The notes under the pieces are model-generated. The model searched no databases and had not been told where the DNA came from. It saw nothing but the letters and a program-made list of their open reading frames with translations. From contig JANJGN010000026.1 of the NCBI GenBank assembly GCA_026770705.1, positions 37,882,001 through 37,946,000 of the forward strand: 64,000 nucleotides of DNA, read 5' to 3'. This stretch comes from Isurus oxyrinchus. Taxonomy: Eukaryota. This document shows positions 1 to 64,000 of this stretch, in pieces (the first letter of the stretch is position 1; every line of letters starts with the position of its first letter). The translations under genes were made by a program, and so were the position numbers.

Positions 1-990
1 TAACGCTGTAATAAGGCCAGGAGCTGAGTGGCCCTGAAGGACTTCAAACTGAGCACCAGTGAACAGGTTATTGCTGAGTTACTGACGCTTGATAGCACTG
101 TCAATGACACTTTCCAGCGGTCTGCTAATGATCGAGAGCAGACTGATGGTTCGGTAATTGACCTGGTTGGATTTGTCCTGCTTTTTCCGCACAAGACACA
201 ATGGGAAATGTTCCACATTGCCGGATTGATGCCACTGTTGTGGCTGTGCTGGAAAGGCTTGGCTAGCGGTGTGGCTCGTCCTGGAGCACAAATCTTTAGT
301 ACTGAATCTTGGCAGGCCCCATAGCCTTTGCAGTATCCTGTGCCTTCAGCCGTTTCTTGATATCACGTGGTTTGAATCGAATATTGTCTGAAGACTGGCA
401 TCTGTGATGCTGGATATCTCAGGACCAGGCCGAGATGGATTACCCACTCGGCACTTCTGGTGTAAGGTTGTTGTAAATACTTCAGCCTTGCATTTTGCAT
501 TAATCTGCTGAGCTGCTCCGTCATTGAGTATGGGGATATTTGTGGAGCCTTCTCCCCATATTTGCTGTTGAATTGTCTATCGCCAGTCATGGCTAGAAGT
601 GGCAGGATTGAAGAGCTTAGATCTGATCCATTAGTTGTGGGATTGCTTAGCTTTGTCTATAGCATTTGATTCCGCTCATTGGCACACAAGTAATCCTGTG
701 TTGTAGCTTCACCAGGGTGATGCCTTATTTTTAGGTATGCCTGGTGCTACTCTTGGATTGCCCTCCTGCACTCTTCATTGAACGAGGGTTTATGCCCCGG
801 TGTGAAGGTAATGGTGGAGTGGGAGATATACGAGGCCATGAGGTTACAAATTGTGATTGTGTACATTTGTGCTGCTTCTGATGGCCCAGTGCCTCAAGGT
901 TGCACAGTCTTGAGTTGCTTAATCTGTTTGAAATCTATCCCAATTAGCGCGGTGGTAGTGGCACACAACACGATGGAGGTGTCTTCAATG
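1..990 (-). mobile_element. Degenerate non-LTR retrotransposon (LINE, CR1/L2-like) ORF2 fragment
   Basis: The minus-strand ORF fragment 'KKQDKSNQVNYRTISLLSIISR' matches the KxxxxxxxxNYRPISLL motif upstream of LINE RT domains. The frame is broken by stops and frameshifts. Confidence 0.7.
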
Positions 991-1134
991 TGAACACATG
1001 TGCATTAAGTTAAAATGTGAATTAATTGAGAAAACATTTCCTTTGGAAGGCGTTCGAGTTTATAACCTGTGATTCCAGATTTTAATGCATTAACTTTCTG
1101 TTAGTTCCCTTGATAGTTTTAGAGGTTACATTTA

Positions 1135-1510
1135 AAAAAAAATATTTCATGCAATGTGGGTATCACTGGCAAGGCCAGCACTTGCTGCCCACCCCAAATT
1201 GTCCGGGACTGAATTGTGTCCCCTACTATTTCAGAGGGCAGTTATGAGTCAACCACATTTCTGTGAGTCTAGAGTCACATGCAGACCAGACCAGATCAGG
1301 ATGGCAGATTCCCTTCCCTAACGGACATTAATAAACCAGATGGCTCTTTATGACAATCGATGGTAGTTTCATGGTCACCATGACTGAGGCTAGCTTTCAG
1401 TAGTTGAATTAATTCCACTATTGCCGTGGTGGGATTTGAATCCTTGTTCCCAGTGTATTGCCATGGGCCTCTGGATTACTAGTCCAGTGCCACTAAACCT
1501 CCATCTCACC
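1135..1510 (-). mobile_element. tRNA-derived SINE
   Basis: Reverse complement of the element at 22245-22575, which has a B-box-like head and the shared body 'ggtctggcctacatgtgactccagacccacagcaatgtggttg'. Further copies lie at about 16430-16780, 21200-21520 and 26940-27250. Confidence 0.65.
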
Positions 1511-2649
1511 CTAAAATTGTTTAATTATTGAAATATTTAATTATATTTTAAGCCAGTGGGCAATCTGGTTACAATGTAAAGGTCTCCTAATTTGTTAACT
1601 TCTTCCACCTCAGCAAGCCCCTCTTCCAGACAGCAATCCCGCTGACTGTGAATGACTGGATACAATTCTTTTTACAGAAACTAGATTTTACTCGGTTTGC
1701 AGCATTATGATTAGGGAAGGAAACGTTATTCGACGTCGAAGGGAGGGTTTGAAATGAACAGCAGCTGAATTTAAGTGCTTTTGAACTTAATATTGTCGGA
1801 AATTTACCATTACCCAATTAAGATAAATTGCCTTGTTTAATCTGACAAAGAATAGAGATTTATCTGCTGAGAACCAGATTGTTGCATGGCTGATATCTGT
1901 TTCTGTGTGTCTGCTCTGTGTGCGGGTCAGGAATCCACCCAGCTGGTTATAAACCTTTTAGCTCATTCTCGTGTATTTCAGAAAGTGCAGTTCGACACAT
2001 TGATTCAAGAAGCTTGTATTTCATAGAAAGGTAAAAGCTTGACCTAAAGCTTAAGAAGGCACCTCACAAGCAAGATCAGTAACCTAGTGTCTGATATATA
2101 GAAGGAACAACTTAGAAGCACTACATAAAAGGCATAGAAGGATTTCTAACCTGCTCAGAACCAATGCTGTTTTTGACCCACCGTCTCTTGGTGGGCCAGC
2201 TTAATGGGAAGCATTAAAGAATAGGGGAAGCTTAACGATCTCCAACAAACCTTTGCTAAAGTTAACCTTACAGCGGATGAGAGAACATTATTATTGGGGC
2301 GTTACCCTGTCATCTGTCTTGTGTATCGAGGCAAACGCAGTGTTCAAGCAACGTTAATGTGCATCGAAGTAATAATGTTGAAGAATTCGAGTCTGCAATA
2401 TAATATAGATGGTTTCAACTCGGAAGAAATAACCAAACGTTAATGAGTTTAAACTTCCATCAAAGACTGTCATTTTTAAATGAAGAGATTCATTTTGAAT
2501 ATCAGGTAATTACTTCATAAGGTTTGCCTGATCCTGAGCTCAATTGCAGAACAAAATGTTTCAGCAAGTACCCGTAAAGTCCCAGAAATCGTGGATATTA
2601 TTCCACCATTTTAAATGGACAGCATGGTGTTTCACTCTTTTTAACACAA

Positions 2650-3095
2650 TAAACCATGCTACATCTGTCCTGAGATTTTGGAGGGAACATTACTCTGTAT
2701 TTAACGTATGCTACACAAGCCCTGGGGAATGTTCAATGGTACAGTTTAAAGGGATACTTGTTCTGTTTCTAGCCTGTGTTTTGCCTTACCGAGGAATGTT
2801 TGATGCAGACTTGATGGGACTTTATTCTGCGTATAATCAGAGTCCGAGGCGAGTTTTTTGGGATGGGACTTTACTCTGTATGTAACTGGCACTGTACCTG
2901 CCCTGAGAATTTTAAATGGGACGTTTGATAGGGAATATTAAACTGCATCCAATCCGTACCTGTACCTGCCCTGCGAATGCTGTATGAGGATCTTTACTTT
3001 GTAGCCAAGCCGTGTTATGCCTTCCCTGATAATGTTTGCTGCAGCAGTGCAGCGGCAGCTTCTTCCGATACCTAACCTATTCTTTACAAAGGCGT
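2650..3095 (+). repeat. Degenerate tandem repeat, about 60-bp unit (…gggactttactctgtat…tgtacctgccctg…atgtttgat…)
   Basis: The recurrent motifs tactctgtat, tgtacctgccctg and gaatgtttgat are spaced about 60 bp apart. Confidence 0.6.
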
Positions 3096-3099
3096 GAGT

Positions 3100-3174
3100 A
3101 CTGACAGTGTGGTGTATTATTGCTCTCTCTGAGACTCACAGTGAAGAAGAGCAATCTCACCCCCGACAAAAACT
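3100..3174 (+). pseudogene. Orphan 3' end of a TCR alpha/delta-type V segment with intact RSS
   Basis: ACT GAC AGT GTG GTG TAT TAT TGC TCT CTC TGA GAC reads TDSVVYYCSL*D (compare DSAVYYCAL). It is followed by CACAGTG (3137-3143), a 22-nt spacer and ACAAAAACT (3166-3174). No recognisable upstream V sequence. Confidence 0.85.
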
Positions 3175-3552
3175 ACCTCTGGACTGTCGCTGGGAGCTCC
3201 TCTCTCTTTGGGGTTGTGTAGAATCGCGGGCAGATGTCGCCTCAATGTGCAGCCCGCTTTCAGGCGCTGAAACATACATCTAGAGGAAGCCAATTTAACC
3301 TCGGATCAAACTGTCACCCAACTGTTTTGAGAAGCGGTTGTAAAAACAAACTGCAGAATCCTATCATACTGTTAGGTCGAGCACAGCTTCAGTCTCCTGA
3401 TCAGTTGTTTATTCGCTTAATATTTCAAATCAGCTGGGAGAGCGAGGCCGCTGGCACTCAAGCGTCACTCAAAGCACGGCACTCGGCACAAGGCTAATGA
3501 GACTAATGCTGCCTGAAGCTCAGGGACACACAGAGACAGCAGACTGACGTCA

Positions 3553-6030
3553 CATAGAAACATAGAAACTAGGAGCAGGAGTAGGCCATTTGGCACTTCG
3601 AGTCTCCTCCGCCATTCAATATGGTCATGGCTGATCCTCTATCTCAAAGTAATATTCCTGCTTTCTCTCCAAACCTAATATCCAAAACCTTATCGAGTTC
3701 TTTTTTGAATATACTGTGGCCCAGCCTCCAAAGCCTTCTTTGGTAGAGGATTCCACAGGTTGAACACCCTCTGCGTGAAGGAACATTTCCTCATCTCTCT
3801 CCTAAATGGCCTGCCCTGCATTCTGAGACAGTGGTCCCTGGTTCTAGATGCCTGAACCAGGGGAAATACCCTCCCTGCATACAGTCTGTCTAGCCATGTT
3901 AGAATTTTTATACGTTTCAATCAGATCCCCTCTCATTCTTGTAACCTCCATTGAATGCAGGCCAGGTTGAACAAATCTCTCCTCATACAACAGACCTGCC
4001 TCCCCCAGTATCAGCCTAGTGAATCTTCGCTGCACCCCTTCGATGTGAAGTATATTCTTTCTTGGGTAGAGAGACCAAAACTGCACGCAATACTCCAGGT
4101 GTGATCTCACCAAGGCCTTGTATAACTGTAGTAAGACATCCCCACTTCTGAACTCAAATCCTCTTGCAATGAAGGCCAACATACCAATTGCCTTCCTAAT
4201 TGCTTGCTGCACCAGCCTGCTTACTTTCATTGACTGGTATACAAGAGCACCCAGATCCCTTTGTACATCCACATTTCCCGATATATCACCATTTTCGTAA
4301 TACTCTGCCTTTCTGTTTTTCACACTGAAGTGTATAACTTCACATTTATCCACGTTATACTGCATCTGCAATGTGCTTGCCCACACACACTCAACTTGTC
4401 TAAATCTCCCTGAAGCCTCCTTGCATCCTCCTCACAACTCAAAGGCCCACCCAGATTAGTGCTGTCAGTAAACTTAGAAATATTGCATTTGATTCCCTCA
4501 TCCAAGTTATTTAGATATATTTTGAATAGCTGGGGCCCAAGAACTGATCCCTGGTACACCACTAGTGCGGCACACTACTAGTCACCTCTTGCCACCCGGA
4601 AAAAGGCCAATTCATTCCCAATCTCTGTTTCTGGTCTGTCAACCAATTCTCCATCCAGGCCAGTATATTATCCCCAATCCCATGTACTTAAATTTTGCTG
4701 ACTAGCCTCTTATGTGGAATCTTATAAAAAGTCTTCTTGAAATACAGTTACACCACATCCACTGGTTTTCCCTTATCTGTTCTACAAGTTACGTCCTCAA
4801 AAACTCCAGTAGATTAGTTAACCACGATTTCCCTTTCATAAATCCTTGCTGACTTTGTCTAATTCGTTAGTGCTTTCCAATTGTTCTGTTACCACATATT
4901 TTGTAATCGTTTCTAGCATTTTCTCCAATACTGATGTGTGGCAAATTAGCCAGTAATTCTCTGTTTTTCCCTCCCTCCTTTTTTAAATAGTGGGGTTACA
5001 TTTGCCACCCTCCAATCTGTAAGAACTGCTCCAGAGTCTATAGAATTTTGGAAGTTGCCCACCAATGCATCCAACATTTCCAGCGCCACTTCTTTTAGCT
5101 CTCTGGGCTGCAGGTTATCAGGCCCCGGAGATTTTTCAGCCCTTAACCCCGTTCATTTCTCGCGCACGACCTTTTTACTAATACTACTTTGCTTCAATTC
5201 CTCCCTCTCACTGGACGCTTGGTTCCCTAACATTTCTGGGAAATTATTTGTGTTCTCTTTTGTAAAAGCCTTTACAGTCAGTTGGTATGTTCCCTGCAAG
5301 TTACTCTCATGCTCCATTTTTCCCTTCTTGGTCAACCTTTTTCTCCACTTTTGTTGAATTCTAAACTGCTCCCACTCCTCAAGCTTTCTGCTTTTTATGG
5401 CCAATTTATATGTATCTTCTTTGGATCCTTCATTTCTCTTGTACACTATGGTTGAACTACTGTTATAATTTTGCACCAAAGAGGAATGAATAATTGTTGT
5501 AATTCATATGTAGACTCCTTAAACATTAGCCATTGCCTATCCACTGTCAACCCTTTCAGTAAGGTTCTGTAATCCATCATTGCCAACTCACACCTCATAC
5601 TCTCGCAGGTCCCTTTATTTAGATTCAAGGACCCTAGTTTAGGATTCAACTTCTTCACTCTCCATCGGACTGAGCAATTCCATCATTTTATGGCCGCTCT
5701 TCCCCCAGGGACCCCACACAGCAAGATTGTTAATTAATCCTTTCTCATTGCACAATGCCAGTCATGGATAGCCTGCTCTCTAGTTGGTTCCTCAAGGTAT
5801 TGATCGAAAAATCATCACGTTCACACTCCAGGAAATGCTCCTCCACAGTATTATTACTAGTTTGGCTTGGCAAATCTACATGTGGATTAAAGTCACCCAT
5901 GATTACAGCTGCACCCTTATTTCATTTGTCGCTAATTTCCTGATTAATGCATTCCTTTACGTTCCCATTACTGTTTGGGGGCCTATAGGCAACCCCCACC
6001 AACGTTTTCGGAGCCTTGGTGTTTCTTTTC
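3553..6030 (-). mobile_element. CR1-clade LINE, 3' part, frameshifted
   Basis: RT C-terminal peptides (QGSVLGPQLF, YNVDKCEVIHF, LYKALVRSHLEYCVQFWS, RMRGDLIETYK) and a (catagaaa)n tail at 3553. Confidence 0.9.
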
Positions 6031-6199
6031 TCCACACAGGGACTGCAAACTGACGTCAAACGGGCTGGTGACTGACGTCACAAGGATACCACCGACTGAC
6101 ATCACAGAGTAAGTGGGCTTCGGTCACGTGGACGTCAGACCGACGTCACATAGACTGCTGACTGATGACATCCTAGGATGGAACTCATCACATTCAGGG

Positions 6200-7030
6200 G
6201 GGCAGCAGCCTTTCGGCCCACTAGCTTCCTTAGCACTTTTCTCTGGTGATAATGATTGTATTTATTTCCTCTCCCATCCCCGCCATTTTGCCCTTGATAA
6301 TTTCATATTTTTGGAATGTTATTAGTGCCTTTTACTGTGAAGACTGATGCAAAGTATTTATTAAACTCGTCTGCCATATCCTGGCTCCCCATTATTTCCA
6401 CAGCCTCATTCTCTAAAGGTCCTACTTTCACTTTGGCCCTTTCCTATTCCAAGTTCCTCTCCAGCCTTGACGAGGTGTCCTTAACCCTGACACCTGGCAG
6501 AGAACACAGCCTTCGGGACTCACGCTCAGGGATGCAGAGAACAGTATCCATCCCCCTAATTAAACTGTTTCCTACCACTGCATTCAATTTTTCTCCCATC
6601 ACTTTAATGTCTCCATCTACCACAGTGCCGTGGCCAGTTCCCCCATCCTCCCTGCAGCCCCTGCTCTCGTCCATACAGCTTGTAAGAGCCTCGTGAATCT
6701 TAAACAATTGCAGAGGCCGAGGTTCCTTGAACGCTACACCCTGGGTCTACTCAGCTGCCTCACCTGCAGTCACAAACTCCTGTCCCTGATCACAGACCAA
6801 ATTGGAATTACCTAATCTCATGGGGTGTGACAGACTCCTGGAGTCAAATGTCCTGTGAGCATTCCCCTCCCTGATGTGGCACAATTTCTGCAGCTCGGAT
6901 TCCAGCTCCTCAACTCAGATTCGAAATTCCTGGAGCTCTCGAACATTTAATACAGATGTGTTCTCTTTGAACCAACTTGGTGTCCAGCAGCTCCCACATG
7001 CTGCAGCAGCAGCAGCACATTACCTGCCCT
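6200..7030 (-). mobile_element. CR1 LINE fragments (ORF1 esterase-like region and ORF2 piece)
   Basis: 'VVGNSLIRGMDTVLCIPERESRRLCSLPGVRVKD' resembles the CR1 ORF1 SGNH-like motif (VVGDSIIRG…CLPGARV). Confidence 0.65.
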
Positions 7031-7164
7031 GCGATCAATATTGTATTTTATTTAATTTATTAAACAATTACTCTGGTATCCCTGCTCTTTTCACTTGAAG
7101 AATCCCCCACTCTTTACATTCTTTTGGAATTAATTTTGTGGGGTGGAGTGCTGCTGAGAATGAA

Positions 7165-7280
7165 AAAATGAATGACAGAATGAAAGGAAGGAAAAAGGAA
7201 GGAAGAGAGAGAGAAAGAAAGAGAGAGACAGAAAGAAAGAAAGAAGGAAAGAAAGAAAGAAAGAAAGTAAGAAAGACAAA
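7165..7280. repeat. (GAAA/GA)n purine microsatellite
   Basis: Directly visible. Confidence 0.9.
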
Positions 7281-7654
7281 CAATTCACAAACAAGAATGG
7301 GATAAAATAGTTTTCAGTGGCGTTAATTGAGTGATAAATATTGGGAGAACCCCTCTGGGTTCTCTCTATGATCATAACCAGGGGATGATTTGTGTTCCAT
7401 CTCAGAGGACAGTCGTGGATTCAGTTCAGAGTTTGATCAGGGAAGACATCACCTCCGGCAGTGCAGCACTCCTTCAGTACAGGAAACCCTGGGCTCTCAG
7501 TCTGGAAATGGGCCTTGCACCTCTGGAGTGCCCGGCTTGAGCCTTGGACTTTCTGATTCGACACACATTGAACCACTCTAATGGAGAGGAAAGAATATGA
7601 GAAGGAGACAGAAGGTGAACCTTAAAGGGAGGATACAAATATTTTATTGCTCTT

Positions 7655-8556
7655 TCACCAGTTAAATGAAGCAGTGAAGGTGGCGAAAAGGAACTTCAGC
7701 ATATTCTTCAGCTGCTCTCGGAAATTGGTCTGGGTCACTGCATAGATGAAAACATTGGTGCAGGAGCTGAGAAGCTGGAGCATGTTGGTCGTCTCTTGAA
7801 GGATGAATTGTGGGTCATTGAAGTCCAAGCCAGTGAAATATGCCTCACCTGTAGTCTGCACGTAGAGGAAATGTCCGACATGGGTGACCCACAGGAGGAG
7901 AAAGCTGAGGGAGATGGCGAAGAACAGGACAATGGACCTTTTACGGTTCTCCATCTCTGGATCTCTGTGACTCCCGGCTCCCCAGAGCCTCCTGTGGACT
8001 CTGCTGGCCGCTAAGATGTGCCTTACAGTCAATGCATTGAGCAGCAGAATGAGAAGGAACGGGAGGAAGTGGGTTAAGGTGCGGTCAAGCCAGTCGTAGG
8101 CCTGCCAGATGGGCAGAGTGTAATAGGTGGACTTGATGTTGCAGAACCAGGGCACCCCATCCAGAATATACAAGGGCTGGTAGCTGAAGTAGAAAGGGAC
8201 GTTTTTGACACAGCTCAGGGCACTGCCCAGTCCTATAACCAGTGATGCAGTTTTCTCGGTGCAGTATCTGGCCTTCAGGCTCTGACAGCAGATGGCCATG
8301 AAACGGTCAATGGTGAAGGCGACCGTCAGCCAGACTGAGCAAACCCGTGTAGCATAGACGAGCACGGAGCTGACAGCACACCCAGGGGTGGTGGAGAGGA
8401 CACTCTCACGAAAGTAGATGCCACCAATCCGGTTGAATATGACGGTGGTGATGATGACCAGGAAATCTGTCACCGCTATCGTCACCAGGTAGTAGGTGAG
8501 GCATCGTGAGAGCCTGCACAGGTCACGGGATAAGATTTTGATCGCCACCATGTTGG
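7655..8556 (-). CDS. Main coding exon of a GPR139/GPR142-like class A GPCR (first exon with the N-terminus and start of TM1 not located)
   Basis: About 300 open codons with hydrophobic helices, DRF (FTIDRFMAIC), an ECL2 Cys and a TM7 NxxxY motif (NVFIY). A strong acceptor ctcttttcctctcttacAG precedes the exon start at 8556. AATAAA lies just past the stop (7643-7648). The 5' extension of the ORF-track ORF (8557-8710) looks intronic. Confidence 0.85.
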
Positions 8557-9714
8557 CTGTAAGAGAGGAAAAGAGAGATATGTTACCGAGTGAACTCCAA
8601 ACACCAGTTGCTGCCTCATGCAACCTGTTACTAAAACCATCCTCACCTGTGCCTGTGCCACTTCCTGAGTCCAAGCATTCCAAAGCCGTAACTGCTTGTT
8701 TGGCATCCAATTCTGGATAAGTGCATATTTGATATAATTAAACATTTGAGAGTCAGAAGACATTGCCTTCAATCGCCACCAAAAACTCTGTTCTCTCACA
8801 ACTGAGTCCATCCTCCGAGGCTTGAGGCCCTTTACAATCTTGGCGATCCATTGAGCCAGAGCTGCGCTTCCAAACGTCCTCCTCCCTATGATGATCATCC
8901 AGCACCAAGACTGGTTGCTTCCACATTTCTAATATCGGCCATAATATCACACATCTCAAAACCTGCCTTAGGTTAGCAGCTGCTCAAGGTTTCCCCATAC
9001 ATTTGTAACATCTAGATGCCAACAATTGGAATAGTCTCTTGGTGTTCTCCCACTTTGGGTCATCAGTGATCTTAAGTCATCTGAAGCACTTGGTGGGAAT
9101 GTTCCTATTCACAGGAAGTCCCAGTCATCCATCACCCCTGTGTTTGCCCACTTACATTGGCTCCCAGCCTGGCAACACCTTGAATTTAATATCCTCATCC
9201 TTGCTTTCAACTCCACCCATAGCCTCGCCATTACTTACTCCAGTAACCCCAGAAATTAAATGTTCCACCGGTGGGAAAGGTGCCTTTTGCTGCCGTTGCC
9301 TTAATGTCTGGATATCCCTTCCTCAAATCCTTCACCTTTCTTACCTTCTACCAGGCTCTTCTTAAATCCTACTCCTTCGATGAAGATTTTGGTTATCAGT
9401 TCATGCCTTCCATTTGTAACATTGGCCAGGTGGATGTTTCCATATCTGCCGGTTGCCAATTCTGCGGCACAACTACCTCTCCTTCCCGCCAAACCATTTC
9501 TTTGATTCTCAATTAAGCAGTCACTAATTGTCAATACGGTTCTGAGATCCGATCTCGAAGCTAAAACCATTTCTTCCCATCGCTACCATGTTCCCAAGTA
9601 GTTCATGTTTTTAAGAGTCAGGTTAGATCATGTGTTTGATTGATTGGCATGTATTTGATTTCTTAATCATTTAGTGCAATCAGATCATTAAATTGACTTT
9701 TAGCTGAACAATTT

Positions 9715-10410
9715 GAGAGAGACTGGCCTTGACATCAAAGCAGCATTTGCCCGAGTGTGGCATCAAGGAGCCCTAGCAAAACTGCAATCAGTGGTAATCA
9801 AGGGGAAAACTCTCTTCTGGTTGGAGTTATATCTAGCGCAAAGTAAGGTGGTTGTGGCTGTTGCAGGACCGTCATCTCAGCTCCAGGACAGTACTGCAGG
9901 TGTTCCTCAGGGTAGTGTCCTAGGCCAAACCATCTTCAGCAGCTTCATAAATGACCTTCCTTCCATCATAAGGTAAGAAGTGGGGATATTCGCTGATGAT
10001 TGCACAATATTCAGCGCCATTTGCAACTCCTCAGATACTGAAGCAGTCCATGTCCAAATGCAATAATGCCTGGACAATATCCAGGCTTGGGCTGATAAGT
10101 GGCAAAAAATAGGCAATGGCCATCTCCAAAAGGAGAGAATCCAACCATCATCCCCTTGATGTTCAATAGCACTACCATCACTGAATCCCCCACTATCAAC
10201 ATCCTGGGAGCTACCATTGATCATAAACTGAGCTGAACTAGCCTTATAAATACTATTGCTACAAGAGCAGGTCAGAGGCTAGGAATTGTGTGACGAGTAA
10301 CTCACCTCTGGACTCCTCAAAGCCTGTACACCATCTAAAAGGCACAAGTCAGGAGTGTGATGGAATGCTCTCCGCTTGCCTGGATGAGTGCAGCTCCCAC
10401 AACATTCAAG
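9715..10410 (+). mobile_element. LINE RT fragment (CR1/L2-like)
   Basis: LDIKAAFARVWH…AGVPQGSVLGQTIFSSFINDL, followed by FADD-encoding 'ttcgctgatgat'. Confidence 0.85.
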
Positions 10411-10869
10411 ACGGATATGCAGATTTCAGGTTAATATCAGATCATCCATGGTCTTATTAAATGGCGCAGCAGGCTCGAGGAACTGAATGGCCTACTCTTG
10501 CTCCTTTTCGAGTACTCGTGTGTTCGTATGGTCCAGTGCAGTCATAAGTGAGACAAGGTCATCAGGTCAAGGGCAGTGATCACTGAAACACGGTACAATG
10601 GTCATATCATATTTCAAAGCTGCTCCACAATTCAGTAATATCGAGGCTGATTTCCAACCTCAACGTCACATTCCCGCACTCTCCCCATATCCCCTGATTC
10701 TTTTAGCATCCAAAAACCTATCGAATGTCGCCTTGCATACACACATGAACACCCACCGCTCTCTGAGTTACAGAGTGCCACATATTCACAACAATGGTTC
10801 TACTGAAGATCTTTTTTCCTTCTCCGTTCTAATGGATGACTCTTTATTCTGAAGCTGTGATCTCGAGTC

Positions 10870-11660
10870 AAGTGGCACGTGCGAGTAAATGCAGAAAAGT
10901 ATGATGTGATTCATTTGGTATTAAAAGCGAAAAGAAGCAATATGTAATCAAGGTTTCAATTGCAAAGCGGATGCAGGAGTAGAGGAGCCTTTGGGTCTGT
11001 GTGCATAAATAATTGAATAGCGCAGGGCAGATTGAGAAAACGGTTACTAAATATACAGCATGCAGGGCTTTACAATTAGGGCATAAAGGATACAAACAAG
11101 GAAATTATGATAAATCTATGCAAAAGGCTTAGCCTCAGCTGGAGTATTATGTGTCGCTTTGGCCATCGCACTTTCGGGTGTAAGTGAAGGCATGAGAGCG
11201 GATGCAGAAAAGACTTATGGCAATGATTCCAATGAAAATGAATTTCTGTTACGTGGATGGTTGCTCTCTATGGAGAGAAGATTAAGTAGAGATTTGATAG
11301 ATTTTTTAGGGATGTGCAAAATGATGTGGGAAATGGACAGTATATATGGAAGGATTGAGAATGAAAGGGCTCTGATACAAGGTGATTGGCAAAAGATGCA
11401 ACGGCGACATGATGGAAATATTTTTCCATGGACCGAGTAATTCACACCTGGAATGCACAGCCTGAGTGTGTGGCAGCACATCCAATCGTGGCTTTCAATA
11501 GGGAATCAAATAATGACCTGAAGAGCAAAACAGTGCAGAGCCAGAGAGAAAAGATGGACAGTGGGACTGGGAGAGTTGCACTTGAAATGGGCTAGCACGG
11601 ACACTACGGAGTGAATGGCCTCTATCTAAGATATAATCATGCTGCGATTCAGTGATTTAA
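10870..11660 (+). mobile_element. Old CR1 LINE 3' fragment
   Basis: Degenerate similarity to the CR1 3' ends at 3553 and 44300-45080. Confidence 0.6.
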
Positions 11661-12724
11661 TAATTCTATATATTTTCTACTTGAGAAACAAAAAAAAATC
11701 CTTAAATAAAAAGGTGAGAAAATGGAAGAACTGAAGGAATGCCTTTAACAGGATAAATGCACATGAAACATGAAATTTACTCTTTCATGGTACGTGGGCA
11801 TCGCTAGCAAGGCCATCATTTATTGCCTATGCCTAATTGGCATTGAATTGAGTTTCTTGTTGGGCCATTTGAGAGGGAGGCTAAGAGTCAACCATATTGC
11901 TGTGGCTCTGCCCTGCCCCTGATTCAATAGTGGAATTGGCCAATCATGGTGCTGTGACTGTGGAAAGTGTTGTGGGGTCGTCAATCCCCAGGGGGAAGCG
12001 TTGTTCGTCTTTGTGAAAAGTGCATTCAACAATGTTTGTGGGTCGTAACCTCTACAAAAGTGCGGCCGGTTATTAAGATAGAACGGGCCTATTTTAAGAG
12101 GGAGCACTGTTAAGGGACGCATGTTCTCACCCAGTGCAGCGCGGGCAGTGAACACATAGGGGCCTTTCCCAGCTGTGGTAATTGTGGGAGATGCTGACCT
12201 CCATGGAAAGATCATTGGTGGAATGAATCCAAACCCAAACTCTCCTCAGCTGGGAACTGCCCGGTTTCCTGGTGCAAGGGGCTGCTGATTCCCTTGAGCG
12301 GAGGGAATCTCTCAACCGATTGTAGCCCGAAAGCTGGAAATCACAGGAGATGGTGAAGGTTTAGCAACTCAAACGAGGAAACACAGATTCAACAACAAAA
12401 GGGTAAGAAACGAATTTGCCGATACCTGAGGGAAAAAGCGGCAATAAATTCACCCTAAATTATAAATCGGCACATTATGATTTTTTCCAGCAAAAAGGAG
12501 ATGAGAATGTGGAATAATTTCATGAACGATATTTGAAGACGAATTGGACAGAAGAGGATATTAAGAATTAAAAGGGGCGAGAAGGAAATGCAGACTTAAT
12601 GAGCTTAATCACTTCGTTCTGTAAAATTGTAAGAGTCACTGAAAAGATTTTCATGAACAATATTTGTACTCCAAATTTCCATGCGCTTTGTTTTTCCCTG
12701 TGTCTGTAATCCCCGCCATGTTCA

Positions 12725-12763
12725 GGTTTTTGTACCGCTCTCTCGGTGCTCTTTATTACTGTG
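12725..12763 (-). other. 23-RSS #3 (distal) downstream of supporting V-delta
   Basis: Minus strand: CACAGTA (12763-12757), 23 nt, ACAAAAACC (12733-12725). Confidence 0.85.
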
Positions 12764-12785
12764 TGTCTGCAATCCCACCATGTTA

Positions 12786-12824
12786 AGTTTTTGTACAGCG
12801 CCCTCCGGATTCTGTATCACTGTG
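12786..12824 (-). other. 23-RSS #2 downstream of supporting V-delta
   Basis: Minus strand: CACAGTG (12824-12818), 23 nt, ACAAAAACT (12794-12786). Confidence 0.9.
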
Positions 12825-12835
12825 CACCATGTGCA

Positions 12836-12874
12836 GGTTTTTGTACGGCCCTCTCCCTGCTCTGTATCAATGTG
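12836..12874 (-). other. 23-RSS #1 abutting supporting V-delta
   Basis: Minus strand: CACATTG (12874-12868), 23 nt, ACAAAAACC (12844-12836). Confidence 0.9.
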
Positions 12875-13180
12875 CAGTGCGCCGACTCAGTGCACAATAA
12901 TACACAGCGGAGTCGCTCACTGGTAGTTTGGCGATATTTAACCGGCTAATTTTCTCGGCAGGTTCGATAGAAGCAGAAATTCTTCCCCCGGCAGCATTTT
13001 CCTTATTCTCCTCTCCTGAAGCGTGCCTCTGAAGCAGATATGCGGGAGCCTGTCCTGGGGACAGACGGTACCAGTGTACTGTGTACTGACAGATACCTGA
13101 ATATTCACAGCTTAAAGTAACGGTGTCACCTGCAGCAGAGGTTTGTAGAGGCTGATTCTGGGATATCAGGAGACTGGAAT
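12875..13180 (-). CDS. Leaderless NAR-TCR-supporting TCR-delta V segment
   Basis: V-set ORF (TVTLSC…HWYRLSPGQAP…DSAVYYCAL) with a non-canonical CDR1 Cys (YSGICQY). Phase-1 acceptor tttttcaccctccAG, 3' RSS, and no leader exon recognisable upstream. It lies downstream of NAR-type V(D)J exons. Confidence 0.88.
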
Positions 13181-14919
13181 CTGGAGGGTGAAAAATGGAC
13201 ATTATGTGTTTGTTTAGCTACTGCTGACATCGGAGATTTGTCAATCGCGCGAACAGCTTTGTGTTTTTTTTCATATTGATTTGAAGCCTGTTCGAACTCT
13301 GCTCATTGTTACTGAAATATGATGAACTGGGGAATGAGGTGATATTTTCTCTTTCATCACGAATTCCTCCGATCAGGACTTCACTATCTGAATGGGTTTT
13401 GGGAACAGATTCAATAGTAACTTTCAAACGGGTAATTGATCTGTTCTGAAACGGAAAAAAAATGCAGGAAAATGGGGAATATGCATGAGTGGTGGGAACA
13501 ATTGGATTACACTTTTAAAGGGACAGCACCTACACTATGGGCCGGATGTCATCCTTCCACGCTGCATGGTTCAATGATGTATATTAGATTTGTTTTTATT
13601 TTCCCCGGTGAGACACAAACCCGAGGGAACTTCTTATTAACAGTGAAACAGGCAGTTTCCAAAAAACTACTTGTCTGACAGTAACCCAGATGCGACGCAT
13701 CACTGCGCACAGCAAGATCCAACAGAATGCGATTGCAATTCGTCAGCACCGATCAGGTCAAACAGATAGTGAATATCGATGGTGAAACCATTAGCTTCAG
13801 TTTAACACTTCTCAGGAGTTTCCATCTGCTTTTGGGTCTATTAGTTTACTTTTTTCGATCAATCTATGTTTCCACATTTCTCTTTAAATTGAAATATTTA
13901 CAGTTAGTTTCATTTTATTTCTACATTTACTTTGTACTGTTTGTACGTCTTTGAATAGTGGGAACTTGTCCTAAGCTCTCTCGGTTGTCGGTTGGGTTCA
14001 GTCTGTTCAGTTTCCGCAGTGGTTTTACTGTTGGGAGCTGCCTCTTCCTTTTCTCTGACAGTTTCAATCCTTTCCGCCCATTGACTGATTCTCTCCGCCT
14101 TCTCTGGGCGGAGTTTTCTCTAAGTTTTTCATTGTACTCAATCTGCAGGAGAGGGATCGGCCATTCGGCACAGTGATTTATGCTGTGGGTATACTCCACA
14201 ACAGTCTCCCCAACCCGAAACCTACTTGACCATTTCCATCCATATTCCGTTCTCCCTCCTGTATTTTCAGCCTTCCCATAAATCCATCGATAACATCTCA
14301 TCCAACCACTCAGTGAGGCATCAAATTCCACATTCTGACAGTTTTAGTGTACATTTTTTTTCTTAATGTATTTGTTCTGTTATTGACGATCTGATATTGA
14401 TGGCCTACTGATCTGGGCTCATCCATAAATATACAGCTGCAACCCATACACTCCATTAAATCCGTTCATAATTTTAAAGATTTCTCAGAATTTTCTTTCC
14501 GGTTCTCTGTTTTCCAGTGGTAGGCGACGCAGACTTTTCAATCATTCCAGAGAGATGTGCATTTTTGCGGATTCCTTTTCACAGAAATTTAAGGAATCAA
14601 TGCAAAGAATCTTACAAATAGAAGCATGGTTGGCCATATCAACTTACAGACCTGTTCCGACGTCAATAATATCGCGGATGATCTTCGAAGTAAGCATCAC
14701 ATTCCCATATTCCTAGATTCTTTTAATAACCAAAAATCTATGGAATACTGCCTTGAATACACTCGTCCACTGAGTATCCACAGCTCTCTGAGCTATAGAA
14801 TGCAACAGGTTCACAACAATAGCCTGGGGAAACACCCACCAGTATCTGCCATGTGAGCTGTTGAGAATATGGTAATGAGATCAGCTCACATTCCTCTAAA
14901 CTACTATCATAAAAGTACA

Positions 14920-15807
14920 ATGAGTTTAAAAATATTTTTCTGGTTTATTGTGCAGTGTGTTAGTGGTGTAAGTATAGCTGGTTCGGCCTGTGTGATTTTA
15001 TTGCATTTGGAGTCAAGTGCACGGTAAGTTTGAAATTATCAAAGGAAGCGACGTGTGGAAATATGCTTGAAATTCTAAGATATAAATGTGGATGCTGGCT
15101 CAGCATTTAAGGTGTGAAGGAACGTTGTGTTTCAAAGTGATGTTTACAATTAACCAGATAAACAAGGCTAAGGAGTCAGATTTAATTTGTTCCGAAGGGT
15201 GCTGACAATATTGGCAACATGAAAGTTTTAATGTTATGAGGATGATACAGTTTCAAAGACATGTGGAACAATAAAATTTACATGTTAAAGAGAGAGAAAC
15301 GTACCTACAGGAGAATGAAAGACTACATGAGGAGAGTGCCATGTAAGATCTAATAGACGTCCATGAAACAACCTTCATGAAGCCTCCAGCCATTTTTGCA
15401 TATGTTTGCTATGTAAAGGTAGTGAAATTGGGGAAGCCATTTGGAATTCCACTGTCAAGTGTGTGCTATGTTACCTTGCTGGCTCTGTTTGAAATCGAAA
15501 ATCTATTTGGACTGTTGCCTTAAAGGGGTGTATAACTAGGAGTCAAGTTAATTCAGAATTTTAGGAGTTGTTATAATAGTAAATAACTTGTCTCTTATGT
15601 ATGTGTTTGAAATATTTTATTTTGTTAATAAATATTATAAGTTAATTTCTCAAAAGTCTCTAAAGGTCTTACTGGTCTCATTACTTCAGAATCAGTGCAT
15701 ACATCTTCCCATAATAAATATAGATTGCAAAACCGTTGTGACAGAGCGACAAAGTTTCCTTTGTGGATTTGGTCCGCCTGGCACACATCATCTGCCACGT
15801 CATAACA
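14920..15807 (+). mobile_element. Solo-LTR-like interspersed repeat
   Basis: Ends …ctgccacgtCATAACA and is the reverse complement of the element starting TGTTATG at 40569. Confidence 0.45.
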
Positions 15808-16835
15808 CAAGGAAATGCAGGCTGTCACAACTTCATCTTTTCTCATAGGATAAACCATTTAACTCAGGAAGCTGCCTGACGAAACTTTGTTCGCTTCCTT
15901 CAAGGCATGTAGATGTTTTCTCAATTACGAATCTAAAACTTTACACAGCATCCACACTGGAGTCCAGTGCAGTCCTTCCCACACACAATACCTCTCCCAA
16001 TTGTTTTGTAATACCGAGGAGTACTGATTCATCAGCTGAGGTGATGGTTCGTGCATAGGTGGTAACCAGCAGGAGGTTTCCTTCCTATCATTGGGCTGAT
16101 GCCATAAGACGTCTTGCCATCTGGAGTTAATGTTGAGGGCTCCAAGGGCATCTCCCTGCTGCCTGTATATCACCATGCCGCCACTTCTAGGTCTATCATG
16201 CTGGTGGCCCAGGACATACACAGGGATAGTGATGGTGCTGGATAAGACATTGCCTCTAAGTTATGATTCCGTGAGATTGTTGCTTGACAAATATGTGGGA
16301 AAGCTCTCCCAGTTTTAGCACATACCCCAGATGTTAGTAAGGAAGACACTGCCAGATGGACAGGCCTAGGTTTGCCATTGTCACTTCCGGAGTCTAGGTC
16401 GATTGCAGGTGGTATGCGGGTGGTTTGATTCATGGTTTATCCTTTTTTGTAGACTTAGTAACCATTTGATTCAAATAAATGGCTTGCTCGGCCATCATTT
16501 CACAAAACACTGAAGGGTAAACCACAATTCTTTGTTCCTGAAGTCTTACGTAGGTTAGACTAGGTAAGAACAGCAAATTTCCTTCGATTAAATAGACTAG
16601 GGCGGCTCGCAACAATCGGCTACAGTTTCATGATTACCCTACTAAGAGCAGCTTTTAACTGCTGGTGCTTGAATTCCACCAGCTGCTGCAGTGGGGTTTG
16701 AACCAGGGTTAACACACAGAGGATTCACAGGACTTCTGGGTTATTAGTCTAATGACATTACCAGGAGGCCACCCTTCCCCATGGCGATTATTGGCCTGGA
16801 TACTTTGCAACACGTCACGGTTTGGAGTCACTTAC

Positions 16836-17180
16836 CAGCTGTGACAGTCACCTCTGTCCCGGAACCGTCTGCAGAACCATCTTTCCAAACGGAACCACAT
16901 CCATATTTATACTGAGCTTTACAGTAATAGGTGGCCGTGTCTTCAACTCTCAGATCCCGAATTTCCAGAGAAAAAATATTTTCTGCTTTATTCGTCGACA
17001 CAACAAATCTCCCCCCACTGGAGATCCGCTCCCTCTCAGTCCCAGTCTGGGTTTGTCTGAAGAAATGTCCGTCCTCTAAACGATGAGAATTACCATGGAA
17101 AAAGCAAGTGATGGTGAGGGACTGACACTCCTTCCTGGTCACCGCTGCCGCACTCTGTACCACTGACTGACTGAAAGAAC
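16836..17180 (-). CDS. Germline-joined NAR-TCR VDJ exon E (open, 345 nt, phase 1-1)
   Basis: SQSVVQSAAAVTRKECQSLTITC…GHFF…DTATYYCKAQYKYGCGSVWKDGSADGSGTEVTVTA. No RSS between V and J. Acceptor tttccAG, donor GTAAGT. Confidence 0.9.
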
Positions 17181-17328
17181 CTGGAAATTAACCACAGAGT
17201 GTTTAGTGGACTATCAAAGCCGAAACAAAAAACGGGAATAAAACCCCAGACAGTGTCTGCAATTGGGATGGATTCGGGCAGCTTTATATGAAATGTATAC
17301 AATGTCGGTTTGTTTGATCCGTACTCAG

Positions 17329-17371
17329 GGGGTAGAGAGGCACACAGAGTGAAAACAAGAAGGATTCCCAT
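17329..17371 (-). pseudogene. Leader exon of copy E with destroyed splice donor
   Basis: MGILLVFTLCASLP is followed by CTGAGT where the paralogs have GTGAGT. Read-through of the intron is out of frame with the V. Confidence 0.85.
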
Positions 17372-17908
17372 CGCTCTGCTGCCTAGAAAAGATGGTTACT
17401 TGATGCGAGCAGGAGATTGCAGCAATAAAAACAAGATGCTGGGGAAACACTGGAGTTCTGGCAGCATCTCTGGAGAGTGAAACCGGATTAAGGTTTCGAG
17501 TCCATATGACTCTTCTTCAGAGCTGCCAATGCCGGAAATTATTAAAACATCTCCCTGAACTGATTGTTGGAAACTCGTTTGACCGTTTGATTTAAGGGTG
17601 GTCGCTTTAGACCCGACCGCTTCCCTCCGTCCAGCAACTGAAGATCAGGTTGCAACATGAGACAGCCCAGTGACTTTGTTAACAATCAGGCAGAAGTGGA
17701 TACTAACAACAAAGCATGATCTCACCATATCTTTTAAACAAAGGCCTACTGCACTCCTTCCTCTGTGATTTGCCCTTGAAATTAAGTTACTAGGAAGTAG
17801 TGTTTGATTTCCAGGTCTGGCGAATTCAGAGTCTCGAGTTCCACTGATAGAACATGAAGCAACACTTGTGAAATCTGCTCATTATGTATAAACCGTCCTT
17901 GAACAATT

Positions 17909-18150
17909 ATCGACACAACAAATCTCCCTCTGCTGGAGATCCGCTCCCACTCAGTGCCGGCTTGGATTTGTCTAAAGAAATGTCCATCCTGTAAACTATA
18001 AGAATAACCATGGAAAACACAGGTGATGGTGAGAGGCTGACACTCCTTCCTGGTCACTGCTGCTGGGGCCTGTGTCACTGACTGACTTAATTAGTTTGTT
18101 TGTGTGAACCGTACTCACGAGGTAAACAGGCACAAAGGGAGGATTCCCAT
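17909..18150 (-). pseudogene. Truncated NAR-TCR V copy D
   Basis: The leader has an 11-nt deletion and the intron has collapsed to about 30 nt with the native acceptor removed. The V runs KECQPLTITC…RFVVS and then breaks into duplicated flank sequence, with no second Cys, CDR3 or J. Confidence 0.85.
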
Positions 18151-18204
18151 CGTCCTGCTGCCAGGATCTGATTGTTACATGACGCGAGCAGGAGATTGCA
18201 GCAA

Positions 18205-18440
18205 TAAAAACAGAAAATGCTGGAAAACTCAGCAGCTCTGGTAGTATCTGTGGAAAGAGAGACAGAGTTAATGTTTCAAGTTCGCCTGTCTCTTCTTCAG
18301 AGCTGCGAAGCAGAGTCATATTGGATTTGAAACGTTAACTCTGTTTCTCTCTCCACAGATTCTGCCAGGCCTGCTGACTTTTACCAGCATTTTCTGTTTT
18401 CATTTCAGATCTCCAGCATCCGCAGTATTTGGCTTTTATA
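18205..18440. mobile_element. Penelope-like terminal-repeat fragment pair in inverted orientation, inserted in the promoter of copy D
   Basis: 'aaaacagaaaatgctggaaaactcagcag…' is followed by its reverse complement. The same motif forms the end of the Penelope-like element at 38775. An orthologous insertion lies at about 22165-22660 and a remnant at 17425-17525. Confidence 0.7.
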
Positions 18441-20389
18441 TAGAGAATCACAGCTCTGGAGTACTTGAGGAGACTGGACCTCGGAGCTGGACTGAAATAC
18501 CTCAGGGAGTAGAGTTGCGTTGCAGAGGGCGGTGTCCCGTGGAGCATTGACGGGCCACACAGTTCCTGTCTCTCTGGTTGTTTGTTGTGTGAATAAGTGA
18601 CAGATTCAAAAAAGGAACCTGCAGTTTCATTTGGTTCATTAGGCCTATAAGCCTGAAGTGAAGCCCCCTCTCCCATTTGCCTGATGTACAGTGCAGGGCG
18701 GTGTGGGTGAAGGAAGGTAGGGTTGTTTCCATTAGTGAAACCGGCCGCCCACAGTAATGAACTGGCAGGCGCTTCCAAGTGTTTTTATAAGTGGTATATT
18801 CTGACAGTGGGATGTGGGAGAATCCCTCCTTCCCCAATACAATTCTCACTGTCATGAAAAACAGTAAACGCTGGAGAAACTCTGGAGTTCTGGCAGCATC
18901 TCTGGAGACTGGAACAGGGGTAACGTTTCGAGTTTGTATGACTCTTCTTCAGATCTGCCTGTGCTGGGAATTATTAAACATCTCCCTGAACTGACTGTTG
19001 GAAACTCATTTGACCTTTTGATCTAGGGTCGCCTTTGACCCGACAGCTTCCCTCCGTCCAGCAACTGAGGATGAGGTTGCAATATGAGACAGTCCAGTGA
19101 CTTTGCCAATATTCAGGCAGAAGTGGGTAATAACCACAAACAATAATCTTACCATATAATTTAAACAAAGGCCTAGTTCGTTCCTTCCTCTGTGATAGTG
19201 TTTGATTTCTAGGTCTGGTTAATTCAGAGTCTCCAGTTCCACTGATGGAACATGAAGCAACGCTCTGTGGGACAGTGAAATGCGGGTGGACACTGTGTTT
19301 GGGATTTATTTTAACGATCACAGTCACTACCTTTGTGAAATCTTGTCATTATGTATAAACCATCCCTGACCAATCAAGACATTCTTTTGAAAGAAACATT
19401 TGTGAACTGGCCACGGTCAAATGTTCTGGGAAACTGGGTGGGGAGAAAGACATGGGGCTGCTCAATAATCCAGGCAGGCATGGAAAGGGCCGAAAAGGGT
19501 TAAAAAAAGAAGTCTTCAGGACAACAGGGCTTCACGCCCACTGAGCATCCACAGCTCTCTGAGGTATAGAATGCTACTGGTTCACAACAACTTCTCTTCT
19601 CATTTCGCTTGGCCGACCCCTTATCATGAAAATGTGACCCCTAGTTATCGACTTCCCGGCCCGGGGAAACACGTACCCAGAATCTGCCCTGTCAGCCCCT
19701 TGAGAATATATGTTCTAATGAGGCCACCTCTCATTCCGCTAAACTGCATGGAACGTAGGCTTTGACCAGTTAATGTTTTGTCATAGGACAATCCCTTTAC
19801 CTTGGGAATCGTTATTATGAACCTTTCTTCACTTCCTTCAATGCATGTAGATCCGTTCTTAAGTATGAATCCAAAATAGCATCCAGACCTGAGGCCAGTG
19901 CAGTCCTTGCCGCACACAATACATGTTCCAATTGTTTTTAATACCGGGGAGTACTGATTCATCTGCTGAGGTAGCGATTGGGAGGTAGGTGGTAACCAGT
20001 AGGAGGGTTCCTTCCCATGTTTGGGCTGATGCCATGAGGCTTCATGGGATCTGGAGCCGTTGTTGAGGACTCCCAGGTGCAAGTCCCTGCTAATATGTCA
20101 CTGTGCCGCCACGTCTGGGTCTGTCCTGCCGGTGGCACAGGGCATGTACAGGGATAGTGATGGCCATGTCTAAGACATTGTCTGTCAGTTATGATTCCGT
20201 GAGTATGACTGTGTCAGGCTGTTGCTCGACAAACCTGTGGGAAAGCTCTCGCAATTTTGGCACAAATATTCAGATGTTAGTGAGAAGGACAATGCAGGGT
20301 GGACAGGCCTAGTTTGACATTATCATTTTCATAGCATAGGTCGATGGCAGGTGGTATGACGAGTGGTATACTCCAAGCTTAATTCCTTC

Positions 20390-21186
20390 TGTTATGACAC
20401 GGCATCTGCTAAAGGCTGAGTTATTTAAAATGCCAGAGGGAAATTTTAAACAACTTTCATAACCTATATTTTCAACTGGCATGTTTGAGAAGCAACTCTG
20501 AATTTAGAAATGAAACCATCAAACCTTCAGATGCCTTTAATATAAATTAAATTAAACATTTATTAATTTCATTAAGAAATTAAACACAAGTTACTACCAT
20601 AATAACTATTAAAGAAATCCCCTTATTCATCAATTCCATGTATTCTTCCCCAAGGAAACAATATCCCATAGACTTAAACAGATACCAGGCAAAGCACGTT
20701 TTTCCTAACGATTTCAAAATTAGGCTCCTTTCAAATGTTTCCTTGCCAGGCACAGTTGTAGGCTTACAGGCTGCTTAGATCATACATGCCTCTGACTTCC
20801 ACGTATGAAACTCTTCTGTATATACCTAGCCTTCCCTTTGAATGTAAATTCTCATTGGCTCAACAGACCCTTGGAACTCCGCCTCTTCTAACAATAAACC
20901 CGTTTCATAGTACCAATTTTATTAGTAATAAAAACATATTGATTGGTATTTCCTAATTTGACGCAAGGTTTCACTCCCAGTCTTTGAATGGTTTATTCAA
21001 TGAAATGCAAATGCACCCTCCACCTACTGATAAAATCTCAAAGCTACTATACATCAAAGCACACCGACTAGCTGGCTTTAATCCAATTAAGACAAAACAC
21101 AGTCACACCCATAGGCACAGATCCTAATTCAAGCCCAATTTAAAATTATTTCCAATAACATTTTATACCTTAATATGTTCATGACA
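20390..21186 (-). mobile_element. Solo-LTR-like element
   Basis: TGTTATGA…TCATGACA termini and a near-TSD cttc/attc. It interrupts sequence that is contiguous in the paralogous unit near 16430. Confidence 0.5.
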
Positions 21187-21574
21187 ATTCTTTTAAAATT
21201 TGATTCAAGTAACTGGATTGCTAGGCCATCATGTCACAGGGCATGTCAGAGGAAACCACATTGCTATGTGTCTGGGATCACACGTGGTGCAGACCAGGTA
21301 AGAATGGCAGATGACCTTCCTTTAAGGTCAATAGTGTGCTGAACAGTTTGGAAATATCGGCAACAGTTTTATGATCACCTTACTTTTTATTCCAGCTTTA
21401 ATTCATTGAACTTAAATTCCATCAGCTGCTGAGGTGGAATTTGAAGCAGGATTAACACACCGAGGATTGGCAGGGCCTCTGGCTACTAGTCCAATGATAT
21501 TACTGCTAGGCTACCCTTCCCTATTGCGAGCATTTATCTAGTTAGCAACACATCGCGGTTTTGGAGTCGCTTAC

Positions 21575-21919
21575 CAGCTGTGACAGTCACCTCTGTCCCG
21601 AATCCGTCTACATAACCATCTTTCCAAACGGAACCACATCCATATTTATACAGAGCTTTACAGTAATAGGTGGCCGTGTCTTCAACTCTCAGATCCCGAA
21701 TTTCCAGCGAAAAATTATTTACTGCTTTATTCATCGACACAGCAAATCTCCCTTCGTTGGAGATCCGCTCCCATTCAGTGCCTGTCTGGGTTTGTCCGAA
21801 GAAATGTCCATCCTGTAAATGATGATAATTACCATTGAAAACACAGGTGATGATGAGGGACTGACACTCCTTCCTGGTGACCACTGCCTGGGTCTGTGTC
21901 ACAGATTGACTGAAAGAGC
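21575..21919 (-). CDS. Germline-joined NAR-TCR VDJ exon C (open, 345 nt, phase 1-1)
   Basis: SQSVTQTQAVVTRKECQSLIITC…YYCKALYKYGCGSVWKDGYVDGFGTEVTVTA. Acceptor cttccAG, donor GTAAGC, no RSS. Confidence 0.9.
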
Positions 21920-22067
21920 CTGGAAGTTAAACAGAAAGAGTTTAATGGGCCATCAGAGCCAAAGTACAAAATGTGGCTCAAACCCCAGACAGTGTCTGTA
22001 ATTGGGATGGACTCCGGCAGCTTTAGGTAAAATGCACACAATGTTGGTTAGTTTGATTGGTAGCCAC

Positions 22068-22109
22068 AGGCTAAACAGGCAAACAGGACAAAACAAGCTA
22101 AGTTCCCAT
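22068..22109 (-). pseudogene. Leader exon of copy C, inactivated
   Basis: ATG GGA ACT TAG gives a stop at codon 4. The exon is 42 nt instead of 43 (frameshift) and the donor is weakened to GTGGCT. Confidence 0.85.
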
Positions 22110-22244
22110 TCTTCTGCTTCCTGGAGCTGATAGTTTGTATGACGGGGAGCAGGAGATTGCGGCAAGAAAAGCAGAAAGTGCTGGAAAAACTCAGCAAGAC
22201 TGGCAGCCTCTGTGGAGACCAACAGCGTTAACATTTCCAGTCGC

Positions 22245-22575
22245 TGTGGAGTGGTATTGTTTTTAGACTAGTAGCACAGGGACACAGAGCAATATTCTGG
22301 GTTCCCGGGTTCGAGTTTAGCCAAGGCAGATGGTGGAATTTTAATTGAATCAACATCTGGAATCAAAAGTCTAATGATGACCATAAAACCATTGTCGATT
22401 GTTGTAAAAACCCATCAGGTTAACTTATGCCTTTTAAGGAAGGAAATCTGCCAATCTTATCTGGTCTGGCCTACATATGACTCCAGACCCACAGCAATGT
22501 GGTTGTCTCTGAAATGCCCGGATAGGCAATAAATGCTGGCCTTGGCAGTAGCGCCCACATCCAAAGAATAAAATA
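22245..22575 (+). mobile_element. tRNA-derived SINE nested in the Penelope-like promoter insertion
   Basis: A-box-like tggagtggta and B-box-like ggttcgagt, a conserved body and an A-rich end. Confidence 0.7.
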
Positions 22576-23981
22576 AAAGGGTTTGCCAGAACTGCTGAGG
22601 TTTCTCCAGCATTTTCTGTTTTTATTTCAGATTTCTAGCATCCGCAGTATTTTGTTTTTATGTAGGAGACTGCAGCTCTGAACTGCTCAGGGAGACTGCA
22701 ACTCAGAGCTGGACTGAAATATTTTAGACTGTACAGTTCATTTGCCGAGGACTATGTCCTTCGGATGATTGATGAGCCGCCCCATTTCCATCTCTCTGGT
22801 TGTGTGTTGCCTGAATGAGTGACAGGTTTAAAAACGGAACCAGCAGTTTCATGTTGCTTCTTTGGGTCTGGAAGCCTGATGTGAAGTCCCCTCTCCCATT
22901 TGTCTGATGTACAGTTGCTGGCGGGATGGGGCGAGGGAGGTGGAATTGTTTTCGTTAGGAAAGTCTGCCTTCCTCATTTTACCACAATAATGAGATTGCA
23001 GGTGCGTCCATGTGCTTTTAATAAGAGGTATTTTTTGAAGGTGGGATGTGGGAGAATCTCTCTGTCTCCAATATTGTCCTAACTGTAATTAAAAGCAGGC
23101 GGAAACTGGAAAAACCCAGGATATCTGGCAGCACCGACCGTAGGGTGAAACAGAGTTAACGTTTCGAGTCCCTATGACACTTCTTCAGAGCTGCCTCTGC
23201 CGGAAATTGTTAAACATCTCCCTGAACTGGCTGGTGGGACTTCATTTGACCGCTTGATCAAAGGGAAGAAGCCTTACATCCGCCTTAGACAAGCAACTGA
23301 GTATCAAGTTGCAATATGAGGCAGTCCAGTGACTTCCCAATGTTCAGGCAGAAAGAATCAACTCTCCATATCATTTAAACAAAAGCTCGTTGCACTCCTT
23401 CCGTTGTGATTTGCATTTGAACTGATCTATCCAGTAAACTATGCTTGATTTCCAGGTCTGGATTACTTAGATCTTCCAGTTGCAATTATAGAACATGAAG
23501 CAACACTGAGAAGGGCAATAGAAATGCGGGAACACGGTTTTTCTTTTGGATTTTATTTAAAGATCACAGTCACTGCCTTATGAAAGCTATTCATTGTGGA
23601 TTAGTTGTCCCTGATCTAACAACACTGTTAAAATATAGCTCGTGAACAGTGCTGCGGCAAAATCCTGGAACTCCCTCCCTAACAGCACTGTGGGTGTACC
23701 TACACCACATGGACTGCAGCGGTTCCGGAAGGCAGCTCACCATCACCTTCTCAAGGGAAACTAAATGCTGGCCCAGCCAGCGAAGTCCACATCCCGTTAA
23801 TTTTAAAAAAAGCTATCTGCTCCAACATTTCCCCGTGGCAGTAAGTTTCAAATCCTGGCGTGCTTTTGTTTAAATTTATCTTACTTAATGCCTTTATTTT
23901 TTTTTTGTTAGTGAGGATCATACATTGACGGCCCATTCCTCTGGACTCGCCCACAAAATAAACTTTTGCTCCACATCCACC

Positions 23982-25940
23982 CATAAGACCATAAGACATA
24001 GGAGCAGAAATTAGGCCATTCGGCCCATCAAGTCTGCTCCGCCATTCAGTCATGGCTGACAAGTTTCTCAACCCCATTCTCCCGCCTTCTCCCCATAACA
24101 TTTGACCCCTTACCAATCAAGAACCTATCTATCTCGTTCTTAAATATACTCAATGACCTGCCTCCACAGCCTTCTGTGGCAATGAATTCCATCGATTCAC
24201 CACTCGTTGGCTAAAGAAGTTTCTCCTCATCTCTTGTTCTAAAAGGTCTTCCTTTTACTCTGACGCTCTGCCCTCGGGTCCTAGTCTCTCCTACTAATGG
24301 AAACATCTTCCCCATGCCCACTCTATCCAGGCCTTTCTGTATTCTGTAAGCTTCAATCAGATCCTCCCCTCATCCTTCTAAACGCCATCGAGTATAGACC
24401 CAGAGTCTTCAAACGTTCCTCATATGTTAATCCTTTCATTCTTGGGACCATTCTAATGAACCTCTTCTGGACCCTCTCCAGGCCCAGCACATCCTTCCTG
24501 AGATATGGGGCCCAGAATTGCTCACAATATTCTAAATGTGGTCTGACCAGAGTTTTATAAAGCCTCAGCAGCACATCCCTGCTTTTATATTCTCGTCCTC
24601 TCGAAATAAACGCCAACATTGTATTTGCCTTCGTAACTACCGACTCAACCTGCAAGTTAGCCTTAAGAGACTCCTGACTAGGACTCCCAAGTCCTTTTGC
24701 ACTCCAGATTTTTGGATTCTCTTCCCAATTAGAAAATAGTCTATGCCTCTATTCTTCCTACCAAAGTGCATGACCTCACACTTCCCCACGTTGTATTCCA
24801 TCTGCCACTTCTTTGCCCATTCTCCTAACCTGTCCAAATCCTTCTGCAGCCTCCCCGCCTCTTCAATACTACCTGTCCCGCTACTTAGCTTTGTATCATC
24901 TGCAAACTTTACCAGAATGCGCTCAGTTCCTTCATCTAGATCATTAATGTATAAAGTGAAATGTTGTGGTCCCAACCTGACCCCTGCAGAACTCCACTAG
25001 TCACCGGCTGCCATCCTGAGAAGGACCCCTTTATCCCCACTCTTTGCCTCCTGCCAGACAGCCAATCTTCTATCCATGCTAGTACCTTCCCTCTAACACC
25101 ATGGGCTCTTATCTTACTGAGCAGTCTCCTGTGCGGCATCTTGTCAAAGGCCTTCTGGAAGTCCAAGTAGATAAGATCCATTGGCTCTCCTTTGTCTAGC
25201 CTACTCGTTTCCTCCTCAAAGAATTCTAAGTGATTTGTCAGGCATGACCTCCCCTTGATGAAACCATGCTGACTTTGCCCTATTTTACCATGCACTTCCA
25301 AGTATTCTGAAATCTCATCCTTAATAATGGTCTCTAAAATCTTACCAACGACGGAGGTCAGGCAAATCGGCCTGTAATTTCCCGTCTTTTGCCTTACTCC
25401 TTCTTAACCAGGGGGGTTACATTAGCGACTTTCCAGTCCTCTGGGACCCTCCCTGACTCGAGCGATTCCTGAAAGATCATCACTAATGCCTCCACTATCT
25501 CTTCAGCTATCTCCTTCAGAACTCTGGGGTGTAATCTATCTGCTCAAGGTGATTTATCCACCTTCAGAGCTTTCAGTTTACCTTGCACCTTCGCCTTGGT
25601 AATGGCCACCATACTCATCTCTGCCCCCCGACTCTCTTGAACAAGGGGGGTGTTACTCATGTTTTCCACTGTGAAGACTGACGCAAAGTTCCTATTCAAT
25701 TCCTCCATCATTTATTTGTTCCCCACTACTACTTCTCGAATGTCGTTTTCCAGTGGCCCAATGTCCATTTTTGCCTCTTTCTTATCCTTTATATATCTGA
25801 AAAAAAAAACTCTTGCAATCTTCTTTTATATTACTGGCTAGTTTACCCTCATATTTAATCTTCTCCCTCCTTATTTCTTTTTTAGTTGCCCTCTGTTGGT
25901 CTTTGTAGGCTTCCCAATCCCTTGGTTTCCCACTGCTCAC
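23982..25940 (-). mobile_element. CR1-clade LINE, relatively young, 5'-truncated
   Basis: QHGFIKGRSCLTNHLEFFEE, IYLDFQKAFDK, KFADDTKL, LYKTLVRPHLEYC and a (cataagac)n tail. Frameshifted. Confidence 0.92.
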
Positions 25941-27306
25941 CCAGTGAACACATTCATTATTTAGAAGATTTCTCTGAATTCTCCTCATGTTTCTCTGTTT
26001 TCCAGAGAAAAGAAACCAAGTCTGTTCAGCCTTTCCAGACAGATGTCGATTGTTGTTCATTTACTTTCTAAAAAGTGAAAGAAATCAAAGAAGGTAACAT
26101 AAGAAATAGGAGCTGCTGCCACCTTTCAAATCTGCTCCTCTATTCAAAAATATAGTGGCTGATCTCCGTCCTCAATATCACATTCCCGCACTGTCCCCAT
26201 ATCCCTTGATTCTTTCAGAGTCCAAATATCTATGAACACTGCCTTGAATACACTCACTATTGAGTATCCACAGCTCTCTCATGTATAGCACGTTACGGAT
26301 TCACAACAATATTTTGACGGAAGACAACTCTCCTCTTCTCAGTTCTAATGGCCGACCCCATATTCTAAACTCTGACACCTGGAGAAACACCAACTCCACA
26401 AGCTGCCCTGTTAGGCCCCTTAAGAATACTTCATGTTCCAATGATATCAGCTGTTATTCCTTCAAGCTCGAGGGAATCTATGCTTTGACTACGTAACTTC
26501 TCCTCATAGGACAATCCGTTTGTCTCTGGAATCAGTATGATGAACGTTGTTCACTTCCTCCAAAGCACGTAGATTTTTTCTGAAGAATGAGCCCCCAAGT
26601 TTACACAGCATTCCAGACTGGAGCCCATTGTAGTCATTGCCACACTCAATGCTCCCTCCAATTAATGTTCAATACGAAGGAAAACTGATTCATCAGCTGG
26701 TGGGTCGGTGGTAATCAGCTGGAGGTTTCCTTACCCATGTTTGACTAGATGCCATGAGACCTCATGGTGTCTGGCGTCGATATTGAGGACTCCCAGGGGC
26801 AACACCCTGCTGAGTGTATATCACTGTGCAGCTACCTCTGGGACTGTCCTGCTGGTGGCACAGGACATACACAGGAACAGTGATGGTGGTGCCTAAGACA
26901 TTGTCAAAAGGCTATGATTCTCTGAGCATGACTCTTGTCAGTGTGTTGCCAGTGACTAGGCCATCATTTCAGGGAGCATTTAAGAGTAAACCACATTGCC
27001 TTGTGTCTGGAGTCGCATGTGGGTTAGACGAGGTTCAAATGGAATGTTTCCATCACTGAAAGACATTCGTGAATCAGATAGCTTCCAGCAATGATTTCAT
27101 GATCACTAGTTTAAATTCCAGTTGTTTATATTATTTGATTTTTAATTCCACCAGTTGCTGTTGGTGGGATTTGAACCCGATTTCCCAGCTCATTTGCCTT
27201 GCCCTCTGGATTACGAGTCCAATGACTTTACAACTAGACTGTCCCCTCCCCGATGTGAACATTAACCTGGATACTCTGTAACACATGGCGGTTTGGTGTC
27301 ACTTAC

Positions 27307-27654
27307 CGTCAGTGACAGTCAACACCGTCCCTGATCCGTCTCCATAAACATCTTTCGAAACGGTGCTCCCACATCTATATCTGTACTGAGCTTTACAGTA
27401 ATAGGTGGCTGTGTCTTCAACTCTCAAATCTCGAATTTCCAGCGAAAATGTCTTTTCTGCTTCATTCATCGACACAACAAATCTCCTTCCGCTGGAGATC
27501 CGCTCCCGCTCTGTCCCAGTCTGGGTTTGTTTGAAGAAATGCCCGTTCACTAAACTATGAGAATTACCAGATAAAACACAGGTGATAGTGAGCGACTGAC
27601 ACTCCTTCCTGGTCACCGCTGCCGGGGTCTGTGTCACTGACTGACTGAAAGAGC
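27307..27654 (-). CDS. Germline-joined NAR-TCR VDJ exon B (open, 348 nt, phase 1-1)
   Basis: SQSVTQTPAAVTRKECQSLTITC…YYCKAQYRYRCGSTVSKDVYGDGSGTVLTVTD. Acceptor tttccAG, donor GTAAGT, no RSS. Confidence 0.9.
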
Positions 27655-27802
27655 CTGGAAATTAAACAGAGAGAGTTTAATGGACATTCAGAGCCGAACC
27701 ACAGAACGGGGTTAAAACCCCAGACAGTGTCTGTAATTAGCATGGACTCGGGCAGCTTTATACTAAATCCACACATTGTCGGTTTGTTTAACCGATACTC
27801 AC

Positions 27803-27845
27803 GGGGTAAACAGACACAGAGGGTGAAAACAAGGAGGATTCCCTT
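27803..27845 (-). pseudogene. Leader exon of copy B lacking its start codon
   Basis: ATG is changed to AAG at 27845-27843 (KGILLVFTLCVCLP). No in-frame ATG lies in the open stretch upstream; the ORF-track start at 27911 is GTG. Confidence 0.85.
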
Positions 27846-30800
27846 CGTTCTTCTGACTGGAGCTGAGGGCTTATATGACGGGAAGCTGGAGACTGCAGCC
27901 CTGGACAGCACTGGGAGACAGGACCTCAGAGCTGGACTGAAATACTTTAGGAGCTAGAGGGGGGTGCAGACGGGGGTGTCCCGCGGAGCATTGACGGGCC
28001 ACACGGTTCCCATCTCTCTGGGTGTGTGTTATGTGATTAAGTGACAGGTTTAAAAACGGAACTTGCAGATTCATGTTGCTTCATTGGGCCTGTAAGCCTG
28101 ATGCGGAGTCCCCTCTCCCATTTGTCTGATGCACAGTGCCCTGCGTAATGGGGCAAGGGAGGTGGAGTTGTTTCCTTAGTGAAGTCTACCGCCCTCATTC
28201 TCCCACAGTAATGAGCTGGCATGTCTGTCCATGTGTGTTTGGCAAATGGTATTTTATGAGAACGGGATGTGGGAGAATCCCTCCTTCTCCAATATTATTC
28301 TAACTGTCATGAAAAAACAGAAAATGCTGGAAAGAGCTCGTCAAGTCTGGCAGCATCTGTGAAGAGTGAAACAGAATTAACGTTTCAAGTTGTATGACTC
28401 TTCTTCAGAGCTACCTGTGCCGGAAATTATTAAACATCTCCCTGAACTTGCTGTTCGGTCTTCAGTTGAAAGTCTGTCCCAAGGGAAGGAGCCTTACACC
28501 CGCCTTAGTCCAGCAGCTGAGGACCAGATTACAATGTGAGACAGTCCAGTGACTTTGCCAATATTCAGGCGGAAGTACAGAAATACCACAAAGAATAAAC
28601 TCTCCACTTCATACAAACAAGTGCTTGCTGCAACCTTCCCCTGTGATTTGCATGTAAAATGATGCTGCCAGAAAGTAATGTTTGATTTCCAGGTCTGGAC
28701 TATTCAGTTTCCAGTTGCAGTGTTAAAACATGAAGCCTCTCTCAGAGGCACAGTTGAAATGGGGGCGGACACTGTGTTTGGGGCTTGTTTAAAGTATCAC
28801 ACTCACTACCTTGGTGAGATCTGTTAGCTGTGTTTAAACTGTCCAGAATCTAACAACACGTTCTATTGAAGTGAACCTTGTGAACCGGCCGCGGTCAAAT
28901 GCTCCTGGAAACTGACGGGTACAAGGACATGGAGCTGCTCAGTAATCCAGGCAGGCATGCAAAGGGCAGAAAAGGGCCAATAAACTCCTTCAGGAGCAGA
29001 GGACCTCACACTATTTTGGTCGACTGTTCATCACACAAACATGGCCGATCGTACGTCACTCAAAAGTGGTCGATTGTTCAAACGACCTTTGAGTAGCTCC
29101 GGATGGTCTGTCGCTGATCCCCAATGTGCAATCAAAGACATAAACATCATCTGTTTCGTCAAAAACTAAAATAAAAACCTGAAAAAGCCTTTTTGCTTGA
29201 TCCACAAGTTTTGCACATGAAATATTGTCCAATTTCCTTCTGATTTTGAATGCTACTGGCGTGAAACAGCGCAGAACAGCACATGACGTAAACATGTTTT
29301 GCCTCAGAGCTACCACAAATACAACTTGTATTTTAAAGCACATTTAATACAATGAAAGGTCCCTTCAGCAGGTAATGACAGTGATCTTCGTAAAACATGA
29401 ATCCTGAGAGGCGGATGTGGCCGATCACCCGAGTCACCGTCTGCAATGTGGGACCGCGGATACATTTTGGCATCATAATTACCAACACTCAGATTGTAGC
29501 AGTTTAATTTTAAGAGACTACGATTATTTAAAAGCAACCGGAAGGAGAAATATTATCTGAATGTTTTTCAATCAGCATTTGTTTGGAAGAAAAACATAAT
29601 TTATTCTATCAATAGGTTTAATTATTCCCCAATGCCATTTATTTTGATATATTTACATTTACTTTCACTTTGTTTCTCAATTTCCTTTGTGCAGTTTGCG
29701 CTTCTTGCATGGGAACGTAGTAATCGTGGGAACTTGCCCCAAGGTTTCTCATTTGTCCGTTGGGTTCAGTCTGTTCAGTTTCCGCAGTAGTTTTACTGTT
29801 ACTCACTGGGAACTGCGTCTTCTCCCTCTCTGACGATTTCAATTTTTTTCCGTCCATTTACTGGTTGAAGTTACCTGGATGTTTTACTTTACACAGTATC
29901 TGCCAGAGGAGGAATAATCCATACCGTTCAAATGATTTATGCCTTTGCATTTACTGGGGACCAGTCCCCATTCTCCTGAAATCTAATTGACAATTTCCAG
30001 TCAGCTCCCTCTGTCAGTCTGTTCTGTTCTCCTTCCTGTATTTTCAAGTCTTCCCATAAATGTATCAATACCATCTGCTCCAACCATTCCCTGCGGCAGC
30101 AGGTTCCACACTCTGACCTGCCTGTTTTTACACTTCTTCTTAATGTCATTATTTGTTCTGTGAGTGACTGTCTTATTCTAATGGCTCTAGGCTCACCCAC
30201 AAATAAGCAGCTATTCCACAAATACCTCAAATGAACCCGTTCGTTATTTAAACAACTTCCATGAATTCTCCTCCTCTTTCCATGTTCTCCAGAGACAAGA
30301 GGCTCAGCCTGTTCAACCTCTCCAACGAGATGCAGATTCTCCCTGATTTCTTTTCTCAGATGTGTAACAGATCAAAGCAGTTAATGTAACAAACAGAAGC
30401 AGGAGCAGCCATATCACCTTTCAAACCTTTTCCACCATTCATAATATCCTGACTCATCTCCTAGCTCAACATCACTTTGCCGCAATGTCCCCATATCCCT
30501 TGATTCTTTTAGCATCCAGAAATCCATTGAACACTTCATTTAAAACATCCAACTACTGGGCATTCACAGCTCTCTGAGGAAGAGAATGTCAGAGATTCAC
30601 AACAATGGCTTCACTGAAGAAATTTCTCTTCGTCAAATTTCTCATGGTCGAGTTCTTATTCTGAAACTGTGACCCCTAGTTATAGGCTTCTCAGCCTGGG
30701 GAGACACCCACCGGGAATCTATCGTGCCCTGGATGTTAGATTTCTAATGAAATTGCATCTCATTCATCTAAGCTCCAGGGAACATAGGCTCAGACAACTC

Positions 30801-31827
30801 AATCTCTTCTTTACGACAATCCCTTTATCTCAGGGATCAGCCTGATGAACGTTTGCTGCACGCCCTCCAAGGCATGTAGATCCTTCCTTAAGTAAGGAGA
30901 CCAAAACTTTACACAGCATTTCAGTCTGGAGCCCATTTCAGTCCTTCCGTCCATAAACCTCACCCACCCGCACTGGGCTCGGATTGTACTTTGACTGGGC
31001 CAGAGATCCACCAATCCTTCTCCCGCTTTCGATGAATTATTTATTGCTGCTTCTAAATGAACATTCCCCCAATTTACAACTTAGAATTGTTTCCTTATGT
31101 TCCTGTTCTCCTTTATAAGATTAATGCATCATCCTCTCTGTCTCACTGCACTGTGTTGTTTCAATTCACAGTAATCAGGGATACAGATACATTTCAGCAA
31201 TCCCATCTCTCAAACATCTACATTCAATATAGAGAAGCGGCTGCAGTTCCAAACTTACACATTTCAGTCTGAGGGCGGAAAAGTAGGAAAGTGTTTAGTT
31301 ACATGAAAGAAATGGCGGGGACAATGTCGTTAATTTCAGTTACTGACTGCCCAATAATAAAATTCCATCTGGGCCCACATCAGGATTTCTTATATCTGAA
31401 GTCCGTTGTTTCTCTCTCCCGCTTTTCTCCCGGGTCAGGTATGGAACGAGCCGCTGCAGGTACCCGAACTGGCCGCAGTTGTGTTGAGTTTATTGACCCG
31501 GTACCTCATTCCGCGGCTCGGACTGCAATCTGCTGCCCAGGAGAGAGCTCTGTGACCCCGCTCCCGGGCTCTAAGGGACAGACAGAGGTCCGTCGGTCAC
31601 AGTTAACACCGGGAGTGGAGTCCGGATTGTCGACAATCTGCGCTCATTAAAAGCGATTCAGAGTGTGAGAGTCCGTGATGTTGATGTTGTCCCCGATGTG
31701 CCCATTAAACTAATAATGATTCTGTCAACTCCCACATCCCACCCAAACTCCACTGATATCAATAATAAACTGATGGTGAACGTTACCCGGGACAGGCTAT
31801 AACCCGGCGGTGTTTGGAACTACTTAC

Positions 31828-31880
31828 CGGCTGTGACAGTCACCACTGTCCCGAATCCATCCGCATAAGCAGTATACCAC
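31828..31880 (-). CDS. NAR-TCR J segment (unrearranged)
   Basis: WYTAYADGFGTVVTVTA followed by the donor G|GTAAGT. RSS on the plus strand: CACAGTG 31881-31887, 24 nt, ACAAGAACC 31912-31920. Confidence 0.92.
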
Positions 31881-32263
31881 CACAGTGACACCGCTCACAA
31901 TCACCACCGGTACAAGAACCACCGACACCTCGACCTGGCGGTAAATCATTATCAGACAGTGGAAACTGCCCAATTATTCAGCGGATTTAAATAAATAAAC
32001 AATATTCAATGTTTCAAAGTCTCTCTCGGTTCAAACTGTTCTTTGTGAGGCCCTGAGCTCTGAATAAATAGTCCCAGGAACGAGATGTTCGCTTCATATA
32101 AACCGAGAAAAATATCAAAGAAAGATAACTGAATGTTGGAAATTACAATGAAATGGAACCAGATTCCAGCGATAATAACATCAACCCGACAATTCACTAT
32201 CCAGGCCCGGAGAATTTATATTTAAATTATACAGAGGTGTTTGTTCAGGTCTCTCCCACTGTG

Positions 32264-32280
32264 ACTCCCCCACCCATCTA
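32264..32280 (-). CDS. NAR-TCR D segment (17 nt, TAGATGGGTGGGGGAGT) flanked by 12/12 RSSs
   Basis: Plus strand: GGTGTTTGT (32236-32244), 12 nt, CACTGTG (32257-32263), D, CACAGTG (32281-32287), 12 nt, ATAAAATCC (32300-32308). Confidence 0.92.
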
Positions 32281-32673
32281 CACAGTGTTACAAGTCAGCA
32301 TAAAATCCCCCGGGCACTTGGTAAGATTTGGGGACATTAGTTAAACAGCGGGGACTGCGGTTCCCGGTTCCAGTTGTTAGACCAGGATCACATCTGGCGT
32401 TAGGGATTTCTAACTGGGATCAGTCATTCCCAATTCCCATTCACTGACACCAATCCCAGGAAAGGCATCACCATCCGCACACACTGGGCATTTATAAAAC
32501 TCAAGATGTTAACAGCAATAATCCAATCTCATTATAAACTAGACTGTGGGGCAGACGGTGTGAGGCGGAACTGTGGGGGTTTAACTGCAGATTAACTCTG
32601 CTTTTTCATTTGTTTCTGTGATAATCGGCAGTGAGAGTTTTTGTATCGCGGGAAGCCGAGACCCATCACTGTG

Positions 32674-32957
32674 TGTCGTACTGTAATGAGCTTTACAGTA
32701 ATAGGTGGCGGTGTCTTCAACTCTCATGTCCCGAATTTCCAGCGAAAATGTCTTTTGTGCTTTATTCACCGACACAACAAATCTCCCCCCGCTGGAGATC
32801 CGCTCCCACTCAGTCCCGGTCCGGGTATTTTTGAAGAAATGTCCCGTTTGGAATTCATGCCACGAAGCACCGGAGAAAACACAGGTGATGGTGAGAGACT
32901 GACACTCCTTCCTGGTCACCGCTGCCGGGGTCTGTACCACTGACTGACTGAAAGAGC
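32674..32957 (-). CDS. NAR-TCR V segment A (unrearranged, intact)
   Basis: VNAR-like V lacking a conventional CDR2, with an extra FR1 Cys (RKECQ), ending YYCKAHYSTT. RSS: CACAGTG (32673-32667), 22 nt, ACAAAAACT (32644-32636). Acceptor tttccAG. Confidence 0.93.
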
Positions 32958-33104
32958 CTGGAAATTAAACAGAGAGAGTTCAATGGACCATCGGAGCCGA
33001 ACCAGAGAACGGGATTAAGCCCCAGACAGTGTCTGTAATTGGGATGGACTCGGGCAGCTTTATATTAAACCCACACAATGTCGGTTTGTTTGATCGGTAC
33101 TCAC

Positions 33105-33147
33105 GGGGTAAACAGACACAGAGGGTGAAAATAAGAAGGATTCCCAT
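33105..33147 (-). CDS. Leader exon of NAR-TCR V segment A (the only intact leader in the cassette)
   Basis: ATG, MGILLIFTLCVCLP, 43 nt, donor GTGAGT, 147-nt intron, in frame with the V exon. A TATAAA lies at 33177-33172. Confidence 0.9.
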
Positions 33148-33989
33148 CGCTCTGCTTCCTGGAGCTGGGAGTTTATAAAACGGGGAGCTGTAGACTGCAG
33201 CCCTGGACTGCACTGGGAGACCGGTCCTCAGAGTTGGACTGAAATACTTTCGCGGGGCCGAGTTGATTTCCACAGGGCAGTGCTGTTGAGATTATAGATG
33301 GGTCGCACGGGTCCCGGGTCGCTGGCTAAGTGTTGTGTGAGTAAGGGACAGGTTTATAAAAGGAGGCTGCAATTTTCTGATTCTACATTTGTTTTCTGAT
33401 CCGGATGTGAAAGCCCCTCCCACAATACTCTGGTGTACAAGGGTGGGGGAGGGGAGCTTTTCTTTCTGCCAGTTGTGCTGCCGTCTTCCTTTCCCCGCAG
33501 TGATGAACTGGGAGAGCGGTGCATGTGTTTGTATTGGGTGGTGTTTGTTAAAGGTGGAATGTAGGCCCAGGACACCAGGAGAAATCCCCCGCCCCGATCT
33601 TACTCCAATATTTCGGAGATGGTTTAACATCGCCCTGAACGGACTGGCAGGACCTCAGTTAGACTTCTGACCTGAAGGCCAGTGTCTCAGACTCGGCATC
33701 TTTCCTGGCCCGGCAACTGGGGGCCAGGTTACAATATGAGGGAGTCCAGTCTCATTGCCAATATCCAGGCAGATGTACACAACATACACAAAGACTAAGT
33801 AGCAGCTCGTTACCTTACTTGGCTATGTGGCTAGTGTCTGCTTCGGAATAATGCCAATAGTACGGGATCTGGAAGCATAGGAACATACGAACAGGAGAAG
33901 GCCATTCAGCCCGTCGAACCTGTTCTGCCATTCAATACAATCATGGCTGATCGAACACTTCAAAGCCTTTTTAAGCAGTAGTAATTCAG

Positions 33990-34540
33990 GCATGGCCGAG
34001 CGTTATGCAAGCAGACATGTGTAATGCCGCAATAAATGAGATTGGGTCTCATGTACCTCAACAGAGACACAGACTATGGTAATATAAAGAGTGACATTAT
34101 CTTGTGTAATACTGAGACAGGATGTTGCCTAACACTAATGGAGATTACCTCGTGCAATAATAACTGAGATATGACTTAGGATCACATAGACAAAAATGCA
34201 ATCTATTGCAAATAACTGAAAAAGGAATGAATGCAATATAAAGTGAGATGTGGTCTAGTGTAGTTCGATTGGGGCAGTGTTTAGTGTAATATAAACATAA
34301 GCATTAAAATGTTGTAGTCAGTAATAACAAAAATAGGGCCTCATCTAACATAAGCAGAGGCATATCTAATGTGGTAATAGCTAAGACATCATCTAGTGTA
34401 ACAGTGCAGTGCAGTAATAAATGAGGCGACCTCTGGTTTAATATAAACAGAGGGATTTTACAGTGCACTAGTAAATGAGTATTGCTTAATCCTTGAGTAA
34501 CTGTGTACGGCCAGCCACTGAGTTTATGCACTGATGTGGC
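33990..34540 (+). repeat. Highly degenerate 27/54-bp satellite patch
   Basis: Recurring tagtgtaatataaac and gtgcaataataactgaga motifs related to the 55-64 kb array. Confidence 0.55.
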
Positions 34541-36228
34541 CGTCACTCAATTCACAGTGAAGGTGCTCAGATTCCTATACCACAAGTTTGTTTTATTTTA
34601 ACTTGCTGTTTTTTTCTGTTAGCTGTGTGCTACTGTTTGCCTGTGTTTCCCGTTGTTTCCTTAAGCGTCATCCCCATTTTCCTGATTAAAATCTCCAGGA
34701 TTCTCCAATTTGTATGTTTCCTGGTGTCACTGAGGAGTCCACAGACTGTGTGTGCATCCCAGAACTTCAGTCAGTGTTAGTCTCTCTTGTCCATTTGTAT
34801 TATACAGAGCACTGATGATCCCTTTCCCGCAGTTCACTGCACCAAGTGTCATATGGGAGAATAGCCATTATCAACTGTTTACTTTCTCTGCCTTTACATT
34901 TATAAATACATTTCTGCTTCAATCCCTTTCTGCTATTCTGTCCTCACCTCAGCATTATACATCTCTCTGTTAATATGTCTCTCTACCACTCAATGTAATC
35001 AATCTCACCTTTATTTATGTCTCTCTGTTAGTGTTTCTCTGCATTATCACCGTATTGAGTCTCATTTTTATCAAACTCCCTACGCATTGCCCATCGTTCT
35101 TCATCTCAACTTTATATTCGGCATTGTGTAAGTGACTGAAAGCATGCAGACAGACACAGGGCTAATCCATAGACGAGGTACACATTCGCCTGTCACAACT
35201 CAATTGTTTCAAATCTTTAACTGGTGAGAGCAGACGGCACTGAAATTATTCACCATGGGGACCTCATTCACTGATCTTCCAGGTAAGTCTCTCAGGCCTT
35301 TAACCATTGAGGCCAGACAGGCACTGAGCCGATATACGATGGTGATGGTGGAGGCGGCGGCGGAAGGAGGGGGTTTCACTCACCGTCACCGGAACATTGT
35401 TCAGGTTTTAAACATTCGGTATAAAGTGTGGGGCTGATGCACCTTGGAGCAGGCGGCATCGCGTGCACAGGGACAATGTTCAGATCTTCCTTTCAATCGC
35501 TGCCATTGCACGATTCAATAATTTTAACCCGCTCTCTCCTTTTCTGCTTCCTGCCTGGATTTGTTAACTCTAGTTATATCATTTCTGCTTTTATTTATGC
35601 TTCTTTTTCTCCTTCTCCCTCTTCCGTTTACAATCCACAGGATCCCCCGCTGCCAGGCGGTGAGAAATTCTCCGTCTATTTACTGAATTCGCTGGATTTT
35701 CTTTATATGAGCAGCTGGGTTTGGGCGGCTGAGAGGAGTCGTGAGGTGCGGGGAATCCCCTGGGGGTTCGGGGTGTCCCGTGGGGGGAGTTGGAGTCTGA
35801 GAGGTGGGGGGACTCCCTGGGAGTTCGGGGATGTGGAAGGAGACTTGTGGGCGTCGGTGTGGCTCTGTACAAAGTTACCCAGAAGCTAGAAGTGGTTTTA
35901 ATTCTAACTTTTTCTGGGCAACTCTTGATGTCGGACAGTCGGAACCATTCGAGGTTTGCAATGTAAATTGTATTTTCTGTTTGCTCCCAGTACAGAGCAA
36001 TTGCCCATGGGAAGTTTCTACTTCCCGGACAATTGCCGTGTAAATCTTGCCTGGGAACTCCGGGCGGGGTGTTCCCCGGCGCATCTTTGGTGTATCGTCC
36101 ACTTACACGGCCTTGGAGCTCGGACGTCATAGCCCAACAAAATGTTACGGTTTTCTTGCTCTTTCAAGGAAGCTCCGCCTGAATCTGACACTAAGGCTGA
36201 ATATTTGCCCTTGTTTCCCGGTGTTCGA

Positions 36229-36242
36229 GCGCCCTCTGCTGA
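36229..36242 (-). promoter_or_regulatory. Candidate CTCF site
   Basis: Minus strand TCAGCAGAGGGCGC versus consensus CCA(G/C)(C/T)AG(A/G)(G/T)GGCGC. Confidence 0.45.
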
Positions 36243-37532
36243 GCATTAACTGAGAAGCTCGTTCTGGCATTTTGACCGCGATCCGCCGTATCTCTGCCGT
36301 GGGGCTTGTGCACAGAAATACTCGGCTGCGTGGCAGTTAAAGCCTCAGCTCCGTTATCTTGGTAGTTCTGTTAAATGTAGAAGGGAATTGCCAAACAACA
36401 TCTGTCTTCTTGTTTTCATTCTCACCGATCAGATTATTGGGGAGCTGTGGATTTTGCTCGGGCTGCTGACTATACCAGAACAAATGGTTATGGAGCAAAA
36501 ATAAAAATAGCTGGAAAAACTCTGCAGGTCCGACAGCATCTGCGGAGAGGAAGACAGTTAACGTTTCGAGTCCGTATGACTGTTTGTATGGTTATGGAGG
36601 TATGTTTTCAAGATTCAGATCACGTGGTGTTACTGCCGTCTTCGGCATCATTTCAGCTTCGCCATCATTTCAGCAACCGACCCGACCAGTGTGTGTGGAT
36701 GGCTCCATCCTAACATAAAGTAGTCGGGTAGATGTCATCATTATCAGGGTCATTATCACCATCATTTCAAGTAGCTTTATCATCAGCAGCATCACCTTAC
36801 AATTAATAACATGTGGGTTATAGCAGTCAGGGGGAGAACGGATTTTTTCTGGGAAGGAAATACTTACTAAGAAGTGATATAATGACGAGGACCGGGTGTG
36901 ATGTAATTCCCCATGATGCTCCCTGAGTCTGTAACTCTACAGTCCGCCAAATCCTCTGTCAGGGCAGAAGTGCAGACCCCCAGCGCACTGTACTGTCGGT
37001 CCAACCAACGTCAAACCAGGAACAGTGGGAAACACCTTCCAAATCACAGGAAAGGCAAGGAAGGTCAGAGCGAGAGAAACGAACAGAACTATGGGGGAGG
37101 CGGCCGCGGGCACTGTTGTCACTCGTAATATCTATCGAAATGAGCTGAATTCAAGACTAATGCGCTCAACATAAATTACATAATTCTGCCGGTCTGTAAG
37201 GACTGCGTTACGTTCCTAGTTATTTCAAATCTGGGGAAAACAGTCTGGCGACAGGAATTAGAGGATTGTTGTAATGTCCTGTAATTACAGATACCTTCAT
37301 AGTTGAAATCAGTTAAAACAAGGGGCTGAATCTGTCGTGGGGAACAGAACAACTGGGCATCCCATCCCAATGTACTGGAGCTGTGCTGTTGATTAACACT
37401 GAAATAAACTTCCCAATTATGGGTCTCTAAGGAAACGTCACACTAATGGGCATAGATACGAGATCAAAAGCAATTTCTCCTCAAGTATTTTTAAGCAAGT
37501 ATCTGTCAGGAGGTGGGAATCCACGGCCTGAT

Positions 37533-37548
37533 GCGCCACCTGGTGGCC
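37533..37548 (-). promoter_or_regulatory. Candidate CTCF site (consensus match)
   Basis: Minus strand GGCCACCAGGTGGCGC. Confidence 0.65.
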
Positions 37549-37974
37549 GAATTTAATGGATCTTATTTTCACTGATCTCACAAAACACGGCAATGGTGCG
37601 AGTTGCCCCGAGGCTTTTCTCACAGAGGGTCTCAGCAATTTGTAATACAGGGGATTGTCAGCGACCTGAAACCCAGTCAAGGGAGAAGCAGATATATTAT
37701 TGGGTATTTTTTCGAAAGATTGAAAAGCGACCTTTAATGTTCTTTCCACAAGAATGTGCCCGTATTTCGAAAGCTGGAGCCGGGTTCTGGTTTTGACGAT
37801 GAAGCTGAAAAAATTAATTCACGTCGGAAGTTGAATAGATGCAATTTATACTCATCGAGATTCCTTCCAGTTGTTGGGCTTCTGTTGACCACTGTCCGAC
37901 TGAACATCCGGAACTCACTCCTGCAGAAATTATTTCATGGTTGACCATGGAAACATAATGAACAGCAGATAACG

Positions 37975-38105
37975 AACAGATAGATAGATAGCTAGATTAG
38001 ATAGACGGATGGGTGGATGGATAAATAGACAGATGGAGGGTGGACAGATGGAGTGATGGACGGATGGACAGATCGGGGATTGGAGAAATGGATGGATAGA
38101 CGGAT
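37975..38105. repeat. (GATA/GATG)n degenerate microsatellite
   Basis: Directly visible. Confidence 0.8.
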
Positions 38106-38774
38106 GTAAAAGCAGAAAATGCTGGAAAAGCTCAGCACGTCCTTCAGCATCTGTGGAGAGAGAACCTGTGTTAATGGTTTAGAGTCCGTATGACTCTTCT
38201 ACAGATGGATGAATGGATCGGTGGAGTGTGAGTGGATGTGCCTGAAAAATGCTGTTCCACCTTTTCACCTTTATGATTCACTGCTCCATAACTTGCCCCA
38301 GGCCCTTTATTCCATTTGTATCTGTCTGGTGCTTTCAATCCTTCCCGATTTTCTGGATCATTCCAGTTCCTTGGCTGTTGACAACTGACGAGCTGAACGT
38401 CACCAAGTACAACCTGGAGATATCCCTGCGGTGCTGATGATCCTTTTCTGGTGATGCTGAATCTTCATCTCAAAGTTAGAAAGCGGCTGATGAGAAACGG
38501 GGATTATAACATGTGCAACATGCGGCCTTTTCACGTACAACAAAGCACTCAGCATATCCTCAACCAAATTACTTCAATCGCAGCAGAAACATAGCAGATG
38601 GTTGAATACATACATTTTTTTCACATTTCCCTGGTAATTTCTTGCTGCTCTGTGATTCTGGTGCAGTCCACCCTTCTGAACACCGCAGGAAAAACGTGCA
38701 TGAACTGTGAGTTTCTTAACAGCAAAATATTGATTGAAAACCGATTGTCACAATGAAATATATCCAATGGGTAT

Positions 38775-40220
38775 TACAGATTAAAAGCAGAAAACTGTGG
38801 ATGCTGGAAATCCAAAACAAAAACAAAAATACCTGGAAAAACTCAGCAGGTCTGGCAGCATCTGTGGAGAGGAACACAGTGAACATTTCGAGTCCGAATG
38901 ACCCTTCAACAGAACTAAGTAAAAATAGAAAAGAGGTGAAATATAAGCTGGTTTGGGGGGGGGGGAGCGGTGGCGTGGGGGGGTTGGACAAGAAGAGCTG
39001 GATAGAGGGCCAGTGATCGGTGGAGATAACCAAAAGATGTCACAGACAGAAGGACAAAGAGGTTTTGAAGGGGATGATATTATCTAAAAGAATGTGCTAA
39101 TTAAGGGTAGAAAGCAGGAGGGGCAAGGTACAGATATCCGTAGTGGGGGTGGGGTAGGGGGAAGGGACCACAATAGGCTAAAAGGTAGAGATAAAACAAT
39201 GGATGGAAATACACTTAAAATAATGAAAATAGGTGGGAAAAGAAAAATCTACATAAATTATTGGAAAAAAACAAAAAGGAGGGGGAAAATCGGAAAGGGG
39301 GTGGGGATGGAGAAAGAGTTCATGATATAAAATTGTTGAACTCAATATTCAGTCCAGAAGGCTGTAAAGTGCCTAGTCGGAAGATTAGGGGCTGTTCCTC
39401 CAGTTTGCGTTGAGCTTCACTGGAACAATGCAGCAAGCCAAGGATGGACATATGGGCATGAGAGCAGGGTGGAGTGTTGAAATGGTTAATGACAGGGAGG
39501 TCTGGGTAATACTTGCGGACAGACCGAAGGTGTTCTGCAAAGTGGTCACCCAGTCTGCATTTGGTTTCTCCAATGTAGAGGAAACCACATTGGGAGCAGT
39601 GAATGCAACAGACTATATTGAGGGAAGTGCAAGTGCAATGCTGCTTCACTTGAGAGGAGTGTTTGGGCCCTTGGACACTGAGGAGAGGGGAAGTAAAGGG
39701 GCAGGTATTGCACCTTCTGCTTTTGCATGGTAAGTGCCGTGGGAGGGGGTTGAGGTCTAGGGAGTGATGGAGGAGTGGACCAGGGTGTCCCGGAGGGAAC
39801 AATCCCTACGGAATGCCGCCAGTGGGGGTGAAGGGAAGATGTGGCATCATGCTGGAGTTGGCGGACATGGTGGAGGATGACCCTTTGAATGCGAATGCTG
39901 GTGGGATGATAAGTGAGGACAAGGGGGACCCTATCATTTTTCTGGAGGGAGAAGAAGATGTGAGGGCAGATGCACGGGAGATGGGCCAGACGCGGTTGAG
40001 GGCCCTGTCAACTACTGTGGGTGGAAGACCTCCATTAAGGAAGAAGGAGGACATGTCAGAGGAACTGTTTTTGAAAGTGGCATCATCAGAACAGATGCGA
40101 CAGAGGAGAAGGAATTGAGAGAATGGGATGGAGTCCTTACAGGAAGCAGGGTGTGAGGAGCTGTAGTCGAGGTAGCTGTGGGAGTTGGTAGGCTTGTAAT
40201 AGATATTGGTGGACAGTCAA
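38775..40220 (-). mobile_element. Penelope-like retroelement, 3' part with GIY-YIG endonuclease
   Basis: CNTCPF…CSQCGFLYIGETKCRLGDHFAEHLRSV…KLEEQPLIFRLGTLQPSGLNIEF; terminal-repeat motif at about 38775-38950. Confidence 0.88.
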
Positions 40221-40568
40221 CGAGAAATCAATGTGGGAATATTCAGTAATCAGCTTTCCATACAAATTTCTGCTCTGAATTTATAACTTAAAACCCTTTG
40301 CGAATGTTCAAAACTATGGCAAAATTATTAATATTGTTATTAATATGGTCATTATTATATTGGGGGAATGTTTTTAGGTAAACTACAGAGTTCGTTAATA
40401 CACAATTGATCCTCCCTCATTGCAGAAGAGGATCTCTACCTTTAACGAGGATAACTACCTGCTCTGTGCACATTGCCATTCATGTTCAATGTCCCACTAT
40501 CAGGAGTAACTGTCGCTGTGCTAACAGAAACAGTGACAGACAAATGGAGAGATAGTTCCAGATCCATG

Positions 40569-41703
40569 TGTTATGGCGTAGCAGATGATATGTGGTCTGG
40601 CGGACCAAATCCACAAGGGAAATGTGGTCACGCCATCACAAAGTTTTTCAATTTGTAATTATTATGAGAAGATGAGTGAACTGCCTTCAGAGATGAAGAG
40701 TCCACTAAGACTTTTAGAGATTTAAAAAATTAATTTATAATATATATTGACAAAATAAAAGATTTCAAAAACATACAACTGCTATTAAACAATACTGTAG
40801 CAAATCCTAAAATTTTGAATTAACCTGACCCTCAGTTACATACCCCCTTTAAGGCAGTAGTCCAAAATAATAGAATTACAGAATCTCAGAATCACACAGT
40901 GCAGAAGAGGCCTTTCGGCCCATCAAGTCTGCATGGGCATTTGAGAAACACCTGACCTACCTACCTAATCCTATTTACCAGCACTTGGCCCATAGCCTTG
41001 AATGTTATGACGTGCCAAATGCTCATCCAGGTACTTTTTAAAGGATGTGAGGCAAACCAGCTCTACCACTCTCCCAGGTGCGGTGATTTTAGATTTCAAA
41101 GAAAACCAGCAAGATAACCCAGTAATCACATGGCAGTGGAATTGTAAATGGTTTGCTCCAACTTCAGTTACTGGACAGAGCCGGCTTATGCACAAAAGGC
41201 TGGAGGCGTCTTGAAGGCTGTTTCACACACTCCTGTTAGATCTTACATGGCCCTCGCCTCATGTAGCCTTTCATTCTCCTTTATGTATTTTTATCTGTCT
41301 TAAATATGTAAATTATATTGCTCCACATAACTTTGGAGCGGTACCTTTCCCATAATAAAGAAAAAATCATGTTCCAATATTATCAGTAACCTTTGGGAAA
41401 AATAAACACACTCCTTAGCCTTGCTTAGCTGGCTACTTGTGAACTTAAAATCCATACAATCTTTTCATTTATCTAAAAAGGCAAACTCCCTTCCCATCTT
41501 GCATACTAAGCCAGCGCCATGTTTATTCATTAGCATTTCAAACACATTTCTACACCTAGCTTCTTTTGATAATTCCAAGCTTGCAGTCTATCTGACTCCA
41601 AATGCATTTAAATCACATAGACAGAACCAAACATACTCACTCTCATAAACCTACTTTACTATAATCCAGAAAAATATTATGAAATTATTATACTTTCATA
41701 ACA
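40569..41703 (-). mobile_element. Solo-LTR-like element with a nested CR1 3' tail (about 40872-41085)
   Basis: TGTTATG…CATAACA termini; homologous to 14920-15807. Confidence 0.5.
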
Positions 41704-42264
41704 ATAGCAGGCTGTCATAATACAAAACAATTTATATTTCTTGGTATTTTTGCTATTGATTGTTTTTAATAAACATCAGCTGTGCTTCAATCTATTAATC
41801 ATTTGATCTATTGATAGTTCCAAACCTTCAACTTTCCCATACAATCGATGGCTTGCAACTGAATGATGTTTCTCACTGTATCAATAATCCTCAACCCTTT
41901 CAGCACTCCTAATCGATTGGTGTTCCACAATCTATTAATGGTCTCCAATTCTGAAACGATTCAAGGCCCAATGAATATTCTTTTGTTTAAGGAAATGAGC
42001 TAGTTTGTCCACAAATCATTTGAATTACTGTGAAGTTCTGATTAACCTGGTTGGATCTTAGAGTACTACTCACACAGTGAAGTAGCTGTACTGTTGTCAG
42101 GTTCAAGATCACACCCACAGTCAGTGCCTGTCCTACCAGCGGAACTCTACATTAGGGTTTGTGGTACCGTTGGGGCCAGGTCCAGTCTGATTTAACTATG
42201 TACCTATGTATAAAATTGAACCATTGGATGCCTGGATTTATATTTATTTATTTCATATTCATTC

Positions 42265-42620
42265 ATTGGCTCAGTTGGCAGCACTTTCCCCTCTGACATT
42301 AAACTGGGGGCCGTCTGCCCTCTCAGGTCGATGTGAAAGATTCCATGGTACTATTCCATCTGGAAGTGCAGGGAGTTATCCCCGGTGCCTTAGCATTTAT
42401 CAGTTAATAAACATTTTAAAATACACAAAGGCGCAGATTACCTGGTCATTATCATATTGCGGTTTGTGGGAGCAAGCTGTGCTCAAACAGGCTGCGGTGT
42501 TTCCTCCATTACAACTGTCAATACACATCCTAAGTGCATTTTTGGTTGTAAAACACTCAGACTTCCGGTGATCGTGAAAAGTGCTATTATATATATATAT
42601 ATATATATTCTTTTTCTTTC
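42265..42620 (+). mobile_element. Deu-domain-type SINE (SacSINE1/AmnSINE1-like)
   Basis: Recognised from memory of the conserved body 'ccgtctgccctctcaggt…gattccatgg…ctggtcattatcatattgcggtttgtgggagc…'. It ends in (AT)n. Confidence 0.6.
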
Positions 42621-43789
42621 CCTTTTCCTTTTTATGAAGTATAGATGCAAAATGGAAAGTGTTGGATTGAGCCAATAAATCATAGACTTCTAGAATGAAC
42701 CCGTGCTCCCGGCTGGGAAGGACGTCATTCAGTTCCTCAGGATTGTACCAGCATTTTAAAAAATATATCGAATTTATCTCATGCTGTCTCACCACCCCCA
42801 CCACACATCCTGCAGCCCCCTCCACCCCCCATCCCCCACCCACCCCACTAACATGCTGTTTCCCCATAGCCCAGCAATTTATGCCCATTGGAGATCATGC
42901 CTTCGGTGATAATGTAACAGACTCTGTCAAGTTGTCCCACTTAAATTGCTCTGGAGCATGGGGCATTGGGGCAGAAATGATGAATGTAATGGGGTAAGAA
43001 GGAATAATGTGACAACAGAAATAGTGTGGAACTTGCTGGAGAGCAGAAAGTGCTTCATTCCTTTCCAAGTGAGGGAAATAATAAATCGGGATTTTAAAAC
43101 TGAGTAAATTTATGTCAGATATAGGTAGTATCACTTCCAAACTTATCACACTCTCAACGTTTATGTCAGGAGCTTCTATTTAATGCTGAGTGAAGCACTT
43201 AACACTGAAACGCAGAGACTGGTGTGTCTATGCTCACTATCCTTAGAATAATTTAGTCCATTTTCCAACAGAATTCTCGGAACAGAGGTATTCCTTGGTA
43301 AGGGAATGCTCAGTGTATTCTCAATCGATGTTAACGACATTAAACGAACAGCAAATACATTTTCAATAAAATAAAATCTGGAACATAATAGGTAACAATG
43401 GTTATTTATCTTTGTGGACTTCACTTGTCAGTAAGTATGATGCGTTCACTCACACACACACATTTCAGTTTAAGATCCCATCTTTCCTACCTCGGAGGCT
43501 CTGTAGCACCTGAAGAATCGGAGAAAATCACCGCCACCACATTTCAGGTGGTTCCATGAAGAAAAAATCTCTCCCCTCTTCACACTGGTTCAGTTGGTCA
43601 TTAAAGCTCCCATTATTCCCACAATGTGCGCCTTGGTCCACATTCTTCGGTTGAAATAAGATCGTCAAGAGTTAATCAATAGGAATTGAGACACTTTGCT
43701 CTTCTCGTGACCTTAAAGTGCGCAAATCAGCCACGTTAATCTGCCACAGTTGCACCATATATTGGAAGTTCACACAGGAGGTAATGAGC

Positions 43790-45082
43790 TGATACATCAG
43801 TAGAAGTGGTTTCTTGATCCATTAAGCCAGCATGGATCTTTTAAGGGAAAATCATGTTTAACTAACTTGCTTGAGTTTTTTGTTGACATAGCAGCGATGG
43901 TTGATGAGGGTAATGCTTTTGGCATGGTTTACATGGTCTCCAAAAGACATTTGATAAAATGCCGCACAACAGACCTGTGAGCAAAGTTGGAGCTCACTGG
44001 AATAAAATGGACGGTAACATCATGGATTGGGAACTGGCTGAGTGCCAGGAAAGAAAGAGTAGTTTTGAACATGTGTTTTTCGGACTCGGGGAAGGGTTAT
44101 AATGAATTTTCCCAAGGGTCAGTGTTACAACGCCTACTTTTCATCATATTTATTCATAAACTGGGCCTTGGTGTACAGAGCACAATTTCAAAATATACGG
44201 ACGATGCGAAATGTGGAAGCATTGCGGGCCATGAGGAGGATAGTTTAGAACTTCAAAAAGACATCGAGAGGTTGGTGGAAAGGGCGGACAAGTGACAGAT
44301 GAAATTTTGGTGGGAAGAACGCAGACAGACAGTATAAAGGAAAGGGTGTGATTCCAAAGGGGCTGCAGGAGCCGAGTGACCTGGGTGTTAATGTGTATAA
44401 ATCATTGAATGTGGCAGGACAAGTTGAAAGAGCGCGATTAATAAATCATGCAACATCCTGAGCTTTATTAACAGAGGGAAAGCGTATAAAAGCAAAGAGG
44501 TCATGTTAAACGTGTGTGGCACACTGGTTAGGCCTCAACTGGAGAATTGCATCCAATTGCGGGCACTACATTTTTGGAAGAATTTGAAGGCATGAGAAAG
44601 GGCACAGCAAAGGTTCATGGAAATTGTCCCAGGGATGACGAACTCCAGTTATGTATAAAGAGTGGAGCAGTTGGCTTTAATCTCGTTTGAGAAGAGAAAG
44701 TTTAGAGGAGACTTGATGCGGGTATTAAAAATCATGCAGGGTCTGTGCGGAGTAGATAGGGAGAAATTGTTCCCATTGGTGGAAGGATTGAGAACCACAC
44801 AGTTCAGGTTTAAAGTAACCTGGAGAAGAAGCAATAGAGACAAGAGGAAAAACATTTCACGCAGTGAGTGGTTAGCATCTGGAATGCACTGCCTGACAGT
44901 GTGGTGGATTGAGGGACAATTGATGCTTTCAAAATGAAACCGGATCCTTATCTGAAAAGAAAAAAAGATACTGGACTACAGGGAAAGCTGTGGCCCAAGG
45001 TCAATTACTCCTTTGGAGGGTTAGCATGGACAGGAGTGGCCGAATGGCATCCTCCTGCGCTGTAAGAATTCTATGATTCTAT
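43790..45082 (+). mobile_element. CR1 LINE 3' fragment
   Basis: QGSVLQRLLFIIFI…SKYTDD, RKFRGDLMRVLKIM and a ttctatgattctat tail. Confidence 0.85.
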
Positions 45083-45229
45083 CATAAATGTCGGAAGCAG
45101 CAACGAAAATTGACATTTTCACAACATCTGCAATAGAAGAGTCCGTCCAACTGATGGCAGTGAAACAGTGAATACTGACATTATATGAAACAAGCACTGT
45201 CTCAATCATTTCTGCACTGAACCCTTTCC

Positions 45230-46830
45230 CTGTTCATATTAAACTTGACCTTTGACTGTATATATTACACTCAGTGATGTCTCTGATCGTATTACAACAG
45301 GTTGTGTCTCAGTTGTTTCTATAATAGGTCAATCTCAGTCAATATACAGGACAAAGACCATGTTACACTATACATTTTCTCAGTTATCACTGCACTAAAC
45401 CATGTCTAGTCTAATATGACAATAGTCCATGTCTCAGTTGGTACTGCACTGGTACTTGTCTCTACTTAGACGAAACCAGAACATCTCCCTGTTTACATGA
45501 CACGAGGCTCTGTCTCAGTTATTGCACTACTAGACTTTGCCATGTTTATACTAAACTAAGAGATGTCTTGGCGAACGCTGCGCCAGTCTATTTCTCTGTT
45601 TATATCACACGATGCCCTGTCATTGTTATTATTGCATAATACCGTGCCTCTTTCTTATTGCTGCACTTGCCCACATCTCTGTTTATATTAATCCAGGTCC
45701 TATGTTGGTAGTTATTGCACTAGGCGCTGCCTCAGTTTATATTAGACAAGGTCCTATATCAGATGAAACTGCAACAGATCCCGTGTCAATTTCCTTTCAC
45801 TAGATCCTGCCCCAGTCATTACTGAACTAGACCATGTCGGTGTTCATATTACACAAGACACTGTCTCAATTATTACTGCACTCGGCACTGCCTCACATTT
45901 TACTCCACTACATCATGCCTCTGTTTATATTACACTAGATCACCTTTTTACTCATATTCTGTTAGACCCTATCTCAGTTTATATAACACTCGACCCTGTC
46001 TCAGTTTATATTACAGTAGACCCCATCTCAGATAATATTATACTGGAGCCCGTCTCGGTTTATATTACACCAGAGCACATCTGTGTTTACATTACAATAG
46101 ACCCTCTCTCCGTTTTTATTACACTAGACCCTGTCTCAGGTAATATTACACTAGACATTTCCTCTGTTTATATTGAAATCGGCCCTATCAATGTTATTTC
46201 TGTGTAGGTCATGTCTCTGTTTATACTACACAAGGCCAAGTCTGTTATCACTGCACTAAATCCTGGCTCAATAATTGCTGATACTAGGCCCAGCCTTCGT
46301 TTGAATGACCGTGGATGCTGTATCAATAATTGGTGCACTCGGCCCTGTCTCAGCATTACGGCACCAGACCCTGACTTTGTTTATATTGAAATGGATTATG
46401 TCTATGATAATATTACATCAGTTCCTGCCTCAGTTATTTCAGTGCTCGGCCCCGTCTCAGCTGCTCCTGAATTCGGCCGTGGCTCTGGTTGTATTGCATG
46501 CGGAAAAGTCTCAGTTATTACTGCTCTGGGCCCAGCGTCTGTATATACAACGCTAAACCCTGTCTTAGTAGCTGCTGCACTAATCCAATCATCTCTTCCC
46601 TGTCCCTGTTTCTATTCCACTAGATCATGTTTTTGTTTATCTTACACTATAGGCAATCTGAGTTATTATTGCACCAGACCCTGTCGAGGGTGTTATTAAT
46701 CCATGTGCCGAATCCATCATTACTGTTCTAGCCACGAGAGAGGATTAGTATCAATTGACCCAGTGCTTAGTGCGCTAACCCTGCCTCGGTTATTTCTACG
46801 CTTGGCCATGTCTCTGTGATTCCTGCAACT
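45230..46830 (-). repeat. Degenerate 27/54-bp satellite, reverse orientation
   Basis: Units such as actagaccctgtctcagtttatattac, the reverse complement of the 55-64 kb unit. Confidence 0.8.
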
Positions 46831-47287
46831 GTGAGTTGGAGAGAAATTATTATACACAAAGATGTTGAGGTGGGGATTGTTCCCTGGCGTTGGCCTCAAA
46901 CGGGCGGTATTGGATGGCCCGTTCTTTGCAGCACCTGATAGTTATTTTCATTAAGTTTTAGTCAAAGAAATGATAGATCAGATATGGTCAGTTATGTGTG
47001 CTGTATAGAAAAAAAAACATACTTCTTGCTTAGACCGCCGTTTCTCAAAGATAAATGATGATCTTTACCCGAATGTTTCAATATTTAATTTTCTCTTACT
47101 CAAACTGTCACTGCGGATTATTTAGTGCTGTAAATATTTATTGATAGCATGTTTCGTTGTTTACTTTTGCTTAGAAAGTGATGTCATACTAACACTTCCG
47201 TCACTAAGACGAGCATGTTTATCACCAAACTCATTGAATGTCCTTTGTTTCTCTGTCCGAGGCAGCGTCTAACTCAGTGAACCTCTA

Positions 47288-47397
47288 CTCTCTCTCTCTC
47301 TCGCTCAACCTTTCTTTCTCTCTCTCTCACTCTCTCTCTCTACCCACCATCTAACTCCCGCCCCCCACACCCCCGCTCTCTCTCTCTCTCTCTCTCT
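47288..47397. repeat. (CT)n microsatellite
   Basis: Directly visible. Confidence 0.9.
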
Positions 47398-48049
47398 GAG
47401 ACAGTCCCTTATTCATTTTGAATCTCCTGATATCTAATAACACTCTTTGGAGAATTTTTTTTTTCACAATTTCTCTTCATTTCTCCCAGTGACAACTTTC
47501 AGTCCACTCTTGCCTTCAGTGATTGTGTTCAAATCCAAAACTATGCATTTAGTTAAATTGTAGATTGTTTAATACTGTAAGTATTTAGTGATAACCAGTC
47601 TGTTGTGTGCATTTGTTTATAAAGTGATCCCAGACTAACAATTTCGTTTCTAAGGTGCTTTATCTGTCTCCGCTGATCAATTGGAAAACGGAGTAAATCA
47701 CATCCAGAAGAACCAGCAGTTTATTAACAAATGATCACCTCAGTATCTCTCAGAAGCTCCTGGTAATCTCGAATGTGTGATGATTTGTGCAAGTGATGGC
47801 AAAAATCAAACTTTACCTACACCTCACATGAGACTCATACACCTGTAATTCTCCGGTTTATTTTTCCTGTTGATGGGAAGGAGTGAAACTCCTGCTGCTC
47901 TCCAGAGACTTTCAGAATTTCTGCTTCCACTTTTTTTAACTGCTTTCTTCACAAATTCCACCACAACCACTCGAATCATGTTTGGACGGATTAGTTTAAG
48001 TGCAGGTTGCATATTCAATGTAATCTTAACGAAAATAAACCATGGCCTA

Positions 48050-48960
48050 GTCGAGTATAAAAAGAGATCGAACTTGATGTAACATAAACAGAGATATGGG
48101 TTACTGCATTAATAACAGAGACAGTATCTGGTTTAACATAAAAGGAGATATCGACTAATGAATTAATAACAGAGACAAGACCTGGTGTTATATAACCAAG
48201 GATATGGGCTCGTGCAGTAATATCAGAGACAGGACCTGGTGTAATATAAACATAGGTATCGGCTAGTGTAAGTAATAACAGGCACAATACCTAGTATAGC
48301 ACAGGCAGAGGCATGTGCTAGTGCGGTGATAACACAAATTGACCCAAGGAGTCAAATAAACAGATAAATTGGCTAGTTCAGGAATCAGAGAGAGGGAGAA
48401 CTTGGTATAACATTGAATGAACCGATATTTGTATGATCATAATAACAAAAACACTTTGTATAAAATAACAACTGAAAGAGGTCATGGCGAAACACTAGCG
48501 GAAACAGGGTCAACGTTAACAATATCAGGATCAGGTTACTATTGAAAACTGATTGGCACAAGGTTTTCAGAAATAATGAGAGAGGTTTGCATTAGGATTG
48601 AATGACATGTAGGCTCTTCGGGCAACCATTACAGAGACAGCGTTTTATACAATGAGATTGGATATAGAGAACAGATTAAAAGCGGTAAAGCTGTGTAATT
48701 AGTGCAATGTTTGATGATAACAGAGGATAGCAGTGAATCACTGAATACATCACTGGATCCAGTGTGATAATGATACAGTCAGCACCTGATCCACCCAAAT
48801 CGAAGTTGGGTCTGATATAATAGTTTGTGTGAGACAGCGCCAATTGATACAATAGCAAATCTTTTGCCTAATGCCTAATAACAGAGTCAAGCACGACTGC
48901 AATATGAATGGGATGGAGTTGGTGCAATAACACTGACACAGTCTAGTGTAATAGCAAATA
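48050..48960 (+). repeat. Degenerate 27/54-bp satellite, forward orientation
   Basis: Units such as gtgtaatataaacataggtatcggcta and gtgcagtaatatcagagacaggacctg. Confidence 0.7.
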
Positions 48961-51178
48961 AAACATAACATTCTGGAATTACTCTGCAGGTCAGGCAGAA
49001 TCTGTGGCAATAAACAGAGTGAACATTTCATGGCGATGACCCTTCAGCAGAACCGGGGTCATCGATTAGAAACTTTAACTCCACTTCTCTCCACAGCCAC
49101 TGCACTCCCGAGTGGTACAGTTGGCGGTCCTCCTGCTTTTGAGCTGTAAGATCTATGTTCAGATTCCACGCCCGGCTCCATTGACCACGGGAAAAGTGTT
49201 CGTGTGACAGACGCCGGTTTTTAATCAGCCTCCAAAATCCTCCCGTCTCTCTGCACTTTCCCCAAGGCTGCAAAGTATATGACGATCTGGAAAACAAACA
49301 GGCTCGACACCTGCTGTTTGACCTGTTGAGGATTTCCAGCACATTCGGTTTTTATTTTAGATTTCTAGCATCTGCCATGTGTTGCCGTTGTCCTAATGCA
49401 ATGGGAACTGACATTATGTCAGAATTCACGAATTAGCATCACTTTTACCCCTGGGTCAAACAGTTGTGGGTTGAAGCCTCAATCCAGAGAGTTGACCACT
49501 TAATAACGGTAGGTGCTTACAGTGATAGTTTATATGTCAGCCTTTCAGTTCTTTTATCCATTATTTCCTTACACTAAGGAGGAGGAATTAAAGACAGAGA
49601 AACTCTGGACAGTTCCTCTATCCACCAAAGGACGGGTTCCTGGGACATTGTTGCTGCTTTGACCTTCCCGCCCTCTCCAAAAAAAACAACCTCTGACTCC
49701 TTGCATTTGCAAAGGGAATTCTGACTGCCGGGCCCGGGCCAGACTGGGGCCTGGTCCAATAATAATCAGCGGCCGGCTCCAGTGTGTCAATAACAGAGGC
49801 TGCTGGTAATCTAACATAAAGAGAGGCAGCGGATCTAATAAACATCTGACTGTAAGAGGGTGTGAAAGTGTGAGGAAGCAATGATATTTAGGGCCTTAGC
49901 GCAGGCTTCTATGTTATGATGAGTGACCCAGGGATTTGTGTGGTAAAAACGGAGCTGAAACATTATGACAGAGGCCCGTGTGACTGACTCCACCTGACTA
50001 AGAGATGTTATACCCAAGGGGAGGACAGTCATGGCGGACTCCAGAGGTTTCTGATATCTGAAGGATCAATGCTGCATCTGTAAGAGGAACAGAAAATAAT
50101 CTGTTCCCTCTCATTCTTACCAACAGTTCTCCATTTACACAGACACGCAAGGGCCAAACACGCCAATGTTTAAATCTTCAGCGTGAGGCACATGATGACT
50201 GAAAGGATTAAACACCAAAACCTCACCAGAGGAAGAATCAGAGCCTAAAATGTTAAAGATAATCGTGCTTTCTACTAAACAAGCACTACTCAGTGTTATT
50301 ATTTTGTTCAAAGTAGTGGTTTGTAAATAGTAGTGAACTTCTGAATGATTCTTGGCAATTATCGACAGACATACACTCAAGCGCTGTCAAAAGACAGGGT
50401 TAGCAGAAGACGAAAGCTGTAAAATTACTGCATTTTATTTGGGCTCAATGAGGGACCGAGTAAGATAGAGGAAAGGTGCTGGGACAGTGATATAGGTGAG
50501 CATTTCAATTGGCCCCATTCCCTGTAATCCTTCAATTGTTAACGCCTTTAATTATTTATAGAATTCATTTTACAAAGTTACTATTAGTCTGGTGCCATCA
50601 CCCTGTCACGCTGTGCATTCCAGTTATCCTCCTGTCTTCCTGTTCAACAAAGTAAATTTGCGTCCCCTGGTTACCGACCCTCCTACCAGTTGAAATAGTC
50701 TTTCTTTATTCACACTAACAAACCTTTCATGATTTTGAACGCTTCTATTTAATCGACACACAGGGAGGTGGAGAGAGATACACAGAGAAAGAGGCAGAAA
50801 TAAAACTAAAGGAAAAAAACTTAAAATGAAAAAGGGAGACGGAATGTTGCAGAGAAACAGATGAAACAAGTTTCGAGGGAAAGCGTATGTGTAGGGAGTG
50901 TGTGTGTGTGTGTGGCGGGTGGAGGAGAGGGGGGTTGGTGGGGTGTGGAGGGGGAGTTAGCGTGGGGGCGGGTGGTGGAGCATAACCACGAAAAATGAAA
51001 GGTAGTAAGATCTCATTTCCCCGCTTCAGGGACTCGAGGGAGCTCAGTGACTGACCATCCAGTTATGTCCTGGAAATGGAAGCTCGAAACGGATCACACG
51101 GTCTCATTTGTAAATGTCACCGCAATGTGATCTGTGTGACTCTGCCCTGACTCAGTGGCCAGATATAAGCCTCCTTGA

Positions 51179-51299
51179 CAGATGTTCTCACCAGATTGTG
51201 GCCCCTGGATTTATTTTCTGCTCAGAAGTGAGATGTGCGGTTAGGAACCGGCAGCAGAGAAACAGGAAGTTGTGTTTCCTGAGAATGAAACAGCAGGTG
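51179..51299. promoter_or_regulatory. Candidate lymphoid enhancer (RUNX/ETS/STAT/E-box cluster)
   Basis: CAGATG 51179, TGCGGTT 51236, CAGGAAGT 51263, TTCCTGAGAA 51276 and CAGGTG 51294, all within about 120 bp of non-repetitive sequence. Confidence 0.4.
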
Positions 51300-52128
51300 T
51301 CAGTTTCATGTTATCACCGTCTTCCTGCCTGTGAGGGTGAACTCACTCTGACAGCATCAAGAGCAACCACACAGATTGGTGCCGGTCTCAGCATTATATT
51401 CATCTCCATTCCCAATTTAAACAATTAAATAAACGAGGTTATTTTGGTTATGACATATTAGCTGAAGCGAGATTGACTGATGGTTATCACTGGGAGAAAA
51501 GAGGGGAAATTAAAACAATAATACCGCTTACAGGGGTTTATTCAAAAATGGAAAGTTTTAAGAGGGTTTGGTGCTGCGTGAGAGAAAGAGAGGAGCGAAG
51601 TTAAGTGAGTGAGCTGGTGTCTTTATGGCACTGAATTTTCCTCTGATGAGATTTTGGCGTTTAATTTTTTCAGTGATAATGTACCTGAAGCAAAAGATTT
51701 AAACATTGGTGCCTCGAAGCTGCCAGATCCGGCCCTTGTGAGTCTGTGTAAGTGAGTTAAGTGAAGTCTGAGAGAGAGAAGAGAGATTAACTGATTTAGG
51801 TGTATTCTGAGACAGAGAAAGAGAGGGAAGAAGTTCAGTGAGTCATTTCAAAGATGTATTTACCTTGACAATGGAATGGCCAGCTTGACATTACTTTCCA
51901 GAGCACTCAAGACAATGCATTACCGATAAATATTAACGGCAGCATAGGCAGCATATAGATATGTTCTCAATAAACTATCGTAACTTGTTGAAAAATAATT
52001 ATAATGTCTTTTGAAAGCAATGAAGCCTGATATGTTCCAGATGTACCCGCATCACACATATAGCTGCACGCATTCACACACACAGCCACACAGCCACACA
52101 CACGCAAGGTACATGCACACGTTCAGCC

Positions 52129-52261
52129 NNNNNNNNNNNNNNNNNNNNNNNNNNNNNNNNNNNNNNNNNNNNNNNNNNNNNNNNNNNNNNNNNNNNNNNN
52201 NNNNNNNNNNNNNNNNNNNNNNNNNNNNNNNNNNNNNNNNNNNNNNNNNNNNNNNNNNNNN
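52129..52261. other. Assembly gap (133 N)
   Basis: N run following a (CA)-rich tract. Confidence 1.
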
Positions 52262-52874
52262 ATTGGTTATTAGGAGCCTGCGGCTGCCAATTCACCTGAG
52301 GATGCGGCTTCAGACCCTGTCTGTCACAATCAGTGACCACGCCAAAAGCAAACAGAAATTCCTGTTGAAAGATGGAAAAATATCTGTAAATTATAGAAAC
52401 CTGTGAGTAATTGTCATTGATAAACTCAAGTATGAATCAGTCATCTCCAACACAATGCAGTTTGTGACTAAGTTGTGCAGTGTGCAGTGCAATGTGGTTC
52501 ATCTTTGTTTCTAATCCTCAACCTCATTGATGAAGGGAATGTTACAAGATTCAGCCCAACCTTTCAGCACAAACATTACACACATCACACTAGAGCAATT
52601 AGAAATTGCACACAACGCCTAATAGTTAGCAGCAAGACTAAATGTATTCTTTCAAAACCTTTTGACCTACAGGATATTATAACATTTTAAAAGTTAATAC
52701 CCACCTGTCCACCTGGCTCTCTCTCCAACTCTGTACAGTTATCAGAGGCTTTTTATAGTGCAGTAATAACTGAGACGTAGTCTAGTGTATTAATAAATGG
52801 GATTGGACCTTTATAACATAAGGTGAGACTTAGAAGAGTACAGTAATGAATGAAACAGCCTAAAACAGTAATAT

Positions 52875-54030
52875 CACAGAATCATAGAATCACAGAACTT
52901 TAACGGCACAGAAGGAGGCCATTCGGCCCAACTTGTCTGCATCGGCCCTCCAAATGAGCATTCTGACCTAGTGCCATTGCCCTGGCTTTTCCCCGCACCC
53001 TAGCACTTTGTTTCCATTCAAATAATCATTTAACACCCTCTTGAATGCCTCAGTTGAACCTGCCTTCCTCACACTTCCAGTCAGTGTATTCCAGGCCGAA
53101 CCACTCGCTGTGTGAAAAAGTAAGTTCTCATGTCACATTTGCTTCTTTTGCAAATCACTTTAAACCTGTGCCATCTCGTTCTTTATCCCTTTACGAATGG
53201 GAACACTTTCTTCCTCTCTACTCTGTTCAGCCCACTTATGATTTTGAATACCTCAATCAAATCTCCTCTCAGCCTTCTCCTCTCCATGGAACACAATCCC
53301 AACTTCTCCAATCTCCCCTCATAACTGAAGTTTCTCATCCCTGGGAGCATTCTTCTAAACCTCTTCAGCACTCTCTCCAATATCTTCACATCCTTCCTTT
53401 GATATCGTACCAAGGATGGCACACAATATTCCAGCTGAGGTCTAACGAGGGCCTTAAATAAATTCAGCATAACCTCCCTGCACTTGTACTCTATGCCCCT
53501 ATTAATAGAGCGCAGGATACTATATGCTTTATTAACTGCTCTCTCCATCTGTCCTGCCACTTTCCATGATCTATGCATATCTACACCCAAGTCTTTCTGC
53601 TCCTGCACTCCTTTCAAAACTCCACCCCTTATTTATTTTGCCTGTCCATGTTCCTCTTACCAAAATGCATCACCTCACACTTCTCCACATTGAATTTCAT
53701 CTGCCACCTATCTGCCAACTCCATCAACTTGTCTGTGTCCTCTTGAAGTTCCACACCATTCCCCTGTCAGTTTGCAAACTCCCAAGTTTCGTATCATCCG
53801 CAAACTTTCAAATTGTCCCCTGCACACCAAGGCCTAGATGGTTAATGTATATCAGGAAAAGCAAGGGTTCCACTACTGACCCCTGGGGAACTGCACTACA
53901 AACCTTCCTCCAGCCCGAAAAACATCAATTGACCATTACTCCCTGCTTCTTTTTTTTCAGCTAACATGGTAACCACATTGCTTCTGTCCCTTTTATTCCA
54001 TGAGCTATAACTTTTCTCACAATTTGGTTG
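52875..54030 (-). mobile_element. CR1 LINE 3' fragment
   Basis: LFKALVRPQLEYCV…RRRLRGDLIEVFKI and a catagaat tail. Confidence 0.9.
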
Positions 54031-54299
54031 TCAGATAAATCCTAATAAAATACAAACGGAGACTTTGTACAATGCAACAGCAGCTCAGGAATTGTCACTT
54101 GCAGTATATATAGAGGCACGGTTATGTGCATTAATAAACAAAGCATCATATAATGTAATAGAGATAGAGAAATAGTCTAGTGCAGTAATAACTGAGAAAA
54201 GGTCAATTGTAGTGTATATAGAGGCATGGTCCAGTGCATTAATAAGTTAAACTGCAGATAGCATTATATACACTGATGCAATGCTGAGAGAAAGATAAA

Positions 54300-54975
54300 A
54301 GGAGAAATGGTAAGTAATTGGGAAAACTAATAGAATGTTATAATTTATTGCGAGGGGAATTGAATACAAATGTACGGAAGTTATGCTTCAGCTATACAGG
54401 GCACCAGTGAGATCATGTTTCATGTACTGTGTACAATAATGGTCACCTTATTTAAGGAAGGATGTAAATGTGTTGCAAGAGGTTCAGAGAAGGTTTATTA
54501 GACTAACACTTGGAATGGGTGGGTTGTCTAATGAGGAACGGTTTGACAGGCTAGGCTTATGTCTTCTGGGGTTTAGAAGAATAAAAGGCGACTTCACTGA
54601 AACATATAAGATCCTGAGCGGTCTTGACAGGGTGGATGTGGAGAGGATGTTTCCTCTTGTGGGAGAATCTGGAATTAGGGTCACTGTTTAAAAATAAGGT
54701 GTCGGCCATGTAAAACAGAGATGAGGCGAATATTTTCACTCTCAGGGTCATGAGTCTTTGGGACTCGCTCCCTAAAAAGGCAGTGGAAGCAGAGCCTTGA
54801 GGCAGAGGTGGATAGATTCTTGGTAAGCAAGGGGGTGATAAGTTATTGGGTGTCAGCAGGATGCAGATTTCATGTTACTATCAGATCAGCCATGATATTA
54901 TTAAATGATGCAGCAAGCTCGAGGGGCTGAATGGCCTACTCATGGTCCTTGTTCGTATGCTCATATGTTCGTATG
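54300..54975 (+). mobile_element. CR1 LINE 3' fragment
   Basis: VQRRFIRL…RRIKGDFTETYKIL and a tgttcgtatg tail. Confidence 0.85.
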
Positions 54976-55664
54976 GTCCGGTACAGTCATCAGTGAGAGA
55001 AGTTCAGCAGGTCAAGGGCAGTGATAACTGAAGCATGGTTCAGTGTAAAACAACGAAACACAATTTGCAGTGAAATATAAATTAAAACATGGTTGTACTA
55101 CAGTGCAAACTGGAAAAGGGTTAATTGGAGTGTCCACAGAAGCACGGCCTAATGTAGTAATAACAGGCGCATGATATGCATGATATAAACAGCAGCAGCG
55201 TCAGGTGCAGTGATAACTGGGAAAGGACCAATTGCAACACAAGTAGAGATATGGACGGCTGCAATAATAAACAAGATAAGGCCCATTGTACTATTAACAG
55301 TGACGTTCACCTGTACAACAATAACTTAAGCAAAGTGTAATCTAGCGTTTACAGTTACAAATGAGGGTGTGAAATAAATTGAACAGGGGATGTATAGGAA
55401 TTATTAAAACAGGGCCTCGATTGACATAAGCTGAGGCAAGGTCTAGTGCAGTGATTCCTGATACAGGGCCTGGATTATTATAGGCTGAGACAGGGCCTAG
55501 TGCAATGATTACTGATACAGGGTTTAGATTGATATAAACTGAGACAGGGCCTAGTGAAGTAATTACTTATACAAGGCAGAGATTAATGTCAACGGAGGAA
55601 GGGTCCAATGCAGAAATTACTGATACAGGGTCTAGGTTGATATAAAAACAGAAAATACTGTAAA

Positions 55665-56960
55665 AACGCCATTCCAGTCTCTTCGTTCGTTCACCTCCTT
55701 CACATCTGTTTCAATGATGCCACTGTCCAAAATGATGCTTCTGACATGCCTTCCTTCTTCCTTAACCAAGGTTAACCACCCGCTGTGGTTGACAGGGCCC
55801 TCAACTGTGGCCGACCCATCTCTCACATCTCTGCTTTCACACATTCCCCTCTCTCCCAGAATCATGATAAGGTCCCCCTTTTCCTCATATTTCATCCCAC
55901 CACCCCAGCATTCAAAGGATCATTCTCCACCTTTTCTGCTAACCCCAACATGATACCACCACAAAACATACCTTCCCCTCACCACTCCACCCCCACCCCT
56001 GTCAGCATTCCACAGGGACTGTTCCCTCCGATACACCCTGGTCCACTCCTCCATCATCCGCAACACCTCATCCCTTCCCATGGCACCTTCCCAAGCAATC
56101 AGAGAAGATGCAACACCTGCCCATTTACCTCCTCCCTCCTCACCGTCCAAGGGCCCAAACACTCCTTTCAGGTGAAGCACCACTTCATTGCACCTCCTTC
56201 AATTTGGTCGACTGCATTCGATGCTCCCAATGCTGTCTCCTCTAGATTGGGGACACCAAACACAGATTGGCAGGCCGCTTTGTGGAACACCTTCAGTCTA
56301 TCTGCAAGCATGACCTAGACCTTCCTGTCACTTGCAATTTCAACACGCCATCCTTCTCTGATACCCACATGTCCCTCTTTGACCTGCTGCATTGCCCCAG
56401 TGTAGGCCAACGCAAACTGGAGGAACAGAAACTTATCTTCCGACTATGAACTTTACAGCCCTTATTCATTTATTCATTGTTTTATCCTCTTTTTATCTCC
56501 TTTTTCATTCCTTTTTATACCATTTTTCCCCAACCACCCCTACCACACCCCCAAAAGGCCATCAGTTACTTGTACCATGTTGTTCTTTCACAGTGTGCTG
56601 ATTCTGGCTCTGCTGTTAATACATTCTGCTTTCTTACCTTTATGACTCTATCAGCACCTACTTTACCCTTACTACTGCCACTAACACTCCCTTTTTCTGT
56701 TTGCCTATGATATGTTTGGCAGTGTCACCTTACTCCTACCTATTGCTTGCCTTCTATCCAGCCTGCCCTGCTTCACCCCGCTTAAAAAGTAAATGTCATC
56801 ACATTTTGACTTCTCGTTAGCTCTGAGGAAGGTCATATGGTCTCAGAAAGTTAGTTCTGCTTCTCTCACCACAGGTGCTGTCAGACCTGCTGCGATGTCC
56901 CAGCATTTTATGCTTTTCTTTCAGATTTCCAGCATCCGCACTATTTTGCTTTTATCCAGA
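55665..56960 (+). mobile_element. Penelope-like element 3' part (GIY-YIG remnant) inserted in the satellite
   Basis: Homologous to 38775-40220 (VDRALN…RRCNTCPFTS…RKLEEQKLIFRL). Confidence 0.85.
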
Positions 56961-57642
56961 TTGATATAAACTGAGACAGTGCCTCGTGCAGTGATTACTA
57001 ATGGAGGGTCTAGATTATCATGAACTGAGACAAGGCCTCGTGCAATGCTTACTGATACAGTATCTAGATTAATGTAAACTGAGACAGGCTCATGTGCAGT
57101 GATAACTGATACAGGATCTAGATTAATATGAACTGAGACATGCTCGAGTGCAGTGATTACAGACACAGGATTTAGATTAATATAAACTGGGACAGGGTCT
57201 AGTCCAGTGTTTATAGATACAGGATCTTGATCAATATAAATTCACTCAATGCCCTGTGCAATGATTACTGATACAGGGTCAAGGTTGATATACATTGAGG
57301 CAAGACATAGTGCAGTGATTACTCATAGCGGGCTGAGATAAAAAATAAACTAGGACAGTGTCCAGTGCAGTGATTACTGATACAGGGTCTAGATTAATTA
57401 AACTTGAGATGCGGCCAAGTGCAGTGATTACTGTTACCAGGTCTAGGTTGATATAAACTGATGCAGGGGCTAATGCAATGATTACTCATAAAGGATCTAG
57501 ACTAACATAAACTGAGACAGGACCAAGTGCAGTGATTACAGATACATGATCTAGATCAATATGAACAAAGGCAGTTTCCAGTAGAGTGATTACTGATACA
57601 GGGTCTTGATTAATATGAACTGAGACAAGGTATAGTGCTGCA

Positions 57643-57999
57643 GTAACAAAAACAAAATTACCTAGAAGAACTCAGCAGGTCTGGCAGCATCTGTGGGAGA
57701 GGAACACAGTTAACATTTCAAGTCCACATGACTCTTCAACAGAACTAAGGAAAAATAGAAAAGGGGTGAAATATAAGCTGGTTTAAGTGGGTGGAGAGGG
57801 GCGGTGGTGGTGGTGGGATATAAGCTAATAAGATATATTTCACCCCTTTTCTATTTTTCCTTAGTTCTGTTGAAGAGTCATGCGGACTCGAAATGTTAAC
57901 TGTGCTCCTCTCCCCAGATGCTGCCAGACCTGCTGAGTTTTTCTAGGTATTTTTGTTTTTGTTTTGGATTTCCAGCATCCACAGTTTTTTTGCTTTTAT
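57643..57999. mobile_element. Foldback Penelope-like terminal-repeat insertion with 12-bp TSD
   Basis: Inverted arms of about 130 bp (about 57646-57775 and 57834-57963). TATAGTGCTGCA lies at both 57631-57642 and 58000-58011. Confidence 0.8.
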
Positions 58000-60900
58000 T
58001 ATAGTGCTGCAATTACTGATACAGGCTCTGGCTTGATGTAAACTGAAACAGGGCATTGTGCAGTGATCATTGATACAGGGTCTAGATAAATATAAACTGG
58101 GGCAGGGGCTAGTGCAATGATCACTGTTACAGTGTCTGGACTAAAGTGAACGGAGGTATTGAGTTCTGTCATTACTGATACAGGTTCTGGACTAATATAA
58201 ACTGAGTTAAGGTCTAGTGCAGTGATTACTGATACAGGATATGGATTGATAAAAATGGATGCATGGCATAGTGTAGTGATTACTGATACAGGGCCTAGAT
58301 TAATATAAAATGAGACAGTGTCCATTGCACTGATTATGATGCATGGTCTAGATCAATATAAATTGGGATAGGGTCGAGTGCAGTGATTACTGATACAGGG
58401 TCTAGATTAATAGAAGTTGAGACAGGCCAAGTGCAGTGATCACTGCTAGAGGGTTTAGATTGATATAAACTGATGCTGGGTCTAGTGCAGTGATTACTGA
58501 CACAGGGTCTAGATCAATATAAACAGAGACAGGGGCTAGTGCAGTGATTACTGATCCAGGGTGTATATAAATATGTACCGGGATGGGGACCAGTGCAGTG
58601 ATTACTGATACAGGGTCTGGACTCATAAACTGAGGCATTTTCTAGCTCTGTCATTATTGATAGTTTGTGGATTAATATAAACTGAGAAAGGGTCGAGCGA
58701 AGTGGTAACTTATACAGAATCTGGATTGATATAAGCTGAGGCAAGCCATAGTGCAGCGATTACTTATGCAGGGCCTAGATAAATAAAAATGAGGACAGTG
58801 GCTAGTGCAATGATTACTGATACAGTGTCTGAATCAATATAAACTGAGACAGAGCCTAGTGCAATCATGACTGATACAGGGTCCAGATGATAAAGACTGA
58901 GGCAGGGCATAGTGCAGTGATTACTGATACAGGGTCAAGGTAAATATAAAGCAGGATAGAGGCTAGTGCAGTGATTAATGATACAGGATGAGGATCAATA
59001 TAAACTGAGACAGTGTCCATTGAAGTAATTACGGTTACAGGGTGTACATCAGTATAAACTGAGATAAGGTCCAGTGCAGTGATTAATGACGCAGGGTCTG
59101 GATTAATATAACATGAGACAGTGTGTAGTGCAGTGATTACTGATCCAAGGTCTTGATAAATATAAAATTAAGATCGTATCTAGTTCAGTGATTACTGATA
59201 CATGGTCCAGATTAATATGAACTGAGGCACAGCCTAGTGCAGCAATTACTGATTTAGGGTCTAGATTGATATAAACTAAGACAGGACATATTAAATTGAT
59301 TACTGATGCAGGGTCCAGGTTAATAGCAACTGAGAGAGGGCAAAGTGCAGTGATTATAGATTCAGGGTGCAGATTATTATAACCAGAACAGGGACAAGGG
59401 CAGTGATTACTGAAACAGGGCCTTGATTAATATAAACTGAGTCAGGCTTTTGTACAGTAATCACTGATACACGGTCTGAACTAACATAACCTGAGACAAG
59501 GCCTGGTGCACTGTTCACTGACACAGGGTCCAGATAAATATAACTGGGACAGGGGCTCGGGCAGTGATTACTGCTGCAAGGGATAAATTAATATAAACTT
59601 TGATAGGGTCTAGTGCAGTGATTACTGATATAGGGTCTAGACTGATTTTTAAAAAACTGAGGCAGGGCATAGTGCAGTGATTGCTGATACAGGGTACAGA
59701 TTAATATAAACTGAGACAGGGCCTAGATAAATATAAGCCAGGACAAGGGCTAGTGCAGTGATTAACAATATGGGATCTGGATCAATATAAACTGAGACAG
59801 TGTCCTTTGCAGTGATTAATGATTCAAGATCTAGATCAATACAAATGGAGAAAGGGCCTAGTGCAGTGATTACTGATTGAGGCTCTGGACTAATATAAAC
59901 TGAGACAGGGCCTAGTGCAGTGATTATTGACACATGGTCTGAATCAATATGAACTCAGACAATGTCCAGTGCAGTGATTACTGACACAGAGCCTGGATTA
60001 ATATAAACTGAGGCAATGTCTAATGCAGTGATAACTGATACAGTGTCCAGATCAATATAAAATGAGATAGGTCCAAGTGCCGCGATTACTGATACAGGGC
60101 CTGGATTAATATAAACTGAGACAGGGCCTAGTGCAGTCATTACTGATACAGGATCTAAATTAATATAAACTGAGACAGACTCTAGTCCAGTGTTTACTGA
60201 TACAGGGTTTCAATCAATATAAATTCAGACAATGCCGAGTGCACTGATTACTGATACAGGATCTAGATTTATAAAAACTGAGGTATGCTCTCATGCAGTG
60301 ATTACAGACACAGGATCTAGCTTAATATAAACTGAGACAGGTTCTTGTGCAGTAATTACTGATACAGGGTCTCAATCAATACAAACTCAGACAATGTCCA
60401 AGGCAGTGAATACTGATACAGGGCCAGGATAAATATAAATTGAAGCAGAGCCTACTGCAGTGATTACTGATACAGGGTCTAGGTTAACAGGAACTGAGAG
60501 AGGGCCAAGTGCAGTGATTATAGATTCAGGGTGCAGATTATAATAACCAGAACAGGGACGAGTGCAGTGATTACTGAAACAGTGTCTTGATTAATATAAA
60601 CTGAGACAGGCTCTTGTACAGTAATTACTGATCCATGGTCTGAACTAACATAAACTGAGACATGGCCTGGTGTTCATTGATACAGGGCCTAGATAAATAT
60701 AACTGGCACAGGGACTCGGGCAGTGATTACTGATACAGGGTCCAGGTTAATATAGATATTGAGATGGGGCCTAGTGCAGTGCTAACTGAAACAGGGTCTA
60801 GATTCATAAAAAAAGCTGAGGCAGGGCATGGTGCAGGGATTACCGATACCGGGCCGAGATTAATATAAACACAGAGAGGCTCAAGTGCAGTGATTGCTGA

Positions 60901-63900
60901 TATAGGGTCCAAATTGATACATGGCCTAGCTCAATATAAATTGAGGCAGTGTCCAGTGCAATGATTACTGACACGGGGTCTTGATTAATATAAATTGCGG
61001 AGGGCACAGTGCAGTGATTACTGATGCAGGTTCGAAATTAATGTCAACTGAGACAAGGCCTAGTATGGTGATTACTGATACAGGGTCTAGATTGATAAAA
61101 ACTGAGACAGGGCAGGATATAATTCAAAAATTGGCTTTGTTGAAGGAGACAGAAGATGATGACAGAAGGATGCTTTAGTTACTAGAAGCCAGTGTCCAGT
61201 GGTGTAGCACAGGGATCTGTGCTGGGTCCCCTATTATTTGTCATTTATATAAACGATGTAGATGACTAGATTAATAAAAATTGAGACAGGTTCTAGTGCA
61301 GTGTTTACTGATACATGGTCCTGATCAATATAAATTCAGACAATGTCCAGTGCAGTCATTACTAATACAGGGTCTAGATCAATAGACTCTGAGACAGGGT
61401 CCAGTGCAATGAAAACTGATGTCGGGTCAAGATTAATATAAACTCAGACAATGTCCAGTGCAGAGATTATTGATACAGGGCCGAGACAAATATAAACTGA
61501 GACTGGGCCTACTGCAGTGATTGCTGATACAGGGTCTGGATCAATATAAACTGAGACAGTGTCCAGTGCAGTGATTACTGAAACAGGGTCTCGATTAATA
61601 TAAACTGACACAGAGCCTAGTGTGATGATTACTGATAAAAACAGAGGCAGGGCATAGTGCAGTGATTACTGATACAGGGTCTAGATTAATGTAAACTGAG
61701 ACAGAGCTTAGTGCAGTGATTGCTGATGCAGGGCCAAGGTAAATATAAAGCAGGATAGAGGCTAGTGCATTGATTAATGATACAGGATCAGGATCAATAT
61801 AAACTGAGACAGTGTCCATTGAAGTGATTACTGATACATGGCCTAAATTAATATGAACTGAGGCAGGCCATATTGCAGTAATTAATGAACAAGGCTCCAG
61901 GGCAAATATAAACTGAGACAGGGCCTAGTGCAGTGATTACTGATACATGGTCTAGATCAATATAAACTGAGGCAGTGTCCAATAGAGTGATAACCGATAC
62001 AGGGTCTTGATTAATATAAACTGAGACGGGGTCTAGTGCAGTGATTCCTGATACAGGCTCTCGCTTGACAGAAACTGAGACAGGGCATTGTGCAGTGATT
62101 AATGATACATGGTCTAGATAAGTATAAACTGAGACAGAGCATTGTGCAGTGATTACTGATACATGGTCTAGATAAGTATAACCTGGGACAGGGGCTAGTG
62201 CAGTGATTACTGTTACAGTATCTGGACTAAAATAAGTGGAGGCATTCTCTACATCTGTCATTACTGATACAGGTTCTGGACTCATTTAAACTGAGATAAG
62301 GTCTAGTGCAGTGATTACTGATACAGGATATGGATTGATATAAACTGATGCTGGGTCTAGTGCAGTGATTACTGGCTTGGCGTCCAGATCAATATAAACA
62401 GAGACAGGGACTAGTGCAGTAATTACTGATACACGATTGACATAAATATATACTGGGACAGGGGCCAGTGCAATGATTACTGATACAGGGTCTGGACTCA
62501 TATAAATGGAGACAGGGTCCAGCGAAGTTATTACTGATACAGGACCTGGATTGATATAAACTAAGGCAGGCCATAGTGCAGTGACTAATGTTGCAGGGCC
62601 AAGATAAATAAAATCGAGGACAGCGGCTAGTGCAGTGATTACTGATACGGGGTCTAGAACAATATAAAGTGAGGGTGTTCATTGAATTGATTATTATACA
62701 GGGTTTGATTTATATAAAATGAGGCAGGCTCTAATGCCAGGGTTACTGATACAGGGTCTGGATCAATATAAACTGAGACAGTGTCCAGTGCAGTGATTAT
62801 TGATACAGGCTCGAGATTAATATAAAATGAGACTGGTGCACTGATTACTAATACAGGGTCTAGATGATAAAAACGGAGGCAGGGCAATGTGCAGTGATTA
62901 CTGATACAGGGTCGAGGTACATATAAAGTAGGACAGAGGCTAGTGCATTGATTAATGATACAGGATCAATATCAATATAAACTGAGACAGTGTCCATTGC
63001 ACTGATTACTGATGCATGGCCTAAATTAATATGAACTGAGTCAGGGCCCAGTGCAGCGGTTACTGATTTAGGGTCTAGATTAATATGAACTGAGGCAGGC
63101 CATATTGCAGTGATTATTGACAGAGGGACAAGATTAACATAAACTAGGACAGGGGATAGTGCAGTGATTAATGATACAGGATCAGGGTCAATATAAACTG
63201 AGACAGTGTCCATTGAAGTGATTACAATTATGGGCTGTACATCAATATAAAATGAGACAATGTCTAGGGCAGTGATTACTGATCCTAGGTCTTGATAAAA
63301 ATAAAACTGAGATAGTGATTGGTGCAGTGATTACTGACACATGGTCTTGATTAATATGAACTGAGGCATGGCCTAGTGCAGCGATTACTGACTTAGGGTG
63401 TAGATTGATATAAACTAAAGTAGGGAAAAATGCAGTAATTGCTGATACAGGGTTGAGATTGACATAAACTGAGGCAGGGCATATTGAAGTGATTACTGAT
63501 ACAGGGTGTAGGTTAATAGAAAATGAGAGAGGGCCTAGTGCAATGATTATAGATTCAGGGTGCAGATTATTATAACCAGAACAGGGACAAGTGCAGCGAT
63601 TACTGAAACAGGGCCTTGATTAATATAAACTGATGCAGGGCCTCATGCAGTGATAATTGATACAGGGTCTATAATAATAGAAACAGAGAGAGGGCCAAGT
63701 CCAGTGATTACGGATAGAGGGTCTAAATTGATATGAACTGAGGTAGGGCATATTGCAGTAATTACTGATACAGTGTCCTGATCAATATAAACTGAGATAG
63801 GTCCAAGTGCAGTGATTACTGATACAGGGTCTAGATTAATATAAAGTGAGACAGGGCCTTGTGCAGTCATTACTGATACAAGATCTAGATTAATATAACC

Positions 63901-64000
63901 TGAGACGGTGCTGATTGCAATTATTACTGATAGATGGTCTGGACTAATTTAAACTGAGGCAGGCCATAGTGCAGTGATGACTGATACAGGATCTAGATTA

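Follow-up and report, generated by a model that had tools for sequence, protein, structure and literature searches.

How does a T-cell receptor locus come to hold V-CDR3-J exons that are already joined in the germline, and what could such exons be used for if they cannot start a protein? The window, i.e. the whole stretch of 64,000 nucleotides analysed here, contains on its minus strand an unrearranged NAR-TCR V-D-J cluster (unit A), followed by three in-frame V-CDR3-J exons without recombination signal sequences (RSS; exons B, C and E) and by a leaderless Vdelta (Table 1). To call RSS, we used their well-known heptamer and nonamer consensus. We found no RSS at the junctions of B, C and E, whereas unit A carries them at its V, on both sides of its D and at its J. 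The V end, a D-like core and the J start can be discerned at the joins and both RSS pairs are cleanly gone; the divergence is too great for P or N bases to be called. The lengths of the three exons are divisible by three and they contain no stops. The limits, junction peptides and retained introns (leader intron and J-downstream intron in B, C and E) given in a preliminary description were all recovered, as was a repeat insertion 3' of J that is common to the three exons, missing in A, and contains LINE-endonuclease-like fragments. That description compared the junction of C to the J of unit A; the J segments YKDDY(V/A)DG of two other clusters (L031 and L040) are a better match. It also treated the joined units as genes and missed that all three leaders are non-functional. 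Thus, no joined exon in the window can start a protein, which points to a use as internal exons.

Table 1. Features of the window, in the order of the minus strand.
Feature	Position	Strand	Description
Unit A leader exon	33105..33147	-	Intact, MGILLIFTLCVCLP, GT donor
Unit A NAR-TCR V, unrearranged	32636..32957	-	V exon 32957-32674; RSS 32673-32636, 22-nt spacer
Unit A D segment	32236..32308	-	D 32280-32264, flanked on both sides by 12-spacer RSS
Unit A J segment	31828..31920	-	J 31880-31828; RSS with 24-nt spacer; GT donor
Unit A J intron	29601..31780	-	Homologue of ordinary J-Vdelta intron
B leader	27803..27845	-	Start codon lost, ATG>AAG
Germline-joined V-D-J exon B	27307..27654	-	348 nt, B-type, YRYRCGSTVSKDVYGDGSG, open, AG acceptor and GT donor intact
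B post-J insert, repeat-derived	26500..27240	-	LINE-endonuclease-like fragment 26638-26745
C leader	22068..22109	-	Codon 4 is a stop, plus 1-nt deletion; repeat insertion just upstream
Germline-joined V-D-J exon C	21575..21919	-	345 nt, E-type, YKYGCGSVWKDGYVDGFG, open, AG acceptor and GT donor intact
Fragment D	17908..18150	-	Leader/intron deleted; NAR V truncated 3'; acceptor, junction and J all absent
E leader	17329..17371	-	Donor lost, GT>CT
Germline-joined V-D-J exon E	16836..17180	-	345 nt, E-type, YKYGCGSVWKDGSADGSG, open, AG acceptor and GT donor intact
E post-J insert, repeat-derived	15974..16770	-	LINE-endonuclease-like fragment 15974-16084
Supporting TCR Vdelta	12725..13180	-	Exon 13180-12875, AG acceptor, three tandem 23-spacer RSS (12874, 12824, 12763)

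The identity of the locus as NAR-TCR, as proposed earlier, is supported. The cited parts of the literature describe the shark NAR-TCR as a doubly rearranging TCRdelta (Criscitiello 2006, via PMC1845163, PMC12227049, PMC6795676) whose V is marked by a Cys in the a-b loop and by the lack of the WYRK Trp (PMC1845163). The V of unit A has this Cys and lacks this Trp; the motif RKECQS with the a-b loop Cys is found in A, B, C and E, and WY is replaced by GHFF. Most of the best PDB matches of exon E are VNARs (top E-value 5.6e-19), as for an IgNAR-like V domain. The supporting Vdelta downstream has a Cys in its CDR1 (GICQY), and no leader was seen for it. A TCR C exon lies in the same orientation at 29.90 Mb of contig C26 and is probably delta, judging from a database model. 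Between the J of unit A and exon B there is no supporting Vdelta; the J intron of unit A is broken off about 0.7 kb before the position where Vdelta is expected, which marks the region of a duplication breakpoint.

The fixed joined exons are recognisable by YKYGCGSVWKDG or YRYRCGSTVSKD, and the assembly holds 28 junction copies (27 by pattern match and one further). Seventeen of these are spread across 13.5 Mb of contig C26, so that they are not the local tandem copies that had been assumed. The copies are paralogous, and some of the unplaced contigs resemble haplotype duplicates, so that these counts are not independent; of 151 V matches, about 90 were assessed as loci, and scores were computed for only 150 of 721 candidates. 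Among 63 database proteins, four carry the same junctions, in five domains: P0001, P0002 and P0004 of Carcharodon carcharias and P0005 of Cetorhinus maximus. Together with the copies in the assembly, this shows that the joins are germline. The white shark gene models include both junction types and those of the basking shark only the B-type; the B/E split predates the split from the white shark. A protein search at near length returned three plain V fragments, and five runs of unrecorded kind (four samples of a relative, organism A) contain 19% of the words of exon E. CDR3 such as AVSLWW or AVLLWW in database models were dropped as joins, as they result from gene prediction through RSS spacers. 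In Heterodontus, P0003 has two identical V-J domains. Several separate germline V-D joins are present elsewhere in the locus.

To trace the origin of the joined exons, we compared J segments, flanks and V regions (2 of 91 loci were unparsed; 17 of 89 without a parsed J were left out of the analysis of J plus flank). With J plus flank, 20 joined rows group in a single clade (100/99) and have eight derived sites before the insert in common. The post-J insert is present in 8/8 joined introns (B, C and E and 5/5 other joined arrays tested) and in 0/8 other introns (that of A and the J-Vdelta introns of 7/7 other clusters tested). Going by these shared J substitutions and the insert, the joined exons descend from one ancestral cluster. 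Of the earlier proposal of one RAG event followed by tandem duplication, the single cluster lineage thus stands, while the single join is likely rather than proven. The V-region trees contain two well-supported clades, whose union appears in 34% of bootstrap trees (AU p 0.49). This leaves room for a different origin, in which an unjoined, insert-bearing cluster was duplicated and the two sister copies were then joined independently, one giving the B-type and the other the E-type. The two junctions differ by 3 nt. Two joins of the same segments in sister duplicates could have produced such similarity (P 0.13-0.54), which is improbable if the joins were made in different clusters (P 0.008-0.04). 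However, among 45 distinct flanks we found no unjoined cluster with the insert; moreover, GATGTGG is common to both types but present in 0/31 parsed D segments, and the frame of the Cys is identical as well. Only the B-type was found in the basking shark, as expected if E derives from B. We therefore doubt that there were two joins, and the sequences make a single joining event for both types quite probable.

How the exons are used can be approached through the contrast between their leaders and their reading frames. Genome-wide, the leader is dead in 21/24 full-length joined copies compared to 7/47 unjoined and 2/18 V-D-joined clusters, and on C26 alone in 13/14 joined compared to 3/31 unjoined. 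Among the 24 full-length joined copies, which come from a protein search biased toward intact exons, the exon is open in 19, acceptor and donor are both kept in all, and none combines a live leader with a dead exon. The loss of signal peptides together with the retention of reading frames suggests that the exons likely act as spacers, fixed domains that lengthen the receptor chain. One B-type lineage (L002-L004) retains an intact leader, and the B-type models of white (P0004) and basking shark (P0005) come with a leader and a Vdelta of their own, which makes stand-alone use possible for these. An audit of TATA boxes was rejected as a discriminator (4/24 joined and 38/47 unjoined, but also 4/18 V-D-joined) as it does not separate the classes.

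The order of the arrays agrees with an internal position. All 11 intact copies on C26, in 7 arrays, have a cluster with open leader and open V at the head and an open Vdelta at the end, and each stands behind a rearranging cluster that has no Vdelta of its own. Of the three stop-bearing copies on C26, two lie behind a frameshifted V (near-identical duplicates) and one beside a truncated Vdelta, with no V found upstream of it. At the head of three arrays is a V-D-joined cluster whose RSS nonamer is degenerate; this cluster may not rearrange.

Spliced contigs provide further hints. In the RNA-labelled run X1 of organism A, two contigs reach the J donor and continue into the supporting Vdelta, and one of them spans the junction. 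In another contig (125 nt, depth 4.7, in a run whose RNA nature is only a guess), a joined-type J is connected to the start of a NAR V that lies exactly 345 nt further back; this joint may be a tandem splice or a back-spliced circle. No contig shows splicing from a rearranged upstream J to a joined exon, and none covers the whole chain. A second J-to-V contig, in run X8, is best read as a circle, as both of its sides match L031; its 64-letter gap was considered as a B-type junction and, with both flanks fitting L031, not taken as support. Runs X7, X8 and X11 (organism B) contain no contig across the joined junction, which weighs neither way. Run X10 is probably DNA, and a loose end in X11 resembles a J-RSS spacer without an exact genomic match.

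Taken together, we favour the reading that pre-joined NAR-TCR V-D-J exons with lost leaders likely serve as invariant internal domains between a rearranging NAR V and the supporting Vdelta. A NAR V-D-J unit was duplicated within the J-Vdelta intron that belonged to it, so that the upstream copy no longer had a Vdelta. The downstream copy was joined in frame, with all RSS lost and both introns kept; the likely agent is RAG, acting in a germ cell of a mackerel shark ancestor. This copy gained the post-J insert and gave rise, through tandem and segmental duplication, to the B- and E-types. Their leaders were lost by at least four different routes, with exon frame and splice sites staying intact. 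The X1 contigs show in part that the joined exon is spliced to the supporting Vdelta, and a rearranged upstream J may splice into the joined exon (all exon junctions are phase 1) to give NARV(rearranged)-NARV(fixed)x1-3-Vdelta-C. More speculatively, the invariant CDR3 Cys might replace the CDR1 Cys of Vdelta and form a bond with the a-b loop Cys in the domain on top of it; conservation of the CDR3 Cys by itself has no significance at this tree length. The full picture, to which we give even weight, is a TCRdelta with an extendable stalk, in which a somatically rearranged NAR V would rest on one to three disulfide-stacked fixed NAR V, followed by a rearranged Vdelta and by C. Such chains would have four to six Ig domains, and germ-cell recombination would have taken place at least six separate times in the locus.

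An upstream leader, or the exon's own where intact, might instead be spliced straight onto the joined exon, giving a three-domain NAR-TCR with a fixed tip. Such a default receptor would resemble the germline-joined shark Igs that give early-life receptors and accounts equally well for dead leaders with kept exons. A V that is not rearranged lacks a donor and might be skipped, the RSS of some head clusters are weak, the splice from joined exon to Vdelta is observed, and leaders exist in the lineage and models named above. However, it leaves unexplained the kept arrays of three exons and the J-to-V joint between joined-type ends, no contig could be assigned to a leader-to-joined-exon splice, and the lower dN/dS of the joined exons (0.48 compared to 0.80 in 21 unjoined V) is odd for an antigen-binding tip. 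We thus consider this use unlikely.

Decaying pseudogenes, in which chance or gene conversion by functional V genes keeps the exons open, are less likely still. Birth and death is normal for such loci, every leader in the window is dead, and 9/28 copies are broken once three 5'-deleted copies and a frameshifted one are included (3-4 events). Against decay, stops and splice-site losses on a 12-copy tree fall far below the neutral expectation (1-2 seen for 9.2 expected, P 0.005, and 0 for 3.1), whereas leaders decay at the neutral rate (at least 4 primary lesions for 4.7). The joined V exons also keep to their own clades, their junctions are conserved across three species, and spliced contigs were found. 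A somatic lymphocyte rearrangement, an assembly artefact or a retrotransposed cDNA is extremely improbable, as the earlier description had argued for the first and last, given the 28 diverged copies, the identical junctions in two other species, which we take as already refuting, and the presence of both flanking introns and upstream sequence.

The proposed internal domains can be compared to known systems, as far as the cited parts of the sources describe them. With the shark NAR-TCR, the locus shares the NAR-type V, the V-D-J cluster and the leaderless supporting Vdelta with a CDR1 Cys. However, the NAR-TCR as described there has three domains with both V somatically rearranging, whereas in the present locus one to three pre-joined NAR V with dead leaders are inserted in between; in the window, only A has a typical leader, and the joined exons undergo no somatic assembly (no RSS, junction fixed across species). 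Similar in arrangement is Vmuj of marsupial TCRmu, described as a germline-joined invariant V behind a rearranging V-D-J, with a structural role, that arose by duplication of a V-D-J set of which one copy was joined (PMC7615758, PMC3457774, PMC2275272); here, the likeness is in genomic order, in seven intact arrays. Vmuj is VH-like, lacks the leader intron (retrotransposition is favoured) and sits directly on C, whereas the shark exon is of the NAR type with both introns retained, can be present in up to three copies and has a Vdelta downstream that still rearranges. The two are convergent and not orthologous. In cartilaginous fish, Ig genes joined in the germline (Lee 2000, PMC2193156) show RAG-like joining in germ cells, as is likely here, as well as clustering and fixation, but are described as complete with leaders, whereas the exons here belong to a TCR locus and mostly lack a working leader. 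In channel catfish (PMC6170632), joined TCR V(D)J with a leader intron were reported from germline DNA; that report is PCR-based, with diverse CDR3, conventional alpha/beta V and a proposed transposition, whereas the shark family is assembled, in situ, cross-species and of a single junction. Our literature search, which covered few subscription journals, returned no report of germline-joined NAR-TCR.

Pre-joined spacer V exons in a shark TCR would likely extend a design so far described for marsupials. Vmuj has been given two hypothetical origins, one of them direct germ-cell recombination (PMC2275272), and the shark locus is an in-situ, cross-species example of this route. The repeated V-D and V-D-J joins form a dated record of germ-line recombinase activity at a TCR locus. 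Should the exons be spacers, T-cell recognition would gain receptor length as a variable, and a variable tip on a pre-joined support would have been reached twice, in sharks and in marsupials.

The joined V-CDR3-J exons B, C and E are open, have AG and GT ends and are all in phase 1, and no RSS was found at any of the three. By protein search, 24 full-length joined copies were recovered, 14 of them on contig C26, which carries the window. Patterns of the two junction classes (B-type, as in B; E-type, as in C and E) matched 7 B-type and 20 E-type sequences in the assembly (three 5'-deleted), which is a census and not a test, as the patterns derive from known copies. One further B-type copy, on contig C242, is frameshifted. 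Among 63 longer database proteins, the family junction occurs in four, three white shark models and one basking shark model, and is absent from all hits of other orders. The white shark models show both junction types, the basking shark model is B-type, and in white shark model P0001 a tandem pair of E-type domains precedes Vdelta. The copies across the assembly and the junctions in both sharks exclude a somatic or assembly artefact, which bears out the preliminary description's case against a lymphocyte origin. Its argument against retroposition holds as well, since introns and upstream sequence are kept at the joined units. A model from Heterodontus francisci (P0003) has two tandem NAR V-J domains with a common CDR3; it could represent a separately arisen joined family, or else an artefact of gene prediction.

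The segment calls in the window (table below) use the heptamer/nonamer RSS consensus. Two to four tandem RSS were also present in 13 of the 16 supporting Vdelta (leaderless TCR V exons downstream) examined.

Features of the NAR-TCR locus in the window
Feature	Position	Strand
Unit A, unrearranged: NAR-type V with 22-spacer RSS, D between two 12-spacer RSS, J with RSS	33147-31828	minus
Joined V-CDR3-J exon B	27654-27307	minus
Joined V-CDR3-J exon C	21919-21575	minus
Truncated V fragment	18150-17908	minus
Joined V-CDR3-J exon E	17180-16836	minus
TCR Vdelta exon with three tandem RSS	13180-12875	minus
The three tandem 23-spacer RSS of that Vdelta exon	12725-12874	
Diverged 54-nt (2x27) tandem satellite: most of 56954-64000, smaller patches at 45954, 48078 and 55409	45954-64000	

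The a-b loop Cys is present and the WYRK Trp absent in all four V (A, B, C and E); the window Vdelta is leaderless, with a Cys in CDR1. The retrieved part of PMC1845163 gives these as marks of NAR-TCR V and of its supporting Vdelta, respectively; judged by sequence, the window exons carry both sets. Compared with solved structures, exon E matches mostly VNAR domains best. The closest named proteins, from Carcharodon (87–89%) and Cetorhinus (81%), point to a mackerel shark as the source. On C26 the window sits at 37.9 Mb. Scoring of 150 of the 721 candidates gave at least 140 NAR-TCR-type V matches in the assembly (4.98 Gb). At 29.9 Mb, C26 also carries a TCR constant exon, oriented like the window cluster and by inference delta. 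Two diverged constant exons of one type, L111 (C242:616924) and L112 (C26:29902121), have flanks 84–92% alike, which suggests a duplicated delta-type C. A dense repeated array on C242 (L071-L086, 370–550 kb) has functional NAR V-Vdelta pairs in alternation with V that are partial or have a dead leader, some of them V-D-joined.

The preliminary description proposed a single joining event followed by duplication. A tree of 84 distinct rows over leader intron and V recovers B-type and E-type as two strongly supported clades; their union appears in 34% of bootstrap trees (AU p 0.49) and is thus neither established nor rejected. In a tree of J and 3' flank (65 rows; part of the repeat-derived insert behind J included; 17 of 89 loci without a parsed J), the 20 joined rows all group in a single clade (100/99). 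Eight derived sites common to the joined rows are located before the insert. The insert, with LINE-endonuclease-like fragments, is present in every joined intron tested and in none of eight others, which extends to the family the earlier observation of post-J insertions common to B, C and E and missing in A. Aligned with a 3-nt gap, the junction cores of B-type and E-type agree at 15 of 19 bases, a similarity matched by 1–4% of simulated independent joins from different clusters and 13–54% from the same cluster; GATGTGG occurs in none of 31 parsed D segments. The J clade and the insert thus give good support to descent from one cluster lineage, whereas the single join behind both types is, given the V tree, only likely.

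The leaders of B, C and E are all dead, which was overlooked at first. Of the 89 parsed loci, 24 are joined, 47 unjoined and 18 V-D-joined, and the leader is dead in 21, 7 and 2 of them, respectively; one B-type lineage retains an intact leader. At least four separate primary lesions (ATG>AAG, codon-4 stop, GT>CT, ATG>ATA) in the 45-nt leader target are close to the neutral expectation of 4.7. The joined exons are open in 19 of 24 copies and keep both splice sites in all 24. Where 9.2 stop events would be expected, they have one or two (P 0.005), and where 3.1 splice-site hits would be expected, none, counted across copies that are not independent (paralogues and probable haplotype contigs). 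With deleted and frameshifted copies included, there are three to four exon-killing events, and 9 of 28 copies are dead. dN/dS is 0.48 for joined V compared to 0.80 for unjoined V.

In every array examined, the J intron of the head (the upstream cluster opening the array) tracks the ordinary J-Vdelta intron up to a point where it is broken off or deleted into the joined unit; Vdelta comes behind the last joined exon and nowhere earlier. On C26, the 11 intact copies are spread over seven arrays in which head V and Vdelta are both open, and the three stop-bearing copies lie in arrays whose head V is frameshifted or whose Vdelta is truncated. Three heads, which are V-D-joined and have a degenerate nonamer, may be unable to rearrange.

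We consider the following course the most likely, with moderate confidence. A V-D-J unit would have been duplicated within the J-Vdelta intron and its downstream copy joined in a germ cell, presumably by RAG, to which the clean loss of the RSS and the retrieved part of PMC2193156 point. The leader, no longer needed, would then have been lost, as in the supporting Vdelta, and the joined exon would serve as an invariant internal domain in chains of four to six Ig domains. An invariant CDR3 Cys is present in all 24 copies and in five of five domains of other species; that it pairs with the a-b loop Cys in the overlying domain is speculation, as its conservation alone is not significant.

Some evidence on splicing comes from sequencing runs of relatives. 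In X1 (organism A), which we guess to be RNA, two contigs run from the J donor straight into supporting-Vdelta sequence, one of them spanning the fixed junction with 17 differences in 191 nt. In a third, a J of the joined type (3 differences over 40 nt, compared to 6–12 for unjoined J) is followed by the start of a NAR V that lies back by exactly one exon length. This contig matches the tandem-splice prediction and the order in P0001, a model that may share the reads, and may also be a back-splice: in X8, both sides of a J-to-V contig fit cluster L031, and a circle is its best reading. Record 14 of X8, whose best fit is L031, is a probable circular RNA of a NAR V-D-J exon (351 nt) that would have been rearranged somatically. 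An unspliced NAR leader-intron piece (window 17165-17372) that diverges 14 nt into V occurs in X7, X8 and X11, from two studies; its source was not among the loci fetched. In X11 record 8, a NAR V end continues into sequence resembling the J-RSS spacer of the L060 family, for which no exact genomic match was found. No contig was seen in which a head's rearranged J is spliced into a joined exon. That a borrowed leader makes the joined exon part of an invariant three-domain receptor is rather unlikely. Decay of the joined exons, which the dead copies might suggest, is very improbable in view of the few stops and the intact splice sites.

Germline V-D joins occur separately in NAR-TCR clusters of different V clades (L025-L030, L032, L033, L035, L066, L067; L054; L055/L056; L060/L061; L084/L086; L093-L096), with the V RSS and 5' D RSS gone and the 3' D RSS and J kept. 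They represent at least five joins, probably six. In the L055/L056 join, the end of V and the start of D overlap by 4 nt, and two V-D-joined families have counterparts among the models of white shark (P0009) and basking shark (P0012).

Use of the joined exons as invariant internal domains would resemble marsupial TCRmu, where a rearranging V is supported by a pre-joined invariant Vmuj (PMC7615758 and PMC3457774, in the parts retrieved); the joined exons themselves fall outside that family. The retrieved parts of PMC12227049, PMC5931798 and PMC6795676 give NAR-TCR only as three-domain and doubly rearranging, and the literature searched, whose scope excluded two primary NAR-TCR papers, held no report of joined NAR-TCR. 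The joined NAR-TCR exons are real, and direct germline recombination, which the retrieved part of PMC2275272 draws as one hypothetical route to Vmuj, is seen at this locus.

Follow-up and report, generated by a model that had tools for sequence, protein, structure and literature searches.

The window, i.e. the whole stretch of DNA analysed, comprises 64,000 nt of Isurus oxyrinchus (GCA_026770705.1, JANJGN010000026.1:37,882,001-37,946,000), and all feature coordinates are relative to it (Table 1). Its minus strand carries a shark NAR-TCR delta cassette in which a rearranging leader-V-D-J unit (A) is followed by three joined exons (B, C and E) and then by a leaderless supporting V-delta. RSS-flanked segments for somatic V-D-J rearrangement are present for A, the D segment and J; the J RSS spacer is 24 nt, 1 nt above that of paralogues. 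In B, C and E the V, D and J parts are already fused and lack RSS, the leader intron is still present, and the typical leader peptide found in A is absent. A, B, C and E all match V-set (Pfam), with VNAR domains as the top PDB matches, and all carry the a-b loop cysteine (RKECQS) and GHFF, i.e. no WYRK tryptophan. The supporting V-delta fits the supporting type of NAR-TCR in its lack of a leader, its CDR1 cysteine and its downstream 23-RSS; only one poor leader-like match was found across 3.65 kb upstream of it. A single 47-residue query gave no match to C-delta.

Table 1. Features of the NAR-TCR delta cassette in the window, in order of transcription
Feature	Position	Strand	Remarks
Unit A leader exon	33105..33147	-	Intact, 43 nt, ATG, GTGAGT donor
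Unit A rearranging NAR-TCR V exon and RSS	32636..32957	-	V 32957-32674; consensus heptamer, 22-nt spacer
D segment	32236..32308	-	D itself 32280-32264; 12-RSS on either side
J segment	31828..31920	-	J itself 31880-31828; phase-1 GTAAGT donor
B dead leader	27803..27845	-	ATG>AAG, donor intact; promoter region still A-like
B germline-joined NAR VDJ exon	27307..27654	-	348 nt, open, phase 1-1
C dead leader	22068..22109	-	TAG at codon 4, 1-nt loss (42 vs 43 nt), weak donor GTGGCT
C germline-joined NAR VDJ exon	21575..21919	-	345 nt, open, phase 1-1
Unit D, broken fourth unit	17908..18150	-	Leader and intron shortened, V truncated, sister to C-type exons
E dead leader	17329..17371	-	Open, but donor GT>CT (CTGAGT)
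E germline-joined NAR VDJ exon	16836..17180	-	345 nt, open, phase 1-1
Supporting TCR-delta V	12875..13180	-	No leader found, CDR1 Cys, phase-1 acceptor, open
Three tandem 23-RSS behind supporting V-delta	12725..12874	-	Heptamers at 12874, 12824, 12763

An earlier sequence-only reading had described about 1040 nt of joined exon without stop or frameshift, a length difference of one codon and six intact splice dinucleotides. All of this was confirmed: B, C and E amount to 1038 nt, contain no stop, have lengths that are multiples of 3, differ by the one codon of B, and are each bounded by AG and GT. The three units are as that reading gave them, but its count omits unit D, in which the leader (18150-18119) is 11 nt short and V is cut off at 17908. 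Unit D groups with the C-type joined exons, so the exon was kept in three of the four units of the array. In a structure model of the B exon (pLDDT 83) the CDR3 cysteine lies at the end of the CDR3 hairpin strand.

The lesions previously reported in the leaders of B (start codon), C (stop, 1-nt loss, weak donor) and E (donor) are all present in the sequence. In addition, a repeat takes the place of the upstream promoter in C and E, and the TATA-like box of E has decayed. Among paralogues on several contigs, 3 further units share the AAG start, 13 the codon-4 stop and 4 the CT donor. Since each lesion recurs on other contigs, all three are real, and assembly error, named beforehand as a possible source, is ruled out; the lesions are inherited lineage marks rather than three events private to the window.

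The genome-wide set consists of 28 joined units, 25 of them with a full-length exon. Leaders are dead in 25/28, by at least four different types of lesion, with ATG and GT retained in three B-type units. Among A-type leaders, 19/21 satisfy the ATG/open/GT test, and two damaged A units have lost the leader donor as well; G-run insertions are present in the damaged A units. The exon is open in 19 of the 28 joined units and broken in nine, besides fragment D, and a stop was acquired in the sister lineage of E. AG and GT were found in all 25 full-length exons examined, and all 19 open exons are divisible by 3. All units except one (27/28) are flanked by an A-type unit on one side and a supporting V-delta on the other, the remaining one being without an A within 20 kb. 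The 19 open exons belong to 11 cassettes, each with an open A and an open V-delta; the six broken full-length exons belong to six cassettes in which A is damaged or absent or V-delta is broken, and these represent approximately 2-3 independent events. The CDR3 cysteine codon is conserved in 28/28 joined units, a conservation that on its own could be due to chance. V-D-joined NAR-TCR units are also present elsewhere in the genome.

In a neutral simulation at 0.10-0.20 substitutions per site per lineage, three intact exons were obtained with P ≤ 0.007 and three dead leaders with P between 0.09 and 0.48. Retention of the exons is thus unlikely under neutral decay, whereas three dead leaders are the neutral expectation once a leader is no longer required; the asymmetry, held earlier to be improbable as a whole, is so for the exons but not for the leaders, which decay at the intron rate. 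Within the clade sharing the codon-4 stop, 10/10 exons are intact (P ≤ 0.011 in the simulation) and dN/dS is 0.55 (p=0.009). The tree length of this clade is 0.26 for the exon, 0.57 for the intron, 0.58 for the 3' flank and 0.60 for the dead leader, and the exon has 0 gaps where 297 nt of flank has 7. Sequence immediately 5' of the leader evolves slowly too (0.28-0.31), which makes the neutral rate uncertain twofold, and conflict between the flank and exon trees indicates recombination, blurring the time since leader loss. Across 25 joined exons the overall omega is 0.61 (p=6e-4 against 1). The slowest part of the exon is CDR3-J (0.17), whose omega of 0.65, tested by itself, falls short of significance (p=0.46). 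No purifying signal was detected on B-type branches (omega 0.87 with the AAG leader, 1.19 with the open leader). The V parts of C/E types form a separate clade (98%) with no rearranging V inside; this and the slow CDR3-J argue against maintenance by conversion with functional V genes as donors. For the C/E types no wholesale conversion by rearranging V genes was seen, the B types being less well resolved. C/E-type exons are under constraint after leader loss.

Transcripts were checked in eight contigs from runs guessed to be RNA, tissues unspecified. None of the eight contains a junction from J to a joined exon or from a joined exon to V-delta, a productive transcript with a joined exon, or C-delta. 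In one, a B-type J donor is fused precisely to the acceptor of a rearranging-type V; this junction, at depth 3, is most readily taken for a back-splice, and its 3' half has no counterpart among the assembled copies. Two others run from sequence that is not a leader into a joined exon, using its acceptor; these match stop-bearing paralogues, so splicing alone does not amount to function. The role as a support domain, as the sequence-only reading had proposed it, was not borne out by these contigs or by the B-type omega values.

The same CDR3 types are open in gene models of white shark and basking shark. Protein searches gave 63, 4 and 69 matches, of which 68 sequences were scanned and the 8 newest matches were left out. 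Tandem NAR domains occur among the 68 only in gene models P0001 and P0003 (the latter from horn shark), and in no cDNA-type sequence. In most other models the apparent CDR3s look like artefacts of reading through the RSS, and were therefore not counted as joins. The white shark model LOC121270138 (P0004; pLDDT 39 in a single-sequence fold model) covers 8,832 bp. In the matching Isurus cassette the V-delta heptamer lies 8,824 bp away from the ATG of A and 3,546 bp away from the leader belonging to the unit itself, so P0004 probably uses a borrowed, upstream leader, and not an intact leader of its own as was first supposed. The leader of P0005 likewise looked at first like an intact own leader.

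The joined exons go back to one ancestral join in which the leader intron was kept. Survival of this intron and of the dead leader indicates joining at the DNA level and rules out a retrotransposed origin. As symmetric phase-1 cassettes the exons are likely to be spliced in from the promoter of A. The reading preferred here, held tentatively and at just short of an even chance, is that B, C and E are leaderless in-frame cassette exons of a transcript begun at A, encoding predicted invariant V domains above V-delta. A leader-V-D-J unit would have been duplicated, and its V-D-J then joined by RAG in the germline; leaders no longer needed would have decayed neutrally, while the joined exons were spliced into the A-begun transcript, one or more being included in a productive chain. 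The predicted domain or domains would separate the rearranged NAR V from the supporting V-delta, probably lying beneath the former, and may be stacked by bonding of the fixed CDR3 cysteine with the a-b loop cysteine in the next domain up. A bolder proposal, which we consider unlikely though worth stating, is that lamniform TCR-delta chains reach up to five V domains, with a rearranged NAR V on a stalk of 1-3 germline-joined, invariant NAR domains; the CDR3-to-a-b-loop disulfide would lock each domain to its neighbour, and stalk length would be set by cassette and exon skipping. Against the preferred reading stand the lack of either expected junction among the eight contigs, the 24-nt J RSS spacer of the window cassette, the B-type omega values, the three B-type units in which ATG and GT survive, and the broken units (9/28 and fragment D).

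Constraint and leader decay would be accounted for equally well if the A leader were spliced directly to a joined exon when only V-delta has rearranged, making that exon the N-terminal invariant antigen-binding domain of an innate-like NAR-TCR. The A leader ends in phase 1, compatible with every joined acceptor, the span of P0004 suggests this use of an upstream leader, and CDR3-J is the most conserved part. However, P0004 is a predicted model; the CDR3 cysteine would be left unpaired; and a stop interrupts the joined exon of each of two cassettes in which the A leader and V-delta are intact while the A V is abnormal (one shared event), which is unexpected under such splicing. This borrowing of the A leader is regarded as improbable. 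Doubtful also is a history in which each exon was formerly expressed with its own leader and has since begun to decay, the frames being still open owing to earlier selection, recent duplication and recombination between copies. The broken units, the omega near 1 on B-type branches, the stop in the sister lineage of E, the evident recombination and the lack of a productive transcript among the eight contigs are all in keeping with such relics. They are difficult to reconcile with the constraint inside the clade sharing the leader stop (omega, intact exons, absence of indels, lowest rate), and strong phase-symmetric splice sites in an active transcription unit would be expected to be included by default. 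That leader loss was itself selected, preventing truncated free-cysteine chains from internal promoters, is very improbable: at least four lesion types disable 25/28 joined leaders vs 19/21 A-type leaders passing, but neutral decay yields three dead leaders of three with P between 0.09 and 0.48, the two damaged A units lost their leader donor too, and an open leader persists in three joined units.

The available sections of PMC1845163 give a leader, an a-b loop cysteine and no WYRK tryptophan as marks of the NAR-TCR V, and lack of a leader with a CDR1 cysteine as marks of the supporting V-delta. Unit A and the V-delta here carry these marks of the doubly rearranging TCR-delta, and the parallel drawn earlier with leaderless supporting V-delta genes is apt. 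In the published chain there are two V domains and each of them is rearranged, whereas here J and V-delta are separated by 1-3 joined VDJ exons whose leaders are dead. In table S1 of PMC12227049 (2025) white shark LOC121270133 is labelled 'NARTCR V(gj)V(gi)V', where 'gj' is read as germline-joined. By species and description it is probably P0001, in which two C/E-type CDR3s stand in tandem and the V-delta is identical in 98/100 residues to cassettes here. The text of PMC12227049, in the portions available, does not discuss the labelled model, leaders, selection or splicing, and the literature searched yielded the label without a description of the arrangement. Germline joins (VD-J, VDJ, VJ) are known from immunoglobulin loci of cartilaginous fish, according to the accessible part of PMC6795676, and V-D-joined units occur here too; those clusters have their own C exons, whereas the joined exons lie within a TCR cassette and have no working leader. 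If expressed, they would make an antibody-like T-cell receptor longer or supply it with an invariant domain for binding, and they render a model of leader loss in supporting V domains testable. Marsupial TCR-mu Vmuj is similar in being a germline-joined invariant V downstream of a rearranging V-D-J, and the exon phases would allow Vmuj-like splicing directly after the rearranged V and before the remainder of the chain, a junction seen in none of the eight contigs. This is a likeness in working, not in membership: Vmuj lacks the leader intron and is ascribed to retrotransposition (PMC2275272), adjoins C and pairs with V-gamma, whereas the shark exons retain the intron together with a leader, albeit dead, occur alongside a V-delta that itself rearranges, and can stand in tandem. 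They would be a second case of a germline-joined TCR support exon, reached by a different route, and a stalk of such domains, if real, would mark a second, independent origin with the dead leaders still present; the intermediates (V-D-joined units, VDJ-joined units with open leaders and units with dead leaders) are still visible.

The window holds one NAR-TCR cassette on its minus strand (see table). A domain search found a V-set domain in unit A, the rearranging leader-V-D-J unit, and in the germline-joined VDJ exons B, C and E. All four have an a-b loop cysteine and are without the WYRK tryptophan, and V-delta has a CDR1 cysteine and no leader, which are the published NAR-TCR marks (PMC1845163). 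VNARs were the closest solved structures to B, and the closest named proteins were from white and basking sharks (79-89% identity). The J RSS spacer (31881-31920) is 24 nt long versus 23 nt in the paralogues checked, and may lower rearrangement of this cassette.

Features of the cassette and of related loci (positions in the window, or on contigs C26, C140 and C210 of the same genome, set G000)
Feature	Position	Strand	Remark
Unit A leader	33147-33105	-	first in transcription order
Unit A V	32957-32674	-	RSS after it
D segment	between unit A V and J	-	two 12-RSS
J segment	31880-31828	-	
Joined exon B	27654-27307	-	
Joined exon C	21919-21575	-	
Fragment D	18150-17908	-	between exons C and E
Joined exon E	17180-16836	-	
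V-delta	13180-12875	-	last; then three tandem 23-RSS
V-delta 23-RSS	12725-12874	-	first heptamer CACATTG, second consensus
Degenerate V 3' end	3100-3175	+	good RSS, 22-nt spacer; no intact V upstream
Rhodopsin-family GPCR	7658-8737	-	single open frame (Pfam 7tm_1)
Degenerate long satellite	45,600-64,000		27/54-bp units
A-type V exons with G-run insertion	G000 C26:36,381,662 and 25,227,144; C140:1,304,981; C210:747,054		
V-deleted joined units	G000 C26:29,983,646, 30,010,083, 30,032,698		
Apparent V-D-joined V genes	L025-L029; G000 C26:29,987,221, 33,158,073, 36,381,662, 29,842,352		NAR-TCR V loci

The observation made in the sequence-only reading is real: all the leader lesions that it listed for B, C and E are present, as is the open joined exon (1038 nt in total over the three). 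It left out unit D, a broken fourth unit distinct from the D segment, in which the leader is shortened and V truncated; this unit clusters with C-type exons in the tree (96% bootstrap). In C, D and E the promoter is disturbed as well, its upstream part being replaced by a repeat and its TATA-like box altered. Every joined exon is in phase 1 at both ends. Since the leader of A, the donor of J and the acceptor of V-delta share that phase, whatever subset of the exons is included keeps the frame.

Of the 715 candidates in the genome protein search, 150 were scored and yielded 151 matches; DNA searches with the two joints, meant to catch broken copies, scored 40 out of 104 candidates in one case and all 10 in the other. 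Twenty regions were taken besides the window. At least 28 joined units were found in 18 cassettes, the window's among them, although some of the small contigs could represent alternate haplotypes. Nineteen of the 28 exons are open, five contain a TAG, one is frameshifted and three have lost most of V. In the V-deleted units listed in the table, a single deletion at a shared short sequence took away the acceptor along with most of V. Leaders are disabled in 25 of 28 (codon-4 stop in 14, CT donor in 5, AAG in 4, ATA in 2), and the remaining three are open with a GT donor, yet have Asp in the hydrophobic core. A-type leaders pass in 19 of 21 cases, both failures being AT donors in damaged units. 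The 19 open exons sit in 11 cassettes with the A and V-delta frames both open, and the six broken full-length exons in cassettes with the A V deleted, frameshifted, G-run-expanded or missing, or with V-delta broken. This link rests on just 2-3 independent events; one A unit in cassettes with broken joined exons is still in frame, and V-deleted units and fragment D are found in cassettes with an open A. The G-run insertions in A-type V exons vary in length at the same spot and may be real or sequencing noise.

The CDR3s of the two joined-exon classes, B-type and C/E-type, are alignable, one codon apart, and the 3' intron is common, showing that both derive from a single join. The beginning of the join agrees with germline V ends, its middle is D-like and its end agrees with a germline J from a neighbouring cassette. 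Since the leader intron is retained, the exons were likely produced by a germline DNA-level join. Many leader-bearing NAR-TCR V genes look germline V-D joined, ending in 12-RSS-like sequence, and appear to be an intermediate stage of the same process.

Comparison of four same-label runs, presumed to be RNA, with exon B yielded eight contigs, some of which use joined-exon splice sites. In one contig (depth 3) a B-type J donor is connected, precisely at the exon boundaries, to a V acceptor. The V part of this contig corresponds to the rearranging A gene at C26:38,769,354, with 13 substitutions and 5 gap letters as seen against 14 and 5 when computed, and the other half is B-like, with no match among assembled copies; the contig may represent a back-splice of two exons, a circle formed by one exon of an unseen hybrid, or inter-cassette read-through. 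Two contigs match stop-bearing paralogues, entering at the acceptor from non-leader sequence; the upstream piece of one maps to the intron, 1.07 kb upstream, and that of the other was searched for and not found. Window positions 28808-28837 are homologous to the intronic piece that one contig splices to a paralogue's joined-exon acceptor. Four contigs lie over an unspliced leader-intron region belonging to some paralogue; the last one covers a V 3' end. No productive chain with a joined exon was seen among the eight.

B, C and E differ pairwise by dS of 0.21-0.35, dN of 0.10-0.15 and intron distances of 0.21-0.25. The claim that dead leaders beside open exons are unlikely under neutral decay held for the exons and not for the leaders: neutral simulation at 0.10-0.20 substitutions per site per lineage gave P ≤0.007 for three intact exons and 0.09-0.48 for three dead leaders, and the exon result weakens to 0.006-0.22 at 0.03-0.05 substitutions. 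Because the divergence may be older than leader loss, the clade sharing C's codon-4 stop is a cleaner test; 10 of its 11 full-length members were used (one identical exon dropped), and three V-deleted members, unalignable, were left out. Its exons have an omega of 0.55 (p=0.009) and a tree length of 0.26, whereas the intron reaches 0.57, the 3' flank 0.58 and the dead leader 0.60. At the mildest setting, P was ≤0.011 for 10 of 10 intact and ≤0.043 for at least 9. Across 25 full-length joined exons omega is 0.61 (p=6e-4). Taken with the simulation, these rates indicate that leader decay is neutral and that C/E-type exons are constrained; selection for leader loss itself, widespread as the loss is, becomes very improbable. 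That the joined exons are decaying relics is unlikely on the same grounds. Several results stand against constraint: omega of 0.87 and 1.19 on B-type branches, a constraint test on CDR3-J alone that was not significant, a region upstream of the leader that is slow as well (0.28-0.31) and visible recombination between units.

Our tentative preference, with somewhat less than an even chance, is that the joined exons would be transcribed from A's promoter and spliced in beneath the rearranged NAR V. Every joined exon has the a-b loop cysteine at the domain base and a fixed CDR3 cysteine, which in the structure model of B lies at the end of the CDR3 hairpin strand; the pair would permit a stacking bond like that proposed for NAR V and V-delta. 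The main rival, use as an invariant N-terminal domain behind A's leader, seems rather unlikely, and can operate together with insertion under V.

Gene predictions carry the joined exons into other sharks. White shark models have both CDR3 types (P0001, in tandem, P0002 and P0004), and basking shark models P0005 and P0064 have the B-type. In horn shark (Heterodontus), gene model P0003 shows another kind of repeated junction, one that lacks Cys: it runs from a J piece through two tandem NAR junctions with identical Cys-less CDR3 to V-delta. This may be an independent germline join. One white shark model is labelled 'NARTCR V(gj)V(gi)V' in table S1 of PMC12227049, and this entry suggests that tandem joined exons had already been noticed by specialists. 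The literature search, in the portions of text it covered, returned no description of such exons or their leader loss, and an earlier mention is possible. Beyond that table label, and as far as those texts extend, the joined leaderless exons are a so far undescribed variant of the known NAR-TCR theme.
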